A stretch of DNA of 64,000 nt, from NCBI GenBank assembly GCA_965204505.1, contig CBDBFB010000004.1, positions 107,449 through 171,448 of the forward strand, given 5' to 3'. The position numbers and the translations under genes were made by a program. Shown in pieces: positions 1 through 64,000 of this stretch. Source of the DNA: an uncultured Candidatus Binatia bacterium (lineage in GTDB: Bacteria; Desulfobacterota; Binatia; UBA9968; JAJDTQ01). The notes below the pieces were generated by a model, which had not been told where the DNA came from, did no database searches, and worked only from the letters and a program-made list of their open reading frames with translations. Positions within the stretch are counted from its first letter, which is position 1. Each line of letters begins with the position of its first letter.

Positions 1-1
1 A

Positions 2-625
2 GCCCGGCTCGACATCGACTTCGCGGCCCAGGTGCGCCCGACCGCGGACATGCTGTGGTCGCGCATCGCCAAGGCCCGCATCCTGGACATCGCCAGGGAG
101 ACCCTGGGACCGGCCTGGGCCTCGGCGCGGGCCAAGAGCAAGAAGCCGGCGATCGCCAAGGCGATGGAAGAGGCCTTCGCCGCCGGCAGCCCTCCGCTGG
201 GCGTCACCGCAGACGCCCACGCGGCCGCTCTCGCCTGGACGCCTCCCGGCTTCGCGGCGTTCGACGCGGGCCGCGCCGGCGTTGAGGACGGCGGTGCGGA
301 AACGGGGGCGGACGCCGAGGCGCCGGGCTCCGCGGCCGGTCCGGAACCGTCGCCGGAACCGGAAGGCGCCAACGCCGCCGCGTCCACGGGCGACGGGATC
401 GATCCCGCGGCCGGCGACGGCAGCCAAACCGGCGAAGCCGACGGCCCGGACGCCGAGGCTCCGGGCGTCCCGACGCCCCCGGAGATCGTCGACGACATCG
501 AGACGCCGGACGCGGTCCCCACCGCCAACGGCAGCCCGGAGGCGATCGCCAGCCATGCCGGCAGGGTCAACGGCCACGACGACGGCGAAGGGCTCGGTCT
601 CCCCGAGTTCCTGCGCAACGCCTGA
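2..625 (+). CDS. ParB/sulfiredoxin-like leading-region protein, C-terminal part (5' end outside window)
   Basis: Frame is open from the window start and stops at 625. There is a conserved-looking ...KKPAIAKAMEEAFAAG... segment, then an acidic, Pro/Ala-rich low-complexity tail. It lies upstream of the RadC/methylase-helicase/SSB module typical of ICE leading regions. Confidence 0.4.
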   Translation, partial: ARLDIDFAAQVRPTADMLWSRIAKARILDIARETLGPAWASARAKSKKPAIAKAMEEAFAAGSPPLGVTADAHAAALAWTPPGFAAFDAGRAGVEDGGAETGADAEAPGSAAGPEPSPEPEGANAAASTGDGIDPAAGDGSQTGEADGPDAEAPGVPTPPEIVDDIETPDAVPTANGSPEAIASHAGRVNGHDDGEGLGLPEFLRNA

Positions 626-711
626 TACCGCCCTCCGGCCACGGAAACGCCCCGCCCCGCACACAGCCGGGCGGGGCGTTTCCGTTTCTCTCATCCCAAT
701 GGAGGTTCCGC

Positions 712-2468
712 ATGACACACGCCGAGATTCCGCCCGGCGCGACCATCCGCGCCCGGGTCCACGACAGCGCGCTCAAGCGCGTCACGAGGTTCTTTGCATC
801 CACTCTCTACGATATCTTCACCGAGACTCTGCAGAACTCACGCAGGGCCGGCGCCACCCGCGTCCGCGTCACTGTCGCCGCCCCCCTGGCCAGCCCGCCG
901 ACTGCGCGCCCGAGCCGTCCGAAACACGCCTGACCGTGACCGTCACCGACGACGGCGCCGGCATCGAGGACCCCGCGGTCCTGCTGAGCTTCGGCGAGAA
1001 CGGCTGGAGCGACGAACTGGTGGCCCGCGAAGACGCCGCGGGCATGGGAATTCTCAGCCTCGCGCACCGCGGTTGCCGGATCGCCTCGCGGGCATGCATG
1101 CCGGACGGCCATGTCGGACATGGCTGGTCGGTCGATCTTGAGCCCGAACACTTCATGGGCCGGAGCGACGCCCAGGTCCGCTACGACGACAGCGCCCCCT
1201 ATCCATACGGCACCGCCGTGCAGTTCGAGGCCACCGAGTCCGCCGACATGATCCGCGCCGCGATCGCCAGTGCGGCGCGCCACTACCCGCTGCCGGTCAC
1301 GTTCGAAGGCGAGACGCTGGAAAGCAAGGCCTTCCTCGACGGCGCCATCCACGCGGAGGACTGGAAGGGTCTGACCTTCGGCGTCTACCGGGACCGCAGG
1401 CGCGGCTACCTCGAGCCCGACCTCAACTTCTTCGGCCTGACCGTGCCCGTCCAGCTGCCGATGGTCGAGACCGTTCACCGCGGCATCTGGTCCGTCCGCG
1501 CCGACGTCGTGGACTGCCCCGGCCTCGAACTGCTGCTGCCGGCGCGCCGGGAAGCCGTCGAGAACGCGTTTCTGGCCGAGGTGCGCGAGGCGGCGCGCCT
1601 GGCGGTCTACCGCGCCATGGCCGCCGACTCCGACCCGCGTCCCGCCTTTGCCGACTGGAGCCGGGCCCGCGACGCAGGCATCGACCTCGCGCCGCCGCCG
1701 CAGGTCCTCCGTCCCTGGCGGCCCGCCATCGCCGACATAGACGACTGGCGGGACCCGCCCAAGCTGACGCTGGCCGGCCCCGATGCGCTGGTCATGACCT
1801 GCGACCCCGAGCCGCCCGAGGCGCAGGCGCTGTCGCGCGCCGCCGAGCGCGCAGGCTTGGCGGAGGGGCTTTTCGAGGCCGACAAGCGCCTCAACGGCTA
1901 CGGCTGGTACGACCGGCTCGACCGCGTCACGGGCATCGACACCGAAGTCACCGACGGCGACGGCAAGACGTGGCGGCTTCACGAGTTCCCCGTGCCCGAG
2001 CGGACGGCGGCCGCCGCCGCCCCGCTGGCGCCACGTCCCGCCGCCATTCGGATGGCCCTTGCCGTCAAGACCGCCCGCGCCCGGAGCATCACGATCGTTC
2101 TCCCCGCCGACCTCGCCTTCGCGGGCGAAGCCTGGGAGTGGGTCTGCAACGCGCTGCCGCTGGTCACCGCGGACAGCGCCCTGGAACCGCACCGGCTCGC
2201 GGAACTGCTGCACGCCGCCTTCTTCTCGTTTTCCGACGATGTCGACGCCGACAGCCGCGAGACCCAGGCCGCGCGGTTCGACGAAGAGGCGCTCCACATC
2301 GCCACCAGGCTCCTGTGCAGCGAGGATTCAGCGCTGGAACTCTCCATCGCCGAGACCGTCCGGCGGGAGCTCTTCTGGCTCGTTCCACGCAACCGCACGG
2401 TGGAGATTTCCATCGCCCGCCCGGACATCCGGGTAGTCCTGGGCGATCCCGCCGACGCCGCAACCTGA
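712..2468 (+). CDS. GHKL (HATPase_c-like) ATPase-domain protein, apparent frameshift at a C6 run near 886-891
   Basis: ATG at 712 follows a GGAGG RBS. The N-box-like TLQNSRRAGATRVRVTV (frame 1) and G1-box-like LTVTVTDDGAGIEDP (frame 3) are separated by a frame switch at cgccgcccccctggcc. The downstream 1.5 kb is continuous in frame 3. Confidence 0.5.
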
Positions 2469-2843
2469 GCCGGACGGCCGCCGCTGCGCGTTTGCGGGCG
2501 GCCGGCATTCCACCCCTCCCGACAGAATCGCCCGGCGCCACCCGGAGCCCCGTCAACGATCACACACCGCCGTCAGATTTCCGACTCCGCCGGGACGGAA
2601 ACCCGGCTCATCACGGTCGCCGGTCTTGAGGACGCCGGGATCGTCCTTGCATCGGCCGACCCCGGCCCGGGCGCCCCGGAACCGGGGTCTGCCGATGCCC
2701 CGATGCCTGAACCGCCCCCACAGCCACGACCCCGCTGCGACACCTGCGCCGGGAAGCGATTCCCCGGCACTCATTTTGCACTACCCGATCCCCGATGGGG
2801 CCAGAGGCCGGATCGGACGGCTCCGGCCGGGAAAGAGGACGCC

Positions 2844-3425
2844 ATGGAACTCCAGAACCCGATGGAAGCACTGATCGGCACGAACGGGACAGTCAAGGTC
2901 ACAGGTCTTTCCCTGCTCGACCTCGACTCCATGACCGTCCGGGAACTGCGGCGCCACGGACTCACCGCGGCGCAGGCCGGGAGAATCAAGGCGGCGTTCG
3001 AGCTGGGCCGGCAACTGCTCGAAGCCGAGTCCCGAGTGCACGAGAACGCTCCGATGGTCAGCAGTCCCGAGGGGGCCTACCGCTACATGAGGCCGCGCTA
3101 CCTCAACGAATACCGCGAACACTTCGACGTGCTGATGATGGACACCCGGAACAGGCTGATCCGCCGCCATCGGGTGTCCACGGGCAGCCTTACGGCTTCC
3201 GTTGTTCACCCCCGTGAGTGCTTCAACCCCATCATCCGGGAGAGCGCCGCTTCGGTCATCTTCACACACAACCACCCCAGCGGGGACCCCACACCCTCGC
3301 GCGAGGACATAGACATCACCCACCGGCTCCGGCAGGTGGGCGAAGTCCTGGGAGTGCGTGTCCACGACCACGTCGTCTGCGGGCACGACCGCTTCTTCAG
3401 CTTCAACCGGGAGGGCTTGCTATGA
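2844..3425 (+). CDS. radC: RadC-family JAB/MPN domain protein
   Basis: RBS GAAAGAGGA precedes ATG 2844. The JAB metal-binding motif HNHPSGDPTPS and the RadC-like core are present. The longer ORF starting at 2703 is probably not used. Confidence 0.85.
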   Translation: MELQNPMEALIGTNGTVKVTGLSLLDLDSMTVRELRRHGLTAAQAGRIKAAFELGRQLLEAESRVHENAPMVSSPEGAYRYMRPRYLNEYREHFDVLMMDTRNRLIRRHRVSTGSLTASVVHPRECFNPIIRESAASVIFTHNHPSGDPTPSREDIDITHRLRQVGEVLGVRVHDHVVCGHDRFFSFNREGLL

Positions 3426-3742
3426 CCAGTCAGCATTCCGCCGGCCCGCCGCCGGCCACGCATCCGATGGACCCGCGCCGCGGCCGGGACCTCTCGCCCA
3501 TGTTCAGCGCATTCCTTTGCTGGCTTCTGGATATCGAACCCATGACCAGCCCGGCCATCACTAACATCGCCGTCTCCGGCAACTGCGTGCTGGCCGCGAC
3601 CGACCAAAACCCGCTGTTCGACCAGCATCTCGGGTCCCTGGACGACTTCGAGGCGAACGTCCGCGGCTGGGGCGAAGCCTGCGGCGCCGATGCCGGCATG
3701 GTCGAAAGGCTCGTCGCCCGCATGAGGAGGACAGACCGATGA
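3422..3742 (+). CDS. hypothetical protein, ATGA-overlapped with radC stop
   Basis: ATG at 3422 overlaps the radC TGA. 106 aa in GC-biased codon usage, translationally coupled. Confidence 0.45.
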   Translation: MTSQHSAGPPPATHPMDPRRGRDLSPMFSAFLCWLLDIEPMTSPAITNIAVSGNCVLAATDQNPLFDQHLGSLDDFEANVRGWGEACGADAGMVERLVARMRRTDR

Positions 3743-4047
3743 GCTTCCCCGAGCTTCCCGAAGACTACGACCGCCACAAGGACGCACTTGCCATCGTCGA
3801 TCCCGGCGCGGCGAACCCGTCCGGCGTGGCCCGCGCCATCCACCAGGCATGTACGCAGGTGATCCACGAGGGCGGCAACCAGCGGGAGGACCCCGCCGTC
3901 CGCCTCATGACCACGCAATTGGCTTTCCTCGTCCAGGGCAATTCCGATCTCGACCTCGATGAGTACCGCCGGCTGATGGACGCCTGCCGAGCCCGTGCGG
4001 CCGAACGAAGGGACGCCCCCAGCCACAACGCCACCGCCCCCGCCTGA
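3739..4047 (+). CDS. hypothetical small protein (leading-region module)
   Basis: ATGA overlap with the previous ORF. 102 aa with no recognisable motif. Confidence 0.45.
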   Translation: MSFPELPEDYDRHKDALAIVDPGAANPSGVARAIHQACTQVIHEGGNQREDPAVRLMTTQLAFLVQGNSDLDLDEYRRLMDACRARAAERRDAPSHNATAPA

Positions 4048-4188
4048 TCCTCCGCACATCTGCTCCACGCCGCGAGGAGCCCGGGCAGCCGGTCGAAGTC
4101 AGGCCGCGGGCGCGGCGCGGGAGGTTTTCCTTCATCCCACGCCGCGTCCCGGCACTCTCACGCAATTCGATCCAGGAGGGAGAGATCC

Positions 4189-7100
4189 ATGCTCGACGCC
4201 CATACGGCGGCGGATGCGTCCGCGCGCCTTCCCGTTCCCCGCACCCTTCCTTCCGTCCCCGCCGCCCCGGGCCCCGAGCCTTCCGCCCATGACGCGCTGT
4301 TCACCGCCGCCACAACCCTGTTGCCGGTCCTGGAGGCCGGCCGGGCGCTCGACGCCCCGACCCTGCGGGACGCCATGACACGCGCCTTCGGCGCAAGCGA
4401 TGCCCAAGGCGCCTGGGTCTGGAAAGACGCCTACGAGGCCGCCGAGGCCGCGGTCGTGCTGTTCATCCGCCGCCATGGCCGGGCCATGCGCCGCCACGCC
4501 GGAGCCGGTCCGGAAGGACCCCTCGCCATGCTCAGGATGCTGGAGGCCGTGGCCGCGCTGGAGCCGTCCCACACGAAGCGCTCGGAAGAGCAGGTGCGCC
4601 TGCAGCAGTTCTCGACGCCCCTGCCGCTGGCCTATGCGGCGTTGCAGGCCGCGGCGATCCGGCCGGGAGACGTCGTGCTGGAGCCGTCGGCGGGCACCGG
4701 CATGCTGGCGGTGATGGCGGAATGCGCACTCGGGAGCCGGGCTGCGGGGAACCTCCATCTGAACGAGATCGCGGACGTCCGCCGCGCCCTCCTGTGCCGC
4801 CTGTTCCCCGAGACCCTGGTCACCAGCGTGAACGCGGAGAACGTCGCCGACCGCTTGCCCGGCGCCCGGCCCACCGTTGTCATCATGAACCCGCCGTTCT
4901 CCGCGACGCCGGGCGTCCACCGCATCCGCCACGACGCCGACCTCCGGCACCTGCGCTCCGCTTTCTCCATGCTGCCGCCGGGCGGCCGGCTCGTGGCCGT
5001 CACCTCGGCCAACTGCATTCCGGGCGATTCCGACTGGGATGCCGCCTTCGGACTCCTCGATCCGCCCGCCCGCGTCGTCTTCACCATGGCCGTGGACGGC
5101 CGCGTCTACGCGCGCCGGGGCACCGGCTTCGACACCAGGCTCACCGTGCTCGACCGCACGGACCAGGCCGGCGTCGACGTCGATCCCGGCGCCCGCGCCG
5201 AGAACGCCGCCGAGCTGCTCGACGCCGTCATCGCCGGGGTTCCGCCCCGGATGCCGGTGGAAGTACGAACCATCGGGGCAGCGCCCGACCGGGACCTCTT
5301 CGGCCACGCGGCCATGCCGCGCCCGTCGAAGCAAAAGACCGCGTCCACCGTATCCGCGCCAGCGCATGACTGGGGATCGGTGTCCGAGCTGATCGTGGAG
5401 ACCGGCACGGCGGAGGTTGCCGCAGACGCCGGCAACTCCGTCTCCGGACCCTACGAACCCTGGCGGCCGGGCGCCTTCCGGATTCCGGGCGCAACCGCGC
5501 ATCCGACGCCCCTGGTGCAGTCCGCGGCAATGGCCGCCGTCCCGCATCCGGCGCCATCCTACCGCCCCTTGCTGCCGGAACGCGTCGTGGCGGACGGCCT
5601 CCTGTCCGACGCCCAGCTCGAAAGCGTCGTGCTGGCGGGCCAGGCCCACGAGGGCCATCTCGCGGCGAGCTACCGCATCGGCTCCGGCTGGGAGACCGTC
5701 CAGCGCTGCGGCGACGAGGACCAGGACGAGGCCGCCCTCACCGACGAAGGCGAGACCCTGTCGGTGCCGGTCCGCTTCCGCCGCGGCTGGATGCTGGGCG
5801 ACGGCACCGGCTGCGGCAAGGGACGCCAGGTGGCGGCGATCATCCTCGACGGCTGGCTCCGCGGCCGGAAGCGCGCGCTTTGGCTGAGCCAGTCCGACAA
5901 GCTCCTGGAAGACGCGCGCCGCGACTGGACCGCCCTGGGCGGACGCGAGGACGACGTGGTCCCCCTCGGCAACTTCCGCCAGGGGGACGAGATCCCCCTC
6001 TCCACCGGCATCCTGTTCACGACCTACGCCACGCTGCGCTCGCCGTCCCGCCAGGGGCGGGCCTCACGGCTTGACCAGATCGTAAGCTGGCTCGCCGGAG
6101 GACCCGACGAGGACGACCGCCATGCCTTCGACGGCGCCATCGTCTTCGACGAGGCCCACGCCATGGCCAACGCCGCCGGCGGCAAGGGCGCGCGCGGCGA
6201 CGTGAAGCCGTCCGCCCAGGGACGCGCAGGGCTGCGTTTGCAGAACGCGCTACCCGACGCCCGGATCACCTACGTGTCGGCCACCGGCGCCACCACCGTG
6301 CCCGGACTGGCCTACGCCGGCCGTCTGGGGCTGTGGGCAGCCGGCGAAACGCCGTTCGAGACGCGGATCGACTTCGTGTCGGCCATGGAAGCCGGCGGCG
6401 TCGCCGCCATGGAGGTGGTCGCAAGGGACCTGAAGGCGCTCGGCCTGTATCAGGCCCGCGCACTGGCCTACCACGGCGTCGAGGTGGACATCCTCGTCCA
6501 CGAGCTCTCCGAGGAACAGCGGCGTATCTACGATTCCTATGCAGGCGCGTTCAAGGTCATCCACGCCAACATCGAAGCAGCGCTGGAGGCCACGGGCATC
6601 ATGCAGGAGGGTTCCACTCTCAACAAGAACGCCAAGTCCGCCGCGCTGAGCGCCTTCGAGAGCACCAAGCAGCGCTTCTTCGGCCATCTCCTGACGGCCA
6701 TGAAGTGCCCTTCGCTGATCCGCGCCATCCAGGCAGATCTCGACTCCGGCCGGTCCGCCGTCATCCAGCTCGTATCCACGGGCGAGGCGCTGATGGAGCG
6801 GCGCATCGCCGAGATACCGGCGTCGGAATGGGACGATCTCGGCATCGACCTGACGCCCCGCGAGGCCGTCCTCGACTTCCTGGCCCACGCCTTTCCCGTG
6901 CAGTTGCAGGAACCCTACACCGACGGCGACGGGAACCTGATGAGCCGTCCCGCGGTCGACGCCGAGGGCCATCCGGTCCTCTGCCAGGAAGCGCTCGCGC
7001 AGCGCGACGCGCTCCTGGAGCAACTCGCGTCCCTGCCGCCGGTGCCCTCGGCCCTGGACCAGGTGGTCCAGCACTTCGGCCACGAGGCCGTGGCGGAGGT

Positions 7101-8661
7101 GACAGGCCGCTCCCGCAGGGTACTCCGCATTTCGGACGCGGGCGGCGAACGCCTGGCGCTCCGCAGCCGGCCGGCATCCGCCAATCTCGCCGAGACGGCC
7201 GCGTTCATGGAGAAGAGCAAGCGCATCCTCGTGTTCTCCATGGCCGGGGGCACCGGGCGGAGCTATCACTCGGACCTCTCGTGCCCGAACACCGAGCGCC
7301 GGGTCCACTACCTGCTGGAGCCGGGCTGGCGCGCCGATCAGGCCATCCAGGGACTGGGCCGCACCCACCGCACGCACCAGGCCTCGGCGCCGCTCTTCCG
7401 GCCGGTCACCACGGACGTGAAGGGCGAGCGGCGGTTCATCGCCACCATAGCCCGGAGGCTGGACAGCCTGGGCGCCATCACCCGCGGGCAGCGCGATTCC
7501 CAGACCGCCATGGGCGGCAGCGACGCCACGCTGTTCCGCGAGAGCGACAACCTGGAGAGCCTCTACGCGAAGGCGGCCCTGAGACGGTTCTACCTGGCGC
7601 TCTGGCGCGGAGACATCGCCGGCTGGCCCCTGCAACGCTTCGAGGAGGCCACCGGCCTGAAGCTCACCTGGGAAGGCTCGCTCAAGGAGGACCTGCCGCC
7701 CATGCCGCGCTTCCTGAACAGGCTCCTGGCCCTCCCCATCGACGAGCAGAACCAACTCTTCGCGGAACTGGAGGACCGCATCGCCGCCGGCATCGAGCAG
7801 GCCATGGAGGCCGGGACCTACGAGGTCGGCGTCGAGACCGTGCGGGCCGACTCCCTGGCAGCCGCCGGCCGGGAGACGCTGTACACGCATCCGGGCAGCG
7901 GAGCGGCAACCGAGCTTGTAGAGATCGTGCGCCGGGACAGGTTGGAGCCGACGTCGGCGGACGCAGCGCTCGAAATCGGCAAGGAGACGAACGGCGGTCC
8001 GCATCTGGTGGTCAATGCCAAGTCGAACCGCGCCGCGGTCGTGCTTCCGGCGCCGTCCGGCCTGTTCGACGACGGCGGGGTGCAGGAGCGCGTCCGGCTG
8101 CTGCGTCCCGCCGGGCAGGATACCATGGCGAAGGCCGAGCTCGACGCCTCCAACTGGCGGAACGCGGCCGAAGCCGAATGGAGGACGCTCTGGGAGGACG
8201 AGATCGCCGGCCTGCCGTCGCATCGCGAATCGCGGTTCTGGCTCGCGGCCGGTCTGTTGCTGCCGGTCTGGGACCGTCTGCCGGCCGAGAACATGCGGGT
8301 GCGGCGTCTCAGGACCGACGACGGCGAAGCGCTTATCGGCCGCGTGCTCGATTTCGAGCAGGTCCGCGCCGTGCGTTCCGCATTCGGGCTCGCGGGCGGT
8401 CCCGCCATGACCGGCGCCGAAGCCTTCGAGGCGGTCATGGGACGCGGCGCGGCCCTCGCGCTTGCCAACGGCTGGCGGCTCGCACGCCGCCGCATCATGG
8501 GCGCCGACCGGGTCGAGATCGAGGGACCGGTCGATACCGACACCGCGGTCCTCAAGCGAATGGGCTGCACGGTCGAGATCGTCTCGTGGCGCACGCGCGT
8601 CTTCGCTCCGGGCCCTGATCTCCTCGAACGCGTCATCCAACGCTGGCCCCTCGCCGCCTGA
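4189..8661 (+). CDS. N6-adenine DNA methyltransferase / SNF2 (strawberry-notch-like) helicase fusion protein
   Basis: GGAGGGAGAG RBS. MTase motif I LEPSAGTGMLA and motif IV NPPF. Helicase Walker A DGTGCGKGRQ and DEAH box VFDEAHAM, plus a long C-terminal helicase region. 1490 aa. Confidence 0.85.
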   Translation: MLDAHTAADASARLPVPRTLPSVPAAPGPEPSAHDALFTAATTLLPVLEAGRALDAPTLRDAMTRAFGASDAQGAWVWKDAYEAAEAAVVLFIRRHGRAMRRHAGAGPEGPLAMLRMLEAVAALEPSHTKRSEEQVRLQQFSTPLPLAYAALQAAAIRPGDVVLEPSAGTGMLAVMAECALGSRAAGNLHLNEIADVRRALLCRLFPETLVTSVNAENVADRLPGARPTVVIMNPPFSATPGVHRIRHDADLRHLRSAFSMLPPGGRLVAVTSANCIPGDSDWDAAFGLLDPPARVVFTMAVDGRVYARRGTGFDTRLTVLDRTDQAGVDVDPGARAENAAELLDAVIAGVPPRMPVEVRTIGAAPDRDLFGHAAMPRPSKQKTASTVSAPAHDWGSVSELIVETGTAEVAADAGNSVSGPYEPWRPGAFRIPGATAHPTPLVQSAAMAAVPHPAPSYRPLLPERVVADGLLSDAQLESVVLAGQAHEGHLAASYRIGSGWETVQRCGDEDQDEAALTDEGETLSVPVRFRRGWMLGDGTGCGKGRQVAAIILDGWLRGRKRALWLSQSDKLLEDARRDWTALGGREDDVVPLGNFRQGDEIPLSTGILFTTYATLRSPSRQGRASRLDQIVSWLAGGPDEDDRHAFDGAIVFDEAHAMANAAGGKGARGDVKPSAQGRAGLRLQNALPDARITYVSATGATTVPGLAYAGRLGLWAAGETPFETRIDFVSAMEAGGVAAMEVVARDLKALGLYQARALAYHGVEVDILVHELSEEQRRIYDSYAGAFKVIHANIEAALEATGIMQEGSTLNKNAKSAALSAFESTKQRFFGHLLTAMKCPSLIRAIQADLDSGRSAVIQLVSTGEALMERRIAEIPASEWDDLGIDLTPREAVLDFLAHAFPVQLQEPYTDGDGNLMSRPAVDAEGHPVLCQEALAQRDALLEQLASLPPVPSALDQVVQHFGHEAVAEVTGRSRRVLRISDAGGERLALRSRPASANLAETAAFMEKSKRILVFSMAGGTGRSYHSDLSCPNTERRVHYLLEPGWRADQAIQGLGRTHRTHQASAPLFRPVTTDVKGERRFIATIARRLDSLGAITRGQRDSQTAMGGSDATLFRESDNLESLYAKAALRRFYLALWRGDIAGWPLQRFEEATGLKLTWEGSLKEDLPPMPRFLNRLLALPIDEQNQLFAELEDRIAAGIEQAMEAGTYEVGVETVRADSLAAAGRETLYTHPGSGAATELVEIVRRDRLEPTSADAALEIGKETNGGPHLVVNAKSNRAAVVLPAPSGLFDDGGVQERVRLLRPAGQDTMAKAELDASNWRNAAEAEWRTLWEDEIAGLPSHRESRFWLAAGLLLPVWDRLPAENMRVRRLRTDDGEALIGRVLDFEQVRAVRSAFGLAGGPAMTGAEAFEAVMGRGAALALANGWRLARRRIMGADRVEIEGPVDTDTAVLKRMGCTVEIVSWRTRVFAPGPDLLERVIQRWPLAA

Positions 8662-8819
8662 GCCCGTCGCGTATCCGTATCGCCGTCGGCCGTCCAGCCG
8701 GCAGCCCGTCATCCACGCCCGCGCCAGCCCGCCAGGGGGTCCGTACAGCCGGAGTGCCGCCGGCCGCAACCTCCTGCGGCCACGGGGGCGGGGCGTTTCA
8801 CTCACTGGAGGGAGCATTC

Positions 8820-9089
8820 ATGGCTGCACAGACCCTGCCGGAGGAACCGAACTACGCGTTCTGTCCAAGCTACGAGCTGGGCGACGAGCCCCAACAGATC
8901 CGCATCGTCTTCGAGGGCATGCCGGGCTACGTACCAACCTGCCTCATTGCCCTGTCCCTGGCCGATGCAGAGCGGCTGTGCGACCGCCTGAACGCCAGGC
9001 TCGGACACTCAAGAGAAGATTGGACCGCGCTCGCAGCCCGCTCCATGGCCCCCGGGGGCCCGGAGACCGGCAACGGCACCCGGCACTGA
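8820..9089 (+). CDS. hypothetical protein
   Basis: GGAGGG RBS precedes ATG 8820. 89 aa. Confidence 0.4.
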   Translation: MAAQTLPEEPNYAFCPSYELGDEPQQIRIVFEGMPGYVPTCLIALSLADAERLCDRLNARLGHSREDWTALAARSMAPGGPETGNGTRH

Positions 9090-9260
9090 ACCGGCCGCTC
9101 CACGATCGATCCCCCTTTCCAACTCCCCCCCCGACTCGAATCCCGGCGCCGTCTCAAGCCCGCCCGGACGGACCGCCCGCGTTCGAGGACAGCCGGGGGC
9201 GGGCGAGAGAGACGCGCAGAGAGAGGCGCGGCTCCGAACCGTCACAGGGAGGACCGGGAC

Positions 9261-9794
9261 ATGATCACTTTTACGTACGCCGGCATCGGAGCCCGCGCCA
9301 CGCCGCCCTCCGTTCTGACCGCCATGACCGTGATGGCCGGCTGGCTCGCGCGGCAGGGCTGGCATCTCAACACAGGCGGTGCGGCCGGGGCCGACAGTGC
9401 TTTCTCCCACGGTGCGCCGGCCGGCCGACGGACCCTGTACCTCCCCTGGCCCGGCTACAACGGGTGCGCGGGGCCGGACTGCCGGGTGCCGTCGCCGTCC
9501 GAGCTCCAATCCTGCCTTGCCATCGCCGCCCGCCTCCATCCCGCCTGGGACCGCTGCTCGCCCGCCGTCCGCAAGCTCCACGCCAGGAACGCGGCCATCC
9601 TGGGCGTTGGTGTCGGCCGTCCCGTGGATGCCGTGGTGGCCTGGACGCCGGGCGGAACGGTCACGGGCGGAACCGGAATGGCCATCCGCATTGCCACCGA
9701 CGCCGGCATACCCGTGCTGAACCTGGGCTCGATGCCTCCGCGTGCTGTCTGCGAGCGTCTCCTGGCCATCCGCCGGTCCCGATTCTCTCCCTAG
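9261..9794 (+). CDS. DprA/Smf-like Rossmann-fold (SLOG) protein
   Basis: AGGGAGG RBS. The GGAAGADSAFSHGA glycine-rich loop resembles the DprA GGAxGIDxxAH motif. Small stand-alone version common in ICE leading regions. Confidence 0.55.
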   Translation: MITFTYAGIGARATPPSVLTAMTVMAGWLARQGWHLNTGGAAGADSAFSHGAPAGRRTLYLPWPGYNGCAGPDCRVPSPSELQSCLAIAARLHPAWDRCSPAVRKLHARNAAILGVGVGRPVDAVVAWTPGGTVTGGTGMAIRIATDAGIPVLNLGSMPPRAVCERLLAIRRSRFSP

Positions 9795-9893
9795 AGCCGG
9801 AGAAAGGCGTCCACCGGGCGAAGGCCCGGTAGGAGAGGGAGACGGTCTCCCTCACGCAGTCCGGGCAAGGCACGCAGCAAAGGAGGCACGGCC

Positions 9894-10085
9894 ATGTTCG
9901 GTAACAATTTCGACCTTGAGGACACCCTGACCGGCAGCGACCTGCTGGCCGAGATCGGGCTCCACCCCGGCGCCATCCAGGACGTCATCGACGAGAACCA
10001 CGCCATACGCTGTCCCGACCCGCGGGATGCGGCCGGCGGAGATCCTCTCACCGTCACCGCCGCGCTGACCGCCGGAAGGGAGTGA
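9894..10085 (+). CDS. hypothetical small protein
   Basis: AAAGGAGG RBS. 63 aa. Confidence 0.35.
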   Translation: MFGNNFDLEDTLTGSDLLAEIGLHPGAIQDVIDENHAIRCPDPRDAAGGDPLTVTAALTAGRE

Positions 10086-10186
10086 AAGGAGGGCCTGAGA
10101 GAAGTGAACGGAAGGGGCCGGGGAGGGAGGACTCCGGCCTCTCGACGCTCGTCAACCATCGTCACTAACCAGGAAGGAGAATTACC

Positions 10187-10648
10187 ATGAGCTTTGGACT
10201 GAACCGCGTAGAACTGATCGGCCGCCTCGGCGCCGACGTCACCGTCAACCACCTGACCAGCGGCGGCCGCGTCGCCAACATGAGCATCGCGACCGACGAG
10301 TCGTACATCAGCAAGCAGACCGGCGAGCGGGTCGACAAGACCGAATGGCACCGCGTGGTGACCTTCCAGGAGGGTCTCGTCAACATGCTCGAGAAGCACG
10401 CCCGCAAGGGCCGGCTGGTCTACGTCGACGGCAAGCTCCAGACCCGGCAGTGGTCGAAGCCCGACGAGAGCAGCCCCCGCTACGCGACCGAGATCCTGCT
10501 GGTCCCGGGCGGCGGGGTGAAGTTCCTGGACAAGCCCAACGGCAACGGCGCGCCGGCTGCGGCGAACCCGTCGATGGCGGCGGGCGACGCGGCCATGCAG
10601 GACGCCGGCGCCTCGTCCCAGCCCGTGGACGACGACATCCCGTTCTGA
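10187..10648 (+). CDS. ssb: single-stranded DNA-binding protein
   Basis: OB-fold N-terminus (RVELIGRLGADV...TEWHRVV), a Gly/Ala-rich linker and the canonical acidic tail DDDIPF. Confidence 0.95.
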   Translation: MSFGLNRVELIGRLGADVTVNHLTSGGRVANMSIATDESYISKQTGERVDKTEWHRVVTFQEGLVNMLEKHARKGRLVYVDGKLQTRQWSKPDESSPRYATEILLVPGGGVKFLDKPNGNGAPAAANPSMAAGDAAMQDAGASSQPVDDDIPF

Positions 10649-10650
10649 TA

Positions 10651-12155
10651 TGGATTGACCCTGTCAAGTTGCTACAGGGTAGTTGAGATCCTCCCCCCTG
10701 GAAGTGTCGGGGTTGGGGCGCGGCCGACGTTCGCGACGGTGGATCACTCTGATATCCGTGGGTTGGTTACCACCTGACTTCACTTCGTCGCGGAGCTGCC
10801 TCACTCTGAAAACGTGGGTTCACCAGTCCTTTTGGGACCGGCCCCTCACAGAACGGCCGAGGGTTCTCCTCACCGGCCGACCACGCCCCGATCCCGACAC
10901 TCCTCTTGCTTCATGTACTCACCGGACCGATACGCGAGCTCAAGCCGCGGCGCGGGACGCGTGCGGCAGGCCGTTGACCTCGCGTGCGATGGCCCAGATG
11001 AATCCGACCAACTCGCGCGCCACCGCCGTGGTGACGTAGCACTTGTTCTTGCCGACCTGATACAGATGCAGGTAGCGACCGCACAGCCGCTTTTGCGCTG
11101 CCCAGGCCAGCGCCTGCACCGCCTCCGGCGCCACGGACGCCTTCTGCCTCATGTACTTGGTCTTGCGTGCCGGGAAGCGATAGCCCCAGGCCGACTCCAC
11201 CAGCAGCCGGCGTACATGGCCGTTGCCGGCCTTGGTGATCGCACCCGGGCGCCGCCGGTCTCCCGAAGAGCGTTCGCTCGGCACTAGGCCGAGGAAACTC
11301 ATCAACTGCCGCGGCGAGTCGAAGCGGGTGAGATCGCCCAGTTCGGCCAGCACCGTGATCGCCGTGATCCGGTTCACGCCCCGCAGACTGATCAACGCCT
11401 CGACCGTCGGACGTAGCGACCACGAAGCCGCCGCCTCAAGCATCTGCTGCTCCACACCATCCAGGCGAGCCTGCGCCTGCTGCACCGTGTCGACGTATTC
11501 CTGGAACACCACCTGCTGAACCGGTTGCTCAAACGCCTGCTGCTCCAACCAGCCAAAATACGGCTTCGTCCAACGGCAACGCCCCGGGAACACCCGCTCG
11601 TGGCGCAACAAGAAAGCGCTCAGCCGCTGCCGGGCCTTCTGCTGTATCGCCAGCATGTCCTCGCGTGCGCGCGTCAGATCCCGCATCGCCTCCTGATCCT
11701 CGTCCGGCACCCACACTGGCGTCAGATCGCCCGAACGGTGCAGGCGCGCCAACGCCACGGCGTCGCGGCGATCCGTCTTCACCCGATCGCCCGGCTTGCG
11801 CGGAATCAGGCTCGGCGCCACCACCGCGCAGGCGTGACCGCTTTCCACGATCTCCCGGTACACCCCGTATCCGCATGGCCCGGCCTCGTAACAGAAGCTC
11901 AGCAGCTTCCCATCCGGGCTCAGCCGGCCGATCAAACGCCGGAGCGACCCGCGTTGATTGCGAATCTCGCCCCGGTACACCGGATCCTGGCGGCCCGGTT
12001 CCGCGATCGCAACCGCAATGGAGTCCTTGTGAACGTCCAGTCCTACGTACGCGCTATACTCCGTCATGGCCTGCCCTCCTCAATAGTGGCTCTTTCTCAC
12101 GGTTCCAGCGTCGAGCATAAACCACCTCGCCCGAGTCGAGGACCAGGTCAATCCA
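10651..12155 (-). mobile_element. IS110-family insertion sequence (~1.5 kb) with short terminal inverted repeats
   Basis: tggattgaccctg at 10651-10663 is the near-perfect reverse complement of caggtcaatcca at 12144-12155. The pair flanks the transposase ORF. The element sits between the ssb stop and a terminator hairpin. Confidence 0.55.
10940..12067 (-). CDS. IS110-family (DEDD) transposase
   Basis: N-terminus MTEYSAYVGLDVHKDSIAVAI is the IS110 RuvC-like DEDD_Tnp signature. 375 aa. Confidence 0.9.
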   Translation of the reverse strand: MTEYSAYVGLDVHKDSIAVAIAEPGRQDPVYRGEIRNQRGSLRRLIGRLSPDGKLLSFCYEAGPCGYGVYREIVESGHACAVVAPSLIPRKPGDRVKTDRRDAVALARLHRSGDLTPVWVPDEDQEAMRDLTRAREDMLAIQQKARQRLSAFLLRHERVFPGRCRWTKPYFGWLEQQAFEQPVQQVVFQEYVDTVQQAQARLDGVEQQMLEAAASWSLRPTVEALISLRGVNRITAITVLAELGDLTRFDSPRQLMSFLGLVPSERSSGDRRRPGAITKAGNGHVRRLLVESAWGYRFPARKTKYMRQKASVAPEAVQALAWAAQKRLCGRYLHLYQVGKNKCYVTTAVARELVGFIWAIAREVNGLPHASRAAA

Positions 12156-12194
12156 TGATGTCTGATACTCCTCCGCTTCGTTTCCTCCCACCCT

Positions 12195-12229
12195 GGGGAC
12201 CGGCGCCTCGTGTGCCGGTCCCTTTTTTT
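12195..12229 (+). terminator. rho-independent terminator-like hairpin plus T-run, probably the displaced ssb operon terminator
   Basis: gggaccggcgcctcgtgtgccggtccc followed by ttttttt, immediately right of the IS110 right end. Confidence 0.5.
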
Positions 12230-12335
12230 GCAGCCTGTCCCGAGCAAGGACCCTCCGGGCATCGCGTCCTCGCGTCGCTCGGCCCGCTCGCCCTCCGGGG
12301 CAGCCGGGTGTCCCGTCCCGTGAAGGAGAACCGCC

Positions 12336-13251
12336 ATGCACTACGGTCCGTCCCCAGCCTCCGCGGTCGCCGCGGCGCTTGCAGCGCGCGCCGAAGAGGT
12401 CTGCCAGCGCTACCTCCCCCACGGCCGCCGCCAGGGCCGCTACTGGGTCGCGGGCGACATCGACGGCGCCCGCGGCCGCTCCCTCTTCGTCCGCCTCCAC
12501 GGCCCGGGCGCGCCCGGGAAGTGGACCGACGCGGCCGTGGGCAGCCACGGCGACCTGCTCGACATCATCCGCCACCGCACGGGCGCGCCGACGCTCCGCG
12601 CGGCGCTTGCCGAAGCGCGCGCCTTCCTCGCCCTGCCGGCTTCGCCGGCCAAGGGCGATGCAGGCGACTACGACGCCGCCGAAGCGGCGCGGCGCCTGTG
12701 GCGGGGATGCCGCGCCATCGACGGCACCCACGCGGAGAAGTACCTGCTCGCCCGGGGGCTCGCGCGCTGCCGGTTCCCGGCGCTGCGCTTCCACCCCGAG
12801 CTTCGCTACCGCGAAGGCTCCTCCGTCATCCGCCTCCCGGCGCTAGTCGCCGCCGTGACCGGCGACGACGGCGCCGTCTTCGGCGTGCACCGCACCTGGC
12901 TCGATCCCCGCCGTCCGGCCAAGGCCGGCGTCGCCTCGCCCCGAAAGGCCCTCGGCGACATCCGCGGCCGTGCCGTGCGCTTCGGCATGCCCGCCGGCGA
13001 TGTCGCTACGCTCCTCGTCGGCGAGGGCATCGAGACCGTGCTGTCGCTGGTCACCGCCGTGCCCGACATCTCCGCGGCCGCAGCCCTCTCCGCCGGCAGT
13101 CTCGGCTCCTTCTCGCCCCCGCCCGCCTGCCGCCGCCTCGTCATCGCCCGCGACAACGACTTCGAGGGCGCATGGGCCGCCGAACGCCTCGCCCGGCGCT
13201 GCGCGCGGGCGGGCGTCGAGGCCGCGGTCATCGTCCCCCAGGGCGGAGACT
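12336..13251 (+). CDS. toprim-domain DNA primase, exon 1 (interrupted by an antisense group II intron)
   Basis: Toprim-like body ...LLVGEGIETVLS...ARDNDFEGAWAAE... The frame runs to ...VIVPQGGD, after which the sequence becomes intron. Confidence 0.7.
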
Positions 13252-13308
13252 ACTGCGGTAGGAACGCCGGTTGCCCGGCGCCCCCCCGCTCAGATCCGGA
13301 CGTGCCCG

Positions 13309-16300
13309 CTAAGGCATCCGGCTCCTCCCTTGGGTACCGCCCCGCATGGCGCTGACGGCAAATCGTTTGTCCGGCCACGGGTGTCGGATTTCCAGCCTGG
13401 GCCAGTGAGCCACCACATGGCGTGCGATGTCGGCCCAGTTCGAGCGGTCCTTCTGCGACCGTCGGCGTAGCGTTCGCAGCCACAGCCGCTTCAGGCGGGT
13501 GGCAAAACGGTAGAGGTATCGGTAGCTGGTCGGGACCGCATAGTAGTTGAGCCATCCGTCGAGCACCTTCCCCAGCCATCTCGCCATTGCTTTGGGTTTG
13601 CAATGCATCCGTCTGCGTAACCCCTCCTTGATCCGCTTCAGTGTCCGGCTCATCCGTTTCGCAACCGGCTTGCGCCCCACCTGAAAGCGCCCCAGTCTGT
13701 TCTCCGTGCAGTAGTGCGTGAAGCCCAGGAAGTCCAAGGTCTCCGGTCTGCCCTGCCCTCGTTGCCGATGGCTTTTGACGGCAAACCGCCCGAACTCAAT
13801 GAGTCGGGTCTTGTCGGGGTGCATTGCCAGTTCAAAACTCTCGAACCGCTCCTTTACGGCACTCAGGAAGCGCTCCGCGTCCCGCTTGTGCTGAAAACCC
13901 ACCACGAGTCGAGTAGCCGAGGGGAATTTCACCCCTCGGCCCTCCCAGAACCGGACGTGAGACTCTCGCCTCATCCGGCTCCTACCCTCCAGCCTCAGAC
14001 ACCGGCTCCTCCCATCTCTGGTTGGCCTCCATCCTTGGCCAGAGGGTCGGGTCCCTTCGCTCCGCCCGCATTGCCGGGCTTCATCGCTAATACGGACCCG
14101 TCCGTCCCTGTGCTCCGCTTCGGTACTCGGCTCCTTGCGGTTCTTCCGCTTGGAGGTCTCCCTTGGCATCGGAGCTCCAGGTTCCCACGTTCCGCACAAG
14201 AGCCTCTCGCTGGTCTCACGCCGCCTTCATGCCGGTCGCCGCTCGGCCAGTCAGCAGGCACCCTCCGAGCTCCATCCCAGACCAACGACTGGAGCCTGGT
14301 TTCGGCGACATCTTTACGCTTTCGACACGTCATCAACGGTTCACTTTCGTTCGTCTTACCAGCGCACACCTGACGGGTGATTCCCGCCTTTTCCGCAACG
14401 CTCACCACCCCGGTCGTTGAACCGGAGCAGCTTGCGGTGGTTTGGACCCTGGTCCTGCAACCCGAGTCCGAGGGGCCTTCCCTCATCTCCTGTGCAGCAA
14501 GGCGCTTCAACTCGGCTCTGCTACGTCATCAGAACCTCCTCTCGTCGCCGTCGTGGCGCACCGTCATCGGCGTACCGCACGATGACGGTGTCGCCTCTGA
14601 CCTCGCGGCTGCGCCATTTCTTCTGGAACCACAGGTCGAGGACGTAGTGCAGGTAGACGTTCGCCAATACCGGCGAAACCACCGAGCCTTGAGGCGTTCC
14701 CCGCAGATCGTCCCGCCACTCTCCAGCTTCGTCGGGTAGGACGCTGGCGCGCGCATCCTTAGGTGGAGGCTTGTCCGCTCCCGCTCTTTCGATCGCGGGT
14801 GGGTGCGCAGTTCCACCATAGACCACGTTTCCAGCATCCCCCCTGAAATTCCGTACGTCCGGTTTTCCCGGGTACGGCTTCAAGCACCAGGCACCCCTTC
14901 AGGAGTTCGGTACGGCGTCTTCCGCGATACCCGCCACGGTTAAGGCTGACCCGGCCATGCCCGTGCAGACACCCGCGTTTACGCCGTCCTTCGACCGTGC
15001 CGCATATCGCCGTGGAGGCCGGTTTCTGTGCACCGGCAGACCAGCCATACGCCACACGGTCACCTAGGCCCAGAGGTCCTCGCTCAGGGCCGGTTATGTT
15101 GTCCAGCCCGTCAACGCTTAATCGACCTCATCCGCCAGTCAGGAGGACTCCGCGTCCTTTCCCGTTATCCGGTTATGGACGCGGTCCTTGACATTCAAGG
15201 GTCACAACATCCTGTCTGTCCTCCTCACCTTCCGGACTTTCACCGCTGAACTTTCCCGGATTGCCGCCGTCTGTACGCCGGGGGACCCGATGCGTGCATT
15301 CCTCAGTTCCTTCCGCATCGGTTCTAGCCATCGGGACGTCATGAATCCCTTGGCATCCACCAATTACCCCCACAAGTCAGCTTCGATGCGGGGAACGCCG
15401 TTTTCGACGCTTCGGACGACTGTTCGCTTTCGCTACGGCCCTCCGGTTTGCTCGCCCTCCAACTGACCTGGACCAGAAGTGAACAATCTCTCACCCGGCC
15501 CACAAGGGCTTTTACTTCCCTGCTTTACAGGCAGCAGGTCGCCCTGTTGCCTGCGGGATATGACTACGACGCCAAACTGAGAATTGCGCCGGCGGGACTT
15601 TCGCCCGCGAGTTCAGCAGCTAGTCTCGCTGCACCATGACGCCGGCGCTCAACCACTTGATGATGAGCCTGATGACCCGCTTGTCCCCGATGCGGTGCTC
15701 CAGGAACCGGATCAGCCAGTCCCTTGACACGTTGTCGAAGAATGCGCGGATGTCACAATCCACCACCCAGTTGATCTTGCGCCGTTTTAACCCGACCGTG
15801 AGCGCATCGAGCGCATTGTGCGGTCCACGCCCTGGCCGGAACCCGTAGCTGAACCCCAGGAACTCCGCCTCATAGATCGGCGTCAGGATTATCTCCGTCA
15901 CCGCCTTCTGGACTATCTTGTCCTCGATGGCCGCGACGCCGAGCGGTCGTGTGCCGCCATCAGGCTTCGGTATGTTCACCCGCCTTGATGGCGTCGCCCG
16001 GTACGCTCCCGAGTGCACGCGGTCGTGAAGGTCGGCCAATCGGCCTTCCAGCCCTTCCTCGTACTCCCGCCACGTCACGCCGTCCGCGCCTGCCGCAGCG
16101 TCTTTCTTCAGTTCGAAGAATGCCCAGCGCAGCGCATCAACCGTGACATGGTGAAGAAGCGCCGTCAGACGCTCCCGTGGTTCCCGTTGAACGAATTGCC
16201 GTATCCGGTCAGCCGCCTGTGTCACGCTTTCCCGGTCCTGCGCCCGGCGCGTGCTTTGGCTTCCCGGATTCCCCTTGGGCTCGGTCCTTCGCTCCATCGA

Positions 16301-16381
16301 CTCCGCCGGGACCACGGCCCCTTTGTTCGCCGACTTCTCAGCTAATATGACCGAGTCTGACTTCTCCATGCCGTGCATCAT
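13309..16381 (-). CDS. group II intron-encoded reverse transcriptase/maturase (RT0-7 plus X, no En domain), in three segments split by nested introns
   Basis: Segments: 16381..15635 (RT0-3, ending ...IKWLSAGVM), 14730..14562 (EAGEWRDDLRGTPQGSVVSPVLANVYLH...RYADD), 13907..13309 (VVVGFQHKRDAERF...ETLDFLGFTHY...LNYYAVP...RHPW). The joins are in frame once introns C and B are removed. Confidence 0.8.
13908..14561 (-). mobile_element. nested ORF-less group II intron B (~654 nt) between RT-motif YADD and VVGF of the intron A RT gene
   Basis: 5' GUGCGCCACGACGG follows ...UACGCCGAUGACG. A canonical 34-nt domain V, GAGCCGGAUGAGGCGAGAGUCUCACGUCCGGUUC, with AGC triad, GAGA tetraloop and AC bulge, is at complement 13948-13981. 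Domain VI GGGCCGAGGGGUGAAAUUCCCCUCGGCUACUCGAC ends at 13908. Confidence 0.7.
14731..15634 (-). mobile_element. nested ORF-less group II intron C (~904 nt) inside the intron A RT gene
   Basis: Starts GUGCAGCGAGACUAGCUG right after ...GGCGUCAUG. It ends ...CGUCCUACCCGAC. The exon join gives AGVM|EAGEW. A domain V-like hairpin CCGUAC-CCGG-GAAAA-CCGG-AC-GUACGG is at complement ~14847-14882. Confidence 0.6.
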
Positions 16382-16735
16382 CGGTTACGGATTCCTCCTT
16401 TCTTCAGCGACCCCGCCACGACAGCGGGATGGCATGGAGACCTCCCAGGTCCCGGTGCTGTGCGTACGTACGTGCCTGGGTTCTTAGACACCGCGGGATT
16501 CCAGCCCCCCTCGCCATATCGGTGAGCTGGATGCTGCCTTCGGCCCATTGAAAAGCCTCGGCATCCCGGACACGTCTCTTTCGGTGCTCAATAGCCCCGC
16601 CCGCACGCGCCCCTGTCAACGCTTAACCCCCATCCTCACGGATGACGGCCCATGACTCGGGGTGGAAGTGGTGGCTTGCCTTTCTTTCCCGCCGGACTTT
16701 CACCGGCTGCACTGGCACCAGTTTGCCTGGCGCAC

Positions 16736-16830
16736 TCAACGACGACCTCGCTTCGCTCGGCGCCGATGTCCTCGCCGCAAGGTTCGCTCCGCTCTTCCGC
16801 TCCGCTGGAGCCGGAGAGGAGCGGGCCTGA
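16736..16830 (+). CDS. toprim primase, displaced 3' segment (restores ...GGDFNDDLASLGADVLAARF...)
   Basis: Joining 13251 to 16736 gives gga gac ttc aac gac gac ctc. This is the canonical toprim C-terminal DFNDxL motif, in frame to the stop at 16830. Confidence 0.65.
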
Positions 16831-16863
16831 GCAGGCGAAGTCTTGACGAGAGGAGGGAGAGTA

Positions 16864-17198
16864 TGGACGCCGTCATCAACCTCAGGCGCGAACCCGCGCT
16901 CCGCGACATATTCGAGCACGCGGACGTGCACAACAACACCGTCCTCATCGACCGCCGCACCAAGTGGGGCAACATGTTCCGCATCGGGCCCGACGGGACC
17001 CGCAGGCAGGTCGTCGCGCTCTACCGCGCCGACCTCTGGGAGCGCATCCGCTCGGGCGAGATCACGTTCGAAGAACTCGCCGAACTGGACGGCATGTGGC
17101 TGGCCTGCTGGTGCGATCCCCAGCCTTGTCACGGACACGTGCTCGCCCGCGCCGCGGCGTGGGCCGCAGCCGCACTGGCCGAAAGGAGGGGCGGGTGA
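16864..17198 (+). CDS. DUF4326-family protein
   Basis: GAGGGAGAG RBS. ...NVHNNTVLIDRRTKWGNMFRIGPDGTRRQVVALYRADLW...LACWCDPQPCHGHVL matches the DUF4326 pattern (WGNPF...C.C....CH). Confidence 0.7.
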
Positions 17199-17200
17199 TG

Positions 17201-17425
17201 GGCAGCGTGACCTTCAAGCGGATCACCCCGCACGAGTCCCGCATCTACGACGACGACGGCGACCATGTCGGCGATGTCTACCGCCACGACGACATCCTCG
17301 CACCCGGCCGCGCCTACTACGTCGTAGTTCTGTTTGAAGATCCCCGCGGACCCAGGCGCGTCCACGACCGCGGCCGCATCCGCGACGTCGCACAATCCCT
17401 CCTCGATTCCCACCCTCTGTTCTGA
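17201..17425 (+). CDS. hypothetical small protein (TGATG overlap with previous)
   Basis: 74 aa, translationally coupled to DUF4326. Confidence 0.35.
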   Translation, partial: GSVTFKRITPHESRIYDDDGDHVGDVYRHDDILAPGRAYYVVVLFEDPRGPRRVHDRGRIRDVAQSLLDSHPLF

Positions 17426-17872
17426 ACGCTTCCGCTGCAACTCCCGGATTATTGGGGCCAGCTTCGGCCTACACCTTCGTTCCGGCCTCTCCTGATTCCT
17501 CCCTTCGCTTCGCCCCCTCCGCCCAGGCCACAGGACCCCTCTCCTCTCCCCAGGCCCGATCCCCGGTCTCCCTGCCGAGCGAGAACCATCTGTGGCCCGC
17601 CAAGCCCTCGGCACCTCCCGGCCTGTTCCTGCCGGGCTCCGCCCGGTTGGATGCCTCGTCCACCGCACCCGGAGATACTCCACAGTAGGCCCTCCCTCCG
17701 TCTCGTCCCATCGTAGCACGCCGTCAACCCCCTCCTTCGTCGGGGGTCCTCCGCTTCGCTCCGGCGCAACCCCGCCCCAGGGCCCCTCCGCCCCGCGTGA
17801 CTGGCCGTGCTCCAACGGGACGAGACGGAGGGAGTTCCTCCACTGGCGGGCGATACGGGAAAGGAGAAGGCG

Positions 17873-18871
17873 ATGGAAGCAACGAACAGGGTAGTCAACG
17901 CCGGCGCAGAAACCGTAGTTCCGAAACACCAGGAGGACAGCATGGAAAGAAACGAAGTCGACAACATTGCAGACCAGGGCGTTTCCAGCATGGCCGCATC
18001 CTGCGAAAACGCTCAGCTCTTCGGCGCTGCCCCGGGACCCGACGAGTTCGATTCCAGGGACGTCTGGGACGAGGAAGACGCACTCGACGCGGTCCACGCG
18101 GCCTTCGAGATCCTCGCGGGCGGCATCGGCCCCGACGGCACCCAGCTCGCGGACGAGCGCGAGAGCCTGCTCTGGGGCTTCGTCAACATGCTCGACGCTC
18201 AGACCCAGCGCCTCGACCGCTCAGCCGACCGCCTCATGCCCGGCCTCCGCGACCTCCAGCACGAGCAGGACGGCTCCGAGATCAAGTCCCGCGAACTCGA
18301 ACTCATCACCGACCGCGCACAGAACCTCGCAGCGCGACGCGACGCCTTCGAGCGGATGCGCGACGTTGCGGCCGAGGACTACCTGGCAGCCACCGGCCAG
18401 ACATGGCGGCCCCGCTCAGGCTCTCACACCAGTCAGACCGGCAAGCTCACCTCCGCAGCCATCGACGCCCGTGACTTCATGCGCGCCCGCAAGGACCGCA
18501 AGACCCAGGCCCACCTGCCCGAGGGAACCCTGGTGGCGGTCACCGGAGGCAAGGACGTGAGCGAGCCCGCCGCGGTCTTCAACAGGCTCGACAAGGTCCG
18601 CGAGAAGTACACCGACATGGTGCTGGTACACGGCGGTGGCCCCGGCGTCGAGCGCATCGCGGCGAGTTGGGCCGAGCAGCGCGGCGTCCACCAGGTCGTC
18701 TGCAAGCCCGACTGGGACCGCCACGGACGGGCCGCTCCCTTCCGCCGCAACGACGACCTCCTCAACCTCCTGCCCAAGGGCGTCATCGCCTTCCCCGGCA
18801 GCGGCATCACCGACAACCTCGTCGACAAGGCGAAGCAGCTCGGCATCCCGGTCCAGAAGGTGGCGGCATAG
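17873..18871 (+). CDS. DUF2493 (SLOG-fold) domain protein
   Basis: AAGGAGAAGG RBS. C-terminal ...MVLVHGGGPGVERIAASWAEQRGVHQVV...FPGSGITDNLVDKAKQLGIPV is a Rossmann/SLOG module typical of DUF2493 proteins of conjugative elements. Confidence 0.65.
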   Translation: MEATNRVVNAGAETVVPKHQEDSMERNEVDNIADQGVSSMAASCENAQLFGAAPGPDEFDSRDVWDEEDALDAVHAAFEILAGGIGPDGTQLADERESLLWGFVNMLDAQTQRLDRSADRLMPGLRDLQHEQDGSEIKSRELELITDRAQNLAARRDAFERMRDVAAEDYLAATGQTWRPRSGSHTSQTGKLTSAAIDARDFMRARKDRKTQAHLPEGTLVAVTGGKDVSEPAAVFNRLDKVREKYTDMVLVHGGGPGVERIAASWAEQRGVHQVVCKPDWDRHGRAAPFRRNDDLLNLLPKGVIAFPGSGITDNLVDKAKQLGIPVQKVAA

Positions 18872-18883
18872 GCCGTACACCGA

Positions 18884-18921
18884 GGGGGCGCGTCGCTTCG
18901 GCGGCGTGCCCCCCTTTTTTT
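18884..18921 (+). terminator. rho-independent terminator
   Basis: gggggcgcgtcgcttcggcggcgtgccccc followed by ttttttt. Confidence 0.75.
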
Positions 18922-19071
18922 GGAGAACCGTATACAATCGCAACCAGAGACCTGTTCCCGTTCGGGGAATGTTGTCTGCCGCCGGCCGGGATACCCGACA
19001 CGGAGGCAGTCACCGACCGCTACCTGGACGTGACGGCATGCATGCTCGAAAGGAAGGACGGAGGGCAACTC

Positions 19072-19338
19072 ATGGAACACGCTGTGGAACTGAATCTTGG
19101 TCCTGACGACAGGAATCGACTGCTTCGTCTACTGGAGGACTGGGGTTGCACAGAACAGGACTTCGTGACCGCGGCCGTGGTGTCGCGGTTGGATCTGTGG
19201 GATTTCGAGAGGTTCATGTCGCGGCATCCGATCTTTGGCAAGGGGGCGCCTGTGGGGCGCGAGCTGGAGCCCGAAGAAGTCGACAGGATCAAGGAAAAGA
19301 TTCGGTTGGCCATGCATCAGTCTTCGCTGCCCGGCTAG
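19072..19338 (+). CDS. hypothetical protein
   Basis: AAGGACGGAGGG RBS precedes ATG 19072. 88 aa. Confidence 0.4.
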   Translation: MEHAVELNLGPDDRNRLLRLLEDWGCTEQDFVTAAVVSRLDLWDFERFMSRHPIFGKGAPVGRELEPEEVDRIKEKIRLAMHQSSLPG

Positions 19339-19339
19339 T

Positions 19340-20580
19340 TCTCAGCGTCCTCCTTGAACTGAAACGTCCTGCCGCACACACGGCTCGCCGCCTTCGGCGA
19401 CATCGCCGCACTCGCGCCGCCCGCCTCGCTCCGCTCGTCGTCGGCGCGCCCCTCCGCATCCGCGTCGCCGGTGCGGGCTTCGCCCCACACCGGCTCCCGC
19501 ACCACCGCTGACGCCGCTGCCTGCGTTTCCGGCAACGTGCTCCGCACGTCTGCCGTCACCGCCAGGCACAACCTTCGCGCCGCCGCTCGCTGACGCTCCC
19601 GGCGCGCTTCGCACGTCTCAACCCCGCATCGTACACTTGCCGCGCTTCAATGTCGTTCACCTCATTGCGCTCGCCATCGGCACAGACCCCCCTCCACGGC
19701 CCATGTCGCCGAGGACCCGCTTCGCGCCTCCCCTACGCCACTCGGCGACGCGGGCCTTCCCCCCTCCGTCGGACCGGTCCGTCCTTCCTGCGGCGCGCCG
19801 CCGGTGCACGCTTCCCCCGTCACCAGCTTCCACTCCCCGCCGTCCTCGGTGTCTGCACCACTGCGGACGCCCCGGCCGGTGCTTCCGGCAACGTGCTTCG
19901 CACGTGTGCCATCAGCGCCGTCCGCAGTGACCACTACTCAATCGCCATTGCCCGTTGACGGATTCTGTCGAGCCCGCTGCGCGGTCTCGCCTCTCCCGCC
20001 CGGCATCCCTCGCGCCGCCGCTCGCTGACGCTCCCGGCGCGCTTCCCACGCATCAACCCCGCATCGTACACTTGCCGCGCTTCAATGCCGTTCACCTCAT
20101 TGCACTCGCCATCGGCACGGACCCCCCGCCGCGGCCCATGTCGCCGAGGACCCGCTTCGCGCCTCCCCTGCGCCACTCGGCGACATGGGCCTTCCCCCCT
20201 CCGTCGGTCCGGTCCGCTCTTCCTGCTTCGCGCCGCCAGCACGGGCACCGCCGTCACCAGCTTCCGCATCATGTCCTGCTCCGGTGTCCGCGCCTCCGTC
20301 ACCGTGCTCCGCACGCATCCCGTCAGTTCCTTCAGCGCAGCTCGCCGCACTCGCGCCTTCCGCCTCGCTACGCTCGTCGGCACCCGCTTCCGCACCACGT
20401 CCTGCACTCGTGTCCGCACTACTGCGGACGCCTCTGCCGTCGCCTCCCGCAGCGTGCTTCGCACGACTGCCCTCAGCTCCTCCGCACGGACCCCCACTCA
20501 GTCGCCGTGGCGGCTCCCCTCCGCCGGGTCCGCCGGCGCCCATCCCCCCGTCGCTTGAACCCCTGGTTTCTTCGTTCCTG
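19340..20580. repeat. about 2.5 copies of a ~433-bp degenerate tandem direct repeat, non-coding
   Basis: The unit boundary core cgccgccgctcgctgacgctcccggcgcgcttc(g/c)cacg...ccccgcatcgtacacttgccgcgcttcaatg(t/c)cgttcacctcattgc recurs at 19578 and 20011. A partial copy spans 19340-19577. The 433-bp period is not a multiple of 3. Confidence 0.8.
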
Positions 20581-21074
20581 ACCGCTTGCGCGGGCTCTGG
20601 TTCTCACACCGGACGCAGCTAGCTGCCGGTGTAGCCGGGCGTGCGCCTGTCGTGCATTCCCGTGCGCTCTCGACGACACGGGACGCCGGGCACATGCCGG
20701 ACCGAGTGTATTCTCCAGAGCATACACGCCGTCTTCGCACCCCTGCCGCCCTAGGGCTGCGCATGTCGCGCAGCGATCCCACGATGTATTCTCTTGCGTC
20801 GCAGAATGTGTTACGGCGTATTACGTGTGTAACCTTATTGTAGTCGCCTGAAACACGGCCCGAACACGCCCTGCCGAGGCTCGCCGCCGGCAAGCGGTCG
20901 CCCCACCAAGGCGCTCGGCGACAGTCCTGGCGGGAAGGTTGCGAAGGGTCTCAACGACCTCGCCGGCTTCCCGGTTTCTACCGCAACCGGGACACCGACG
21001 GCCTGTTTCAGAGCACGGAATGGACACGGAGTGGGCCGTGGGTCGGCCTGGAGAGGGCAGAAAAGGATAAGAGG

Positions 21075-21464
21075 ATGGCGCAAAACGATCGCGGAAATCC
21101 GGGAACGGGGAGCAATCCGGCCGGAAAACGGAGCGATGCGCGGCAGCCCCGCTCGATCCGCTTCTCCGATTCCGAGTGGCGGCTGATCGAGAAGGTCGCC
21201 ACTCGGCACGGCGTTCCGGTTGGAGAGCTGGTCCGCGCCGGGGCGCTCGCCATCGCCGAGGACCGGCTCGGCGAGGATACTCCGGCCACGTTGACGCCCG
21301 GACACCTGGCGCTCATCGAGGCCACCTACCGCTCGGTCTACATGATGGCCACGCTCAAGCGAGACGAATTGCTCGACGCCGAACGGCATGAGGAACTCCA
21401 TCGCTTGGTCGCAGCGGCCCGCAAAACGATGGCGGAGACCATGGACGAAGGGCCCGGAAGTTAG
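21075..21464 (+). CDS. MobC-like ribbon-helix-helix relaxosome accessory protein
   Basis: AGAGGA RBS. ...RSIRFSDSEWRLIEKVATRHGVPVGELVRAGAL... is the MobC/RHH pattern (R..vRlt..E...l...A...G.s.s.l.R). Confidence 0.65.
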   Translation: MAQNDRGNPGTGSNPAGKRSDARQPRSIRFSDSEWRLIEKVATRHGVPVGELVRAGALAIAEDRLGEDTPATLTPGHLALIEATYRSVYMMATLKRDELLDAERHEELHRLVAAARKTMAETMDEGPGS

Positions 21465-21593
21465 TTTGCGTAGATTCGACGATCCGTCCCTGGGTACGGC
21501 AAGCGGACTGACCGCTTTGCACTAATTCACCACGATGTTACCTTAAACGCTGTTCTGCTGCAGGCTAGCGCAATCCGGCGAAAGGGGGTTCCG

Positions 21594-22595
21594 GTGGACC
21601 GCGTCGACTATCAGCCTTTACTGATTCAGGATTTGGTAACTTGGAACAGAAACGGGGAACTTGATCTCGCCCCGTGGTACCAACGCCGCGCCGTCTGGAC
21701 CACCGCACAAAAGGCTTACCTCGTAAACACTTTGTTCGAGCGAAAGCCCGTGCCAACCCTGTATTTCCGTCACGCTATAGATCTCGACGCCGACAAGACT
21801 GTCCGCGAGGTGGTCGACGGCCAACAACGGATCCGCGCTGTACTCGAGTATCTCGCCAATGAGTACGCGGCACGCCACCCTCAACATCCCCGTCGACTGG
21901 TTTATTCGAAACTTACCCGCCCACAACAGGAAGCTTTCCGCGAGACTGCTCTCTCCGGCGGTTGGTTACTTGGCGCTACAGACCAGGACGTAATTGAAGT
22001 CTTCGGCCGCCTGAACTCCGTATCCAAGACCCTAAACGCATCTGAGAGTCGCAACGCGAAGTATGGCGGCGAGTTCAAACAATTCTGCTTGCGGCACGCC
22101 GCCAATCGCGTCGCCATGTGGCGTGACCTCAACATTTTCACCGCGAATGACATCGCCCGAATGTTGGAGGTCCAATTCCTCGCTGACTTGTGCCTCAATC
22201 TCATGCATGGCCTAAGCGACTACAGCGCCGCCAGACTCAACAACCTCTATAAAGATAACGATGACGAATTCGAAGAAGCGGACTACATTGAGCGCCGTTT
22301 AGAGCGTTGCTTCGCACGCGTGGCCGAACTCCCCAAGGACGCCATTTTTGACACGATATTCCGCCGGCAACCAGTTTTCTTCTCACTAATTGTCGTTCTC
22401 GACAGCCGTAAGAGCCTTCCCGCCAGCAACCGACTTGCCACCGTCCTTCGTGAGGTCGACGCCCGATACAACTCTGACGTCCCGCTGCCTGATCGGCCAC
22501 CTAGCGACGCAGCGTTCTACGAAGCCTGCCGAGCTAGCACACAACGCTTGAAAAACCGCCGTACGCGTCACGACTATATCGCGTCTTTTCTGTAG
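21594..22595 (+). CDS. DUF262 (ParB/Srx-fold, GmrSD N-terminal-like) domain protein
   Basis: DGQQR motif (VVDGQQRIRAV). About 333 aa. The local GC is markedly lower than in the surroundings. Confidence 0.8.
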   Translation: MDRVDYQPLLIQDLVTWNRNGELDLAPWYQRRAVWTTAQKAYLVNTLFERKPVPTLYFRHAIDLDADKTVREVVDGQQRIRAVLEYLANEYAARHPQHPRRLVYSKLTRPQQEAFRETALSGGWLLGATDQDVIEVFGRLNSVSKTLNASESRNAKYGGEFKQFCLRHAANRVAMWRDLNIFTANDIARMLEVQFLADLCLNLMHGLSDYSAARLNNLYKDNDDEFEEADYIERRLERCFARVAELPKDAIFDTIFRRQPVFFSLIVVLDSRKSLPASNRLATVLREVDARYNSDVPLPDRPPSDAAFYEACRASTQRLKNRRTRHDYIASFL

Positions 22596-22603
22596 GTCCC
22601 GGC

Positions 22604-23218
22604 ATGTCACCTAGCCTGCGCCCACAGCTTCGGCGCACTCTCACCGCCACGACCGCGGCTCTGGAACTGACAGACCAATTGGACCAGCCTGTCAATTTTC
22701 CCAAGCACTACATTGCCGAACTAATTCTCCTCCGGATTTTTGCATTTTTCGAATCGGTCGTGGAGGAAATAGCCTGCCGACTTGTCTGCGGTGCCTCATA
22801 CTGCGACGGAAGCAAACCTACTTTGTTGCGAAATCGGCCAACGCGGAGCAACGAGAAGGCGCTTCAGGCGATGCAGAGTTACAACAGGTCGGAGCCACGG
22901 TACCGATTGCGATGGAACCAAGCCAAGGAAATTGCGGACAACCTAGAAACCCTGTTTCCAGAAAACGAACATTTCGTAGCGACGATCCGCAACCACGGGC
23001 AATTGATATCGGACCTGCGAAAGGTCCGAAATCACATCGCACACCGGAACCAGGGCACTTATAAGAAGTTCCAGGAAGTTGTCCTTCGGAGGTATGGAGC
23101 AAGGATTCCAAGTATGACGCCAGGGCGCATGTTGGTTTCGCATCGCTTTTCCCCCAACTTGGTGGAAGAATGGAGTAGAGCTGTTCAGATACTGACTAAG
23201 GCCGCTATTCGAGGTTGA
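22604..23218 (+). CDS. HEPN-like protein (Rx4H motif RNHIAH), partner of DUF262
   Basis: Begins 9 nt after the DUF262 stop. ...LRKVRNHIAHRNQG... fits the HEPN Rx4-6H motif. Low GC. Confidence 0.45.
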   Translation: MSPSLRPQLRRTLTATTAALELTDQLDQPVNFPKHYIAELILLRIFAFFESVVEEIACRLVCGASYCDGSKPTLLRNRPTRSNEKALQAMQSYNRSEPRYRLRWNQAKEIADNLETLFPENEHFVATIRNHGQLISDLRKVRNHIAHRNQGTYKKFQEVVLRRYGARIPSMTPGRMLVSHRFSPNLVEEWSRAVQILTKAAIRG

Positions 23219-23710
23219 CACACCCGGTCGCCGTAGAAGGAATGGTGTCCGAGAGGATGGTTGTAAGGCTTCAGACGGCGACGGAATGCCCTTGGTCACT
23301 GCTCGGTTTGGCACACCACGCCCACTTCCGTTCTATACGAGCTACACCGGCGTCAAGAAGAAAGCTGTCGTGAAGCGGCGGCTCTCACGGCGGCGGCGGG
23401 CTGTTCTTCCCGCATCCGGTCAGTTCGACCCGACTCTGTCCGATCCGCTCCCCTTCCCGTCCTCCACCCGGACAGAGCCGTCCAGGCAGATTCGGGAAGA
23501 GCGGGAGATCGCCCAAAACGGAACAAGACGGTGCCTTCGTGGACGAATGGAAACTCGAGACGGTTTGCCGTAGCTCTCTTTGCAGAAACGACAAACCTCC
23601 TCAACAATTCGAAAGGGGTCGCACCGCAGCTAGCCTGAGAACTCGCAAGCCCTCATCTGGAAGCGCATAGCGCCCGGAAATGGAGGAATGGAGACGGCGA
23701 CAGGCCTCGC

Positions 23711-26656
23711 TTAGAGTTCGAGGTCCATCTCGATGCGCTTGCCGCGGGCGGGCGGCTCGGGTTCCGACGCCCTGTCCCGGGACGTTGCCGGCTCGGTTTC
23801 CCTCTCCAGGGAAGGCGGCGCGGATTCCTCCGGGCTCTGCCATTCCCTTTCGGGCAACGCTTTGTCGTCCTTTTCGCGCTCGCGTTGGATCGCCTCGCGG
23901 ATGCCTTCGAGCGCGGAGATGCGTTCGCCGGTGACCGATTCGAGACGTTCCCTGAGCGCCTGCGCATCGTCGGTGACGAGTTCCGCGCGGTCGCGCGCCC
24001 GCGAGACCTCCACGTAGAACGACTTGGCTGTGGTCAAGCGGGGGTGTTTGGCCTCCATGGCGGCGATCACGTTGTCCACCGTGCGCCCCTGGAAAGCGTG
24101 CACGGTCGAGGCCCAGGCGTGATCGAGATGGCGCAGTTCCGGATCGCCCGGGGTGAGGGTGAGCTTGCGGCCCTCCTCCAGCATGAACGTCACCCGCCCG
24201 TTCCCAACGCCCAGAACGTCGGCCGTGCCGCTGTTGACCAGTCCGAGTCCCTTGTCGTTGCGGGTCCAGCGGATGCGGTCGCCGGCGCGAAGCTCGATGG
24301 TCTCCGCTGTATAGACTTCGGCGCCGCCCCGCCGCCCGCCGATCTCCGATGGCTTCCAGGCAACGGTCGAGCCGTTGGGACCCTCGAGATGTACGATTCT
24401 TTTCTCGTGATCGACGCTTTGGACGCGCCGCTCGTCGCCCTTCTCAACGCCGAGACGCTTGTACGGGCGGTGGAAGGCGACCACGTCGCCGGGCGTGTAG
24501 TTGGAACTGAGCGCCTTCTCCGCGTTGGTGTAGCCTTTCGAAACCAGCCGCTGGGTCTGCAGGGCCGGCCCGGCGATGCGTCCCTCGCGGGCTAGGCGCT
24601 CGCGGATATGGGCGTTGATTCCCTCGCGCAGCTCGTGGCTCGGGGCCATCACCCCGGTGCGCTCGCGCATCTCCGGCGAGAGCCTGAGCCAGCGCGCCGC
24701 CACCGCGCCCGCGATGTTGTCCGGGTTCACTTCCGCTACATTGCCGCCCAGCTTGTCGAAAGCCTTGCCGATCTCGCCCGCAAGGCTCGCCTCGACGGCG
24801 GCCCTGAGATCGGGGTCGCGCTGGCGCAGGATCTCGTCCATGACCGCGGTCTTCATGCCCGCCTGCTGCAACTGCGCGAAGGGTTTGCCCGCGTCGACCG
24901 CGTCCAGTTGCTTCGCGTCGCCCACCAGCACGAGCTTCGGCACGCGCAGTTCGCTCGCGATCCGGAGCAGGTCGCGGGCCTGGACCGTGGACGCAAGCGA
25001 CCCCTCGTCCACCACTAGCACGGTCTTCGCGAAGGCGGCGCGCATATCCTTCGCGCCCTTCTTCGTGAGTCTGCCTTCGGCCACGCCCGCGTTCCTTGCA
25101 AGGAACCGTTGCAGGGTCTCGCTCTCGATCCCCGACTCCGCCGCCAGCGTCCGCACCGCCGACGCCGATGGCGCAAGCCCGACCATGCGCCAACCCTTCT
25201 TCTCCGCCAGCGCCCGTGCGCGGTCGAGCATCCGTGTCTTCCCGGTTCCGGCATACCCCTGAACGCCCACCGTGCGGTCCTCCCCCGAGAGGATCAGCTT
25301 CACGGCTTGCTTCTGTCCGGCCGTGAGCGGTCCCTTGCGGAGGTGCCGGTCCACCGTCCAGCCGCGCATGGGCGCCTTGCCCCGGCGCTCGCCGCTTCGC
25401 ATCAGCGCGATCGCCTCCCGTTCCCGGGCCACCGCCTTGTCCGTGGTGAGACCGCCGCCCCGCCCGAGGGCCGGCGCATCGTGCAGGCGGCCCTCGCGTC
25501 CGAGTGCGTCCACCGCCTGCTCGATGGCCTCGATCGACGCCGCGCCCGGACTGTACGCGAGCGCGGCCGAGAGCAGATCGTTCTTCGTGAACACCGCGCT
25601 GCGCTCGGAGAGATGGGCAAGAGCCCAGTCCACGGCCTCGCGCGCGGGGCCGGACCTCGCGGTGAACTCGAAAAGGTCCGCTTGGGGCGCCGCCCCGGAA
25701 GGGCCGTCCCTGCCGCCCGGGTCGAGCCCCTGTTCCATGGCCGCATCGACCAGCGCCTTGGCGTCGAAGCCCAAGTGAGTTGCCTGTCCGGCCCAAGTCT
25801 CGCGCAAAGCACCCCGATCCACATCGCGCTTGCCCGCACGGGTCATCAGCGCCGCGCGCCTGGCAAGGTGCTGGTTCTCCGCCGTCCTGCCAAGGCCCCG
25901 CTCCTCCATCGCCGCCTCGATCTCGGCACGGCGTGTCGAAAATGCCTCCACGGTCTCGCGCGAGACCCCTGCGATCTCGAATCGGCCGTCCGAATGGGTT
26001 CTCTCGATCCCGTATCCGAGCTTCGTGAGTTCGCCCGCGAGCTCGCTCCGGTAGAGCGCCCCCAGAAGCATCTTCGAGGCGTACAGGCTCTCGTTCGCCA
26101 TGGTGTGCCATTTGTCGTCCCGACCGAGCACCATGTTGGCGATCACCGAGTGTGTATGCAGAGCGGGATCGAGGTTCCGTGAGGTCTCGTGCCTGAAGGT
26201 GGCGACTACAGTCTTCTGATCGCGTACGCGGACCATGCGGCCGCTCCCTGTGTCCTGCAACCTGGTCTCGGCCGCGTTCCTCTCGAACCAGTCGAGCGCG
26301 CGCCCAACCGCACGGCCGTGGGCCTCCACGATGCGCTCGTCGCCGCCGATGAGCGCGGCCAGGGAGACGGACTTGGGCGCGGAGAACGTCAGGTCACGGC
26401 CGGGACGGTGGTGGATCGCGCCGTCCCCCATCCTGCGGCCGAGCCGTTGCCCGGAGCCGTCCGGCACCTCGCCCTCCAGCACCGCCTTGAACGTGTCGGG
26501 ATCGACCGGCCCTTCGAGGCCCAACTCGGCCGCTCCCCGGCCCGCCCAGGCGCTCGCCGCCCGGTGCTCGGGAGAGTCCTTCGCGTAGTATCCGTCCCTC
26601 TCGTAGTAGCCGGCGCCCTGGGACGGGCTCGCCACCGCTCCGATCGACGCGACCAT
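23711..26656 (-). CDS. traI: MobF/TrwC-type conjugative relaxase with C-terminal TraA-like helicase
   Basis: N-terminal relaxase domain (...YYAKDSPE...HHRPGRDLTFSAPKSVS...HTHSVIANM...). Helicase Walker A GYAGTGKT. 981 aa. Confidence 0.9.
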   Translation of the reverse strand: MVASIGAVASPSQGAGYYERDGYYAKDSPEHRAASAWAGRGAAELGLEGPVDPDTFKAVLEGEVPDGSGQRLGRRMGDGAIHHRPGRDLTFSAPKSVSLAALIGGDERIVEAHGRAVGRALDWFERNAAETRLQDTGSGRMVRVRDQKTVVATFRHETSRNLDPALHTHSVIANMVLGRDDKWHTMANESLYASKMLLGALYRSELAGELTKLGYGIERTHSDGRFEIAGVSRETVEAFSTRRAEIEAAMEERGLGRTAENQHLARRAALMTRAGKRDVDRGALRETWAGQATHLGFDAKALVDAAMEQGLDPGGRDGPSGAAPQADLFEFTARSGPAREAVDWALAHLSERSAVFTKNDLLSAALAYSPGAASIEAIEQAVDALGREGRLHDAPALGRGGGLTTDKAVAREREAIALMRSGERRGKAPMRGWTVDRHLRKGPLTAGQKQAVKLILSGEDRTVGVQGYAGTGKTRMLDRARALAEKKGWRMVGLAPSASAVRTLAAESGIESETLQRFLARNAGVAEGRLTKKGAKDMRAAFAKTVLVVDEGSLASTVQARDLLRIASELRVPKLVLVGDAKQLDAVDAGKPFAQLQQAGMKTAVMDEILRQRDPDLRAAVEASLAGEIGKAFDKLGGNVAEVNPDNIAGAVAARWLRLSPEMRERTGVMAPSHELREGINAHIRERLAREGRIAGPALQTQRLVSKGYTNAEKALSSNYTPGDVVAFHRPYKRLGVEKGDERRVQSVDHEKRIVHLEGPNGSTVAWKPSEIGGRRGGAEVYTAETIELRAGDRIRWTRNDKGLGLVNSGTADVLGVGNGRVTFMLEEGRKLTLTPGDPELRHLDHAWASTVHAFQGRTVDNVIAAMEAKHPRLTTAKSFYVEVSRARDRAELVTDDAQALRERLESVTGERISALEGIREAIQREREKDDKALPEREWQSPEESAPPSLERETEPATSRDRASEPEPPARGKRIEMDLEL

Positions 26657-27483
26657 CAGATCCAGCGCCCGTAGTCGCCCTTGAGCCGCCCGCGGCCAGC
26701 GGACTCCGCAGAGCTCTCCTCCCCGGTGACTGTCTCCGCACGACGTTCCCTGGCCGCTTCCGACCCTGTCGGCCGTTGGCCTTTCGAACCGGACGGATGG
26801 TCCGCCGATGGGCGCGGCGCGGCATCCGCCGGCGGCAGGGCGGGCGCGCGCGCGGCGGGCAAGGCATCCGGCCGTGCCGGCCCTTTCGTCTCGCTCCGGG
26901 GAGCCCGCAGGTCACCCGCGGGATTGATCCCACTCCGCTCCAGCAATGACTCAAGTTCCGTCTCTGGCGCCACCAGGAATGCCATCCGCGCCCGGTCGGC
27001 GCCGCTCCCGCGCCAGCCGGCGACGGGTCCGTCTCCGCCCGGGAACCCCACGGGGTGGTACGGCCCTGGCATCTGCTCAGGCCGCGCCAGGGAACTGGAC
27101 CGGCCCGGCGGCGAAGGCCGCGCCGCCTTGGGCGCGCGAAGCCACAAAAACCCGACGACAAGACCCGTACAGGCGCCCAGAAGGGCGCGGTCCGCGGCCA
27201 TCGACAGGAGCCGGTGCCGCACCACCCAGGCCTCGCCTATGGTCAGGCCGTAACGCGACCGCCGCACGGTCCGGCCGTCCGCCGTCCAGTATTCGGTCCG
27301 CGCGGACTGGTCGAACCCCGTCGCGATCATCGCCTCCGCGAGCGTGACCTTGCCAGTGGCATACCAGTCGTGGGCCGTGGTCTCGATCACGAACGCGATG
27401 GCGGTCACCAGCACGGTCATTATGGCCGCGGTGGTCGCCACGGCCCGTACCGCCGTCCACAGTCTGGCGAAAGAGTCATTCAT
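26656..27483 (-). CDS. hypothetical membrane protein, translationally coupled upstream of the relaxase
   Basis: ATG MNDSFARLW follows a GGAGCAAG RBS. Two hydrophobic segments (AIMTVLVTAIAFVI, LLGACTGLVVGFLWL). The stop overlaps the relaxase start. Confidence 0.45.
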   Translation of the reverse strand: MNDSFARLWTAVRAVATTAAIMTVLVTAIAFVIETTAHDWYATGKVTLAEAMIATGFDQSARTEYWTADGRTVRRSRYGLTIGEAWVVRHRLLSMAADRALLGACTGLVVGFLWLRAPKAARPSPPGRSSSLARPEQMPGPYHPVGFPGGDGPVAGWRGSGADRARMAFLVAPETELESLLERSGINPAGDLRAPRSETKGPARPDALPAARAPALPPADAAPRPSADHPSGSKGQRPTGSEAARERRAETVTGEESSAESAGRGRLKGDYGRWI

Positions 27484-27676
27484 GCGTCTTGCTCCGGCGC
27501 CCGTCGCCGTCCGTGGCGGAAACGGGTTCAAGGTTTTACTGGTGCATCACAAGGTTAAACCTGAAGCAAGGTTACGGAAACCACTTTCGGTCGCGGGTTT
27601 CCTTCACTTTCCCGCACCAGCCGCGCAGGCGCGCGCCTGCGCGCGCGACGGTGCGAAATACAATTTCGGAGGTGTG

Positions 27677-28297
27677 TCAGTTCGGAGGGGTGTCCGCCGT
27701 CACATGGTCGATAAGTCCCGTGAAGGCCGAGATGTCGTCGAGATAGTAACGCCACTTTTTCTTCTCAACATCTTCCCACGCATAACGTTTCTCCCATAAA
27801 CGGGCCTTGTCGTCGAAGTCCCGGAAGAAGTTCATCAGACTTGAACTGTCTGTACGTTTCGGACGTTGCTTCAGGGACGTAAACGGATCATTCGGTCTGG
27901 GCGCAGTTTTTTCCTGGGTGATGACGGCCACCCAACTCATGGGTTTCGTTTTGAAGATTTCATCGAATGTAGAATCGAGCTTCTTCCGCTCCTTTCCAGG
28001 CAGCTCATCATGTAATGCGGCAAGGTGGTGAACTTTCTTGTGGGTGAGCTTTTCGCGCAAAAGAACCATCTTGAGCATCAATTCAAGGGCCGTCCCAAGA
28101 TTGAAGTGCGAGACCTCCTTCATCGACGCCCACATGTCGCGATTCATGCGCCATTCCATCCCAGGGACAGGGGCTTTGCTGTCTCTGCATAGACCATAGC
28201 TCCTGATTTCCGATTCGACATGCACAGCGGCGGTCTTGAAATCGTGGATCATGTTGTGGAGATGGCGAAGTTCGGCGGTCTTCATGTTCGTTGGCAT
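27677..28297 (-). CDS. hypothetical protein in a low-GC pocket
   Basis: AAAGGAGG RBS precedes MPTNMKTAELRHL. 206 aa with Lys-rich AT-biased codons, unlike the flanking genes. Confidence 0.45.
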   Translation of the reverse strand: MPTNMKTAELRHLHNMIHDFKTAAVHVESEIRSYGLCRDSKAPVPGMEWRMNRDMWASMKEVSHFNLGTALELMLKMVLLREKLTHKKVHHLAALHDELPGKERKKLDSTFDEIFKTKPMSWVAVITQEKTAPRPNDPFTSLKQRPKRTDSSSLMNFFRDFDDKARLWEKRYAWEDVEKKKWRYYLDDISAFTGLIDHVTADTPPN

Positions 28298-28751
28298 TGC
28301 TTGCCTCCTTTCTGTCATCGTCAGTTTGGGATTGAGAAGGGGATAGTGCTAATCTCAGAGCAAATCCTCTTTGTTTCAACTTGCCGCCGGAACCAACTGG
28401 ACCTGCAGAGGCAGCCGCCCTGCGGGCATGGCACACAATTTCTCACTCGCGAACTTGGATTGTGCCATATCCGCAGTCTGGAGGCCGACACCTTAGTCAT
28501 TACCTGCCGGTGATTCGCCCGACAATACCGGCACGACTTCGGAGATATTCCGGCTGATTCCCTCGGTTTCGAGAGATAGCGCCGTAGATCCCCGAGCTAC
28601 CAGATTGGCAGGACTTTCTCCGGGGGAGTTGACCCGTTTAGGTGTCCACTAAACGGATCAACTCCAGTTTGGAGGATTTGCTCCTCTACGCCGGATGGTG
28701 CCACACTGTTCAAGTCGTGCAGTCCCCAGGCAGGTGGAACGGGAGTGACCT

Positions 28752-31700
28752 GTGCCGCGGTTCGCGGCAACGGAGATGATGGATCACGTGGCGGGAACGA
28801 ACAAGAAGCTGACAGCCGCAATCGAGGCGTATCTCACCGACCTCGGACGGGTACGCGCATCGGGCGGCGCGACCGGGGAGCGATCAATCTATGGGCCGCT
28901 TGCCAATCTCCTTAACGCTGTCGGAGGCGCGCTCAAGCCGTCGGTGTTCTGTGTGGGCGAGTTGGCCGATCAGGGCGCAGGGCATCCCGACTTCGGCCTT
29001 TACGCGGTGAGCCAGGTGCAGAAGGGTCGACCAAAGGGCGGCCAGGTTCCAGAGCGTGGCGTAGTCGAGGTGAAGGCCCCCGATGACGACGCTTGGCTCA
29101 CGGCGGCGGGCGATCAAGTCAGCCGGTACTGGAAGCGCTACCGTTCGGTGCTGGTGACGAATACGCGGGACTTCGTGTTGGTGGGCGAAGACGGGGCAGG
29201 CCGTCTCGAGAAGCTGGAAACGTTCCGGCTGGCGGATAGCTTGGAGGACTTCTACCGCCAGTTGGAGAAGCCGCGTATCTTCGCTCGTAATGTTGGCCTG
29301 GGCCTCGGCGAATATCTTTGCCGCGCACTCTCATATCAAGCCGCTCTTTCGGAGCCCAAGGACTTGGCTTGGCTGCTCGCTTCCTATGCGCGCGACGGGC
29401 TGGGGCGCGTCGAGGCGACGGGTGATTCGCCATCGCTCAGGGTGGTGCGCTCGGCCCTGGAGGAAGCCTTAGGCGTTCACTTCGAGGGCGAGAAGGGCAA
29501 GCGCTTCTTCCATTCAACGCTGGTGCAGACACTTTTCTATGGCGTCTTTTCTGCCTGGGTCCTGTGGTCGCGCAGTTTCAAGTCCGACAGCGGGGCGCAT
29601 TTCGAGGGCGGCTACCGCCCCAAGCAGTTCAGTTGGCGCGAGGCGGGCTGGCATCTTCGAGCGCCGGTTCTGCGGGTGCTGTTCCAGCAGATATCCGATC
29701 CGGTGCAACTGCAATCCCTCGGTCTCGTCGAGGTATTGGACTGGACCGCCGGAGCGCTTGACCGTGTGGATCGAACGGCCTTCTTCTCCCGATTCAACGA
29801 AGGCGAGGCGGTGCCGTACTTCTATGAACCGTTTCTCGAAGCCTTCGACCCCGATCTCAGGAAACAATTGGGTGTCTGGTATACCCCGACGGATGTGGTG
29901 CGTTACATGGTCACCCGCGTAGACAGGGCGCTTAAGGACGACCTCGGTATCGCAGGGGGATTGGCCGCGGAGAACGTCTACGTCCTCGATCCTTGCTGCG
30001 GTACCGGCGCCTATCTGGCCGAAGTACTGCGACGCATCGCGGCTAATCTTGACGGACAGGGATTTGGGGCCCTGGCGGGTGCTCGGCTGAAGCAGGCGGC
30101 ATTGGGCCGTGTGTTCGGCTTCGAGATCATGCCGGCTCCGTTCGTCGTTGCCCATTTGCAGGTCGGGCTGACCATGCAAGACCTTGACGCGCCGATGGCG
30201 GACGATGGGACCGAACGGGCAGGGGTGTTCCTCACAAATGCGCTGACGGGGTGGGAGCCGAGGACGACCAAGCCCTTGCCATTCCCGGAACTCGAAGAAG
30301 AACGCGACCGGGCGGACCGCGTGAAGCGGGAGACGCCGATCCTCGTGATCCTCGGCAATCCGCCCTACAATGGCTTCGCAGGCATGGCGGTAGACGAAGA
30401 AAGGGAATTGTCGGAGTCGTACCGGTCGACAAACCAGGTCAGAAAACCAGAGGGGCAAGGGCTGAATGATCCCTATGTCCGCTTCTTCCGCATGGCGGAA
30501 CGGCGTATCACGGAAAAGACCGGTCGGGGCGTGCTCTGCTTCATTTCCAACTACTCATGGCTCGACGGCCTGTCCTTCACGGGGATGCGAGAGCGCTATC
30601 TGGAGGCGTTTGACTCGATCCGCATCGACTGCCTGAACGGTGACAAGTACAAAACCGGCAAGGTCGCACCGGACGGCTCACCCGACCCAAGCATCTTCTC
30701 GACGGAGGGCGATCCGGTCGGCATCCAGGTCGGAACCGCCATCACGACTCTGGTGCGCAAAGCGGACCACAAACCCGCCGATACGGTGGGCCTCCGGAAC
30801 CTCTGGGGCCAGGCGAAACCGGCGGAGCTGAACGAGACAGCCGAAGCGGAAGCGGATAGCCTGTACGAGCAGATCGAGCCTGTCCTGCCGCTTGGTCTTC
30901 CCTTCGTGCCAACCACGGTGAGCGGCGACTGGTTCGACTGGCCCACGTTGCCGGATCTGTTCTTGAAGTCGTTTCCTGGCGTCAAGACTAGTCGTGACGG
31001 GTTCCTCGTAGATGTGGACCTCGACCGACTGCGGGCACGCGTCGCCGATTATTTCGACGCGGCGTTGAGCCATGAGGAGATTGCGTCACGCTATCCGACA
31101 GTGATGAAGACTTCGGCGCGATTCGACGCCCGCTCTGTGCGTGACGCGTTGTTGAAACGTGGCGGGCCGGACGAAGGCGGGTTCATCCGCTTCACGTATC
31201 GGCCGTTCGACAACCGCTGGCTCTATTGGGAGGAAGATAGTCGACTACTTGACCGGCCACGACCCGACTACAGGCCGCATGTCTTCGAGGAGAATTTGTG
31301 GCTGTCAGCCGCGCAGCATCTCCGGAAGGGGGAAGAGGACCCGCAAGCGTGTTCTACGACGCACATGAGTTGTCTGCATCTGATCGAGCGTACTGCATTG
31401 ATGTTCCCGGCATGGCTCTGCGCCGACGCTCTGGATACGACGGGGGTCAAGGGCCGCCCAAATCTGTCTGATCCGGCTCAGTTCTACCTGCAGCGTATCG
31501 GCGCGAGCGTCGAGGATTTGTTCCATCATGTTCTTGCCACGTTGCACGACCCGGTCTACCGAGCGACTAACGCAGGCGCCTTGAGGATGGAATGGCCCCG
31601 GATACCCCTTCCGGGCTGGCGCAATGGCGGCACCGTGAAAGGGGCGGCAAATATGCTCGCAGAAACCGCGACACGGGGTCGCGACTTGGCACAGATGCTG

Positions 31701-32171
31701 GACCCGATGCGCCCCGTTCCGGGCGTCACAGAGGCTCCGCTACGGCCGGAGATCGCCTCCCTTGCAGTTCCCGCCACGATCAACGGGCAAAACATGAAGC
31801 CAGTTGACTTCTCAGTGACGGCTGGCTGGGGACATTTCGGAACGGGCCAAGCCATCATGCCCGGCCAGGGCCAAGCTGTTGAGCGTGCCTTGGCGCCCGA
31901 GGAACGCGCGGCAATGTCAGACAGCTTGTCCGTTCTGGGCAATACGACCTTCGACGTGTACCTGAACGGCAACGCCTTCTGGCGCAATGTTCCCGCCGCC
32001 GTCTGGAACTACAAGCTCGGTGGCTACCAAGTGCTTAAGAAATGGCTCTCCTACCGCGAGCACCCCATCCTCGACCGGCCGCTCGACCATGAAGAAGTTC
32101 GCCACTTCACGGATACCGCCCGACGTATCGGGGCGATCATATTGGAGACCGCGCCGAAGAAGCGGCCTTAA
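28752..32171 (+). CDS. single-chain Type IIL/IIG (MmeI-like) restriction-modification enzyme: PD-ExK nuclease plus gamma-class N6-adenine MTase plus TRD
   Basis: N-terminal PD...EVK (HPDFGLY...VVEVKAPDD). MTase motifs VWYTPTDVVRYMV, LDPCCGTGAYL and GNPPYNGF. C-terminal WNYKLGGYQVLKKWLSYRE signature. Confidence 0.85.
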   Translation: MPRFAATEMMDHVAGTNKKLTAAIEAYLTDLGRVRASGGATGERSIYGPLANLLNAVGGALKPSVFCVGELADQGAGHPDFGLYAVSQVQKGRPKGGQVPERGVVEVKAPDDDAWLTAAGDQVSRYWKRYRSVLVTNTRDFVLVGEDGAGRLEKLETFRLADSLEDFYRQLEKPRIFARNVGLGLGEYLCRALSYQAALSEPKDLAWLLASYARDGLGRVEATGDSPSLRVVRSALEEALGVHFEGEKGKRFFHSTLVQTLFYGVFSAWVLWSRSFKSDSGAHFEGGYRPKQFSWREAGWHLRAPVLRVLFQQISDPVQLQSLGLVEVLDWTAGALDRVDRTAFFSRFNEGEAVPYFYEPFLEAFDPDLRKQLGVWYTPTDVVRYMVTRVDRALKDDLGIAGGLAAENVYVLDPCCGTGAYLAEVLRRIAANLDGQGFGALAGARLKQAALGRVFGFEIMPAPFVVAHLQVGLTMQDLDAPMADDGTERAGVFLTNALTGWEPRTTKPLPFPELEEERDRADRVKRETPILVILGNPPYNGFAGMAVDEERELSESYRSTNQVRKPEGQGLNDPYVRFFRMAERRITEKTGRGVLCFISNYSWLDGLSFTGMRERYLEAFDSIRIDCLNGDKYKTGKVAPDGSPDPSIFSTEGDPVGIQVGTAITTLVRKADHKPADTVGLRNLWGQAKPAELNETAEAEADSLYEQIEPVLPLGLPFVPTTVSGDWFDWPTLPDLFLKSFPGVKTSRDGFLVDVDLDRLRARVADYFDAALSHEEIASRYPTVMKTSARFDARSVRDALLKRGGPDEGGFIRFTYRPFDNRWLYWEEDSRLLDRPRPDYRPHVFEENLWLSAAQHLRKGEEDPQACSTTHMSCLHLIERTALMFPAWLCADALDTTGVKGRPNLSDPAQFYLQRIGASVEDLFHHVLATLHDPVYRATNAGALRMEWPRIPLPGWRNGGTVKGAANMLAETATRGRDLAQMLDPMRPVPGVTEAPLRPEIASLAVPATINGQNMKPVDFSVTAGWGHFGTGQAIMPGQGQAVERALAPEERAAMSDSLSVLGNTTFDVYLNGNAFWRNVPAAVWNYKLGGYQVLKKWLSYREHPILDRPLDHEEVRHFTDTARRIGAIILETAPKKRP

Positions 32172-32174
32172 CGC

Positions 32175-32999
32175 TTGCCAGCGGAAGCGCTCGACTGGCT
32201 TGTACCGTCCATGCTTGCTCAAGAATCGTACGCAACCAGTAGGCTCGATCGGCTGTTCATCGCCGAACTGCGGGCGTTTCACTCCAACTTCGACGTGGCC
32301 CCAGTGCCTGTCGAGCAGGAATTGAGGGCTGGAGCGATTGGCTGGATCGCGACCTTCGCACCGAAGGCGATCAGCCTCCGCGGGAAGGAAGAGCTTCGGA
32401 AAGTTTCAACCGCGGCCCGAGACCGAGCCGACTTCAGGCATTTCGGCTGGTACCGAGTTCCCTATCTGGATGTGGCCCAGTATTCTTTGGACGGTGACAA
32501 CTCGAACTTGTCGACCGTGATCGACAATATAGATCACCACAACAGTTCCTTGCGCTCCTCCCTACATGGACCATTGGCATTGATTGCCCCGAGGCTCAGC
32601 CTTGACGACAATAACCTTTCCGGCCGGATGGAAAGCTGCTTCAAATCCAGTTCCATGTATAACGATAGCCTAATGTGCATATTTGTGGCCCTCAACGATA
32701 ACCAAGAACGAAAGCTGGCCTTGATTAGGAAATGGCGGACGATGAACAGCCTCAGCCCACAAGACATCAAGCTTCTGGATCTCATCCTTACCGGCGGACT
32801 CATATCGAACGCGTTGATTGCGGACGGGTTTTCTGCGGTTCTTCGATACATTTTTTGCCGTTTTCTGGATCCCGAAGTATCCAAAGCCCTGCCCGGACAG
32901 CAACTCGATTTACTCCCCGACAGCGAGGAGTGCCCAGTTTGGCAAGAAATGGCAGCTCACCCCTTGGTAGGCTCGTTGGTTTCGGCGAAAAGGACGTGA
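32175..32999 (+). CDS. hypothetical protein immediately downstream of the RM enzyme (candidate accessory or partner)
   Basis: Starts 4 nt after the RM stop. 274 aa at ~50% GC. It ends within a 21-bp tandem duplication tttcggcgaaaaggacgtgac x2 at 32980-33021. Confidence 0.5.
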   Translation: MPAEALDWLVPSMLAQESYATSRLDRLFIAELRAFHSNFDVAPVPVEQELRAGAIGWIATFAPKAISLRGKEELRKVSTAARDRADFRHFGWYRVPYLDVAQYSLDGDNSNLSTVIDNIDHHNSSLRSSLHGPLALIAPRLSLDDNNLSGRMESCFKSSSMYNDSLMCIFVALNDNQERKLALIRKWRTMNSLSPQDIKLLDLILTGGLISNALIADGFSAVLRYIFCRFLDPEVSKALPGQQLDLLPDSEECPVWQEMAAHPLVGSLVSAKRT

Positions 33000-33281
33000 C
33001 TTTCGGCGAAAAGGACGTGACAAGGGCAGGTTTTACAGTACATACCGATCCCTTTGGAGTCACGGAGACGCTGTCCGCCTCAAGCCTTGCGGCAATGTCA
33101 GGAAGGGGCGAGTGTCAAAGTGTTGACCTTTGCGTTGGTTGCTGAAGTCGGCGACCAGCATTAACGTTCGCCCACGCGATTGGACCGTTGGGCAGTCTGA
33201 AGGAATTGGCCTGAACCCTCCGACCAAAGGTTTCTGCGGCTGACTGGCCACCGCCGACCCTCCGGCATGCCGTTGATTCAA

Positions 33282-34586
33282 TCAATAGCTGAATCTGTAC
33301 TGACGCGGCAGAACAATCCTGTGACCGGAACGTATCTCGGCGGACGGTCTCTTCTGGCCGCCACTCGGCGTCAACACCTCGATTCCCCGTTCCGTTTCTA
33401 ACGCCTTAAGGACAGTAGTGAACTGTGCCTGCGTCGCGGCCATGTCATCGGCCAACAAAGCAAGGAGCGCGTCCACTGTAGGTTCCGAACCTGGATCGAA
33501 CTGTGTCAACCGACAAGGCAAGTCCGCCATCAGGGCGTTGTGAATTCGCCCTTCGTCCGACTCGTCGAAGCCGAAATCAATAGGAATCTGATTCTCCCAG
33601 TTTGGCCTGAAACCAAGCATGTCCAGTCCCGCCTCACCTTGGGTCACGGATGCGTTCTTTATCGCCCAGTGTGCCTCGTTCATCACCAACCGGGACCGTG
33701 GAAGCTTGGAGTAGTGAACCAACCACATATCACGGCCCGCGTCCTCGGAACGGAGAAAGAACCGAGACGCAAATTTCGACCCCACATTCTCTTTGAACAA
33801 TTTGCCCAAGAGCCGGCCCGCAAAATATCGGCCGGCCTGGGCGTCCCGTTCCTTCAGAAGCGCCTGAAGGTGATCGGCGGTGAGTTCCGAAGGAGCCATC
33901 GCCGCCAGAAAGCGGGCGCTATCATTCATGTAGTCGTAAATTGCACCGAAATTGTAAGTTACAATAACCTCGGATCTGGGCAGGGATTGATAGATCAAGC
34001 GGACATCACGGTTGGGCGCATCGGTGTAGCCGCACTGATCCAAGAGGAAGATCGATCGGCCGGCAGAACTCCACGCCGAAATCTGCCGAATGATTGTTGG
34101 AAGTGCGTCCGAGGAAGCGGACTGCTGGATGGTAATGGAGTCGCGCAGGTGTTGACGGAGCTGGGCTGCACCGATGGTAGCCCTTAGGTAGTCGATTGCA
34201 TTCGAGTCATTGTCGACGAAAAAGAACTTGGCCTCGATTCTGAGTGGCTTACGACGGCCGGCATTCACCCGTGCTTCGGCGCGTCTTACAGCATCGATCA
34301 TGACCAACGGCGAGCCGGGTCGGAAGGCCCCCTCACCACGAAACAAGCCGCCGCCTGCGAAGGAATCGACCAGCGCAATACGAAGGACGTCCATTTGCGG
34401 GACAGCGCAGACCACATCGAAATAGCGGTCAAGATAGGCCTCCAGCAGACGCAACTTAGCGTCCGTATGGGATTGGATGGTTGGCGGCTCAGCGCCGGGC
34501 CGCCAAATAAATTGGCTGTTCGCAGGCGCCATCTTCCTGGCCTTTTTCGAAACCGTATGGGAAACCGTCGTGCAGTTCGCCATCAA
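33282..34586 (-). CDS. TcmP-like (three-Cys-motif partner) protein, paired with a Gp37/Gp68 protein
   Basis: 434 aa. Lies immediately downstream of, and overlapping, a DUF5131 gene, which is the arrangement described for TcmP. The family call is from context and size, and the start is possibly at Met 34532. Confidence 0.45.
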   Translation of the reverse strand: MMANCTTVSHTVSKKARKMAPANSQFIWRPGAEPPTIQSHTDAKLRLLEAYLDRYFDVVCAVPQMDVLRIALVDSFAGGGLFRGEGAFRPGSPLVMIDAVRRAEARVNAGRRKPLRIEAKFFFVDNDSNAIDYLRATIGAAQLRQHLRDSITIQQSASSDALPTIIRQISAWSSAGRSIFLLDQCGYTDAPNRDVRLIYQSLPRSEVIVTYNFGAIYDYMNDSARFLAAMAPSELTADHLQALLKERDAQAGRYFAGRLLGKLFKENVGSKFASRFFLRSEDAGRDMWLVHYSKLPRSRLVMNEAHWAIKNASVTQGEAGLDMLGFRPNWENQIPIDFGFDESDEGRIHNALMADLPCRLTQFDPGSEPTVDALLALLADDMAATQAQFTTVLKALETERGIEVLTPSGGQKRPSAEIRSGHRIVLPRQYRFSY

Positions 34587-35271
34587 GGATACGTCCTCCC
34601 GCTTTCGATGTTCTCCCTCCCCACTGCTTAAAGAAGAACTCTACTCCCTGATGTGCACACTGGTCGCGTACCTCGCGGGCCCAGTTCACATCCATTGGGC
34701 GGGCACCAGGCCCGCTCTCGCCGCCAACGATCACCCAAGCAATACCAGACAGGTCTATGGGGCCGATCTTCCCGAGAAGCGGCTCGACCGATAGAAACCG
34801 TATGGTTGCATTGGCGCGTTTGAGGTGTGCTACGCGTCCGAGCCTATGTGAATCCTCAACGGAGACTCCAATCCAGATGTGCCGCGGTACTGGGTTGTCT
34901 GGGTACCGTCGGTTGATGTAGTTGGCCAGCCTGGAACTGCGCTTGGTAAGGACCTGAAAGATATGCTGGTTGGCCCTCTCCATCACATCGAAGACCTGAT
35001 CAAGGTACGCGTTGGGAACTCTCTTGTGGAATACATCGCTCATGGAGTTGACGAAGATCATCCGGGAACGCCGCCAGTGCACCGGTTGCAATAGCCGTTC
35101 TGGTCGCAAGGTCAGGTCGAACCCGCGCTCATAGGGATGGCCCGGGACTCCACGGAAGCGCTCAGCGAAACGCTCGGCATAGCAATGATCGCAGCCAGGG
35201 CCAATTTTGGTGCAACCGGTTACAGGATTCCACGTAGCATCAGCCCACTCTATTGCAGTCTTGTCAGCCAT
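34489..35271 (-). CDS. phage Gp37/Gp68-family (DUF5131) protein
   Basis: N-terminus ...TAIEWADATWNPVTGCTKIGPGCDHCYAERFAERF is the family signature (IeWtd.TWNp..GC...S.GC..CYA). Confidence 0.8.
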   Translation of the reverse strand: MADKTAIEWADATWNPVTGCTKIGPGCDHCYAERFAERFRGVPGHPYERGFDLTLRPERLLQPVHWRRSRMIFVNSMSDVFHKRVPNAYLDQVFDVMERANQHIFQVLTKRSSRLANYINRRYPDNPVPRHIWIGVSVEDSHRLGRVAHLKRANATIRFLSVEPLLGKIGPIDLSGIAWVIVGGESGPGARPMDVNWAREVRDQCAHQGVEFFFKQWGGRTSKAGGRILDGELHDGFPYGFEKGQEDGACEQPIYLAARR

Positions 35272-35404
35272 GGCCCCTCGAAAATCGAAGCTGCTACAGT
35301 GCCGTCCGCCACGTAGTCTGTAGGTTGTCCTCTCTGGGTAGAGAAAAGCCTGAGTTCGGGCGTGATCGACGGAGCAACGGTATTTGACGAACAGCGATGA
35401 AGGT

Positions 35405-35692
35405 CTACGCGGCAGCGATTCTTCCTACCTTGATTGTCTGTTCCAGGTGCCGCGACCGTGCAAGGTCGAAGGCCAACTGCATGCCAAGCCAAGTCTCGGG
35501 CGTGGAGCCAAACGCCTTCGACAGGCGGTAGGCCATTTCGATCGAAACGGAAGCCTTCTCGTTGACCAGATTGGAAAGAGTCTGACGTCCGATACCGAGC
35601 CGCTTTGCGCCTTCGGTCACGGACAAACCCAGCGGTTTCAGGCAGTCTTCACGCACGATGGCGCCGGGATGTACGGGATTATTCATTGTCAC
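35405..35692 (-). CDS. higA: HigA-family antitoxin (XRE HTH)
   Basis: ...HPGAIVREDCLKPLGLSVTEGAKRLGIGRQTLSNLVNEKASVS... is the HigA/VapI pattern. Confidence 0.85.
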   Translation of the reverse strand: MTMNNPVHPGAIVREDCLKPLGLSVTEGAKRLGIGRQTLSNLVNEKASVSIEMAYRLSKAFGSTPETWLGMQLAFDLARSRHLEQTIKVGRIAAA

Positions 35693-35703
35693 GGGGGCAC
35701 CTC

Positions 35704-35982
35704 CTAGTGGTAGTCCAGATAATCGACGTCCACGGCGTGGCCATCTTCGAACCGAAATGTTACCCGCCAGTTGCCTGAGACGGACACCGCATGGTGTCTC
35801 CGCATGCGGCCCTTGAGGGGGTGCAGTCGAAAGCCTGGAATATCCATTCCCTCCGGACCAGTGGAGCGGTCTAGGGCCGTCAGGATGCGCAAGAGTTTTT
35901 GCACATGCTCCTGAGCCAACTTCGGCGAACGGCCCTGCTCATAGAGCTCTCTCAAGCCACGATGCCGCAATTTCCTGATCAC
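35704..35982 (-). CDS. higB: HigB-family toxin (RelE/ParE superfamily), GTG start
   Basis: VIRKLRHRGLRELYEQGRSPKL...IPGFRLHPLKGRMRRHHAVSVSGNWRVTFRFEDGHAVDVDYLDYH. A TTGACG-15-TATACA promoter-like sequence lies just upstream. Confidence 0.8.
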   Translation of the reverse strand: MIRKLRHRGLRELYEQGRSPKLAQEHVQKLLRILTALDRSTGPEGMDIPGFRLHPLKGRMRRHHAVSVSGNWRVTFRFEDGHAVDVDYLDYH

Positions 35983-36181
35983 TTGTCTAGTGTATAGTGT
36001 CGATTGACATCCGTCAATAATCAGGAAGAGGAAGATGTACGATGGAACGGTTTGTGTCGCTATCGGCAACCCGTGGATCAGGCAGGGCATCAAGGGCCGG
36101 CGCGTACGCCGTGAGTACAGCGTGCGCGTCCATGACCACGCGCGGGCACGCGGCGCAGCCATGATTGATGAGATGTCGGGA

Positions 36182-37320
36182 TCAACGTTCCGTCAGTTCG
36201 TCGATGCGGTCTGCGATCCGCTGAGCGGGCTCGCGAAGCTTCTCCACGGTCCAGTCAGCGGCGTACCCCTCGGTCACGTCATTGGGCCGGGCGTGGTTCA
36301 CCAGCCGCTTCGTCAGCGACCGCGGTAGCATCAGCTCACGCTCCGCCACGGTGATGAAGGCGTTCCGCAACCCATGGAACCAGAACTTCTCGCCGCCCGT
36401 TCGCCCAATGTCCTCGTAGTGCGCCTGAAGCTCCTCCAAGTGCCCCGACCTGCTCGACCGCGAAGGGAACACCCACCCGCGTAGCTCCTCTGGAACGGCC
36501 TCCCTCGCGGCCAGCCGCCGCGCCAGGATCTCACCAAGCTGGCGCGTCACCGGCAGCTCCAATGGAACACCGGTCTTGGTCTCCTCCACACGAAACAGCT
36601 CCTTCCCCAGGTCCACGTCCTCCCAACGGAGCGCCAGCACCTCTCCCAGCCGCATCCCCGTGTAGAGCCCGAACAGGAACGCGTCCCGGCGCACCGGGTC
36701 TCCCACTGCCGCCTCGATCCCTCTTCGCCAGCACGGCAGCACCTCGGCCGGAGACGAGATCCGCTTCCTCCTCTTGCGGTGGTACCGTCCCCCGCCTGCA
36801 AGCCACTGCTCCACAGGGTTCCGGAGACCCTCGTGGTCCACACAGGGCCTTCGGTACACCGAGCGCAGGAACGACAGGCACTGGTTGGCGGGCATCTCGC
36901 CGTGGCGCTCGGTCAGGACCCGGAAGCGGCCCTCCACGTCCCGGCGGTTGATGTTGTCCAGACGCCGCGAGAGCCAGTCGCCGAGATACAGGGCCGCGTA
37001 CCGCCGATAGCCCCGCTCCGTGCTGGCCGCGCGGCCGTGGCCGGACTCCATGTAGTCCTTGCACGCCTCCCTCAGCGTAGGCACCGAACGCGCCTCCGCC
37101 CGCTCGTCCGCGGGATCTCGCCTGCGGCCACGCGCCCCAGCAGCTCCTGCGCCTGGCGCCGGGCCTGGTCCGGGGCGACACGGCCGAAACGGCCCACCAC
37201 CACGCGCTTGTTGGGCGCCTTGCGCCCGCCGTTGCCAGAGCGGTAGTTTACAACAAAAGCCTTGGCGCCCGAGGGATGGACACGCACACCGAAGCCCGAA
37301 AGCTCACGGTTCCAGAACAC
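36182..37320 (-). pseudogene. tyrosine integrase, frameshifted (arm-binding N-domain and catalytic domain in different frames)
   Basis: The DUF4102-like N-piece (FWNRELSGFGVRVHPSGAKAFVV...) ends at 37072. The catalytic piece (...HGLRNAF...) starts in another frame at about 37084. The upstream N-terminus is also out of frame. Confidence 0.7.
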
Positions 37321-37404
37321 CGCCTCCCGGTCTCCCGCCGGGAGCGCTTCGACTGTTCGCCTGGAGATCGCTCATCTCCCTTTCCCTTCGCTACTTCGGC
37401 AGGA

Positions 37405-37820
37405 TGTCCGCTCCGATGCTCTCCACAACTCTGGCCGTCGAGGCCTGCACAGAGTCCCACCCCAAGTGTGCGTACCGGGCCGTCGTCTGCACCTACAAGC
37501 CATTTCGAATCGATCAGAAAGAGCACAACAGGAAGATAGACGACGAAATCGTTGCCGAGATCAGGCGCTCTCGTCTCGTCGTAGCCGATTTCACTCAAGG
37601 AGACGACGGAGCGCGCGGAGGTGTGTACTACGAGGCCGGTTTTGCACACGGACTCAACATTCCGGTGATCTTTACTTGCCGAAAGGACGTATTGAACAAG
37701 ATCCATTTCGACACTCGCCAGTACAACCATATTGTCTGGGAAACACCAGTCGAATTGAGACAACGCCTTGCAGCGCGTATTTCGGCTGAAATCGGAGATG
37801 GACCCGGCAAAGAGACGTAA
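37405..37820 (+). CDS. TIR-like / nucleoside 2-deoxyribosyltransferase-like domain protein
   Basis: ...RSRLVVADFTQGDDGARGGVYYEAGFAHGLNIPVIFTCRKDV...IHFDTRQYNHIVW... is the characteristic Rossmann-like signature of this fold. The start codon is uncertain. Confidence 0.45.
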
Positions 37821-37904
37821 TGGCGTACGTCGGGCTGATCCCCACTTGACGGGCGGCGGCAGTCTTCAAGAAAGGTACGCCGGCTCTTGGGCGTATCGGC
37901 TCGG

Positions 37905-38718
37905 CTATTCGACGTCGGAATGCCCTCGCGGCACCACCACGAGATTCGCGGTAACTTCCGCCACGCCGGGGACGGCCTTGACGATTGCCACCACGCCTTC
38001 CACTGTAACCGACGAGGAAACCATGCCGGACACCGTCACCGTGCCGTTGTGCGCCTTCACGTCGACGGGCAGTTCACGGTACGGGTCGGACTGAAGCAGG
38101 GCCGCCTGGGTCTTCCTGGCCAGCGCGAGGTCTTCGAAGGCTTGCTTGGAGGCCTCTGTCTCGGCAAACGCCGCGAGCCGGGCGGTGGCGCCGATGATCT
38201 CGCTGGCCGCGTCCACGCCCATGCCGAGATTGAGCACCAGGTGGTACCGGGTCGGGTCCTGCCAGTCGTGGCCGAACAGGGACATGAGCCGCCGGCTGCG
38301 GGCACGGTCGGCGTGCTCGAGCTGTCTGCGGATGGCGCCTTCGTCCTGCGCGGGGCGCAACCGGAGCAGGTCGATGCGCAGGTCCATGGAGCCGGTCAGG
38401 AAGACCTTGAGCACATGGGAGACTCCGGGAAGGAGCTCGTGTCCCACGTGGCCGTGGTAGACCATCGGGCCGGCCTGAGCCATCTCGCACATGGCGGCCT
38501 GGAGCGCGATGCGGTAGGGCCGCAAGTCCTGCAGCCACTGCTCCCACCAGTGCGGCGCCTTCTCCGTGATGTCGTCGAGCTTGGCGCGCGGCACCCCGTA
38601 ATGCGGCAGCGTGGCCGCCAGGTCCTGCCGTCCCACGCACTTGTAGCCGAGGGACCGCGCGACCCGGTTGGCAACTTCCTCCGCCCCGTGGATTCCTTCG
38701 TAGATCATGATGATCGCC
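37905..38718 (-). CDS. cytidylate-kinase-like domain plus BON-domain protein
   Basis: N-terminal MAIIMIYEGIHGAEEVANRVARSLGY is P-loop-kinase-like. The C-terminal ...VDVKAHNGTVTVSGMVSSSVTVEGVVAIVKAVPGVAEVTANLVV is a BON domain. Confidence 0.55.
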
Positions 38719-38948
38719 ATGACGAATCCTCCTTCCCAAGAGGGACGCGACACCAGACCATGCTTGACCTCGCACATTCAGCATACTGCTGGGACGGCGA
38801 ATGGGCAATGAAGAGAGTTTCCAATGAGACATGAGGCTGACGGAGGAGGCGGAATCCAACGAGAGAATGAGCCCGAAGTCTGTGGGTGGGGGAGAACGGG
38901 AGGATGATCGTGGCAATGAGTCTTGAGAGGGTTACGCACGGTCCGGCG

Positions 38949-40116
38949 TCAGGCCGCCGTGGTAGCCGGGGCTTCGTCCCCGCCGTCCACCTGGTATCCC
39001 TTGAGGATGTCGGCTGCGATGCTGTCGGATATACGGACGGCGGACTCGCGCACCGACTCCCGGGCAAGGTGGGCGTACCGCGCGGTGGTCTCCACCTTCG
39101 AGTGACCGAGGAGCTTCCCGATCATGGTCAGCCCCTCGCCGAGCGCCAACGCCCGCGACGCGAACGAGTGGCGGCAGTCATGAAGCCGCACGTCCTCGAG
39201 CTTTGCGCTCCTGCGGACCCGGTCCCAGGGGTCGTTCAGGTTCCGCAGGTGCGTGCCCGGCTTCTTCCCCGGAATCACGTGCGGGTTCCCCTCCACCCGC
39301 GGGATGCCGGCGAGCACCCGGGCCGCTTCCGGCGAAAGCGGCGCCACCCGCGCGCCGGTCTTGGAGTCCTCGAGCTTGAGCTCGCGCGCATCGAGGTCCA
39401 CGTCCCGCCAGCGGAGCGTCAGCACCTCGTTCCGCCGCAACCCCGTGAGCAACAGCAGCCGGATCGCCGCCACCGCGTGGACCGACAATCCCTTCCCGGC
39501 CTCTGCCTCCGCCAGCGCCCGCCCCAGGCGCCGGAACTCCTCCTCGCCAAGAAAACGCTCGCGCCCGCGCTCGCGGTTCTTCACCAACAGCCGGCACGGG
39601 TTGCTCGCCTCCGGCAGCTCCCCCCGGTCCTCCGCCGAGTTCCAGATGCGCGACAGCGCCTCCACCGTCCGGTTCGCCATCGACGGCGTCCCGCGCATCG
39701 AGTGGTGCAGTTCGCTCACCCGCCCGTGATCCACCGCCAGAGCCGGAACCCTGCCGAGCGCGGGCAGCAGGTGCTTGCGGACGATCAGCGTGTACATCTC
39801 CACGGTCCTGGGCTTGCACCGCACCCCGACATGCTCCTCAAGCCACCGGCGCGCAATCTCCCCCACCGTGGGGCCCTCGGCCAGGGCCGCCGCCGGCTCC
39901 GCCAGTGGCTCCTCCCCCGCCTTGATCCGCGCGATGATCAGTGCCGCCCGCCTGCGCGCTTCCTCCGCCGTCACGATCCCGTGCCGGCCCACCGTCACCC
40001 GCTTCGCCGCCTTGCCGTTCGCGCGGGTCTGCACCACGTAGTACTTGCTCCCCGACGGATAGGCGCGGACCCCGAACCCCAGAAGATCACGATCCTAGAA
40101 GACGGCGTCCTTGCCG
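38949..40116 (-). CDS. tyrosine integrase with an in-frame TAG at codon 27 of the arm-binding domain (possible pseudogene)
   Basis: MSAKSDQKLTKRTIGALAATGKDAVF-TAG-DRDLLGFGVRAYPSGSKYYVVQ..., where W (TGG) is expected. The catalytic domain is intact (...HDCRHSFAS...LGHSKVETTARY). Confidence 0.7.
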
Positions 40117-40315
40117 GTTGCCGCCAAGGCGCCGATAGTTCGTTTGGTGAGTTTCTGATCGCTCTTCGCCGACATCGCGGGACTCCGTTTTTTCCGCTAC
40201 CAGGCTGGCATTCGTCCCGGTCATGCGGCGATCTCGCGATCGGGGCAGCGGCGTTTACACGTTTTCCCATGCCAGGCACTGACGGGCTCGGTGTTTCCTT
40301 CAGCGCCACCTGGAG

Positions 40316-41092
40316 GTGTCACTGCTGGACGAGGCGCCGCCGGGCCGGACGCCAGTGCGCACGGTGGTGGTGCAGGAGAGGCAACGGCAAGAGGTCTACG
40401 AGCGGGTCCGCGCCACGGTAACGGATATACGCCAAGCCTACCTCGTGTATCCACTGGTGGAGGAGTCCGAGAAAATGCCGATGGCGGCGGCCGAGACCAT
40501 GGCGCGGGAACTGTCCCGGAGCGCCATGCAGGGACTTCGCCTGGGCTTGGTCCATGGTCAGATGCCCGCTGCCGAGCGAGACCAGGTGATGCGGTGCTTC
40601 CGGCAGGGCGAGGTCCAGGTGCTGGTGGCCACCACCGTCATCGAGGTCGGCATCGACGTCCCAGGTGCCACCCTCATGGTCGTTGAGGACGCCGAGCGTT
40701 TCGGGCTTGCACAGTTGCGCCAGCTCCGGGGCAGGGTAGGGCGGGCCAGCGACGAATCCCACTGCGTCCTGATCCACTACGGCACCCGGGACGGCGACTC
40801 CCGCTGCCGGCTGGAGTCACTGGAGCGGTCGGCCGACGGGTTCGAGGTGGCCGAGGCCGACCTGCGGTTCCGCGGCGCGGGAGAGATCCTCGGCCCCCGC
40901 CAAGCCGGCTTCCAGGGATTCCGTGTCGCGCACCTCGTGCACGACCACGAGGTCCTTCAGGCGGCGCGCCGCGAGGCCCGTGACTGGCTCTCACATGATC
41001 GGCGACTCCGGACCGAGACGTCCCGGCGAATCCGGGAAGTGCGGTGGCAGCGCTGGGACGACGGCCTGCAGTTGGGGGCGTGGGCCGACTGA
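40316..41092 (+). pseudogene. recG: recG 3' fragment (helicase motifs IV-VI and C-terminal domain), 5'-truncated at the element junction
   Basis: ...SLLDEAPPGRTPVRT...LVATTVIEVGIDVP...AQLRQLRGRVGR... with an upstream in-frame TGA at 40280. Motifs I-III are absent. Confidence 0.7.
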
Positions 41093-41102
41093 GCGGGATA
41101 GT

Positions 41103-43046
41103 TCAAATCCCTGTTCCTGCGCGGCCACCAAGGTGTGTGGCGAGGAAGGTTTCCAGACGCCGTGCGAACTCGACGCGGTTCTCCTCCCGACGTATGAGGT
41201 GCCCGTCGTCCGGGAACACCAGATATTCGACCGGGATGTCCTTCTCGCGAAGCTTCGCAACGAATCGGTCCGAGTGTTCCTTGGAAATCGTCCTGTCCTC
41301 GGTGCCGTGGACAATCAACAAAGGCCGTTCGACGCGGTGGGCATAGGTGATGGGGGATCGATCCGTGAGCTCCTCTTTCGCGCCAGTGGCGTCCAGAGCG
41401 TTGGCGAAGCGGTTCCACCAAGCCCCCAATCTCCCACCGCGGGAAAGGGTACTAGCCAGAGCAGCCATATCGGAAAAACCCGCCACGCTGACGCCGGCAG
41501 CGAACTTCCTTGGCGTCCTGGTCATCGCGACGAGTGTTGCGTAACCGCCGTAACTGTGGCCGAGAATGGCGATTTTCACGGGATCCGCATATCCCTCCGC
41601 GATGGCCCAATCCACCGCGTCGATCAAGTCATCTTGCATCTTCCCTCCCAACTCCCCGTACCCTTTCTCCATGAAGGATTTTCCGAAACCGCGCGATCCC
41701 CTGTAGTTGACCTCGAGCACGGCGTAGCCTCGGTTGGCCAGGAATTGGGTTTCCCGATCGAATCTCCAATCGTCCCGCATCCAGGGACCGCCGTGGACCT
41801 TGACGACCAACGGCAAGCGTTTGCCGTCGGCGCCCTTCGGAAGAGTCAGATAACCGCTGATTGAGAGCCCGTCCCGCGCATGGAAGCCGATGGGACGAGT
41901 GGGCGACAGAATATTCTCGTATCCCCTTAGCGGATGGCGGGCGAGGAGTTCCTTCGTTCCAGACCGTCGATCGACGAGGTAGGTGGATGGGCCGGACCGG
42001 TCCGTTTCCGTGCGGATCGCGAGGCGTGTCTGGTCCATACTGCCGTTCACGATGACATTGGCCATCGGTCCCGATCCCAATATCTTCTCCAGATCGTCCC
42101 GTAGCCTGCGGTCAAGGTAATGTTGGCGGGGGAGGGCATCGTGATATCGGATTACCACGGGTTTGTACGCCAGGATGTCCATAAAGTAGCCGGATATATC
42201 CACATTCGGCCTTTCGAAGAGCACTTCCTGTTCGCCCGTGTCCAGATCCAGCATCATGAGCACGGTTTTGTCCAGCCCCCCATTCGTCAGCATGTAGATT
42301 TTGGAACTCTCGTGGGGGATGTACTGGGCGATGTCGATGATGTCTGTGTATTCGCCGGTCAACAGCGGTGACCGGCCGGCCTCGACGCCCTTTCGGACAC
42401 TCCATGCCCCAGCGGTACCACGTTGGAGCAGGCCCAAGATGTCGCCTCTGTCGCTTACAATCCAACGTGAAGTGTCTCCGTGGTTGATTGCCCGCAACGT
42501 GTGCATACCAGTCCTCAGGTCGATTTCGTATAGGTCGTAGACCTCGCGGGTGCGTAGATTCGCCTCCACCAACACTGAATCGGGTTTGGCTGGCGGGAGC
42601 AGAATGGACCGGATGTTTACCCCTTCGAAGGGCAGGAGGTCGCGGGGCTGCTTCTGGGGGGAGTTCGTGTCGGACAAAAACGGGTGGATGTTTATTCGGG
42701 GCCTAACGATGGCGGACAATAGCAGGTGCCTGCTGTCGAGTGCCCACTGGAACGTGAGGATCCGCACGCGATGATTCATCGTGACCGTATGACCGTTTTC
42801 CAGCATCCGAACGCGGAGCGTGGGTCTGCCTTTAATGCGTTCTGTCCAGGCTAGCCTTGTTCCGTCGGGAGAAAGCCGGTGTCCCCGGCTCTCGTTGCCG
42901 CCGGCATAGAACTCGCTTGCGGGAATCAAAGGAGGCAAGTCCGCCTCGCGAAGAGACGGATGAGTAGCCGAGATTTCCCCTGCGTCACCCTTGGAAGAGG
43001 TTGTGATACACAGAGTCAGGAGCAAGACAGCCGCGAGTTGCTTCAT
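41103..43046 (-). CDS. secreted S9-family serine peptidase (prolyl oligopeptidase / DPP-like)
   Basis: Signal peptide MKQLAAVLLLTLCITTSS. Beta-propeller N-domain. GHSYGGYAT nucleophile elbow and a C-terminal hydrolase domain. Confidence 0.85.
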   Translation of the reverse strand: MKQLAAVLLLTLCITTSSKGDAGEISATHPSLREADLPPLIPASEFYAGGNESRGHRLSPDGTRLAWTERIKGRPTLRVRMLENGHTVTMNHRVRILTFQWALDSRHLLLSAIVRPRINIHPFLSDTNSPQKQPRDLLPFEGVNIRSILLPPAKPDSVLVEANLRTREVYDLYEIDLRTGMHTLRAINHGDTSRWIVSDRGDILGLLQRGTAGAWSVRKGVEAGRSPLLTGEYTDIIDIAQYIPHESSKIYMLTNGGLDKTVLMMLDLDTGEQEVLFERPNVDISGYFMDILAYKPVVIRYHDALPRQHYLDRRLRDDLEKILGSGPMANVIVNGSMDQTRLAIRTETDRSGPSTYLVDRRSGTKELLARHPLRGYENILSPTRPIGFHARDGLSISGYLTLPKGADGKRLPLVVKVHGGPWMRDDWRFDRETQFLANRGYAVLEVNYRGSRGFGKSFMEKGYGELGGKMQDDLIDAVDWAIAEGYADPVKIAILGHSYGGYATLVAMTRTPRKFAAGVSVAGFSDMAALASTLSRGGRLGAWWNRFANALDATGAKEELTDRSPITYAHRVERPLLIVHGTEDRTISKEHSDRFVAKLREKDIPVEYLVFPDDGHLIRREENRVEFARRLETFLATHLGGRAGTGI

Positions 43047-43053
43047 GGTCGAC

Positions 43054-43830
43054 CTACACTTTTGGCTTGGTCGGGGTCGCATTGCGTGTTCCGCTGAGAA
43101 AAATCGTACTTCCGAATACGCCCCCGGCGAGATCGCTGAGCAGGAAAGTCGCGGTCGCGGCCACGTTGCGCGTGGGAAGAGTCTGGTCGGCGCGCGACTG
43201 CGTGGAGCTCCCTAGAGCCTCCTGGTTTCCGGAAGTAGCGTGGGATCCGGTGTTCCTTGAAATCGGGGCCGGCCGCAGGATGTTCGCGGTAACGTTGTCC
43301 TTGGCAACGTTCACTGCGATGGACTCTAACCATGCGGACAGCGCGGCAGTCGTGACGGAGTGAAGTTCTCGTTCTAAACGGGTTCCAGCGGCAGGCCACG
43401 GGATCAGCCAGAGAATTCGGCCCCATTGCCGGTCCCGCATGCCGGGCTGAAGCGTTTCGGTCACCACCTTGAAGCGAAGGAACCCCCTGTCGAGTAGGGT
43501 TTGCCAACCCCCCGGCGGCAATACGTTCCTGTCCTCCAATACCGGACGCCGAGAGACCCCGAACAATATGTCGATTGCTCCGAAATCGTCGACGATGCGC
43601 TTGATGAGGACGTTGGTCGATTGCGCGTCCCAGGCGTCGATCCTGTAGCCCTTGGCCCTCACGCCGCTGTTCTCCGCCGCCTCTGAAGCAACCTTCTGCG
43701 CCGCCCACTTCTTGCGGGCGCAGACCGCTACCTCCGTCCCCTCGGCCGCCAGTGCCCCTGCCACGGCGCGGCCAATGCCCCTGGAGCCCCCGAATACCAG
43801 CGCCCGCCTGCCCTTGATGCCGAGATCCAT
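43054..43830 (-). CDS. SDR-family oxidoreductase
   Basis: TGGSRGIG Rossmann motif. Confidence 0.8.
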   Translation of the reverse strand: MDLGIKGRRALVFGGSRGIGRAVAGALAAEGTEVAVCARKKWAAQKVASEAAENSGVRAKGYRIDAWDAQSTNVLIKRIVDDFGAIDILFGVSRRPVLEDRNVLPPGGWQTLLDRGFLRFKVVTETLQPGMRDRQWGRILWLIPWPAAGTRLERELHSVTTAALSAWLESIAVNVAKDNVTANILRPAPISRNTGSHATSGNQEALGSSTQSRADQTLPTRNVAATATFLLSDLAGGVFGSTIFLSGTRNATPTKPKV

Positions 43831-43878
43831 GACAACTTGAGAGTTTAGCTTCGGGCTTGAGAAGCGTCCAAAGCTTGA

Positions 43879-44853
43879 CTACGCGTTCCGTTCGTCACGC
43901 TGCACCATGGCCCTCAGGCTGATGGGGTGTTCCGGGTTCAACTCCCTGAAGCCGGACATGGAAAGCCACACCCTCAAGAGGTGGCGACCCGGTCCATTGC
44001 CGTCCGCGGAGAACTGTGTCCGGGTATGCAAGACCACGTGGTTGTTGAAGTACTCGATGTCGCCCGGTTTGAGGTCTACTCTTAGGGAAACACGGTCGGC
44101 CACATCGTTGAATGCCGCCAGCGCATTGTTCTGAGCCGGAGTCAGCTCCGGAACTCCGGGAAGGCCACGGGCCCGCTTGATGTGGACTCTGTAGGCGCAG
44201 GCATTGAAGAGACCGTTCGTGACGTTCAGGAAGGGCAGGCGGGTCCACTGGCCACCGTGGTCGGGATGCGTTCTGTGCAGCGCCATGTGGAAGGGTTGGG
44301 TGAGGACTCGCAACTGGTCGGGGCATTCCTCTCTCATGACATTGTAGACGGTGACGGCGCTGGCGAACTTGCGGGTTCCGCCCTCGGAGGCGGTATTAAC
44401 GCACAGGAAGCCGATGACGTCTTCGAGGTCGGCGTGGAAGGGGAGCTCTGCGGTGGCGCGAAAACCGTAGCGTCCTTTGCCCTTTCCCTGGGACTCAGCG
44501 CGCACATGGGCGAGCTTGACGCCTCCGGGCTGGTCCATGGGGGTGCCGAGTTGGCGGCTCAGGGCCATGAAGGCCGGCGCCACGCCTTCCTTGCCGAGTT
44601 CCTTGACGGGCAGGCCCCGCAGGATGCGGAAGCCTAAACCCGATTTGAGCTCGCGCACGGTCTTCTCGATCTCGGGCGTGAGAACGGGCAGAGGAGGCGT
44701 CTCCCGTGGTTCTTCGGTCCCTCTGGTTTCCCTCACCACAGCCAGCAACTCCGCCAACTCCCGTCCGGTGAAAGTGTGGCGCCAGGCTTCGGTACCGGCG
44801 AGGTCGTCGGGCTTCCATGCCGCGGGGTCCAGTGCTTTGGGCAGTTGTTCCAT
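43879..44853 (-). CDS. TauD/TfdA-family Fe(II)/2-oxoglutarate dioxygenase
   Basis: HADLED-type facial triad context (...LPFHADLEDVIGF...) and the overall TauD-like pattern. Confidence 0.7.
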   Translation of the reverse strand: MEQLPKALDPAAWKPDDLAGTEAWRHTFTGRELAELLAVVRETRGTEEPRETPPLPVLTPEIEKTVRELKSGLGFRILRGLPVKELGKEGVAPAFMALSRQLGTPMDQPGGVKLAHVRAESQGKGKGRYGFRATAELPFHADLEDVIGFLCVNTASEGGTRKFASAVTVYNVMREECPDQLRVLTQPFHMALHRTHPDHGGQWTRLPFLNVTNGLFNACAYRVHIKRARGLPGVPELTPAQNNALAAFNDVADRVSLRVDLKPGDIEYFNNHVVLHTRTQFSADGNGPGRHLLRVWLSMSGFRELNPEHPISLRAMVQRDERNA

Positions 44854-44895
44854 AATACCGCTCCTGTAGGGACAGCCTCGATTGGTTCGGTCGTT

Positions 44896-46203
44896 TTACT
44901 TCTCCCGGAATGCATCCTGCCTATAACCTCGTAGCGGCTGCAACACGTACTCGATGAGGCGCTGCTTGCCGAGTATGACCGCAGCTTCGGCGGACATGCC
45001 GGGCAGGAGCTCGATCTTTCGGCCCTCGATTTCCATGTAGGTCTGGTCAAGATCGATGAGGGCCTTGAACATGGGGCCGGCCGCTACGCCGGGGGGCGGA
45101 GCCCCTGGACCGCCGGTCTGTGCGCCAGCGTTCACCGCGTCCCTGCCGATGTGGCTGACGGTGCCCTCAATGGCGCCATAGCGTCGGAAGTCGAAGGTGG
45201 CGACCTTGAGGGTGACCCTCTGGCCGGGCTTGATGAACCCGATGTCGGCGTTGGCAACAAGAGCCTCCACCCGAAGACCGGCATCCCTTGGCACGATGAC
45301 CATGAGGCGGGCGCCGGGCTCCACCATGCCGGCTTCGGTGTGGACGGCCAAGTCCTGAACCACCCCGTCCACCGGCGAAAGCAACGTGTGCCGGGTGCGG
45401 TGCTCCCGGGCCTGGCGGATGTCCTGGCGCAGGACGATCATCCTCTCCCGGACGGTGGCGAGGGTGGAGCGGCGCTCCCGGTAGAACTCCGAGACGGTTC
45501 CTTCCTGCTGGGCCTTGAGCGCGGCCAGGGAGGCCCTGGCCTGTACCAGCTCCTGCTTTCGGAGCGCCATGTTGCCTTCGAGCTCCACCAGTCGCTCCTG
45601 CTCGTCGAACAGGTCGAGCCTGGAGCTGTGGTTCTTGCGGTAGAGCTTCTCCTGCATGGCGGTGCGCTCGCGCAGGATGGGCAGGAGCTTCTCGTACTTG
45701 GCAATGCCCGCCCCCAGGGTGCGAAGCTGAGCCCGGCGTTCCCGGAGCAGGCCGTCCAGCTCATGGAGCCGTGCGCGGTGAGCAGCGATCTGGTCCTTCA
45801 GGAGCTTCCGGTTGATGGCCACCATCTCCTTCGGGGCTTCCCGAGGGGCTCGGAAAGGCTTGTCCCCTCGCCATCCCAGGAGGGCTTCGAGCCGGGCGGC
45901 CTCCACCGCCTTGATGCCCAGCTCCGAGGTGTGCTTGGCGATCTCGGCCTCCACCAGGGTGGTGTCGAACTCGATCAGCACCTGCCCCTTCCTGACCGCG
46001 CTCCCTTCCTCCACGGCAATACGCTTGATCTTCCCCTGCTCGAACGACCGGATGGTCTTCACCTGCCCCTTGGGGACGATGCGTCCCGGGGCCACCGCGG
46101 AGAGCTCCACCGCGGCCATGGAAGCCCACGTGAGGGTCGCCGCCAGGAAGACGCAAAGCGCCACCAGCAGCAGGATATCCGCACGACGCCTCGGTCTATC
46201 CAT
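44896..46203 (-). CDS. HlyD-family membrane fusion (type I secretion adaptor) protein
   Basis: N-terminal TM anchor, biotinyl-lipoyl-like KGQVLIEFD, a long coiled-coil, and C-terminal beta-barrel motifs. Confidence 0.85.
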   Translation of the reverse strand: MDRPRRRADILLLVALCVFLAATLTWASMAAVELSAVAPGRIVPKGQVKTIRSFEQGKIKRIAVEEGSAVRKGQVLIEFDTTLVEAEIAKHTSELGIKAVEAARLEALLGWRGDKPFRAPREAPKEMVAINRKLLKDQIAAHRARLHELDGLLRERRAQLRTLGAGIAKYEKLLPILRERTAMQEKLYRKNHSSRLDLFDEQERLVELEGNMALRKQELVQARASLAALKAQQEGTVSEFYRERRSTLATVRERMIVLRQDIRQAREHRTRHTLLSPVDGVVQDLAVHTEAGMVEPGARLMVIVPRDAGLRVEALVANADIGFIKPGQRVTLKVATFDFRRYGAIEGTVSHIGRDAVNAGAQTGGPGAPPPGVAAGPMFKALIDLDQTYMEIEGRKIELLPGMSAEAAVILGKQRLIEYVLQPLRGYRQDAFREK

Positions 46204-48517
46204 CCTGTGCCTTCAGAGGGGTCTGAGCGGCCGCCGCGCCCTCCGTCTCCTCGGGCAGGGCGATGAGGCTCTTGATGTTCTCGGTCTCCCGGTACACGAG
46301 CCGGGCAAAGTACCCGCTGCCCTGGACCAGCTCCGCGGGGGTGCCCTGCTCTACGATCCTGCCCTGGTCGAGACAGATGATGCGATCCGCGTTGCGCAGA
46401 GCGGAGAGGCGGTGGGCGATGACGATGACCGTGTGGTCCCGGCCCAGGGCGCGGATGTTCTCGTGGATCTGCGCCTCATACTCCTTGTCCACCGAGCTCG
46501 TGGCCTCGTCCAGGATCAGCACGCTCCGGAAGTGGAACAGCGCTCGGGCCAGGGCGATGCGCTGGCGCTCTCCCCCGGAGAGAAGCGCGCCCCGGGCGCC
46601 GATGCGGGTGGCGTACCCCTTGGCCGTCCGCGAGATGAACTCATGGGCGCAGGCCGCACGGGCCGCTCCGATCACTTGCGCTATGTGGCGTTTGCCGGGC
46701 TCCAGGGCGATGTTCTCCGCGATGCTCCGCCGGAAGATCGGATAGTCCTGCTCCGCATAGCCGATGTGGCTCCGGAGCCACGCCGGGTCGAGGATGACGG
46801 CATCCGCCCCGTCCAGCAGCACACGCCCCTCGGTGGCTAGATGGAGCCTCTGTATAAGCCGGGTGACGGTGCTCTTGCCCGAGCCCGAGGGACCCACGAT
46901 ACCCAGTGTCTCTCCGGGCTTCACCTCGAAGCTCACCCCGTCCAGGGCGTAGCGCTCATTGTCCGGATACTGGAACCGCACGTTGTCGAAACGGATGTTT
47001 CCCTTGAAGGCCGAGAGCTTCACCAGGTGGCCGCCCTCGCGCTCGGTGGCCTCGTTCAATACCGTTCCAACTTCCTTGATCAAGCCCCGGAGCCGGGAGA
47101 AGTCGTAGGTGAATATGCAGAGCCGCATCATGGGCTGGGAGAAGCGCATGTTCACCAGGTTGACGGCCACCAACTGGCCCAGCGTGAGCTGCCCGTCCAA
47201 CACCATGGACGCTCCGAACCACAGGAGACCGGCGTTGGCGAAACGGTTCACGAACTGGTTGTACTGGGTGGTGGACTCCCGAAGGGTCTGGGTGTCCTCC
47301 TCGGAGGATACGGCCGCGTCCACCCGCTCGGTGAGAAAAGCTTCCTGGGCCTGTTCCTCGTGCATCCCTTTCACGGTCTCGATGCCCCCTACGGTGTCGA
47401 GCACGGCCTCGTTGCTCTCCCGGCGGCTGCCCTTGGTCTGTTTGGTCCACTTGCGCAACGTGGGCAGGACCGCGAAAGCCGGGGCGATGTAGAAGGGCAG
47501 GGATGCCAGGAGGATCAGCGAGAGGGTGAGGCTGAAGTTCAGCATCAGGGCAAGGAACACCAGCACGAAGATCACGTCGACGAACACGAACACCACGGCG
47601 TTGGTGAGGAACCGGCGCAAGTGCTGCAACTCCTCGATCCTCGACAGGGTCTCCACCGGGGTGTTCCGGAGGTAGAAGGAGGCGGGCAGTTCCAGGGAGT
47701 GGCGGATGAGCCTGGAGAGAAGCGAGCGGTCCATGTCCCGAACCGCGTGACGAAGCGCCCTGTGCCGCGCGGCCCGCAGGACCGCCTCGAAGGCGAGGAA
47801 CAGGAGCAGGCTGACGATGATGACGTCGAGGGTGGCCGCGCCCCGGTTGGATATGACCTTGTCGATAATGATGAGGAAGGCGAACGGGTAGAGGTAGCCC
47901 AGGAGGTTCACGAAGAACGAGGTGGCGATGAGCGGGCCGAACACCGCCTTGTTGTCGAACATGTGCTCGGCAATTGAGCGGAGCGTGAAGGCCCGGTCTT
48001 CGGAGTCCGGCGTCTTGGCCTGCAGCGCGACCTCCTCGCCCCACTCCTCCATGAACACCGAGCGCCGGATCGTTCGCGTATTGCCGGTGCGGTGCTCGAC
48101 CAGGTAGACGTGGTCGTCGTCCGCGGCCGCCACGAGCCCGAAGCGGCCGTCCCGGCGTTGCACCAAGGCGAGTCCGGTCAGGTGGCGCCAATCCTCGGGC
48201 GCCATGGACTTGATCTCCAGAGACAGGCCGGCGTGTTCGGCGCAGCGCACGGCGGTCCGGAGGTCGAGGGAGGATTCCTGGCCGAGATCGGCCAGGATTA
48301 CGTCGCGGCTCGCGCGGAGGCTCTCTTCTCTGCAGAGGTACAGAAGGCAGGCTGCTGCCGATGCCGGCGGGTCGACGACCGCCTCCACTGGCGGTCCGGG
48401 TCCGCTGGAACCGCCTGACGGCTTTGCCGATGGACCTGCGTGACCGCCGCCGCGCTCACCGGTGGGTTCGTTCGTGGGCGTCATGGGTGCGCACCAGCAC
48501 GAGACCCTGCTCCTCAA
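46196..48517 (-). CDS. ABC transporter ATPase/permease with N-terminal C39-like peptidase domain (bacteriocin/RiPP exporter type)
   Basis: Cys-containing C39-like N-domain. Six TM helices. Walker A GPSGSGKST, signature LSGGERQR, Walker B ILILDEATS. An 8-nt overlap with hlyD suggests an operon. The true start is possibly at M 48484. Confidence 0.85.
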   Translation of the reverse strand: MRSRVSCWCAPMTPTNEPTGERGGGHAGPSAKPSGGSSGPGPPVEAVVDPPASAAACLLYLCREESLRASRDVILADLGQESSLDLRTAVRCAEHAGLSLEIKSMAPEDWRHLTGLALVQRRDGRFGLVAAADDDHVYLVEHRTGNTRTIRRSVFMEEWGEEVALQAKTPDSEDRAFTLRSIAEHMFDNKAVFGPLIATSFFVNLLGYLYPFAFLIIIDKVISNRGAATLDVIIVSLLLFLAFEAVLRAARHRALRHAVRDMDRSLLSRLIRHSLELPASFYLRNTPVETLSRIEELQHLRRFLTNAVVFVFVDVIFVLVFLALMLNFSLTLSLILLASLPFYIAPAFAVLPTLRKWTKQTKGSRRESNEAVLDTVGGIETVKGMHEEQAQEAFLTERVDAAVSSEEDTQTLRESTTQYNQFVNRFANAGLLWFGASMVLDGQLTLGQLVAVNLVNMRFSQPMMRLCIFTYDFSRLRGLIKEVGTVLNEATEREGGHLVKLSAFKGNIRFDNVRFQYPDNERYALDGVSFEVKPGETLGIVGPSGSGKSTVTRLIQRLHLATEGRVLLDGADAVILDPAWLRSHIGYAEQDYPIFRRSIAENIALEPGKRHIAQVIGAARAACAHEFISRTAKGYATRIGARGALLSGGERQRIALARALFHFRSVLILDEATSSVDKEYEAQIHENIRALGRDHTVIVIAHRLSALRNADRIICLDQGRIVEQGTPAELVQGSGYFARLVYRETENIKSLIALPEETEGAAAAQTPLKAQDG

Positions 48518-49244
48518 GGTGGTTGATCAAGGCCTTGTGCGCTGCTGCTGGAGTGTTCGGAACTATTTTCGGGTCGAGCCGGGTCCACTCAGCAGATCCT
48601 TCCATCAGCGTAAAAGCTTCCGGCGCCACCACCATCACTAGGGGACGGCGGCGTCGGCGCGCTGCCAGCACGGCAACATGCACCTGCCTCCGCTCCACCG
48701 CTTCTCCGCTCCGGGCGGGCTCGAACAGGGGCCGCACGTCGTGCGTGCAGCTTACCAGCAACGCGCACGGGTGGGCGCGGTACCATGAAGACCCAGGCTC
48801 TTCTGGACATCCGGCCTGCGCCTCGTCCTCCATCGCCGCGGGTCGCAGCGTCCGGGATCGGGCCAGCGCCAGCTCTACCGCGGCCACGTCTGCCGCCCAT
48901 GCCGGCATGGTCGGTCTGTGAGCCCAGTTCTCAAGGAAATACTCGAAGAAGCTCTTGGCGTCCGGATACCGCTGGTAGGTCTCGGGCGGGTGCGCCGACG
49001 CGTACTCACGTGTGATCGTCGAAAACCCTTGACCCAAGAGCCCGGCCGTCCGCTCGAAAGATTGGCGGAGTTTGCCCATCCGCTTCTTGTAGGAGAACTC
49101 CGCCTCTAGCCGAAGACGCCCGAGGTCCATGCCGGCAAGCTCCGGGTCCTGAGTTGCGGACTCCAACTCCTCGGTCCCGAAGATGAATGCTGCGCTCGTC
49201 ATGTGGCGCAGCAGCATCGTCTGCCTGTCAATGAGTCGTTGCAT
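48456..49244 (-). CDS. DUF2063-like partner protein (MbnC/TglI/HvfC-like) of the DUF692 enzyme
   Basis: 262 aa, immediately downstream of DUF692 with a 17-nt overlap. Size and position match the conserved DUF692-DUF2063 pairing. Confidence 0.55.
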   Translation of the reverse strand: MQRLIDRQTMLLRHMTSAAFIFGTEELESATQDPELAGMDLGRLRLEAEFSYKKRMGKLRQSFERTAGLLGQGFSTITREYASAHPPETYQRYPDAKSFFEYFLENWAHRPTMPAWAADVAAVELALARSRTLRPAAMEDEAQAGCPEEPGSSWYRAHPCALLVSCTHDVRPLFEPARSGEAVERRQVHVAVLAARRRRRPLVMVVAPEAFTLMEGSAEWTRLDPKIVPNTPAAAHKALINHLEEQGLVLVRTHDAHERTHR

Positions 49245-50115
49245 GGGTTACCGTCGAGGCTCTCGTGGCGGCGGCCCTTGCCACCTGCTCCCGCAGGCGC
49301 GCTACGTCCGCCAGAAGCTCGTCGCCCTTCTCGTAGTCGTTGTCCCGCTCCAGGATGATGGTCCGCGGCTGCTGCCGCCGGAGCGCGTAGCCCAGGATGT
49401 CCAGCGCCTGCTCCGGCACCTGCCGGCTGTGGTTGTCCGCGTAGAACGGCGTATCCAGATACGGCCGGCGAACCAACGGTCCGCCGGCCGCGTGCACTCC
49501 CGTAACTACCCCCTCCGGCATCGCGTCTAGAAACCCACGCGGGTCAACCCCGTGGTTGTGGGAGTTCACGAACAGGTTCTCCACGTCCAGCAGCATCTCC
49601 ATCCCTGTCTCTCGGAACAGCAGGTTGAAAAACTCCGAGTCGTCCATCTCGCTGTCCGGGAAGTCGAACACGTAGGAGATGTTCTCCAGCGAGAACGGCA
49701 CCGGCAGGCGGGACTGCACCTGCTCGATCTTCGGGATCAGTATGTCCGCGACGGCGCGAGTCTTGGGCACCGGTAGCAGGTTGGCCAAGTCGATGTCCGG
49801 AACCTTGGTCCAGGCCAGATGCTCGCTGTAGGACGGTACCTTAAGGTCCTCCACGGCCTCGCACACGCCGTCCAGGTACTCGTCGTCCAGAGGCACGTCG
49901 GTGCCGATGGAAAGACCCACCCCATGCAGCACCAGCGGTATCCTGTCCACCAGGTTCCGGATCGCCCGACGGGTATAGTCGCCGCCCCGGATGTAGTGGT
50001 CGACGGTCACCTCCAGCACGTCGAAACGGTGCAGGTTGGCCAGCGTCCACCTAGCGATGGGAACCCGGAAGCCGATCCCGATAAGGGGTGTTGCATTTGA
50101 GGACGAAAGGCTCAT
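49228..50115 (-). CDS. DUF692 (UPF0276; MbnB/TglH/HvfB-family) TIM-barrel non-heme iron enzyme
   Basis: ...IGIGFRVP...LEVTVDHY...PLVLHGVGLSIGTDVPLDDEYL...SEHLAW...LLPVP...LENISYVFDF...MLLDVENLFVNSHNHGVDP...VHAAGG matches the DUF692 consensus throughout. Confidence 0.85.
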   Translation of the reverse strand: MSLSSSNATPLIGIGFRVPIARWTLANLHRFDVLEVTVDHYIRGGDYTRRAIRNLVDRIPLVLHGVGLSIGTDVPLDDEYLDGVCEAVEDLKVPSYSEHLAWTKVPDIDLANLLPVPKTRAVADILIPKIEQVQSRLPVPFSLENISYVFDFPDSEMDDSEFFNLLFRETGMEMLLDVENLFVNSHNHGVDPRGFLDAMPEGVVTGVHAAGGPLVRRPYLDTPFYADNHSRQVPEQALDILGYALRRQQPRTIILERDNDYEKGDELLADVARLREQVARAAATRASTVTHATTH

Positions 50116-50121
50116 TTTTGT

Positions 50122-50658
50122 TTAGTTCGCGTTTAGTTCTTCTCTAAGCTCGTCCATGGTCTTGCATTCCTCACTCTCATCACGACGGTCCTTTCCATCC
50201 AATATTGCTTGAATGATAGTGACTTCCGGAGGGGCACCGCTAAAGAAACCACCTAGGACAGTCCCACTAGCAGTACCGTAAACTTGCGCTTCGCAGGTTG
50301 CTGTTGCTTCGCTCAAGGCCATAGCGTCGCCACGTTTTCCATCCTCTGTGTCGATGTGATTTTCTGCGGTATCCGCTGCTGCTTGGTTATCGGCGATGGT
50401 CTCGGCGATTGCATCGTTGAGTCCTTCGTCCTGGGTATCCTCAGCGTCGTCGCATCCACAAGACTCGCAAGCGTCACAGCTATCACATCCGCAGTCACAC
50501 CCGCACCCGCACCCGCACCCATGGACCTCCAGGTCAAGGTCGTCGTTTCGAGGGTCGAGCACCCATGGTATGACTATGGAACCGCGCTGAAGGGCGTCAC
50601 GCTGAAGGGCGTCACGCTGAAGGGCGTCACGCTGAAGGGCGTCATTATCCAACTGCAT
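50122..50658 (-). CDS. Cys-Gly-repeat precursor-peptide candidate (RiPP substrate)
   Basis: GGAAAGGGG RBS. Leader with 4x DALQR. Core HGCGCGCGCDCGCDSCDACESCGCDD with 10 Cys, then an acidic ~100-aa tail. It lies directly upstream of the DUF692/DUF2063 genes. Confidence 0.6.
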   Translation of the reverse strand: MQLDNDALQRDALQRDALQRDALQRGSIVIPWVLDPRNDDLDLEVHGCGCGCGCDCGCDSCDACESCGCDDAEDTQDEGLNDAIAETIADNQAAADTAENHIDTEDGKRGDAMALSEATATCEAQVYGTASGTVLGGFFSGAPPEVTIIQAILDGKDRRDESEECKTMDELREELNAN

Positions 50659-50709
50659 CTTGGCACCCCTTTCCTGGGTACCAAATAAAAAAAGGTACCC
50701 ATGTCAATT

Positions 50710-50814
50710 GGGTACCCGCTTCTTGGGTACCCGCTTCTTGGGTACCCGCTTCTTGGGTACCCGCTTCTTGGGTACCCGCTTCTTGGGTACCCGCTTCTTG
50801 GGTACCCGCTTCTT
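50710..50814. promoter_or_regulatory. 7 perfect tandem copies of the 15-bp unit gggtacccgcttctt (palindromic GGGTACCC core), 50-160 bp upstream of the precursor gene
   Basis: Exact repeats at 50710, 50725, 50740, 50755, 50770, 50785 and 50800. Two more GGTACC sites lie at 50677 and 50694. Confidence 0.75.
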
Positions 50815-50823
50815 GCAAGACTA

Positions 50824-51110
50824 TCATGCACAATTCAGGGCTGTCGTCAAGGGCACGATCATCATGGTGCAGGGCGGTTTGATTCTTCGAGGTTTTTTGA
50901 ACAATCCCTTGCGCACTTTCAGAACAAATTCGCCTTGTGGCAGAGGGGCGGGCGAGGTCTGAGGCCCGGTCCTCTGGAGTTGTCGTTCGTAAGCCTCCTG
51001 TGGGGTGGAGCCTGCAAGGGCGGAGTGAGGCCGTTGGGCATTGTACAACTCAAGCCTTTAACATCCTCAAAACCGGCAAGAACAAGATCCAGTACGAGTT
51101 TCATCCTGGT
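50824..51110 (-). pseudogene. rve-family (IS3/IS481-like) transposase C-terminal remnant
   Basis: ...MYNAQRPHSALAGSTPQEAYERQ is the conserved integrase-core tail. The upstream part is frameshifted and truncated. Confidence 0.6.
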
Positions 51111-51563
51111 TCGGTCGCGAACTCAGTGTCCACGGGGTGGTGGAGAAGGGGCTGGGGGTTGTGCGATGGACGTGGCGAGGGGACTTGCAGGAGCGAGCTC
51201 TGGAAGTGCCGCTATGGATGTTCGACCATCTGACCTGTCTGTCTGTGCGTCTTCGGAAGCGTCCGCAAGTCGATCTGGCAGCGCTTGATGCACCGAAGCG
51301 GAAACCCGTGCGCGACGCGGGGGCTTAGTCGCGAAAGTAACCGGAGATTGCACGCGGGGTAGCGATGCGGTGAAGTGACGGTGGCTGGGGGAGTCGAGGC
51401 CGGTTGCTCCCACTGGTGTGCACAGGCACCCGTACTGAAGCATGGCCCGAACCACGATCGGCTTCAGTCACTGATGGCGCGGCTTGGCCGCGACCTCGTT
51501 CGAGAGATTGAGATTTTGCCGTGTGGTTCCTCCCCGGCACACCACAAGGCGGGAGGACTTGGC

Positions 51564-52976
51564 ATGCCACGGAAGAGCAAGAGGACGGAGCGTCTCAGGG
51601 TGGTGAATCCGAACTGCGCGGGGATCGACATCGGCAAGGACCGTCACTACGTGGCGGTGGATCCGGAGCGCTGTGCAGAGCCGGTCCGGTCGTTTGATGG
51701 CTTCACACGGGATCTGAAAGCGATGGCGGCATGGCTGAGATCGTGTGGGGTGAAGAAGGTGGCGATGGAATCGACCTCGGTGTACTGGATCCCGGTGTAC
51801 GAGGTGCTGGAGCGCGCGGGCTTCGAGGTGATGCTGGTGCCGCCGCGGATGACGAAGCAAATTGCCGGGCGCAAGAGCGACGTACTCGATTGCCAGTGGA
51901 TCTGGCAGTTGCTGTCCTACGGCCTTCTGCGGGGCGCGTTCCGGCCCGGGGATGCGATCTGCCCGCTCCGCTCCTACGTGCGCCAGACGAAGCGGCTGAT
52001 CGAGGACCGCGCGCGTTGCGTGCAGCACATGCAGAAGGCTCTGACCGAGATGAACATCCGGCTGGACTCGGTGCTCGCCGAGATCATGGGACAGACCGGA
52101 CAGAAGATCCTGCGGGCGATCATAGGCGGCGAGCGCGACGCGCAACGTCTGGCGTCGTTCCGGGACCGGCGGGTCAAGGCCAGCGGTGACACGATCGCCG
52201 CAAGCCTGGAGGGCACCTGGCGCGAGGAGCACCTGTTCGCGCTGGAGCAGGCCATGCAGCGCTACGACTTCCTCGAACAGCAGATCGAGGACTGCCAGGC
52301 GCAGATCGCGGCGCAGATCGAGGGCCTGACGCCGCCAGGCGGCAGCCCATCCGGGGACGAAGGCGCTGGTGGCGGATCGGCCGGCGAAGGCTGGAAGACG
52401 CTGTCGGGCTCCAGCGGCAGGAAGCCCGCGGCCGGCGACAGGGCCTTGACCATGGCGCTGCACCAGATGATGGGCGTCAACCTCACTGCGATCCCGGCCG
52501 TCGGCATCGGAACCGTCCTGACCATCGCCTCGGAGATCGGTCCGGACTTCTCCGCCTTCCCTTCCGCCAAGCACTTCTGCTCCTGGATGGGGGTGGCGCC
52601 GGGGACCCGGATCAGCGGCGGCAAGCCATTGCCGGGCCGAGCGCCCAAGGTAGTCAACCCGGTAGGGCAGGCGCTTCGGATGGCTGCCGTGGCAGCGCGA
52701 AGGAGCCAGACCTTCATCGGCGCCAAACACCGCGCCCGTCTCGCCCGCAAGGACGCGGCCGTCGCCATCACCGCAACCGCGCGCGAGCTCGCCTGCCTCA
52801 TCTACCTGATGGTGACGCGGGGCGAGGAATACGTCGAGAAGGGCATGGACGCCTATGAGAAGCGGCGCATCGATCGCACCTTCGCCAACCTCAACCGAAA
52901 GGCCCGTACTCTCGGATACCGGCTCGTCCAGGCCGTCGTCCAAGAAGTACCCAACGGCGCTCCAGAAGCAGCCTAG
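51564..52976 (+). CDS. IS110-family transposase (IS1111-like subgroup, 470 aa)
   Basis: GGGAGGA RBS. ...NCAGIDIGKDRHYVAV...VAMESTSVYW... DEDD_Tnp N-domain. C-terminal ...GVAPGTRISGGK... transposase_20-like domain. Confidence 0.85.
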   Translation: MPRKSKRTERLRVVNPNCAGIDIGKDRHYVAVDPERCAEPVRSFDGFTRDLKAMAAWLRSCGVKKVAMESTSVYWIPVYEVLERAGFEVMLVPPRMTKQIAGRKSDVLDCQWIWQLLSYGLLRGAFRPGDAICPLRSYVRQTKRLIEDRARCVQHMQKALTEMNIRLDSVLAEIMGQTGQKILRAIIGGERDAQRLASFRDRRVKASGDTIAASLEGTWREEHLFALEQAMQRYDFLEQQIEDCQAQIAAQIEGLTPPGGSPSGDEGAGGGSAGEGWKTLSGSSGRKPAAGDRALTMALHQMMGVNLTAIPAVGIGTVLTIASEIGPDFSAFPSAKHFCSWMGVAPGTRISGGKPLPGRAPKVVNPVGQALRMAAVAARRSQTFIGAKHRARLARKDAAVAITATARELACLIYLMVTRGEEYVEKGMDAYEKRRIDRTFANLNRKARTLGYRLVQAVVQEVPNGAPEAA

Positions 52977-52984
52977 TTACTCGA

Positions 52985-54965
52985 GTGCGCCGTGCAAGGC
53001 GCCATCCCTTAGCGGGTTGCGAGACCCGCCCGGCAACTGTCGCTCCAGCCGGTAGCAGTCGGAGCGGACGATGGAGGTAACGACATGGTTTGAAGCACTC
53101 CGATGAAACGGGCCGCCTTGGGCGGCTCAGCGACCATGCGGGCCGCAACGCGAGTGAACGCCGAGCAGGCCTCGAAACTGGCAACGCGGAAGCCGACCCG
53201 CCTCGAGTACGGGAAAGGCTGCCATCGGCCGGGAAGCGAGCGACACACGCACCGGCCGGTTCCGCCGGGGTATTGGCGGCGGCACGCATGGAAGAAGGGG
53301 ATGGACGCAACACGGGAAGCCCCGGCGGTGGCGTAGCACGCGCCAACCGACAACCCGCGAGGGATGGGTCGGGCCGTTCGGGGTGGCGGAGAGGTCCGTA
53401 GTACCGCGGAAGCCGGGTAATGCCGGTGGAGGGAAGGGGCCTTGGTTCGAGAGCAGCGTTTGGAAGGAGGAAGGGACATGGGGACTGGCGAGAGCCTATC
53501 CGACCCGGAAAAGGTCCGGAGACTCCAGACGGCGCTACATGCGAAAGCGAAGGAGGCCCCGGGCTTTCGGTTCTACTCACTGAGCGACAAGGTGTGGCGC
53601 GCCGACGTGATGGCGGTCGCCTGGCAGGAGGTCCGCCGCAATGGCGGAGCCGCCGGGGTGGACGGTCAGACGGTAGCGGACATCGAGGCGCAAGGCGTGG
53701 AGCGGTGGCTTGGGGAACTGAGGCGGGACCTGAAGGCGGGAACCTATCGGCCCGAGGCGGTCCGGCAGGTTCTCATACCAAAGAAGCAGCGTGGGAAGTT
53801 GCGGCCCCTGGGCATTCCCTGCATACGGGACAGGGTGGCGCAGACGGCGGCGATGCTAGTGCTGTCGCCGATCTTCGAGGCCGACCTGCAACCGGAACAG
53901 TATGCCTACAGGCTGGGCCGGAGCGCGAATGATGCTGTCAGGCGCGTACACCGGCTGTTGAACACGGGCCACCGCGAGGTGGTGGACGCGGATCTAACGG
54001 ACTACTTCGGCCAGATTCCGCACGCCGAACTGCTCAAGTCCGTCGCCCGGCGCGTGAGCGACGGGCGGATGCTGGGCTGGGTTAAGGCGTGGCTTGAGAT
54101 GGCGGTCGAAGAAGACGACGGCAAGGGCGGCAAACGCCGTACGAACCGGGCGCGTCGCGAGAGGAAGGGAACCCCTCAAGGTTCTCCGATCTCCCCGTTG
54201 CTCTCCAACATCTACATGCGCCGCTTCATACTGGGCTGGAAGGTGCTGGGCCATGCCCGGCGCTTCAAGGCGGAAGTCGTCAACTATGCCGACGACCTGG
54301 TTGTGCTCGGCAAATCGTCGTCAGCGGAAATGCTGGCGGTGGTCGAGAACCTGATGGAACGGCTGAAACTGACGGTCAATGCCGAGAAGACCCGATGCTG
54401 CCGGGCGCCGGAGGACTCGTTTGAGTTCCTTGGCTATCGGATTGGACGCAACTACCGCCCGCACGGGAAGGGGAGCTACATCGGCACCCGGCCCAGCAAG
54501 GCGAGCGTCCAGAGCATCTGCCGCAGGATTAGCGAACTAACGGAACCCCGCTATGGGCTCCTGGACCAGGAGGTCGTGGCCGAACGGCTCAATCGACTGA
54601 TGCTCGGGTGGTCAAAGTACTTCATCCTGGGCCAGGTCGAGCCGGCCTATGCCGCGATCGACAGGCACGCTATCAAGCGGCTGCTCCAGTGGCGGCGTCG
54701 CAAGCACAAGGTGAGAGCCCGTAATTATGTGCAATACGGGTACGAGCAGCTCTGGACTGAGCACGGTCTCATCCGCCTTGCACCGCGAGCGACACGCTTT
54801 CCGTGGGCGAAGGCATGATCTCGTCCGAGAGCCGTGTGCGGGAAAACCGCACGCACGGTTCGATGAGCGGGGACTGGAAACGCGGCCAAGGGAGCCGGAC
54901 TGAGGCCCGGAGCGAAAGCGACGGACAAGCCACCGGACCCTAAAGCTGGCGCGCCAGTCCTCGAC
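52985..54965 (+). mobile_element. group II intron D (~2 kb) inserted 8 nt after the IS110-family transposase stop
   Basis: 5' GUGCGCCGUGCAAGG at 52985. Canonical domain V GAGCCGUGUGCGGGAAAACCGCACGCACGGUUC at 54828-54860. Putative 3' end ...GCGCGCCAGUCCUCGAC at about 54965. The 3'-end coordinate is uncertain by about 5 nt. Confidence 0.75.
53478..54818 (+). CDS. group II intron reverse transcriptase/maturase (no En domain)
   Basis: GGAGGA RBS. RT motifs ...LIPKKQRGKLRPLGIPCIRDRVAQ..., ...GTPQGSPISPLLSNIYM..., ...VVNYADDLVVLG..., X domain ...LMLGWSKYF... The stop lies just before domain V. Confidence 0.85.
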   Translation: MGTGESLSDPEKVRRLQTALHAKAKEAPGFRFYSLSDKVWRADVMAVAWQEVRRNGGAAGVDGQTVADIEAQGVERWLGELRRDLKAGTYRPEAVRQVLIPKKQRGKLRPLGIPCIRDRVAQTAAMLVLSPIFEADLQPEQYAYRLGRSANDAVRRVHRLLNTGHREVVDADLTDYFGQIPHAELLKSVARRVSDGRMLGWVKAWLEMAVEEDDGKGGKRRTNRARRERKGTPQGSPISPLLSNIYMRRFILGWKVLGHARRFKAEVVNYADDLVVLGKSSSAEMLAVVENLMERLKLTVNAEKTRCCRAPEDSFEFLGYRIGRNYRPHGKGSYIGTRPSKASVQSICRRISELTEPRYGLLDQEVVAERLNRLMLGWSKYFILGQVEPAYAAIDRHAIKRLLQWRRRKHKVRARNYVQYGYEQLWTEHGLIRLAPRATRFPWAKA

Positions 54966-55296
54966 TCTACGAGAGGGTTTGCTGGATGAGATTCCGAGGC
55001 CTGAGGGCACCTGCCGGTTCTTTGATCGCGCCCGATTCGGTTACAGACGTACCATCTGTCAACCAGGATCAGGGAGGCGATCATGGGTTCATCTCACAAG
55101 GAACCAAGGCAACTGGTATTGTTCGGTTCCGCGAGGCGGGACGGTTCCGGGAACACGCCGCCATGGCGGAGTCTCCCGGCTCAGACACGGCAGAAGGCCG
55201 TCGGTCTGCTGGCAAGGTTGTTCATCGAACATTGCCGGACGCCAGCGACGGACGTGACCGCACAGACCGCCGGTCCTCGACCAAGGGAGGACAGTG

Positions 55297-55580
55297 ATGT
55301 CTGAGAAGATCGAACGCCATCATCTGGAGCGTAAGGCCATCGTGTACGTGCGCAGTCCTCCGCCCATCAAGTAACGCACAACCGGGAGAGCCGAACGCTG
55401 CAATACGCCATGCGAGAACGGCTGAGGCAACTCGGCTGGCCGCGGATCGAGATCATAGACGACGATCTGGGTCGTTCCGCTTCGGGTAGCGCGGAACGGG
55501 AGGGGTTCAACCGGATGGTGGCGGAGGTGTGTCTTGGCTAGGTGGGCGCTGTGCTGTCGGTAGGGCGTGTCGCACCTGGT
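55297..55580 (+). pseudogene. serine recombinase (resolvase-domain) N-terminal fragment with internal stops
   Basis: MSEKIERHHLERKAIVYVRSPPPIK* ... LQYAMRERLRQLGWPRIEIIDDDLGRSASGSAEREGFNRMVAEV... then a frameshift. Recognisable resolvase N-domain but disrupted. Confidence 0.55.
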
Positions 55581-55840
55581 GCCCATTGGCAACCGTTCCG
55601 AGATGCCGTGCAGCCGAGCGGCTCGCCGTTGCGCTTGGCGCCTGAAATGGCGGATCTCTGCGTTTCTCAGCCGTCCGCCATCCCTGGTTATCCGGATCGG
55701 CACGGCCTCTCGGGGCGCTTACCCGACATGCATGCGCTGATTGACGCCCTTGTTGCATTCAAGCCGCTTGCGTTTCGCTTACGGTAGGAGCGAAATCCTA
55801 AAGACATCTCAGCATTTCCAGTCAGTTAGAGGGGGCTTGC

Positions 55841-56074
55841 TCATTCGCGTCCAAAACGGTCGGAGAGCGGGCCGAAAACGATCTGACCGAGGGCGAGCCC
55901 GAGGAGCATGGCCGTGATGACGAACTGGACGTCGTTCCGGCGCGGCGCACCGAGGTCGTGACCTATGGCCGGCAACGCCGGCAGCATCGCGTCGGTAGTG
56001 AGCGCGGGGAGCGACATCAACAGGGCGACGAGGGCCAGGAACTCGCCGGCACGAAGCGGGGTCGTGCGACTCAA
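55841..56074 (-). pseudogene. MFS (Bcr/CflA-type) transporter N-terminal fragment
   Basis: ...LPALPAIGHDLGA...QFVITAMLLGLALGQIVFGPLSDRFGRE is MFS TM1-TM2 including the GxLSDRxGRR-like motif. Only 77 aa remain. Confidence 0.55.
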
Positions 56075-56099
56075 TCTTCCTCCCCCGGCGTCACGAACG

Positions 56100-57083
56100 C
56101 TACTCCTTCCCCAGAAACCACGTCGCCAGGTTGTTGAAGTCCTCCGGCTGGTCCAGCCATATGAAGTGGCTGGCCTTGTCGAAGATGTGCATCTGGGCGT
56201 TGGGGATGCTCTTGTAGAGGTCGTAGCCGGGGTCGATGCCCTTGTTGGAGTTGCGCCCCCACATGACCAGGGTCGGGACGCCGATCTTGTGCACGTGGTC
56301 GCGGATGTGGGCGCCGTCGAAGTAGTACATCTCGCTGGCGCCCCGCATGCCGTTCTTCTCCCAGTACTCCTTCCCCTTGTGCTTCATGTAGAGGTCGTTC
56401 CAGCGGGCCGACAGTTCCATCAGGTGGTCCAGGTACTCCTCGGTGACCATGTCCTTGTTGTAGACGAAGGCTCCGACGTACTTGCGGAGGCCCTCCCGGG
56501 TGTTGGTGAGCCCCTCCTTGGGCATCATGGTGCCGGGCTCGAACACGTCCTTGAAGTAGGGCAGGTCGCCGCTGCCGTCCACCTCCACCTGCTGGCCGTC
56601 CACCTCGATGACCTGCCGTCCCTCGCCCGGCTTGCGGATGCCCGACCCCGCGGTGCTGCCGCTGTCGACGAGGATGAGCTTCTTCACCAGGTCCGGCCGC
56701 TTGATGGTGATGTAGGTGACGATCCAGCCCCCCTGGGACTGGCCGATGAGGTTCACCGGCGCCAGGTCCAGGGCCTCGATGAAGCTGATGACGTGGTCCG
56801 CGCGCACGCGCACGTGGCCCAGGTCGTCCAGGTTGCGCGGCGGGTCGGTTTGTCCGTGCCCCAACTCGTCGATGGCATAGACGTGAAGGTGCTCGCCCAG
56901 CGGAACGATGTTCGGGTACCAGCGGTAGTTGCCCATGCCGATCTCGTTGGCCCCGCCGTGGCACATGACGACACGCTCCGGGTTGGATTCGCCGGCCTCG
57001 ATGTAGTGGGTCCTGTAGCCGTCCGCGGTGACGAAGCGGCTATTCCACTTGTCCGGGCTGTTGAAGATGGTTTTCCGTTCCAT
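56100..57083 (-). CDS. alpha/beta-hydrolase fold enzyme (MhpC/BphD-like), paralog 1 of 3
   Basis: Nucleophile elbow GQSQGGW. Lid and C-terminal His region. 327 aa. Confidence 0.8.
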   Translation of the reverse strand: MERKTIFNSPDKWNSRFVTADGYRTHYIEAGESNPERVVMCHGGANEIGMGNYRWYPNIVPLGEHLHVYAIDELGHGQTDPPRNLDDLGHVRVRADHVISFIEALDLAPVNLIGQSQGGWIVTYITIKRPDLVKKLILVDSGSTAGSGIRKPGEGRQVIEVDGQQVEVDGSGDLPYFKDVFEPGTMMPKEGLTNTREGLRKYVGAFVYNKDMVTEEYLDHLMELSARWNDLYMKHKGKEYWEKNGMRGASEMYYFDGAHIRDHVHKIGVPTLVMWGRNSNKGIDPGYDLYKSIPNAQMHIFDKASHFIWLDQPEDFNNLATWFLGKE

Positions 57084-57086
57084 TGA

Positions 57087-58073
57087 CTAATCCTCCCCCT
57101 TGGTAACGAACCAGAGCACCAGGTCGTTGAAGTCCCGGACCTGGTCCCACCAGCAGAAGTGGCTGGCCTTGTCCAGGATGTGCATCTGCGCGTTGGGCAT
57201 GCGCTTGTAAAGCTCGTATTGCGGATCGATGCCCTTCACCGAGTTCTTGCCGGCGATGAACAGCGTCGGGTTCTTGATGCGGTGCACGTGGTCGCGGATG
57301 TGCTTGCCTTCGAAGAAGTACATGTCGTGGTGGCCCTTGACGTCCTGCCTGTCCCAGAACTGCTTGCCCCGGTGCTCCAGGTAGAAGGCGGTCCAGCGTT
57401 TGGAGGTCTCCTCCAGGTAGTCCACGTACTCGTCGGTGACCATGGAGTGGTCGTAGGCGAAGGTTTCCGTGTACATACGGATACCCTCGCGGGTGTCCAG
57501 CAGCCCTTCCTTGGGCAGCATGGTGCCGGGCTCGAAGATCTTCTTGAAATACGGCAGCTCGCCGCCTCCCGTCCGGATCTTCTCCCCGTCGATCTCCTGG
57601 ACGTCGCCGACATCGTTCTCTGCGCCGGTCTTGAAGCCCGACCCGGCGGTGCTGCCGCTGTCCACCAGCACGAGCCTCTTCACCAGGTCCGGACGGGTGA
57701 TGGTGATGTAGGTGACGATCCAGCCGCCCTGGGACTGCCCGCACAGGTTGATGGGCCCCAGCCCCTTTTCCTCGATGAAGCGGATGACGTGCTCGGCGCG
57801 AACGCGCACATGCCCCAGGTCGGCGATGTCCCGCGGCGGGTCGGTGAAGCCGTGCCCCAGTTCGTCGACGGCGAAGACGTGGAGCTTTTCCGCCAGCGGG
57901 AGCACCGTGGGGTACCACCGGTAGAGCCCCGCACCCAGCGCCGCGCTGCCGCCGTGCACCAGCAGCAGCCGGTCGTTGGCCGGGTCCCCGGCCTCGATGA
58001 AGTGGGTCTTGTAGCCGTCGATGGCCTCGTCGTGCTTCTTGTACTTGTCGGGGCTGTTGAACAATGTCTCCAC
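57087..58073 (-). CDS. alpha/beta-hydrolase fold enzyme, paralog 2 of 3
   Basis: GQSQGGW. Shares the METLFNSPDKY N-terminus with paralog 3 and the PVNL..QSQGGWIVTYITI core with paralog 1. Confidence 0.8.
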   Translation of the reverse strand: METLFNSPDKYKKHDEAIDGYKTHFIEAGDPANDRLLLVHGGSAALGAGLYRWYPTVLPLAEKLHVFAVDELGHGFTDPPRDIADLGHVRVRAEHVIRFIEEKGLGPINLCGQSQGGWIVTYITITRPDLVKRLVLVDSGSTAGSGFKTGAENDVGDVQEIDGEKIRTGGGELPYFKKIFEPGTMLPKEGLLDTREGIRMYTETFAYDHSMVTDEYVDYLEETSKRWTAFYLEHRGKQFWDRQDVKGHHDMYFFEGKHIRDHVHRIKNPTLFIAGKNSVKGIDPQYELYKRMPNAQMHILDKASHFCWWDQVRDFNDLVLWFVTKGED

Positions 58074-58136
58074 TTCGTTACCTCCTCCGGGTTCCGGGTC
58101 GTGCCGATGGGAGCCTGTGTTGCGGTGGTCCCCACG

Positions 58137-58385
58137 GGGGGCGACCGCCGGTCGCCCCTACAAAGCCGGTTTCCCTCACGTGCTTCTAGTGTCGTGTCCC
58201 ACGTAAATGTAGACAAATCTGCTGGTCTTTTTCGTCGTCGGCTGCGTTGCTCTTCCTCGCGTGGTAATGGCCACTGCTCGTCATCGCGCCTTGCCGACAA
58301 CGAAAAATCCTGCGCATCTTTGTCAACATTTACGTGGGACACGACACTAGTTCCGCAGACCCTCCGGTAGGGGCGACCGGCGGTC
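58137..58385. repeat. MITE/REP-like composite palindromic element between hydrolase paralogs 2 and 3
   Basis: Outer palindromes ggggcgaccgccggtcgcccc at 58137 and its complement at 58365. Inner 32-bp inverted repeats ctagtgtcgtgtcccacgtaaatgtagacaaa at 58186 and tttgtcaacatttacgtgggacacgacactag at 58321 flank a ~100-bp core. Confidence 0.7.
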
Positions 58386-58398
58386 GCCCCTGTTCGCG

Positions 58399-59373
58399 TT
58401 ACTCCTTCTCGATGAACCACTCCATCAGCGCATTGAAGTCCTGCCACTGGTCCAGCCACAGGAAGTGGTTGGCCTTGTCGAGGATGTGCATCTGGGCGTT
58501 GGGGAATAGCTTGTAGAGCAGGAACCCCATGTCGAGCCCCTTGTTGGAGTTCTTGCCCCACACCACCAGCGTCGGCGTCCGGATCTTGTGCACGTGCTCG
58601 CGGATGTGCTTGCCGTCGATCTCCAGTTGGCGGCGCTGGCCGGCCAGGGTCTGCTTGGCCCAGTACTTCTCGCCCCTGTGTTCGTCGTAGAGCCGGCTCC
58701 ACCTGCCCGACAGCTCCATCAGGTGGTCGAGGAACTCCTCGCTGACCATGGACTTGTCGTAGAAGAACGCGCTGGCGTACTGGCGCACGCCTTCCCGGGT
58801 GTCGGTCAGTCCCTTCTTCGGGCGCATGGTGCCGGGCTCGAACAGCACCTTCTGGTAGGGCAGCTCCTGGGTGTCGCCGGACACCGCGACACCGTCCACC
58901 TCGGTGGTGGTGGTCTGCAATGACTGCACCTCCGCGGGCCGTCCCGCGGTGCTGCCGCTGTCGATGAGGATCAGCTTGCGGACCAGGTCCGGCCGCAGGA
59001 GCGTGATGTAGGTGACGATCCAGCCGCCCTGGGACTGGCCTGCGAGGTTGACCGGGCCGAGGTCGAGGGTCTCGATGAAGTTCAGCACGTGGTCCGCGCG
59101 CACCCGGATGTGGCTCAGCTCGTCGAGGTTCCGGGGCGGGTCGGTGTAGCCGCTGCCCAACTCGTCGATGGCGAACACATGGAACTTTTTTGCCAGCGGG
59201 ATGATGTTGGCGTACCAGCGGTAGCAGCCCATGCCCACCTCGATGGCGCCGCCGTGCACCAGCACCAGCTTTCGGGGGTTTCCTTCCCCGGCCTCGATGT
59301 AGTGGGTCTTGTAGCCGTCAACCGTGGCGAACTGGCTCTTGAACTTGTCGGGACTGTTGAACAGGGTTTCCAT
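58399..59373 (-). CDS. alpha/beta-hydrolase fold enzyme, paralog 3 of 3
   Basis: GQSQGGW. N-terminus METLFNSPDKF. The start is taken at the conserved Met 59373 rather than at 59406. Confidence 0.75.
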   Translation of the reverse strand: METLFNSPDKFKSQFATVDGYKTHYIEAGEGNPRKLVLVHGGAIEVGMGCYRWYANIIPLAKKFHVFAIDELGSGYTDPPRNLDELSHIRVRADHVLNFIETLDLGPVNLAGQSQGGWIVTYITLLRPDLVRKLILIDSGSTAGRPAEVQSLQTTTTEVDGVAVSGDTQELPYQKVLFEPGTMRPKKGLTDTREGVRQYASAFFYDKSMVSEEFLDHLMELSGRWSRLYDEHRGEKYWAKQTLAGQRRQLEIDGKHIREHVHKIRTPTLVVWGKNSNKGLDMGFLLYKLFPNAQMHILDKANHFLWLDQWQDFNALMEWFIEKE

Positions 59374-59481
59374 GGAGATGCCTCCTCGGGTGAGTTGCAT
59401 CCCCATGCATATTATTTCGGTAGGGTCGAGGCAACCGGTCGGGTTTCGGCGGATGCGCCGAAGCCGGTCAGGAGAAAAGGG

Positions 59482-59946
59482 TCAAGGGAAGAAGACCAGC
59501 TTCACGAGCAAGGCAAGAACGGCAGGGGCGAAAGCCAGCTTCAGAACCGCCATATCGCGCTTCAGCACGTTGACGTCTTCCTTCAAGCTGACGATGTCTC
59601 CCTTCATCTCCGCCTTGAACTCGGCGACGTCCTGCTTCGTCTCCGCCTTGAACTCCGCGACGTCCTGCTTCATCTCCGTCCTGAATTCGGCGAAGTCCTG
59701 CTTCATCTCCGTCCTGAATTCGGTGAAGTCCTGCCTGATCTCGGCTTTGAACTCGGCGAAGTCTTGTTGGCTGGCGGCCCTGAACTCGGCGAAGTCCTGT
59801 TGGCTGGCGGCCTTGAATTCCGCTAGGTCTTGCCTTGTAGCGAGGTTTTCGGTCATCGGGATCACGCCCGCGGCGGCCCTGGCCTTCTCATCAGGAGCAC
59901 CGGCTGCAACCAGGGCATCGTAGACTTCCGTAACAATCAAGCTCAT
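59482..59946 (-). CDS. DUF1640-like coiled-coil membrane-anchored protein with 7 tandem 11-aa repeats
   Basis: N-terminus MSLIVTEVYDALVAAGAPDEKARAAAG. Repeats QQDFAEFRAAS / KQDVAEFKAET. C-terminal hydrophobic anchor LAFAPAVLALLVKLVFF. Confidence 0.6.
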   Translation of the reverse strand: MSLIVTEVYDALVAAGAPDEKARAAAGVIPMTENLATRQDLAEFKAASQQDFAEFRAASQQDFAEFKAEIRQDFTEFRTEMKQDFAEFRTEMKQDVAEFKAETKQDVAEFKAEMKGDIVSLKEDVNVLKRDMAVLKLAFAPAVLALLVKLVFFP

Positions 59947-60237
59947 CAGGTCGCCTCCAGACGTGCCCGGCGCCTGATGCCAATGCACGATCCATAGCAC
60001 CAGGAAACCGCGGCGATGTCAAGGTTTTGTAGCAAACGATCAACTATGGATCCGACTCTCTCCACATAAGACACCTGTCGGCACCCTACGGGGACTCTTT
60101 AGCGTTTCTCACGTGTTTCCCATCCTTCTTCATCGCTACGGCGTCGGCGGCGCATCTTGACACCGCGGGGTCTTTTTGTTGCTCTACGGGCGGAGTCCCC
60201 GCGAGGAAACTCAACGAGTCATGCATCCGCGACTACC

Positions 60238-61515
60238 ATGAGAATGGCCCGCCAATGCCCGAACCCGTCATTCCGGCGGAAGCCGGAATCCAGAGATGGG
60301 GTGACGGCGGCACAGCGGGTCTCCGAAGTGCTATTGGCCGGCTGCTGGCCCAGCCCGGGGAAGGCGCGTGGCTTGCTGGTTGGATTGTTGCTGCTCAGTG
60401 CCTGTGCCGGGAGCGCCGCCGACCGGAACTTCTCGCAGTATCCGGGCTTCGCCGAGTATTTCGCCGCCAACCCCCCGCAGGGAGCCGCCGCGCCGGCCGA
60501 CCAGGCGTTGGCCCGCCGCCACGCGCCCCGCTTCCACCTGCCCGCCGGCCACGAGGGGCCCATTGATTTCTACCGCGACTACATCGCCCACGGTTACCTC
60601 GTGACCGGCGACGGCCTCCGCATCGACAGCCCCACGCCGGCGGACTTGAACCTCCACCGTGACGACGTTCGAGCGGAGTTCACCCACGTGCCGGACGGCT
60701 CCAAGCCGCGCCCGGTGGTCTACGCCGCGGTGGAGCGCACCGACCTGTGGGCGCCGCCGGAACCGGGAAAACCGGCTGAACAGTTCACGGTCGTCACCTA
60801 TCACCTGGTGTTCCGGGTGAGCGGGCTGCCCGCGGCGTTGCCCTTGTACCAGGCCCTGCCGCTCCGGCTGGTGGCGGATCTGGACGACTGGCATCAGCTC
60901 GACCACTACACTGCCGTGTTCGTCGTGCTGGATGCCGGCGAGCGTCCTGTCGCCCTGACCCTGCAGCAGCACAACTACCTGCGCACCTACCTGGTGGGAG
61001 AGTCGGTGGAGCTCGAGCCCGACGGCCGCTTCGACATCGACGTGGCCATCCGCTCGAACGAGCTTTACCCCCACGTTCCCGGGCGGACGGCGCGGCGGGC
61101 CGTGCGGTTTCTGGACCATGACGCCAGGGCCTTCATGATGGGATTCGGCAAGCGGCCGATGATGTCGGCGGACGACATCACCGACCCGGACCGCACCGTC
61201 GACTACGAGCTCGCGTTCCTGCCCGGTGCCGACGCCTTCTACTCCTTCCACGGCTTCCTCGGCGAACGGCGCCGTTTGCCCGGTCGCGACGGCCCGCCCG
61301 GGGCCCGCTACAACACGCTGCCCGGACTCAAGCCCCTGCCCGCGCAAATTCTCGACGGCTACTGGCGCGAGGGCGACAACGGCGATTGGGCGCGGTACCA
61401 GGACGCCCGGGACAACGGCTCCGGCCCTGCGGGTTTCGCCCGTGCGCAGGCGGAGGTATTCCATCACAACCTTGCCTGTCTGCGCCGTGAGCGCCGAGGG
61501 TGCACTTTGGAGTAG
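60238..61515 (+). CDS. hypothetical lipoprotein (lipobox LLSAC)
   Basis: ...GLLVGLLLLSACAGSA lipoprotein signal. Long body with no recognised domain. The start codon is uncertain and may lie downstream of 60238. Confidence 0.5.
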   Translation: MRMARQCPNPSFRRKPESRDGVTAAQRVSEVLLAGCWPSPGKARGLLVGLLLLSACAGSAADRNFSQYPGFAEYFAANPPQGAAAPADQALARRHAPRFHLPAGHEGPIDFYRDYIAHGYLVTGDGLRIDSPTPADLNLHRDDVRAEFTHVPDGSKPRPVVYAAVERTDLWAPPEPGKPAEQFTVVTYHLVFRVSGLPAALPLYQALPLRLVADLDDWHQLDHYTAVFVVLDAGERPVALTLQQHNYLRTYLVGESVELEPDGRFDIDVAIRSNELYPHVPGRTARRAVRFLDHDARAFMMGFGKRPMMSADDITDPDRTVDYELAFLPGADAFYSFHGFLGERRRLPGRDGPPGARYNTLPGLKPLPAQILDGYWREGDNGDWARYQDARDNGSGPAGFARAQAEVFHHNLACLRRERRGCTLE

Positions 61516-61627
61516 CGTATGGCGAAGGAGACGTGAACAGCGTCGCGGGCGCGCCCCAGGCTCTCACCCGGCCTTCGGCCACCCTCTCCCAGAGGGAGAG
61601 GGGTTGTGTTTGACTACTCGGACAGAC

Positions 61628-61688
61628 TCCTGGTGTCGTGTCCCGTAAATTCCTGCGCAACTTATCGCAGGAATTTACGGGACACGAC
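61628..61688. terminator. perfect 25-bp-stem hairpin between convergent genes, a likely bidirectional terminator, sharing the GTGTCGTGTCCC..TAAAT motif with the 58.2-kb element
   Basis: gtgtcgtgtcccgtaaattcctgcg caacttatc gcaggaatttacgggacacgacac. Confidence 0.65.
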
Positions 61689-61689
61689 A

Positions 61690-63114
61690 CTACGCCTGAA
61701 ACGCCGTCGCCACCACCAGGTACAGCGTCGTCCCCAACAGGTCGTTGAAAGCGGTCACCAGGGGGCCGGCGGCGACGGCCGGGTCGCGGTTGAGCTTGTA
61801 GAAGATGATGGGCTGCACGGTGCCGATGCAGGCGGCGGCGGTGACGGAGATGACCATGCCGATGAGGACGGCGACCGACAGGTTGAGGATGTCCGGAGTG
61901 CCCATGTTGATGAGGTAGCTGGCGGCGGCGGTGATCAGGCCGCAGCTTGCGCCCAGGGCGAGGCCGGTGGCGGCTTCGCGGGCGATGACGGACATGATGC
62001 GCTGGAAGGACAGGGTGCCGAGGGCGATGGCCCGCACCACCAGGGTGGACGACTGCAGGCCGACGGCGCCGGCGGTGGCGATGATGACCGGCAGGAACGC
62101 CGCCAGCAGAGCCATCTTCTCGAAGGTGGCCACGAAGACCTTGGAGATCACCAGCGCCACCACCAGCCCCAGGAGCACCGTCGTCGCCACCCACGAGAAG
62201 CGTTCGCCGACGCGCTTGAGCACGGAGTCGTGGGTCAGGTTGATGGACTCGGTCTCCACGCCGGCGATGGCGTAGATGTCCTTGCTTGCTTCCTCCTCGA
62301 TGACGTCCACCACGTCGTCGATGGTGACGCGGCCGACGAGCCGTTCCTGACCGTCCACCACGGGGACGGAGACGAAATCGTACTTCTGCAGGATCCGGGC
62401 GACCTCGTCCTGGGGCATCTCCAGCGGCACCGAGATCACCGGTCGGTCCATGATGTCGGCCACGGCTTCGTCCGGACTTGCCAGCACCAGGTAGCTCAGG
62501 GGCAGAATGCCGGTGACGTGCCTTTCCACGTTGACCACGAATACGTCGTGGACCTCGGGCACGTCGTCATGGGCGCGCCGGATGATGCCGATGGCCTGCT
62601 CCACGGTGGCGTACTGCGGCACGGACACGTACTCCGTCTGCATGATGCCGCCGGCGGTGTCCGAGGGATGATCGAGCAGGTCGCCGATCTCTTCCGCCAA
62701 CTCCGACGGCATTTCCGCCAGGACGCTGGGGGTGCGCCCATCCGGCAGGGCTTCGAGCAGGTCGGTGGCGTCATCGGTATCGAGCTCCTCCACCAGCCCG
62801 GCGAGTTCCCGGTCCGAGAGGTCCTCCACCAGCTCGTCGCGCACCGCCGGCGTGACGAGGCTCAAGACCGCTGAGGCCGCTTCCTGGGGGAGCAGGCGGA
62901 ACACCCGCTGCTGCACCCCGGGCTCATCAAGCTGGTCCAGGAGCTCGGCGACGTCGGCGGGGTGAAAATCGGCCAGGAGTTGGCGCACGTCGTCGTAGCG
63001 GCCCAGCCCGGTCATCATGACGATGTTCTCGAGCGCCACGTCGCGCGGCAACAGGCCCGGCGATGCTTGCTCGGGTTGGTCCCGCGAGGGTGTATCCGGA
63101 GTTGGATGCTGCAT
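61690..63114 (-). CDS. mgtE: magnesium transporter MgtE
   Basis: N-terminal MgtE_N domain, tandem CBS domains and a C-terminal five-TM MgtE transmembrane domain. 474 aa. Confidence 0.9.
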   Translation of the reverse strand: MQHPTPDTPSRDQPEQASPGLLPRDVALENIVMMTGLGRYDDVRQLLADFHPADVAELLDQLDEPGVQQRVFRLLPQEAASAVLSLVTPAVRDELVEDLSDRELAGLVEELDTDDATDLLEALPDGRTPSVLAEMPSELAEEIGDLLDHPSDTAGGIMQTEYVSVPQYATVEQAIGIIRRAHDDVPEVHDVFVVNVERHVTGILPLSYLVLASPDEAVADIMDRPVISVPLEMPQDEVARILQKYDFVSVPVVDGQERLVGRVTIDDVVDVIEEEASKDIYAIAGVETESINLTHDSVLKRVGERFSWVATTVLLGLVVALVISKVFVATFEKMALLAAFLPVIIATAGAVGLQSSTLVVRAIALGTLSFQRIMSVIAREAATGLALGASCGLITAAASYLINMGTPDILNLSVAVLIGMVISVTAAACIGTVQPIIFYKLNRDPAVAAGPLVTAFNDLLGTTLYLVVATAFQA

Positions 63115-63322
63115 CTCGGTTCAGTGGACCGGGACGGCCAGTTTCGGGTGCCGGAGCACCTTGCGGGGCCTCCCGCACAGTGTCAGGTATAGCCGCAACA
63201 CGTTAAGATCGCGTTAAAATTCTTCCTATCGCCGGGGCAAAAGCAAGGGAAGGAAATTTACTTGAAACCTCGTTTGGCTATAATGGTCGGCGTTCCGCAG
63301 TTGGTGGAGGGGGAAACGGACG

Positions 63323-64000
63323 ATGGCGAGTTACGACTACGACCTGGTTTGCATCGGCAGCGGACCCGCGGGCCAGCGCGCCGCCGTGCAGGCGGCCAAG
63401 GTGGGGAAGAGGGTGGCGGTGGTGGAGAAGCAGCGCTTCGTCGGAGGCATCTGCATCGACAACGGCACCATCCCCTCCAAGACCTTTCGCGAGGCGGTGC
63501 GCCGGGTCTACTCGCGGCCCGGGCTTGAAGTGATGGATCCGTTCGCCGCCAGCGGCAGGAGCCGGCCCACCATGCAGCAGTTGGTGGGCCACGTGCACCG
63601 GGTGATCCAGCGGGAGATCGCGGTGGTGGACGACGCCCTCACCCGGAACGACGTCAAGATCCTTCACGCACGCGGCGAGTTCGTCGACCCGCATACGATC
63701 CGCCTGGAGGCCGAGGGGGAACGTCGCGTCATCACCGCGGACAACGTGCTGATCGCGGTGGGCACCCAGCCGGGAGAGCCCCGCGGCATGACCCCCGACG
63801 GCCGGACGGTGATCACCTCCGACGACATTCTCGGCATCGAGGACCTGCCGCAGACCATGGCGGTGGTGGGGGCGGGCGTCATCGGCATCGAGTACGCTTC
63901 CATGTTCGCGGCCCTGGGCGTGCGTGTCACGGTCATCGACGCGCGCGAGCGCCCGCTGGAGTTCATGGACTACGAGATCGTCGACGAACTGATGCACCAG
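63323..64000 (+). CDS. sthA: soluble pyridine nucleotide transhydrogenase / FAD-dependent disulfide-oxidoreductase family, 3' end outside window
   Basis: GGAGGGGGAAACGGA RBS. YDYDLVCIGSGPAGQRAA FAD-binding GxGxxG. GGICIDNGTIPSKTFREAV resembles the SthA/UdhA redox-centre region. Confidence 0.7.
   Translation, partial: MASYDYDLVCIGSGPAGQRAAVQAAKVGKRVAVVEKQRFVGGICIDNGTIPSKTFREAVRRVYSRPGLEVMDPFAASGRSRPTMQQLVGHVHRVIQREIAVVDDALTRNDVKILHARGEFVDPHTIRLEAEGERRVITADNVLIAVGTQPGEPRGMTPDGRTVITSDDILGIEDLPQTMAVVGAGVIGIEYASMFAALGVRVTVIDARERPLEFMDYEIVDELMHQ

Follow-up and report, generated by a model that had tools for sequence, protein, structure and literature searches.

The interrupted gene and its setting

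The window, by which we mean the whole 64,000-nucleotide stretch of DNA analysed here, contains a Toprim/primase-like gene in two parts, separated by a group II insert on the opposite strand. Relaxase, integrase, helicase and ssb genes around the locus and synteny with two other loci (L001 and L002) place it in an integrative conjugative element. The features of the region and of its surroundings are the following.

4189-8661: Strawberry-notch-type helicase (AAA_34/Helicase_C_4)
10647-12167, minus: IS110-family insertion with transposase ORF 10940-12067 (Pfam DEDD_Tnp_IS110, Transposase_20)
12336-13251, plus: 5' part of the Toprim/primase-like gene, codons 1-305 and base 1 of codon F306 (Pfam DUF7146 and Toprim_3)
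13252-13355, plus: read-through tail, 34 unrelated codons (YCGRNAGCPAPP...AWR) and a stop (ORF list, translation)
13252-16735, minus: composite group II insert of 3,484 nt, 5'-GUGCGCC...CCUACCGCAGU-3' (Rfam, exact excision)
16736-16830, plus: 3' part of the Toprim/primase-like gene, bases 2 and 3 of F306, codons N307-A336 and stop (homology)
23711-26656: TrwC relaxase
36182-37084: tyrosine recombinase

The IS110 element separates the ssb stop codon from the terminator/leader of the primase-like gene, and is absent from L001 and L002. The ORF as it stands (12336-13355, plus strand, 339 aa) matches DUF7146 at residues 114-216 and Toprim_3 at residues 226-305 in Pfam, the latter match ending at profile position 84 of 95; its tail derives from the 3' end of the intron, read in antisense, and is absent from all homologues compared. 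When 13251 is joined to 16736, the sequence reads ...VIVPQGGDFNDDLASLGADVLAARFAPLFRSAGAGEERA followed by a stop codon, giving a DUF7146 and Toprim_3 protein of 336 aa in which the Toprim_3 match covers positions 2-95 of 95 and gains in score, from 67.8 to 80.0 bits; shifting the in-frame join to 13248 or 13257 lowers the score. The nearest database proteins to the joined product are also 336 aa long, with 88-92% identity over 99-100% of the query and an invariant DFNDD. E230, D273 and D275 are invariant among the homologues, as are D305, F306 and N307 in a set of 75, in which D308 and D309 are conserved at 90% or more.

At the DNA level, the intron-free alleles of L001 and L002 (positions 6001-7011) are 92% and 90% identical, respectively, to the joined gene, and their junction DNA, GGCGACT^TCAACGACGACC (the caret marks the insertion point, after base 1 of codon F306), contains no indel; over GGCGACT^TCAACGACGACCTC it equals the joined window sequence except for one synonymous GGA/GGC difference. 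The 5' part aligns with both alleles at 90-92% nucleotide identity and ends exactly at 13251, the 3' part resumes the co-linear alignment exactly at 16736, and the BLAST alignment of the window with L002 breaks precisely at 13251^16736. The correspondence between exact excision and an intact gene is far beyond chance. The initial annotation had described a Toprim (DnaG-like) gene split within DFNDD, with a canonical C-terminus recreated by removal of the insert and a present ORF running through ...GGDYCGRNAG... into the intron, and had proposed alignment with intact toprim homologues as a check. The Pfam match, the conserved motif, the 336-aa join and the uninterrupted sites of L001 and L002 bear out this description, and the 16736-16830 frame is homologous to the toprim C-terminus, with 30 of its 31 residues identical to those of the database protein P0003.

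The designation "primase" is putative and derives from domain and fold similarity. The gene shares with DnaG-type and conjugative-plasmid toprim proteins the Toprim_3 domain, the glutamate of GEGIE, an acidic motif at the C-terminus and the DND motif, and homologues labelled "toprim domain-containing protein" are found on 433 plasmid records (244 conjugative). A Foldseek search with an AlphaFold model of an intact homologue, of moderate quality (mean pLDDT 64; 65-89 in the Toprim part), returned weak PDB fold matches, the best being Aquifex DnaG primase (2au3, E 2.7e-4). A search of PDB sequences matched no solved primase at the sequence level, and no zinc-ribbon domain was detected in the protein.

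The outer intron and its two nested introns

Every group II intron signal within 13252-16735, and each piece of the RT/maturase ORF, lies on the minus strand, in agreement with the antisense orientation originally proposed.

16479-16700, minus: domain I-IV ribozyme core of the outer intron, A (Rfam group-II-D1D4-6)
13252-13326, minus: putative domains V and VI of intron A (Rfam Intron_gpII and MFE fold)
13309-16381, minus: RT/maturase (IEP) ORF of intron A, in the pieces 16381-15635, 14730-14562 and 13907-13309 (Pfam RVT_1, GIIM)
14731-15634, minus: ORF-less intron B, 904 nt, GUGCAG...CCUACCCGAC, at ...AGVM^EAGEW... of the IEP ORF (Rfam D1D4-4)
13908-14561, minus: ORF-less intron C, 654 nt, GUGCGCC...GGCUACUCGAC, at the RT active-site motif YADD^(F/V)VVGF (Rfam D1D4-2, Intron_gpII)
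16546-16551, minus: EBS1 of intron A, UCAAUG, intron positions 185-190 (pairs with IBS1)
16736-16741, minus: IBS1, CGUUGA, final six 5'-exon bases on the intron strand and antisense of codons (F)ND (complementary to EBS1)

The full-length D1D4-6 model matches intron A with 184 bits (gathering score 49, E 7e-54). The Intron_gpII model, also matched in full, ends at 13252 with 32 bits, below its gathering score of 40 (E 0.0012); the MFE fold of this region contains a domain V-like hairpin with a two-base bulge and a putative domain VI with a bulged A, the predicted branch point, seven nucleotides before the 3' end, and in a hand pairing the G of the AGC triad stands opposite A instead of U. On the minus strand the junctions read ...GUCGUCGUUGA^GUGCGCC at 16736^16735 and ...CCUACCGCAGU^AGUCUCC at 13252^13251. 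The 5' end, GUGCG (16735-16731), fits the GUGYG consensus, most relatives at toprim sites starting with GAGCG instead, and the 3' end, ...CAGU, misses the ...AY consensus, the relatives having ...CAAU or ...CGAU. We read the penultimate A-to-G as a point substitution, which would be no ground for exclusion from group II. Because relatives end in ...CCGCAAU, the penultimate G being a substitution here, the boundary is exact and not shifted. The earlier suspicions that it might be off by 1-2 nt and that the terminal U was unusual are thereby overturned, the first also by the junction DNA of L001 and L002: the U is normal and the odd base is the penultimate G.

By its sequence, what had been taken as a single intron is a nest of three, A carrying B and C. 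Without the two inner introns, A measures 1,926 nt, and full-length relatives, about 1,925 nt long, share 86-90% identity with its core. Dropping 15634-14731 and 14561-13908 yields a continuous IEP ORF collinear with its homologues; the rebuilt protein, of about 504 aa, aligns end to end with homologues of 500-504 aa, some of them named group II intron RT/maturase, at 85-89% identity. No endonuclease domain was found in the IEP pieces with Pfam.

Both inner introns have canonical ends (GUGCAG...GAC in B, GUGCG...GAC in C), and excision of each restores the reading of the IEP. Removal of B, whose D1D4-4 match lies at 15610-15428 (minus), gives back GVMEAGEW as in the homologues; its domains V and VI fold with a bulged A, its loop CAUGACGUC is complementary to its own 5' exon GGCGUCAUG, and the 160 nt at its 3' end share 72% identity with another intron of the window, D. 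Removal of C, which matches D1D4-2 at 14484-14368 (112.6 bits) and Intron_gpII, domains V-VI, at 13983-13908 (60.3 bits), gives back RYADDVVVGFQHK, the homologues having YADDFVVGFQ; its domain VI has a bulged A, and its loop GUCGUUGG is complementary to its own 5' exon CCGAUGAC. No further copies of B or C were found, and recurrence of homing is thus seen for the site of A only. The penultimate A-to-G, together with an IEP readable only once B and C are spliced out, leads us to infer that this copy of intron A has lowered activity.

Target recognition and a recurrent site

EBS1 and IBS1 of intron A form six base pairs, one of them G-U. In all toprim-site copies IBS1 is CGUUGA or CAUUGA, and the pairing is kept in the relatives despite changes on either side. 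Of the EBS/IBS definition proposed in the initial annotation, the EBS1/IBS1 part could be completed; EBS2/IBS2 stays ambiguous, with four of five pairs in the window copy.

The same junction, ...TCGTC(G/A)TTGA^G(U/A)GCGCC...CCGCAAU^AGTC, recurs in L003, L017, a group comprising L018, L019 and L031-L037, and L020, so that the intron lineage occupies the antisense DFNDD site in at least four further primase alleles, the host toprim genes having about 70-75% protein identity to that of the window. Sister copies differ in EBS1 and in target: those with GUCUUU are found at ...GGGGC^, at terminator-like hairpins, and those with UUCAUA at UAUGGA^ in IS66 transposase genes. At four-fold-degenerate sites the IEP genes diverge by 0.14-0.17 and the primase genes by 0.31-0.38 (three of three pairs, Fisher p <= 2.6e-4), the intron showing roughly half the synonymous change of its host genes, although RNA-structure or codon constraints, and not later acquisition, could partly explain the low IEP value. 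On these observations together, the antisense of DFNDD is a recurrent homing site for the intron lineage and the insertion is no one-off. New here are the three-intron nest, the recurrent antisense DFNDD homing site and an intron less diverged than its host genes.

Origin of the nest and fate of the gene

We consider it very likely that the locus arose by antisense retrohoming of an endonuclease-less intron into a primase-like gene, with nesting of B and C and probable inactivation of the gene. A bacterial group II intron of this kind would have retrohomed into the minus strand of the integrative conjugative element, on the antisense of its DnaG-like Toprim (putative primase) gene, where EBS1 would pair with CGUUGA just upstream of the insertion point in the antisense of GGD-FNDD, and would have entered between bases 1 and 2 of codon F306. 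The ORF-less introns B and C would afterwards have homed in the same orientation into the RT ORF of the outer intron, C into YADD, with the 3,484-nt nest as the outcome; this order, A before B and C, is inferred. Translation of the primase mRNA would then enter the insert for 34 codons and stop, yielding the 339-aa product.

The identical junction and the similar EBS1 of the toprim-site copies could also be expected if all interrupted toprim genes descended from a single ancient insertion in one ancestral element, without any homing site, and several of these places (L031-L037) are clearly one element seen in different samples. We regard such common descent as unlikely, as in the three pairs the intron ORF shows about half the synonymous divergence of the host gene, the nearest primase alleles, those of L001 and L002, are intron-free and alleles of 70-75% identity carry the intron, EBS1 covaries with the target among the sister lineages, and an ORF-less derivative is inserted at a site outside toprim, with GGUCGUCGUUGA again as its 5' exon. 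Far less credible still is an accidental landing in the gene, either by non-specific ectopic retrotransposition, which bacterial group II introns do undergo, with many copies in mobile DNA (Zimmerly and Semper 2015, PMC4424553), or through an assembly chimera: independent contigs, drawn from ENA, JGI and one NCBI MAG, share the junction, which already contradicts it, the EBS1-IBS1 match extends over 6 bp, and the excision is clean to the base.

The ribozyme lies on the opposite strand and the primase mRNA contains only its complement; the intron therefore cannot be spliced from that mRNA. The predicted product keeps D305 and loses FNDD along with the last two predicted Toprim helices: in the model of the intact homologue, strand beta-4 (295-299) is followed by helices 306-313 and 315-326, and this 306-326 segment is replaced in the window allele by the 34 unrelated residues. 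The interrupted gene is most likely a null allele with an inactive product. Both halves are nevertheless without stops or frameshifts, at about 92% protein identity to the intact alleles, which could reflect a recent insertion or some residual function of the N-terminal product. A gene that still works would require activity of the 305-residue N-terminal product with its foreign tail, or complementation by the C-terminal 31 residues made from the ATG at 16642; the former still has E230, the D273-N-D275 motif and D305, and a 62-aa ORF (16642-16830) carries the native C-terminus at its end. Set against this are the loss of two invariant residues (F306, N307) and the strongly conserved D308/D309, the removal of both helices, the lack of a family match for the 62-aa ORF, which lies within antisense intron sequence, and the separation of the gene from ssb by the IS110 element, so that we judge continued function to be improbable.

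Intron A resembles RmInt1 of Sinorhizobium meliloti (ISRm2011-2) in an IEP with RT and X, En not having been found here, in a target defined by EBS/IBS pairing, in residence in mobile DNA and in the presence of many copies, some of them inactivated (PMC8914252, PMC5010178, PMC4424553); the ribozyme of A matches Rfam D1D4-6. It differs from RmInt1 in that its homing site is the antisense of catalytic-motif codons in a conjugative-element Toprim gene, so that each homing event damages the host gene beyond repair. Ll.LtrB is inserted in sense orientation, possesses an En domain and restores the relaxase by splicing. In contrast, intron A is antisense and irremovable from the host mRNA, although both lie within a conjugative DNA-processing gene (in Lactococcus, the ltrB relaxase gene), and Ll.LtrB spreads along with its conjugative element (PMC6003770 and PMC4256276). 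In bacterial and archaeal twintrons, notably those of Methanosarcina acetivorans, introns home site-specifically into other group II introns (PMC4424553); B and C are similarly nested in one orientation in the RT ORF of A, with loops complementary to their own 5' exons. The present nest differs in lying in a bacterial conjugative element, in an outer intron that is inside and antisense to a protein gene, and in consisting of three elements one level deep; it offers a bacterial example of homing by introns into the RT gene of another.

The usual explanation for homing into conserved motifs is that splicing keeps the insertion from doing harm. In this locus splicing offers the host gene no rescue, and persistence must therefore depend on a dispensable primase or on spread that outpaces loss. 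The locus represents a clean natural case of a group II intron as a pure gene-disrupting retroelement, with a homing site that is defined, conserved and strand-specific and lies in a catalytic motif of a replication gene carried by a conjugative element. A bolder reading, which we find conceivable but doubtful, is that the lineage is a specialised parasite of conjugative elements that chooses the antisense coding strand on purpose (toprim GGDFNDD here, the IS66 transposase in the sister). A reason could be that this strand is the one exposed in single-stranded form, as a lagging-strand or transfer template, during replication or conjugation of the element; the conserved catalytic motif may be a durable and widespread landing pad although each insertion kills the gene, and the ORF-less introns in the RT ORF may be hyper-parasites silencing the intron.

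The three EBS1/target pairs (toprim, IS66 transposase and terminator-like hairpins), all within one closely related intron family at 85-90% identity, are useful for studying the retargeting of endonuclease-less introns. For annotation, toprim genes of 326-364 aa beside an opposite-strand RT gene in such elements are to be read as interrupted alleles.

The interrupted primase-like gene

The analysis confirms the interruption of the primase-like gene by a group II intron on the opposite strand (intron A), and the interpretation made in the initial annotation, that removal of the intron rebuilds the C-terminus of a split Toprim gene, holds with corrections. All recognisable content of the insert is group II intron on the minus strand (Rfam, Pfam), in agreement with the orientation proposed there.

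Features of the interrupted gene and of the insert (window positions)
12336-13355, plus strand: interrupted Toprim ORF, 339 aa, with Pfam DUF7146 at residues 114-216 and Toprim_3 at residues 226-305
16700-16479, minus strand: Rfam D1D4-6, 184 bits
15610-15428, minus strand: Rfam D1D4-4
14484-14368, minus strand: Rfam D1D4-2
13983-13908, minus strand: Rfam Intron_gpII (domains V-VI)
13326-13252, minus strand: second Intron_gpII match, full-length model, below the gathering score and terminating exactly at 13252
within 13252-16735, minus strand: three ORF pieces with RVT_1 or GIIM (Pfam)

The Toprim_3 match of the interrupted ORF ends early, at profile position 84 of 95 (Pfam). Joining 13251 to 16736 yields a 336-aa protein with the C-terminus ...VIVPQGGDFNDDLASLGADVLAARFAPLFRSAGAGEERA, on which Toprim_3 covers positions 2-95 of 95 and the score rises from 67.8 to 80.0 bits. 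The closest database relatives of the joined protein, exactly 336 aa long, match it from end to end at 88-92% identity. Neither an alignment of 18 sequences nor one of 75 shows any variation at D305, F306 or N307, and D308/D309 are conserved to at least 90%. The uninterrupted site is present in two syntenic intron-free alleles, L001 and L002 (92% and 90% identical), which read GGCGACT^TCAACGACGACCTC across the junction (^) with one synonymous difference from the joined window sequence, and the BLAST alignment of L002 to the window halts at 13251 and restarts at 16736. The insert is therefore 13252-16735, 3,484 nt, without duplication or deletion, and lies after base 1 of codon F306. On the minus strand, its junctions are GUCGUCGUUGA^GUGCGCC on the left (16736^16735) and CCUACCGCAGU^AGUCUCC on the right (13252^13251). 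The alternative in-frame junctions 13248, 13254 and 13257 were discarded, as they lower the Toprim_3 score and fit neither the homologues nor the intact alleles at the DNA level. Without the intron, the sequences on either side of the insertion point could form a 9-bp hairpin, GGTCATCGT...ACGACGACC (window 13226-13234 and 16739-16747), with the insertion point in its 20-nt loop; its arms encode VIV and NDD in codons that are near reverse complements.

An error of 1-2 nt had been suspected because of an unusual 3' end; the intact-allele DNA and the BLAST break place the boundary exactly where it was proposed. The terminal U is ordinary, and the odd base is the penultimate G of the window copy (...CCGCAGU), for which the relatives of intron A have A (...CCCUACCGCAAU or ...CCGCGAU). 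When folded, the last 110 nt of intron A form a hairpin resembling domain V and a domain VI in which an A is bulged out, four pairs close the stem and three bases stay free.

Group II ribozymes are strand-specific. As the primase mRNA bears only the complement of the intron, splicing cannot repair it, and the interrupted ORF as read goes on YCGRNAGCPAPPRSDPDVPAKASGSSLGYRPAWR before a stop. In the AlphaFold2 model of an intact homologue, P0003 (mean pLDDT 64; 65-89 in the Toprim part), strand beta-4 (295-299) is followed by GGD and by two closing helices (306-313 and 315-326); the interrupted allele lacks FNDD and both of these modelled helices. In Foldseek the Aquifex DnaG primase (2au3, E 2.7e-4) ranks first among PDB structures and further DnaG catalytic cores come next; among PDB sequences, the primase profile found nothing meaningful. 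On the basis of the lost helices and FNDD, the fold match and the lack of a PDB sequence match, we regard the protein as DnaG-like Toprim and putatively a primase; the interrupted allele is probably a null. Read-through toprim products reported by gene callers at analogous loci elsewhere are 326-364 aa long.

Introns nested within intron A, and intron D

Intron A turns out to be three introns, with two nested in an outer one. The reverse transcriptase (RT) ORF of its intron-encoded RT/maturase protein (IEP) is in three pieces, the first ending ...KWLSAGVM directly before GUGCAGCG at 15634, the second (...EAGEWRDDLRGTPQG...VIVRYADD) directly before GUGCGCC at 14561, and the third starting (V)VVGFQHKRDAERF at 13907. 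Homologous IEPs (500-504 aa, 85-89% identical) read ...AGVME(D/A)GEWRD... and ...RYADDFVVGFQ... across the two breaks, which sets the limits of the nested introns B and C.

Nested introns and the separate intron D (window positions)
15634-14731, minus strand: intron B, 904 nt, GUGCAG...CCUACCCGAC, breaking the ORF between RT motifs (AGVM^EAGEW)
14561-13908, minus strand: intron C, 654 nt, GUGCGCC...GGCUACUCGAC, breaking the YADD active-site motif
52985-54965, plus strand: intron D, GUGCGCC...CCAGUCCUCGAC, with Rfam D1D4-4 and Intron_gpII, seemingly intact
53442-54818, plus strand: IEP of intron D, 458 aa, with RVT_1 and GIIM

A 3' end of intron B at 14760 would make the IEP 10 residues too long, and the alignment of homologues gives 14731. 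Both B and C lack an ORF and have Rfam domain matches and a domain VI bulged A; domain VI of C has the layout found in A, with three closing pairs instead of four. A loop of B (CAUGACGUC) is complementary to its own 5' exon (GGCGUCAUG), as is a loop of C (GUCGUUGG) to its own (CCGAUGAC). Without B and C, intron A measures 1,926 nt and is 86-90% identical to uninterrupted relatives over its whole length. Since the IEP can be translated only once B and C have been spliced from an antisense transcript, and in view of the penultimate G, the sequence suggests that A, in the window copy, has little or no mobility. At the C junction the rebuilt IEP reads YADDV, compared with YADDF in all homologues, and base -1 of the 5' exon of C is G, where a U would have paired with the A directly preceding the EBS1-like loop of C.

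By BLAST and nhmmer, B and C have no other copy in the window or the fetched loci, except for a single match to C of 55 nt (78%) at window 53387-53441. The final 160 nt of B, including an unusually long domain VI insertion, are 72% identical to those of intron D, the IEP of which may serve B as a maturase in trans. Intron D begins 9 nt downstream of where a second IS110-family ORF (51375-52976) stops.

Recurrence at the toprim site and sister lineages

The nearest relative of the IEP of intron A, P0121 (87%), is encoded on contig L003 adjoining an antisense toprim gene, with junctions ...GGUCGUCGUUGA^GAGCGCC and ...CCGCAAU^AGUCGUUGCC and an insertion position as in the window; the L003 primase protein is only 75% identical to that of the window. 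A metagenome scan with the 5' junction recovered five more contigs, all of which bear the family of intron A. On four, the opposite-strand 5' exons are toprim C-termini (FNDDIVALG, FNDDLVALG and FNDDLRAFG, translated by hand); among these, L018 has an unbroken IEP of 501 aa, and excising its intron leaves the primase ORF intact too. The fifth, L021, carries at 493-1144 an ORF-less deletion derivative of ~650 nt, made up of 546 nt from the start and ~82 nt from the end of the intron. Its site is not a toprim gene but has GGUCGUCGUUGA of the 5' exon in common with the toprim site; by eye, the adjoining ORF resembles an S24/LexA-type peptidase. A second IEP cluster (P0125, 84%) has an antisense toprim gene alongside in seven of the eight places shown (ENA, JGI and one NCBI MAG), and the eighth, L034, stops short of the gene and is the same as contig L019, which also has an antisense toprim gene. 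The intron loop EBS1 (UCAAUG, UUAACG or UCAACG) pairs with the 5' exon end IBS1 (CGUUGA or CAUUGA) in every toprim-site copy, which supplies one of the EBS/IBS pairings that the initial annotation had left to be defined. The three matches to the 5' junction among 185,579 species genomes are due to chance, as none resembles the intron or the primase.

If one old insertion had been inherited by all interrupted primase genes, the recurrence of the site would reflect common descent. Four-fold-degenerate divergence is, however, lower for the IEP (0.14-0.17) than for the primase (0.31-0.38) in all three pairs among the window, L003 and L018 (Fisher p 3e-6 to 3e-4), a comparison that RNA-level constraint on IEP synonymous sites could influence, and the intron is missing from the two nearest primase alleles, L001 and L002. 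Taken together, the recurrence of the site, the EBS1 pairing, the lower IEP divergence and the intron-free nearest alleles lead us to favour repeated homing into primase genes that had already diverged.

Several toprim-site copies have features of their own. The 5' end is GAGCG and not the consensus GUGYG (U2 to A) in most of them (L003:1628, L017:1515, L018:883, L019:2546, L020:263 and L030-L037), including L018 with its intact IEP; the window copy and L021 have GUGCG. At L017:1906-3940 and from L020:654 onward the intron contains, close to IEP codon 10 (intron position ~390), an extra ~2-kb insertion that starts (G)UGUGCUGGGCAGCGCC and is probably another nested group II intron. At L030:2148 (NCBI GCA_026713265.1), the 3' exon is that of the L031-L037 toprim allele and the 5' exon is different (antisense FNDDLDVDGK...), which suggests rearrangement or recombination at the intron.

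Sister copies, 86-90% identical and with different EBS1 loops, occupy other targets that match those loops. In L004-L013 (introns at 3646-5571; IEP P0135), EBS1 GUCUUU accompanies ...A(G/U)GGC^C at palindromes that resemble terminators, and both orientations occur. The insertion (...A(G/U)GGC^C(G/A)...) is at the foot of GC-rich palindromic hairpins that lie between conjugative-element genes; at least four copies of this sublineage are found on one 493-kb contig, ctg123170. EBS1 UUCAUA occurs with UAUGGA^A, antisense within IS66 transposase genes (L022-L029; 2144-4070; IEP P0122, 85% identical; site ...GGGGUCGAUAUGGA^AGUAGACC), and this sublineage gives the intron family a second instance of homing antisense to coding sequence.

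As a retroelement in mobile DNA, the window intron behaves like the bacterial group II introns of Zimmerly and Semper 2015 (PMC4424553), most of which sit outside housekeeping genes and among which inactivated copies are common; of the three known target specificities (homing sites, terminators and attC), its own corresponds to homing sites. Replication-fork primers are used by En-minus introns, twintrons are known from bacteria, and in Methanosarcina some introns have other introns as their homing targets (PMC4424553). Less usual is a site antisense to a block of catalytic-motif codons, so that the host gene is never rescued by splicing; the IS66-targeting lineage likewise inserts antisense to coding sequence. 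The searchable literature, the coverage of which is incomplete, has no report of a toprim or primase gene that contains a group II intron. What is noteworthy here is the recurrent antisense homing site, the series of retargeting within one family and the nesting of introns in the RT ORF. On a more speculative reading, antisense targeting of coding strands might be an adaptation to the single-stranded DNA that conjugative elements form during replication or transfer.

The conjugative element

The first ~37 kb of the window is an integrative conjugative element, with the gene order of L001 and L002.

Genes of the element, in order (window positions)
4189-8661: Strawberry-notch-type (AAA_34/Helicase_C_4) helicase
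after the helicase: ssb
10647-12167: IS110-family element, directly past the ssb stop codon; transposase 10940-12067, minus strand
after the IS110-family element: toprim gene
after the toprim gene: DUF4326 gene, assigned by synteny with L001 and L002
17807-18871: YAcAr-family gene, assigned by synteny with L001 and L002
23711-26656: TrwC relaxase
between relaxase and recombinase: type ISP restriction-modification enzyme
36182-37084: tyrosine recombinase

The IS110 element lies between the ssb stop and a terminator-like hairpin (12195-12223) that precedes the primase-like gene, and is missing from L001 and L002. A sigma-70 promoter scan of both strands of 10000-17800 found none and is uninformative in DNA of 65% GC. 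Homologues annotated as toprim domain-containing protein, below 50% identity, occur in 433 plasmid records, of which 244 are predicted to be conjugative, mostly from Alphaproteobacteria.

Several 130-200 bp segments of L002 each match two places in window 19378-20348, which points to short repeats on the stretch from the YAcAr-family gene to the relaxase side. About 2.2 kb of the window (21458-23720), with a GmrSD_N restriction-endonuclease ORF (21594-22595), is missing from L002. Plus-strand GC skew is consistently negative (-0.07 to -0.14) over window 1-28000, in the conjugative-element part; beyond ~28 kb it is near zero or positive, and GC content drops from 0.71 to ~0.64.

Follow-up and report, generated by a model that had tools for sequence, protein, structure and literature searches.

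Twintrons are rare in bacteria, and to our knowledge the published bacterial cases either leave the IEP translatable or have a host gene as the interrupted target. The concept of an intron within an intron was founded on the chloroplast twintrons of Euglena, which are excised sequentially (Copertino & Hallick; review PMC4424553); these are organellar, consist of degenerate group II/III introns, interrupt housekeeping genes and follow no retromobility logic (PMC4424553). Archaeal nests are described from Methanosarcina acetivorans (Dai & Zimmerly 2003, RNA 9:14, as summarised in PMC4424553, the summary on which our comparison is based). According to this summary, ORF-less and RT-encoding introns home there site-specifically into other group II introns and their ORFs, up to five related partners are stacked in nests of several levels that endanger no host gene, and the ORF-less members are presumably served in trans. 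The bacterial pair TeI3/TeI4 of Thermosynechococcus elongatus comprises an ORF-less inner intron, derived by ORF deletion, within the IEP ORF of the outer intron. Experiments demonstrated its mobilization in trans by related IEPs, and the arrangement was read as a proliferation strategy (Mohr et al. 2010, PMC2882425); the inner intron is located between the first two ATGs, so that translation of the IEP does not require its removal, and inner and outer intron are close relatives (PMC2882425). For the group II twintron of Trichodesmium erythraeum sequential splicing was demonstrated in vivo (Pfreundt & Hess 2015, PMC4649490); it is inserted in sense orientation in a conserved host protein gene, with the inner intron located in the outer ribozyme (PMC4649490). 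A survey further reported that a group II intron in bacteria most commonly has other group II introns as its neighbours (Waldern et al. 2020, PMC7306698), which is a statistic at the level of neighbourhoods; the part of that survey considered here describes neither site-level homing to YADD or J5/6 nor a non-autonomous family.

The locus described here is located in a window of 64 kb, by which we mean the whole stretch of DNA that was analysed. It is a bacterial group II twintron like that of T. erythraeum, shares with TeI3/TeI4 the position of an ORF-less intron in the IEP ORF of the outer intron and an origin by ORF deletion, and resembles the M. acetivorans nests in the homing into other introns and their ORFs. 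In contrast to M. acetivorans, an RF02003 and an RF01999 intron sit side by side at two sites of one RF02005-type RT ORF. Unlike in TeI3/TeI4, the RT core is cut after RT3 and at YADD, and the partners belong to unrelated classes; unlike in T. erythraeum, the insertion into the host gene is antisense, and it is the IEP ORF that holds the inner introns. With the RT core cut at both insertions, a functional RT can arise only through splicing, and since the cuts in the catalytic core are due to unrelated non-autonomous introns, any RT output hinges on the splicing of hyperparasites. Neither twintrons nor homing into intron ORFs is new in itself; the present twintron offers a natural system for hierarchical control among retroelements.

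All three introns are located on the minus strand in the same orientation, and their coordinates are base-exact. Intron A (13252-16735, 3484 nt including B and C) is a complete group II intron with the ends GUGCG...CCUACCGCAGU. Its RT ORF contains the two ORF-less introns B (14731-15634, 904 nt, GUGCA...CCUACCCGAC) and C (13908-14561, 654 nt, GUGCG...GCUACUCGAC). The RT gene is thereby divided into exon 1 (15635-16381), which comprises codons 1-249, ends with ...KWLSAGVM and was matched to 100% by tblastn, exon 2 (14562-14730; codons 250-305 and the first nucleotide of codon 306, EAGEWRDD...VRYADD, also supported by tblastn) and exon 3 (13312-13907; codons 306-504, corresponding to RT domains 5-7 and X). 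The stop codon (13309-13311) lies within domain V (DV) of A. Excision of B and C in silico yields the junctions ...AGVM|EAGEWRDD... and ...RYADD|VVVGFQ... and a continuous ORF of 504 amino acids. At the two insertion points, uninterrupted A-like DNA from three relatives (L238, L239 and L241) reads ...GGCGTCATG^GAAGATGG... and ...GCCGATGATT^TCGTGGTGGG.... The original prediction had placed two ORF-less introns of the same orientation in the RT ORF of A, with breaks after ...WLSAGVM and after YADD and an exact restoration of the frame by removal of these two segments; all of this was borne out, and only the length of the protein, given as about 490 amino acids, had to be corrected to 504.

The class assignment was performed with Rfam covariance models, and matches were judged at gathering thresholds unless a lower score is stated. 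A matched RF02005 (184 bits, 16479-16700), B RF02003 (54.8 bits, 15428-15610) and C RF01999 (112.6 bits, 14368-14484), all above gathering and over the full model length. Compared with the conserved 5' end GUGYG, A and C both start with GUGCG and B with GUGCA, in line with the expected GUGCR starts of the inserts; the GUGCA end of B is common to about 72 copies of its family. A bulged branch-point adenosine of DVI, 7-8 nt away from the 3' end, is present in C (CUA^CUCGAC), in B (CUA^CCCGAC) and in A (CUA^CCGCAGU). The EBS1 of B (CAUGACG, 15337-15343, minus strand) is located in a hairpin loop and pairs at 7/7 positions with the 5' exon CGUCAUG. The EBS1 of C (AGUCGUU, 14284-14290, minus strand) pairs with GAYGAYU and here, facing GAUGACG, at 6/7 positions with a mismatch at -1. 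For A a putative EBS1 (UCAAUG, 16546-16551, minus strand), read from the sequence as a loop complementary to the 5' exon CGUUGA, would give 6/6 pairs including one G.U. Since the EBS1 of both B and C pairs with the exon just upstream, the inner introns arrived by reverse splicing and not by random insertion. We regard it as highly probable that the locus is a genuine three-component twintron, in structure as well as in evolutionary origin.

A encodes an RT/maturase lacking an En domain and is of the Rfam D1-D4-6 type; its 5' ribozyme part (DI to DIVa, 16382-16735, minus strand) holds the RF02005 match. Its DV and DVI (13252-13326, minus strand) matched RF00029 with 32 bits (E = 0.0012), which is below gathering, and the match ends exactly at 13252, the 3' splice site. 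This region also holds GUCCGGAUCUG|AG, a J5/6 site of the kind in which most copies of the B family are inserted, here left empty. The joined RT-A was recognized by RVT_1 (E = 9e-35) and reached 20.3 bits with GIIM against a cutoff of 23; the absence of an En domain from this RT-X protein had been anticipated. Over its full length it aligned with homologues annotated as group II RT/maturase, showing 78-89% identity to intact RTs of 500-504 amino acids, and 84-89% to many of them, without gaps at either junction. The three RT pieces are therefore colinear with one and the same RT lineage, as the gap-free alignment and the uninterrupted A copies demonstrate. The 504 codons contain neither a stop nor a frameshift. 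Comparison with L239 gave a dN/dS of 0.25, a value that averages the time before and after the insertions and so cannot show current constraint.

A interrupts a Toprim/DUF7146 gene in antisense orientation, and its closest relative, L238, lies antisense in the same type of gene. Removal of A rejoins the plus-strand host ORF (...PQGGD|FNDDL...), of which the 5' part (12336-13251) encodes DUF7146 and Toprim_3, identified by Pfam on the rejoined protein, and the 3' part (16736-16830) reads ...FNDDLASLGADVL.... Database searches revealed the exact composite A::B::C nowhere else; the exact 253-aa N-terminal fragment had no database record, the junction pattern KWLxAGVM|GTGYR gave 0 matches in genome_contigs, and the window flank had no near match among plasmids.

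The original prediction named a DV in each inner intron and held that failure of the covariance models to find either would count against it. In C the DV was confirmed: DV and DVI (13908-13983, minus strand; branch-point A at 13914) matched RF00029 over its full length with 60.3 bits, the end of the match coinciding to the base with the predicted 3' splice site. For B no Rfam model matched a DV at E <= 10, which formally speaks against the prediction; yet the segment 14847-14880 (minus strand) is a genuine DV variant, as indicated by its presence throughout a family and by covariation. In its AGC triad the C-G and A-U pairs are kept, and the G faces A(A) and not U; a 2-nt bulge and the 5-nt loop GAAAA are also present. 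RF00029 misses this DV because an A instead of a U is opposite to the G of the catalytic triad. The G.U pairing is near-universal in the DV triad, and the G.A of B, a departure from it, may represent an active variant, although we are uncertain on this point. If the B family is active, it would be a new active-site variant. The DV helix of the family is 98% paired over 23 sequences with 3 compensatory pairs, and a family covariance model built without B scored 60.1 bits (E = 9e-14) on the DV of B. Apart from the failed Rfam match to the DV of B, the structural interpretation of the locus in the original prediction is supported in every respect that could be tested.

The region 14731-14846 (minus strand) comprises J5/6 and an extended DVI with a GGAUGCUGG/CCAGCGUCC stem, the bulged branch-point A at 14737 and the CCUACCCGAC end. 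This DVI architecture is common to a B-type intron at another locus (L243), to the Omnitrophota copy L014, where the full DVI lies within the locus, and to intron D, which lies apart in the window as an intact group II intron (52985-54970, plus strand; RF02003, extended DVI) and shares its RNA type with B. Nucleotides 1-810 of B are colinear with about 72 full-length family copies, and B is 76% identical to the B-type introns of L243. A tblastn comparison of B with RT sequences detected no RT similarity. In the genome collection 106 matching stretches from several phyla carry the 3' strand of the DV, GUACGGAAU. Judged by sequence, B belongs to a non-autonomous family of ORF-less introns that are about 820-900 nt long and number at least 100 in soil bacteria. 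In all family copies (about 72), changes in the EBS1 loop are matched by changes in the 5' exon, and at least 26 of the 72 full-length copies sit inside other group II introns. Among the columns that are near-invariant in the retrieved family, B itself agrees at just 74%, which makes its competence uncertain.

We rejected the possibility that the DV of B is the decayed hairpin of a dead copy, because GUACGGAAU occurs in the 106 stretches of several phyla and because the independently found L243 relatives likewise have an A opposite to the triad G. An ad hoc composite of two introns was rejected in view of the colinearity of about 72 copies over nt 1-810, and a deletion derivative of intron D because the likeness is confined to DV/DVI and the RF02003 regions. 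B carries two GAAAGUCC modules, and its nt 369-717 weakly resemble the first 335 nt of A. A search of metagenome_contigs with the 15-mer GTCATGGTGCAGCGA returned at least 120 chance matches, with no B-family member among the matches listed. A 5-nt DV loop replacing the GNRA tetraloop and a small ribozyme are hallmarks of IIE/IIF-like introns (PMC3753933); B and D both have the DV loop GAAAA and are IIE/IIF-like in this trait.

The 5' 520 nt of C are colinear, up to the DIVa/RBS region, with ORF-containing relatives on Sinorhizobium and Rhizobium plasmids, and by this colinearity C is an ORF-deletion derivative of a lineage that homes to YADD. The homing site is located one nucleotide past the YADD codons, between nt 1 and 2 of the next codon. 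In 5/6 relatives examined, of high and low GC content, the EBS1 of C is unchanged and the flanking stems covary; it was not found in the sixth relative, L231. The G residues of this EBS1 face the synonymous third positions of both Asp codons (GAY-GAY-U), and the relatives show the IBS1 variants GAUGACU, GACGAUU and GAUGAUU. Introns of the C lineage occupy YADD+1 in an RT of a finished Sinorhizobium plasmid (L001), where excision restores a 563-aa RT-X-En protein, in L244 and L246, and in IMG/VR contigs, where the genes hit include a retron type II-A RT. In addition, read-through into a C-lineage intron is evident in 34 of the best 120 database hits, which are RT fragments ending with ...YADD[C/G/S/R]APRRRR.... 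The view that the G at -1 of the C insertion is a disabling mutation is weakened, since 11 of 34 further insertions of the C lineage carry the same base there.

From these data we infer the following order of events. A would have been inserted first, at its cognate antisense site of the Toprim/DUF7146 gene in a mobile-element region. The unrelated introns B and C would later have entered the RT ORF of A, located in domain IV, by reverse splicing guided by EBS-IBS pairing into DNA or possibly into the RNA of A; the B family, with its retargetable EBS1 and variant DV, often lands in other group II introns. This reading of the locus as a whole has a probability of about 0.8 in our estimation. Since all three introns lie on one strand, the transcript of A would hold B and C as spliceable introns, and translation of the 504-aa RT from the present copy would require excision of both. 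It is plausible that RT expression depends on the splicing of B and C, as was originally proposed. The further proposal that the mobility of A depends on the splicing of its parasites would follow in part only, given that an A-class RT might act in trans. Whether the present copy still makes RT by sequential splicing is doubtful, and we would put it a little below an even chance.

The same anatomy is expected if B and C knocked out the RT gene of A, no splicing takes place here and the locus is decaying mobile-DNA debris that has not yet acquired lesions. We take this to be a serious possibility, somewhat short of even odds. A lies antisense in a disrupted gene, and neither a sigma-70-like promoter nor a terminator was found upstream of A; the inner introns have no maturases of their own, and no C-class RT is present in the window. 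Close relatives of A are often damaged, by an IS in L238, a frameshift in copy 1 of L243 and a truncation in L242, and bacterial group II introns often occupy and inactivate other mobile elements (PMC7306698). However, the 504 codons are free of lesions, the ribozyme motifs are all intact, and the pairing of EBS1 with the exon is preserved at 7/7 positions in B and 6/7 in C. L243 also argues against a fossil. This is another A-class intron with a B-type intron inside its RT ORF, inserted 9 codons upstream of the B site described here. It is present in two composite copies that differ solely by a 19-nt duplication in one of them, and one RT ORF is restorable, which indicates that such composites can still proliferate.

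B and C need maturases in trans. The only intact RT within the window is that of intron D (53442-54818, plus strand), which is a candidate trans-acting maturase for B; D is just distantly similar to B, and its DV scored 23 bits with the B-family model. We suggest that B might be served by RT-D or by an A-class RT and C by an unlinked C-class RT. Bacterial ORF-less introns are nearly always accompanied by related ORF-containing ones (PMC4424553, PMC3245105), and the IEPs of T. elongatus move ORF-less and twintron partners in trans (PMC2882425). These observations would also fit a locus at which RTs from elsewhere in the genome act on all three introns, so that the interrupted ORF plays no part and the composite behaves as one large non-autonomous intron. 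B and C are located in the peripheral domain IV and leave the ribozyme of A with its catalytic core undisturbed, so that an A-class RT from another copy could splice or mobilize A in trans; RTs of this class occur in great number and resemble each other closely. Against this, no second A-class RT was found within the window, and an intact ORF with the dN/dS mentioned above is unexpected for a long-dispensable ORF, although this is weak evidence. We consider complete dependence on such external RTs rather unlikely. Relatives of the introns stem mostly from metagenome assemblies, in which multi-copy introns assemble poorly, but a mis-joining of repeated introns into an apparent nesting is extremely improbable, because both junction pairs are base-exact intron termini whose removal gives a codon-perfect ORF, the upstream exon pairs with the EBS1 of each inner intron, and analogous nestings exist in the finished plasmid L001 and in the independent assemblies L243, L244 and L246.

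Beyond the invasion of A by B and C at this locus, the C lineage with its targeting of RT active-site codons and the B family hunting introns may form an unrecognised 'retroelement-hunting' layer, an idea that we put forward tentatively. Because the EBS1 of C would tolerate synonymous changes by G.U wobble, C could invade any RT gene; its lineage has been observed in several classes of group II introns and in the retron type II-A defence RT. The B family would retarget through its EBS1 and prefer J5/6, DI, DVI and the RT ORF of introns. Targeting of the most conserved codons of RTs means that the C lineage can disrupt retron defence genes too. If both lineages are active, the RT of a host intron would be made solely upon splicing of the hyperparasites, which would amount to an inherent hierarchy of control among selfish RNAs. 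The B family escapes the standard Rfam model, and surveys by RF00029 or by RT ORFs would undercount it. Both groups bear on the proliferation of group II introns and on their loss of autonomy, which is a proposed route to spliceosomal introns.

Intron A, the outer group II intron, occupies 13252-16735 of the minus strand, starts with GUGCG and ends with CCUACCGCAGU. Two ORF-less group II introns lie on the same strand inside its RT/maturase ORF: intron B (14731-15634, 904 nt; GUGCA to CCUACCCGAC) and intron C (13908-14561, 654 nt; GUGCG to GCUACUCGAC). At gathering thresholds Rfam gave four matches on this strand of 13252-16735: RF02005 (group-II-D1D4-6) at 16479-16700 with 184 bits, RF02003 (D1D4-4) at 15428-15610 with 54.8 bits, RF01999 (D1D4-2) at 14368-14484 with 112.6 bits and RF00029 (domains V/VI) at 13908-13983 with 60.3 bits. 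A permissive scan added a second RF00029 match at 13252-13326 (32 bits, E = 0.0012), which ends exactly at the proposed 3' end of A. The RT exons, all on the minus strand, run from the start at 16381 to 15635 (ending ...KWLSAGVM), from 14730 to 14562 (EAGEWRDD...VRYADD) and from 13907 onwards (VVGFQHKRD...). Deletion of 14731-15634 and 13908-14561 in silico produced a single ORF of 504 codons. Termini, Rfam matches and the rejoined ORF confirmed the observation behind the original prediction, which had placed all three introns exactly and had claimed an exact rejoining of the frame; only its RT length of about 490 aa had to be corrected to 504 aa. The joined protein, RT-A, matched RVT_1 (E = 9e-35) and weakly GIIM, and a domain search found no endonuclease domain in it.

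RT-A has thousands of homologues, the best 120 of which are intact proteins of 488-570 aa (identity 77-88%, coverage 92-100%). Aligned with seven of these, RT-A was gap-free at both junctions, and the columns AGVM-E and YADD-x-VVGFQ were invariant. Judged by this colinearity with intact homologues, the three RT pieces are one gene of a single lineage with exact junctions, as had been assumed. The DNA of three uninterrupted relatives (L238, L239 and L241, 88-90% identical) is continuous across both insertion sites, reading ...GGCGTCATG^GAAGATGG... at the empty B site and ...GCCGATGATT^TCGTGGTGGG... at the empty C site, and at the sequence level serves as empty-site control for both insertions. 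The sole local differences are two bases before C, GAC G here and GAT T in the relatives, which change F306 to V.

The host gene of A, a DUF7146/Toprim_3 gene on the plus strand (12336-13251 and 16736-16830), is rejoined when 13252-16735 is deleted (...PQGGD/FNDDLASLG..., slashes marking junctions here and below). A is therefore located antisense within this gene, and its splicing cannot repair the split. The closest relative of A (P0001 in L238) is antisense in the same kind of gene, within a DUF4326...Toprim...SSB neighbourhood resembling that of the window; the site appears to be a homing site of A's lineage and not an accident. By sequence reading, the putative EBS1 of A is the loop UCAAUG (16546-16551), which could pair with CGUUGA in the 5' exon. 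IS110-family transposase-like ORFs, assigned by reading translations, flank the region at 10940-12067 (minus strand) and 51375-52976 (plus strand), and the 24 kb at 17000-41000 had no near match in the plasmid collection.

A few bases past the stop codon of the second transposase gene starts a fourth, intact group II intron, D (52985-54970, plus strand). It matched RF02003 at 53010-53153 and RF00029 at 54827-54970 on the plus strand, has a DVI of about 100 nt, and its EBS1-like UCGAGUA matches the 5' exon UACUCGA. Its RT of 458 aa is the only one in the window besides RT-A.

The structural reading, namely that the RT gene of A is interrupted by two ORF-less introns of the same orientation, is supported: the three introns are complete and share one strand, their junctions are exact, the EBS1-IBS1 pairings are cognate, and without B and C the ORF is intact. 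A transcript running through A would be translatable into RT only after the excision of both B and C. Since neither contains an ORF, maturases would be needed in trans; D, of the RF02003 type like B and with an extended DVI, is a candidate helper for B, and a search of the 64-kb window for a C-class RT found none. Domain IV is peripheral, so the ribozyme of A should be uninterrupted, and an A-class RT made elsewhere could splice or move A. The predicted corollary that the mobility of A depends on its parasites is plausible and would hold only for RT from this copy. We estimate the probability of productive sequential splicing of this copy at about 0.4. That it is a silent fossil which is not productively spliced is an alternative we consider about equally probable. 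The 504 codons of RT-A carry no lesions, and dN/dS is 0.25 against L239 (dS 0.29), which is compatible with continued constraint but is no proof of it, because this comparison includes time before the insertions. A sigma-70-like promoter was not found upstream of A.

Nested group II introns as such are already known. Twintrons are established in Euglena plastids (PMC4424553) and in Trichodesmium and Wolbachia (PMC4649490, PMC8919778); in M. acetivorans the nested introns, ORF-less as well as RT-encoding, home into the ORFs of related introns (PMC4424553), in T. elongatus the ORF-less TeI3 is inserted between the first and the second ATG of the TeI4 IEP (PMC2882425), and PMC7306698 describes clustering of group II introns with other group II introns. 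In contrast to these cases, here the catalytic core of one RT is cut by two unrelated non-autonomous introns, C is a member of a lineage aimed at the YADD codons (active-site motif) of RT genes generally, and the family of B is abundant and has a non-canonical DV. The main interest lies in the two lineage-level leads, the C lineage and the B family, for which no earlier description was found in the literature searched; Dai & Zimmerly 2003 and Simon et al. 2008 are outside it, and a prior description is possible.

Relatives of C in Sinorhizobium and Rhizobium plasmids (76% identity) are ORF-containing introns of 1.86 kb. In S. meliloti pMl1 (L001) a relative occupies the same position of a different, En-containing RT gene, and its deletion in silico gave a 563-aa RT-X-En ORF (...LIRYADD/FVVFCE...). 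C is colinear with the rhizobial introns through DI-DIII and the DIVa/RBS region and then skips to DV, which identifies it as an ORF-deletion derivative; on this alignment it retains the usual maturase-binding region. The EBS1 loop AGUCGUU is the same in C, the rhizobial copies and low-GC IMG/VR copies (5 of 6 relatives examined; not found in the sixth, L231), with covarying flanking stems. The matching 5' exons, GAUGACG in the window and GAUGACU, GACGAUU and GAUGAUU, all read GAY-GAY-N; each of the two G residues of EBS1 faces the third position of an Asp codon, where C and U can both pair.

With an ORF spanning the end of B, exon 2 and the start of C as query, 34 of the best 120 matches were short RT fragments ending ...YADD(C/G/S/R)APRRRREE..M. 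The tail after YADD is translated N+GUGCGCCACGA... and thus shows the frame running on into a C-lineage intron. At -1 these fragments have T in 21 cases, G in 11 and A and C in one each, so the G of the window is a common variant. Contigs L244, L245 and L246 contain the full YADD arrangement with ORF-containing inner introns, and in a TARA sample (L242) a decayed A-class exon 2 is joined to a C-like intron that has 88% identity to C. The IMG/VR host RT of L236/L237 is not a group II RT: spliced in silico to 354 aa, it matched the PADLOC retron RT type II-A (E = 6e-53), and by this assignment a defence-system RT is occupied by a group II intron. This RT is cut one nucleotide after the YADD codons (L236 at position 4205; L237 on the minus strand) by a 1.87-kb ORF-containing C-lineage intron.

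Domain V had been predicted for both inner introns; Rfam recovered that of C, within the RF00029 match, and in B no Rfam model found a DV even at E <= 10. The hairpin of B at 14847-14880 aligns with DV of D but carries A-A in place of the UU with which the triad A and G are usually paired. The same A-A, together with a compensatory upper-stem change, is present in L004, a fragment colinear with B nt 480-904 from a Bradyrhizobium plasmid. Among 23 distinct B-family sequences the DV helix is 98% paired, with double changes at three pairs, compared with 8-38% in slid control alignments. A covariance model built without B scored B with 60.1 bits (E = 9e-14), the L243 copies with 43 bits and the canonical DV of D with 23 bits. 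The nine bases GUACGGAAU were fixed by the search pattern and are invariant in the retrieved set by construction; the independently found L243 copies read GUACGGAUUU, keeping the A opposite the triad G and lacking the extra A. The 5-nt DV loop of B, GAAAA, is as described for IIE/IIF introns (PMC3753933).

A pattern from the DV region of B matched 106 stretches in the genome collection, from soil MAGs (Alphaproteobacteria, Acidobacteriaceae, Omnitrophota, Planctomycetota and others) and Bradyrhizobium isolates; a single genome often has many of them. Some 72 full-length copies are ORF-less, 797-868 nt long and colinear with B nt 1-810; they start with GUGCAGCGARGCUAGCUGCC and end with AUCCUACCCGAC. 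B is a divergent member, matching 74% of the family's near-invariant columns; its long DVI also occurs in the Omnitrophota and L243 copies. Its EBS1 loop CAUGACG (15337-15343) pairs at 7/7 positions with the 5' exon CGUCAUG, and from copy to copy the equivalent loop covaries with the final 6-7 nt of the 5' exon (CAGAUCC with GGAUCUG, GGUCAAA with UUUGACC, GCUAAAG with CUUUAGC, CUACUC with GAGUAG, GUUCCC with GGGAAC). Such covariation argues strongly, on comparative grounds, for reverse splicing as the family's mode of movement and for a cognate site at the position of B. At least 26 of the 72 full-length copies lie within other group II introns: 17 in J5/6, the DV-DVI joiner (...CCGGAUCUG/UGCGGGG...), five in DI of A-class-like introns and four in DVI of another intron type. 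J5/6 of A (GUCCGGAUCUG/AG) is unoccupied.

A second A::B composite was found in L243, where 1553-7836 contains three A-class introns head to tail without spacer, one ORF-deleted (about 630 nt) and two full copies, each with a B-type intron. The latter (889 and 908 nt) are identical except for a 19-nt duplication in one and are 76% identical to B; their EBS1 is CAGUCU against the exon GGGCUG. They are inserted in the RT ORF nine codons upstream of the B site of the window (...RVIGL/IESWLDAGVM...), and the different sites imply that B-type introns entered A-class RT genes at least twice. With the insert deleted, copy 2 has an uninterrupted RT ORF of about 510 codons, and copy 1 has a later frameshift. 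The composite can, on this locus, exist in more than one copy, and the array suggests either tandem duplication or successive homing events into a target that the intron end regenerates.

The middle of B, nt 369-717 (14918-15266, minus strand), shows a colinear resemblance to nt 1-335 of an A-class intron (GGCAA.C.GG...GGUGAAAGUCCGG...UUAAGCGUUGAC.GG...GAUAUG.CG...GUGGCGGG.UCGC.GAAGA). B thus has two DI-like 5' modules, a family-wide feature that could stem from an ancient twintron fusion or from mimicry of an A-class maturase-binding region. In genome contigs L007, L015, L058 and L089 a B-family intron lies at J5/6 of a C-like intron with a DV nearly identical to that of C, and the 3' flank of the C-like intron resembles a D-like intron's extended DVI (GUGUGGAAACGGAGC...); these loci appear to be three-level nests. 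Sub-families of B (L005-L110 flanks) have distinct non-intron targets: one, ...UUUGACC/CAnnnnGnnCAU..., looks like the antisense of a gene start, and that of an Acidobacteriaceae sub-family is a ...GGCUUUAGC/ repeat. In L004 (4055-4255) the 5'-truncated B-family fragment lies just upstream of a cobalamin riboswitch (RF00174, 136.7 bits), which is probably a coincidence.

Follow-up and report, generated by a model that had tools for sequence, protein, structure and literature searches.

The window analysed here, a stretch of 64,000 nucleotides, contains a non-coding hairpin array at 19378-20604 whose minus strand is rich in G and A. To its left, all on the plus strand, lie leading-region genes for a single-strand-binding protein (SSB, 10187-10648), for a DUF7146-Toprim protein (12336-13355, 7 kb upstream of the array) and for a YspA/DUF2493 protein (17807-18871), the last leading gene, which is followed on the same strand by an intrinsic terminator (18884-18913; a 13-bp stem, then a T run) that is predicted to be strong and to stop leading-region transcription ahead of the array. 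To its right come a predicted nic site and the trailing side of the origin (20627-21074, no strand assigned), which is lower in G+C, has TGTATTCTC at 20707 and 20785 and an inverted repeat at 20700-20733, and is probably a binding region for relaxosome accessory proteins. Next are a plus-strand ribbon-helix-helix gene (NikA/DUF6290-like, 21075-21464), a candidate relaxosome accessory gene transcribed away from nic, and the minus-strand gene of a TrwC-family (MOBF) relaxase-helicase (23711-26656; TrwC domain, E=7e-84). The array therefore sits between leading genes and the transfer origin, as the preliminary description had it. For comparison, 80 related loci were collected, 46 of which were aligned across the nic region; the family is abundant in Alphaproteobacteria and present in multiple copies in Candidatus Binatia genomes, and the synteny of relaxase and accessory genes with the nic region is kept in related loci.

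A MOBF nick motif that is invariant in the family lies directly to the right of the repeat on the minus strand, where a covarying 5-bp hairpin is followed by GCGTCCGGTGT|GA. On the plus strand, the 46 aligned loci share an invariant TCACACC-SS-A-CGCA beside the covarying hairpin; the minus-strand reading is the hairpin plus TGCGT-SS-GGTGT|GA, with TGCGT-SS-GGTGTGA invariant throughout the family. The nic core of the F plasmid agrees with the family consensus, GCGTGGGGTGTG, at 12 of 12 bases, the F nic being TTTGCGTGGGGTGT|GGTGCTTT (PMC2504302), and MOBF origins are built from an IR2 hairpin plus a single-stranded core (PMC4176350). The exact core occurs once in the window, on the minus strand at 20604-20616, and cleavage is predicted between 20606 and 20605; the inverted repeat GCAGC TA GCTGC (20615-20626, minus strand), which covaries in the family, occupies the position of IR2 in R388. 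The adjacent nic thus presents an inverted repeat and then the core, with a MOBF relaxase gene and an accessory gene beside it. The F plasmid shows this geometry as well: its nic oligonucleotide is on the strand opposite to that of traM and the leading genes. Since the nick motif is on the minus strand, the minus strand should be the one transferred; the DNA from 20604 down to 19378 would therefore be the first to reach the recipient, and the repeat would be the very start of the leading region.

About 2.5 tandem copies of a 433-bp unit had been described at 19340-20580. A repeat is indeed present there, but it is looser than that: just two copies are in register, their measured spacing is 435 bp, and what had looked like a half copy consists of shorter modules. 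The core quoted in the preliminary description was found twice, at 19578-19684 and 20013-20119. Without gaps the repeat is 234 nt long (19569-19802 versus 20004-20237, 92% identical); with gaps it is a 292-nt unit (19569-19859 for copy 1 versus 20004-20294 for copy 2, neither assigned a strand), 87% identical with E=4e-94. The shorter modules, of 40-135 nt, occur in 3-5 copies at offsets of 126, 150, 331, 356, 411, 560, 768 and 938, and the repeated region as a whole spans ~19378 to 20604. Tandem Repeats Finder reported no long-period array and none with a period near 433, and blastn of the repeat region against a plasmid collection gave no match. A search of the rest of the window for further copies of the modules found none, which rules out a genome-wide repeat of the REP or MITE type. 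The hairpin-capable inverted repeat that had been pointed out is real: its 16-nt arms are present in both copies and conserved in 21 related loci. On the minus strand it forms a long hairpin in copy 1 (19698-19756; arms 19698-19713 and 19741-19756, 88% complementary), with GCGAAGC (19719-19725) in its 27-nt apex, and another in copy 2 (20133-20191; arms 20133-20148 and 20176-20191, 100% complementary), with GCGAAGC at 20154-20160 in the apex.

That the region is non-coding had been argued from a period that is not a multiple of 3. The argument is invalid because the true spacing, 435 bp, is a multiple of 3; the statement itself is nevertheless borne out by three other tests. G+C by codon position shows no periodicity across 19340-21060 (maximum minus minimum 0.05-0.25, as against 0.45-0.58 in a neighbouring gene), substitutions among 46 relatives lack a period of 3 (rank 61 of 102, with a coding control at rank 1 of 145), and a Pfam search of the ten ORFs within the repeat region returned no match. 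Codon periodicity, Pfam and the substitution pattern together rule out a protein-coding gene or pseudogene.

What is conserved, as the comparison of loci shows, is not the 435-bp unit but the GCGNAGC mini-hairpin motif. DNA mini-hairpins of this sequence are extremely stable and nuclease-resistant. In the window the array holds twelve of them on the minus strand, with low ends (plus coordinates) at 19428, 19477, 19539, 19606, 19719, 19895, 19976, 20154, 20225, 20306, 20367 and 20456, as against one on the plus strand; the remaining 62.7 kb has 47 and 35, respectively. Over 70 spacers the count is 382 on the minus versus 24 on the plus strand, compared with 101.6 ± 10.4 in dinucleotide shuffles, and the minus-strand excess is seen in 66 of the 70 loci. 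Among all 64 loops of the form GC-NNN-GC, GAA is the most over-represented in these spacers, at 16.9 times expectation. The middle base of the heptamer is A in 189 instances, G in 100, C in 85 and T in 8, an order of usage (A>G>C>>T) that is also the order of measured stability of the DNA hairpins, which melt at 76, 73, 71 and 70 °C for A, G, C and T (PMC13037366). For r(GCGAAAGC), an RNA counterpart, the melting temperature is just 39 °C (PMC13037366).

The enrichment has a sharp limit. On the transferred strand GCGNAGC has a density of 2-4.4 per kb in most of the first 4 kb on the leading side, with a dip to ~1 per kb in the YspA gene, and past nic the density falls to 0.1-1.3 per kb; the leading side is enriched over about 4 kb, up to nic and no further. 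Spacing is irregular, varying between 49 and 178 nt in the window; its median across loci is 74 nt, and there is no peak of the kind that phasing by SSB footprints would give. No conserved nucleotides that might mark a primer start flank the heptamer among related loci, and the G-rich strand has no G-quadruplex motif, even when loops of up to 12 nt are allowed. An iteron array or iteron-like partition site, which had also been suggested, is not supported in view of the same features, namely sharing confined to 7 nt, unconserved flanks and irregular spacing.

The skewed composition admits a reading in terms of RNA, in which a C-rich, G-poor plus-strand transcript would be a zone of Rho-dependent termination, insulating the leading operon from the origin, or else a structured small RNA. 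The GC skew of -0.25 to -0.38 over 1.2 kb is what is expected of a Rho utilisation site. However, the upstream gene already has a strong intrinsic terminator of its own, no promoter-like site is present, and Rfam, searched at a permissive threshold with both strands of the repeat region, gave no match, so that the earlier suggestion of an sRNA unit is not supported. Moreover, the conserved loop is of the DNA-specific GNA type and lies on the minus strand, its RNA version is far less stable, and enrichment stops exactly at nic, which is a landmark of DNA processing. A function in RNA is accordingly very improbable.

In most cases GCGNAGC sits at the tip of a covarying stem, 3-12 bp long and frequently interrupted by a single bulged base. 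The 53 kb of spacers contain 128 stems of 8 bp or more, versus ~23 expected, and 64 kb of adjacent coding DNA contains 6. Those of the window, all on the minus strand, include a 12-bp hairpin capped by GCGAAGC with a single bulged base on its 5' arm (19467-19494), an 11-bp bulged hairpin capped by GCGGAGC (19530-19555; CGGCAG-A-CGTGC GGA GCACG TTGCCG), an 11-bp bulged hairpin capped by GCGAAGC (19886-19911) and an 8-bp hairpin with one mismatch capped by GCGCAGC (19969-19989). The part next to nic (20429-20604, minus strand) is a conserved core, present in 68 of the 81 sequences that were searched, namely the window plus the 80 loci; it comprises a bulged GCGAAGC hairpin at 20449-20470, a conserved block at 20495-20517, and hairpins at 20522-20538 and 20582-20593. 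The bulged hairpin lies 131-134 nt from nic in both clades. At this position, 76% of the cells are paired versus 20-46% in slid controls, and 42 cells carry double changes versus 18 in shuffles, none of 500 shuffles reaching the observed value; in the closest relatives (L001-L015) the GNA loop is lost there. A strand test based on wobble pairs was mildly favourable, with 68 G-T pairs possible on the minus strand only versus 41 on the plus strand only. Covariation was counted by pair counting on hand-defined helices in place of RNAalifold, which recovered 7 pairs from a MAFFT alignment, a low yield explained by loop lengths that shift the register.

Thermodynamic folding of longer segments did not single out the region: the 292-nt unit gave z scores of -0.59 (minus strand) and -0.61 (plus strand), and the nic-proximal core -0.86 (minus strand), in each case no better than shuffles. 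According to a review, nearest-neighbour models miss the stability of mini-hairpins (PMC13037366). These results bear on the proposal of the preliminary description that the units are repeated single-strand promoters of the Frpo type. Frpo elements are long imperfect hairpins with -35/-10 hexamers, placed upstream of genes (PMC11541004). The array does share with them a location in the leading region, on the template strand of the leading genes, and the possession of hairpins. When the suggested check was run, by folding the strands in search of stem-loops with -35/-10 elements, the unit z was about -0.6 and there were no promoter-like sites: the interval 18800-21200 has no sigma-70-like hexamer pair on either strand by the E. 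coli consensus, and no long imperfect hairpin (about 150-330 nt) was found. Furthermore, the array follows the last leading gene and its terminator and no gene lies between it and nic, so that transcription from a promoter there could only run towards nic. Frpo function is thus the least probable of the readings. A better Frpo-shaped candidate is the long hairpin at 17680-17846 (z -4.8), upstream of the YspA gene.

The array, then, is non-coding and conserved, its stems covary, its motif is enriched on one strand, and its boundary is the nic motif. One can nonetheless ask how much of it matters. Possibly only the 190 nt beside nic are functional, the rest, including the 435-bp repeat, being a neutral expansion of hairpin-bearing modules by slippage or unequal recombination. 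This would account for spacers with a median of 448 nt and 4 heptamers outside the Binatia group but 1211 nt and 8 heptamers inside it, for module number and order that vary between copies even in one genome, and for a module (19569-19665) that the comparison of loci detected in the present window only. However, the heptamer is retained while stems change, modules of different types alike carry it, and the strand-specific enrichment is also found in the short spacers of Alphaproteobacteria and 4 kb into the leading region. Such retention and such a wide enrichment indicate selection on the motif and argue against hitch-hiking, which makes neutral expansion unlikely.

Nor does the array need to act in the recipient. 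In the donor, in double-stranded form, hairpins extruded by supercoiling, as at N4 early promoters, or a protein bound to the motif could help origin melting, loading of the relaxase-helicase or organisation of the relaxosome. The array adjoins nic, the sequence-conserved 23-nt block at 20495-20517 could be a protein site, and the N4 virion RNA polymerase does use hairpins with GNA loops (PMC13037366). Against this, the motif is just 7 nt long, irregularly spaced (by the median given above) and without conserved flanks, and the covarying stems point to structure and not to recognition of sequence. In the MOBF origins of F and R388, accessory sites are on the trailing side, where a candidate region exists here as well. 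A role in the donor duplex is therefore rather improbable.

The best explanation, which I hold tentatively and at somewhat less than even chance, is that the array is a signal for single-strand initiation (ssi), or for exclusion of SSB, on the entering strand, and that it was expanded by module duplication in the present lineage. An ssi-type structure was among the suggestions of the preliminary description; taken loosely it is plausible and preferred, on grounds that differ from those first given, namely GCGNAGC mini-hairpins on the transferred strand. Such mini-hairpins are found at the G4 primase site, at RSF1010 ssiA (used by the RepB' primase) and at N4 virion-RNA-polymerase promoters, and bind SSB poorly (PMC13037366); the one in G4 is GCGAAAGC and that of ssiA is CCGAAGG (PMC13037366). 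Because the mini-hairpins are stable, nuclease-resistant and poor binders of SSB, and mark known priming sites, an ssi signal is their most likely role.

By this ssi mechanism, the element would be an integrative one mobilised by its TrwC-type relaxase, which would cut at about 20606/20605 on the minus strand. That strand would leave 5' end first, 20604 down to ~19378 entering the recipient first in single-stranded form and folding, as the hairpins may do in vivo, into d(GCGNAGC) mini-hairpins, of which the array of the window has twelve. These structured, SSB-free sites could allow a primase, either that of the host or the Toprim protein of the element, to begin the complementary strand, with either the entering strand or its recircularised single-stranded form as template. 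The geometry does not sit easily with priming: on a strand that is still linear, a primer 130-1200 nt away from its 5' end allows only that stretch to be copied, so that the signal would be useful mainly after recircularisation; it might alternatively serve rolling-circle replication in the donor. The ancestral unit would be the 190 nt beside nic, with three hairpins at fixed spacing, and the 435-bp repeat a lineage-specific duplication of hairpin-bearing modules. The presence of genes for SSB and for a DUF7146-Toprim protein in the leading region was counted as a link to priming. The Toprim protein has weak similarity to the C-terminal region of TraI; a sequence search of the PDB gave no match, nor did it match a primase family. 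The lack of a demonstrated primase relative and of a conserved initiation sequence flanking the hairpins was counted against priming.

The same position and stability could instead make the array a roadblock or timing buffer, in which hairpins stall synthesis of the complementary strand before it reaches the relaxase-bound 5' end, keeping the nic-proximal end single-stranded until recircularisation. The model for this is F, whose ssp2 stem-loop is a physical barrier to complementary-strand synthesis, resolved by UvrD, and postpones the conversion of its leading region (bioRxiv 10.64898/2026.01.09.698686). The array is strand-specific, extremely stable and densest beside nic, and a larger number of hairpins, as in the present lineage, would make a stronger barrier. 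However, mini-hairpins of 2-5 bp may be too short to halt a replicase. In addition, complementary-strand synthesis passes every leading gene before it reaches the spacer array, which therefore cannot keep those genes single-stranded for longer, the benefit shown for F. A roadblock is thus unlikely, to about the same degree as neutral expansion.

A bolder version of the preferred ssi reading, which is possible but appreciably less probable, is that d(GCGNAGC) arrays are a previously unrecognised signal of the transferred strand, beginning at nic and marking the first kilobases of a TrwC-mobilised family that is widespread in Alphaproteobacteria and Candidatus Binatia. Either the Toprim protein would be a site-specific conjugative primase and the arrays its sites, or the arrays would form an SSB-excluding, fast-refolding leader that ratchets and protects the entering 5' end and times strand conversion. 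A full-text literature search combining the motif with conjugation returned nothing useful, and this layout was not found described for conjugative elements. The F plasmid has 12 GCGNAGC in 22 kb versus 13 expected; plasmids that are DUF2493 relatives, such as pMLb, have the same ParB-Sbno-Toprim-DUF2493 block with other relaxase types, and pMLb and similar plasmids with the block show no GCGNAGC enrichment. The signal is therefore not a general requirement of conjugation. The fate of the transferred strand in its first seconds is an active question, involving single-strand promoters, delayed conversion and expression of anti-defence functions, and the answers to date come almost wholly from F-like plasmids of enterobacteria. 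The present family appears to rely on another kind of structure, which is short and easily mutated and has a well-characterised chemistry. Since its density drops at nic, GCGNAGC allows the transferred strand and the nic boundary to be recognised by computation alone in this family, and could help to orient the transfer origins of uncultured elements. A priming or loading function of the hairpins, if real, would explain the conserved Toprim and DUF2493 genes, of unknown function, that go with them.

Several known systems resemble the array in part. Like the Frpo/ssp elements of F and ColIb-P9, it lies in a leading region and has transferred-strand structures that are repeated within the element; its units, however, lack hexamers and a long stem and come after the last gene. 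The adjacent nic region shares the 5-bp inverted repeat, the spacing and the GCGT..GGTGT core with the MOBF origins of F and R388, and with F the gene layout around nic, but the hairpin array has no counterpart there. A single-strand origin (sso) near the nick turns the single strand, whether displaced or transferred, into duplex and matters for the establishment of an integrative conjugative element, and Wright, Johnson and Grossman are said to have described one in 2015, sso1 of ICEBs1. The sso of rolling-circle plasmids and of ICEBs1 is, like the array, a structured non-coding element near the nick site; the known types, however, are single units with conserved sequence motifs of their own, usually upstream of the nick. 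Phage N4 early promoters are recognised on template DNA through a mini-hairpin of the GCGGAGC type whose stem has 5-7 bp, but they require the N4 virion RNA polymerase, and none is encoded here. In the G4 origin and RSF1010 ssiA/ssiB, as here, stable hairpins that bind SSB poorly stand on a single-stranded template, with a GNA/GNNA motif on the template strand. Those are single compact sites, whereas the present family has 4-14 copies over 0.4-1.8 kb, placed where a conjugative strand enters with its 5' end, with no conserved initiation sequence and only putative use by a primase. The complementary-strand origin of G4 has three hairpins, as does the nic-proximal core described here.

Self-comparison of the window recovers the repeat reported in the preliminary description, as a gapless 234-nt match (19569-19802 against 20004-20237, 92% identity) or, with gaps, one of 292 nt (19569-19859 against 20004-20294, 87% identity, E=4e-94). 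The repetition is therefore real, but the 433-bp tandem unit in about 2.5 copies is not: the spacing is 435 bp and only two copies are in register. The remainder of the array (19378-20604) is a mosaic of 40-135 nt modules, each present three to five times at irregular offsets. No long-period array was detected by Tandem Repeats Finder, and the modules have no copy in the rest of the 64 kb. The plus strand of the array is strongly C- and T-rich, with a GC skew of about -0.3. The non-coding character claimed for the region is borne out by three tests. Codon-position GC periodicity is absent over 19340-21060, in contrast to the flanking genes; none of ten ORFs within the repeat region has a Pfam match; and substitutions across 46 relatives lack a period-3 signal (rank 61 of 102), while the adjacent gene ranks 1 of 145.

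To the left of the array, the genes for RadC, a strawberry-notch methylase-helicase (4189-8661), an SSB (10187-10648), a DUF7146-Toprim protein (12336-13355), DUF4326 and a YspA/DUF2493 protein (17807-18871) all lie on the plus strand, and a strong intrinsic terminator (18884-18913) follows the last of them. Two minus-strand genes are found inside this leading region, opposite to all leading genes: an IS110-family transposase (10940-12067) and a group II intron-type reverse transcriptase/maturase (13309-16381). To the right lie a ribbon-helix-helix gene (21075-21464, plus), a GmrSD-N-like gene with a HEPN gene (21594-23218) and a TrwC-family relaxase (23711-26656, minus). In three close relatives (L003, L004 and L012) the relaxase directly follows the ribbon-helix-helix gene, which identifies the GmrSD/HEPN pair as a defence-type cargo insertion in the transfer module. 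A type ISP restriction-modification enzyme and two tyrosine recombinase genes are located further on (28752-32171, 36182-37084 and 38949-40037). Since the ORFs scanned, which make up about half of those called and all lie within the first 43 kb, yielded no type IV secretion or coupling-protein gene, the element may be mobilisable rather than self-transmissible; alternatively, its mating genes may be situated to the left of the window.

Scanning with the DUF2493 protein, one genome per species, yielded 80 syntenic loci. In 23 of them (L001-L022 and L072) the protein is 84-94% identical to that of the window; their source MAGs mostly bear the label Candidatus Binatia or Thermodesulfobacteriota and often carry several copies of the element. 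One Candidatus Binatia assembly, for instance, has six loci spread over two contigs, and a Thermodesulfobacteriota chromosome has four; among copies within a MAG the spacer varies in length. The remaining loci, mostly alphaproteobacterial, have a DUF2493 protein about 75-79% identical. In many of these (L025, L026, L036, L041, L068, L080 and others) the ribbon-helix-helix gene is downstream of the relaxase on the opposite strand, an inversion relative to the window that leaves the nic core unchanged in position and strand. The segment between the DUF2493 terminator and the array (18920-19377, about 460 nt), which holds a small ORF of 88 aa with no family match (19072-19338), has a counterpart in none of the 80 loci and so looks like an insertion.

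An alignment of 46 loci covers the conserved right-hand 190 nt of the region. On the plus strand TCACACC-SS-A-CGCA is invariant and adjoins a 5-bp hairpin with covariation at the fourth pair (T-A 22, C-G 11, G-C 8). The minus strand thus reads as a hairpin followed by TGCGT-SS-GGTGTGA, and the family consensus, GCGTGGGGTGTG, exactly matches the nic core of the F plasmid, 5'-TTTGCGTGGGGTGT|GGTGCTTT (PMC2504302). The succession of hairpin and single-stranded core is that of MOBF origins, as described for R388 (PMC4176350). The geometry is also that of F, in which the leading genes and traM are on one strand and the nic oligonucleotide is on the other. From these resemblances I infer that cleavage occurs on the minus strand between 20606 and 20605; the exact core occurs once in the window. 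If so, the minus strand, which is the template of the leading genes, would be transferred leftward, and the repeat would be the first DNA to enter the recipient.

Of the 81 sequences searched, namely the window and the 80 loci, 68 have the nic-proximal core. In the relatives, the distance from the DUF2493 stop to the exact nic core is mostly 280-680 nt outside the Binatia group and 770-1780 nt inside it, which indicates that the spacer has expanded in the lineage of the window. Every Binatia-group locus has repeat modules 3' of the DUF2493 gene, their number and arrangement differing between loci. An 81-nt module (19960-20045 in the window) also occurs upstream of that gene in five alphaproteobacterial-type loci (L066, L068, L069, L075 and L080) and, in all of these except L068, downstream too, thus flanking it. 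One main rival explanation of the array is a functional 190-nt core surrounded by neutral expansion.

The invariant part of the spacer hairpins is the heptamer GCGNAGC. The window spacer has 12 minus-strand copies and one plus-strand copy, against 47 and 35 respectively in the other 62.7 kb. Over all 70 spacers the counts are 382 and 24, with 101.6 +/- 10.4 expected from dinucleotide-preserving shuffles, and 66 of the 70 loci show the minus-strand excess. Among all 64 GC-NNN-GC loops, GAA is the most over-represented in the spacers (16.9 times expectation). On the transferred strand, most of the leading side out to 4 kb has 2-4.4 heptamers per kb; there is a dip to about 1 per kb over the YspA gene, and past nic the density drops to 0.1-1.3 per kb. 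On the plus strand it is flat. This profile ties the motif explicitly to the transferred strand and to nic. Among GC-NNN-GC fragments only those with GNA loops form the mini-hairpin, with melting temperatures that follow the middle base (A 76 > G 73 > C 71 > T 70 C); the structure is nuclease-resistant and binds SSB poorly (PMC13037366, a review by its discoverers). The middle bases in the spacers rank in the same order (A 189, G 100, C 85, T 8), and the TNC loops of the other strand are unremarkable. Both observations point to single-stranded DNA of the minus strand as the active form, and this is also the strand that the nic motif, independently, indicates as the transferred one. A wobble test, in which G-T pairs were possible only on the minus strand in 68 cases and only on the plus strand in 41, is mildly supportive. 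An RNA-level insulator is another main rival; RNA versions of the mini-hairpin are far less stable, r(GCGAAAGC) melting at 39 C (PMC13037366).

A hairpin census counted 128 stems of 8 bp or more in the 70 spacers (53 kb); a shuffled replicate has about 23, and adjacent coding DNA has 6 in 64 kb. In minus-strand orientation the spacer loops are GAA (42), GCA (18) and GGA (15), and 17 more are GCGAAGC in another register. From the base upward, a typical hairpin consists of a 4-6 bp lower stem, a single bulged base in the 5' arm, a 5-bp upper stem and a GNA loop closed by C-G. One copy stands 131-134 nt from nic in both clades, with a stem that varies among loci (CGTGC/GCACG, GGTGC/GCACC, CATGC/GCATG). 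In an unbiased alignment of all 70 loci, 76% of cells at this position (about 133 nt from nic) are paired, against 20-46% in slid controls, and double-change cells number 42 against 18 in shuffles, none of 500 shuffles reaching the observed value. The closest relatives, L001-L015, have GTGTCGAGCAC there, the GNA loop being lost and the stem kept.

The Frpo-type single-strand promoter suggested in the preliminary description fails on three counts: the array region contains no sigma-70-like promoter hexamer pair, it lacks a long hairpin, and no gene lies between it and nic. Repeat units fold no better than shuffles on either strand (z about -0.6). The iteron alternative fares no better, since only 7 nt are shared at irregular spacing. 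The array matches no known RNA family and has no G-quadruplex potential. A long imperfect hairpin is present elsewhere, on the minus strand just upstream of the DUF2493 gene (17680-17846; 41-nt arms, 80% complementary; z -4.77, 0 of 200 shuffles folding as well), with GCGAAGC near its apex. A simple scan found no sigma-70 hexamers in it. Alphaproteobacterial relatives have long hairpins of different sequence in the same place (z -6 to -8). By shape and position, this hairpin is the element's Frpo-like candidate.

My preferred reading, which I give somewhat less than an even chance, is that the array serves as a signal for single-strand initiation or SSB exclusion. The first 0.4-1.2 kb to enter would fold into mini-hairpins that remain SSB-free, so that a primase, whether from the host or the Toprim protein of the element, could begin complementary-strand synthesis. 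This reading has three weaknesses: no conserved start sequence lies beside the hairpins, the Toprim protein, a putative primase, is uncharacterised, and a primer so near the 5' end would copy little before the strand is recircularised. A roadblock to complementary-strand synthesis, also a main rival, has a precedent in the F ssp2 hairpin, shown to block such synthesis, but is weakened by the location of the array after the genes. The last main rival is hairpin extrusion or protein binding on the donor side.

The array is not a general MOBF feature, as the F plasmid has 12 GCGNAGC in 22 kb against 13 expected, nor does it accompany every plasmid with the ParB-Sbno-Toprim-DUF2493 block, pMLb lacking it. 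As far as the searchable literature shows, a GCGNAGC mini-hairpin array bounded by nic is undescribed; already known are transferred-strand structures in leading regions (ssi, Frpo), and known locations of the mini-hairpin include the G4 primase site, RSF1010 ssiA and the N4 early promoters (PMC13037366).
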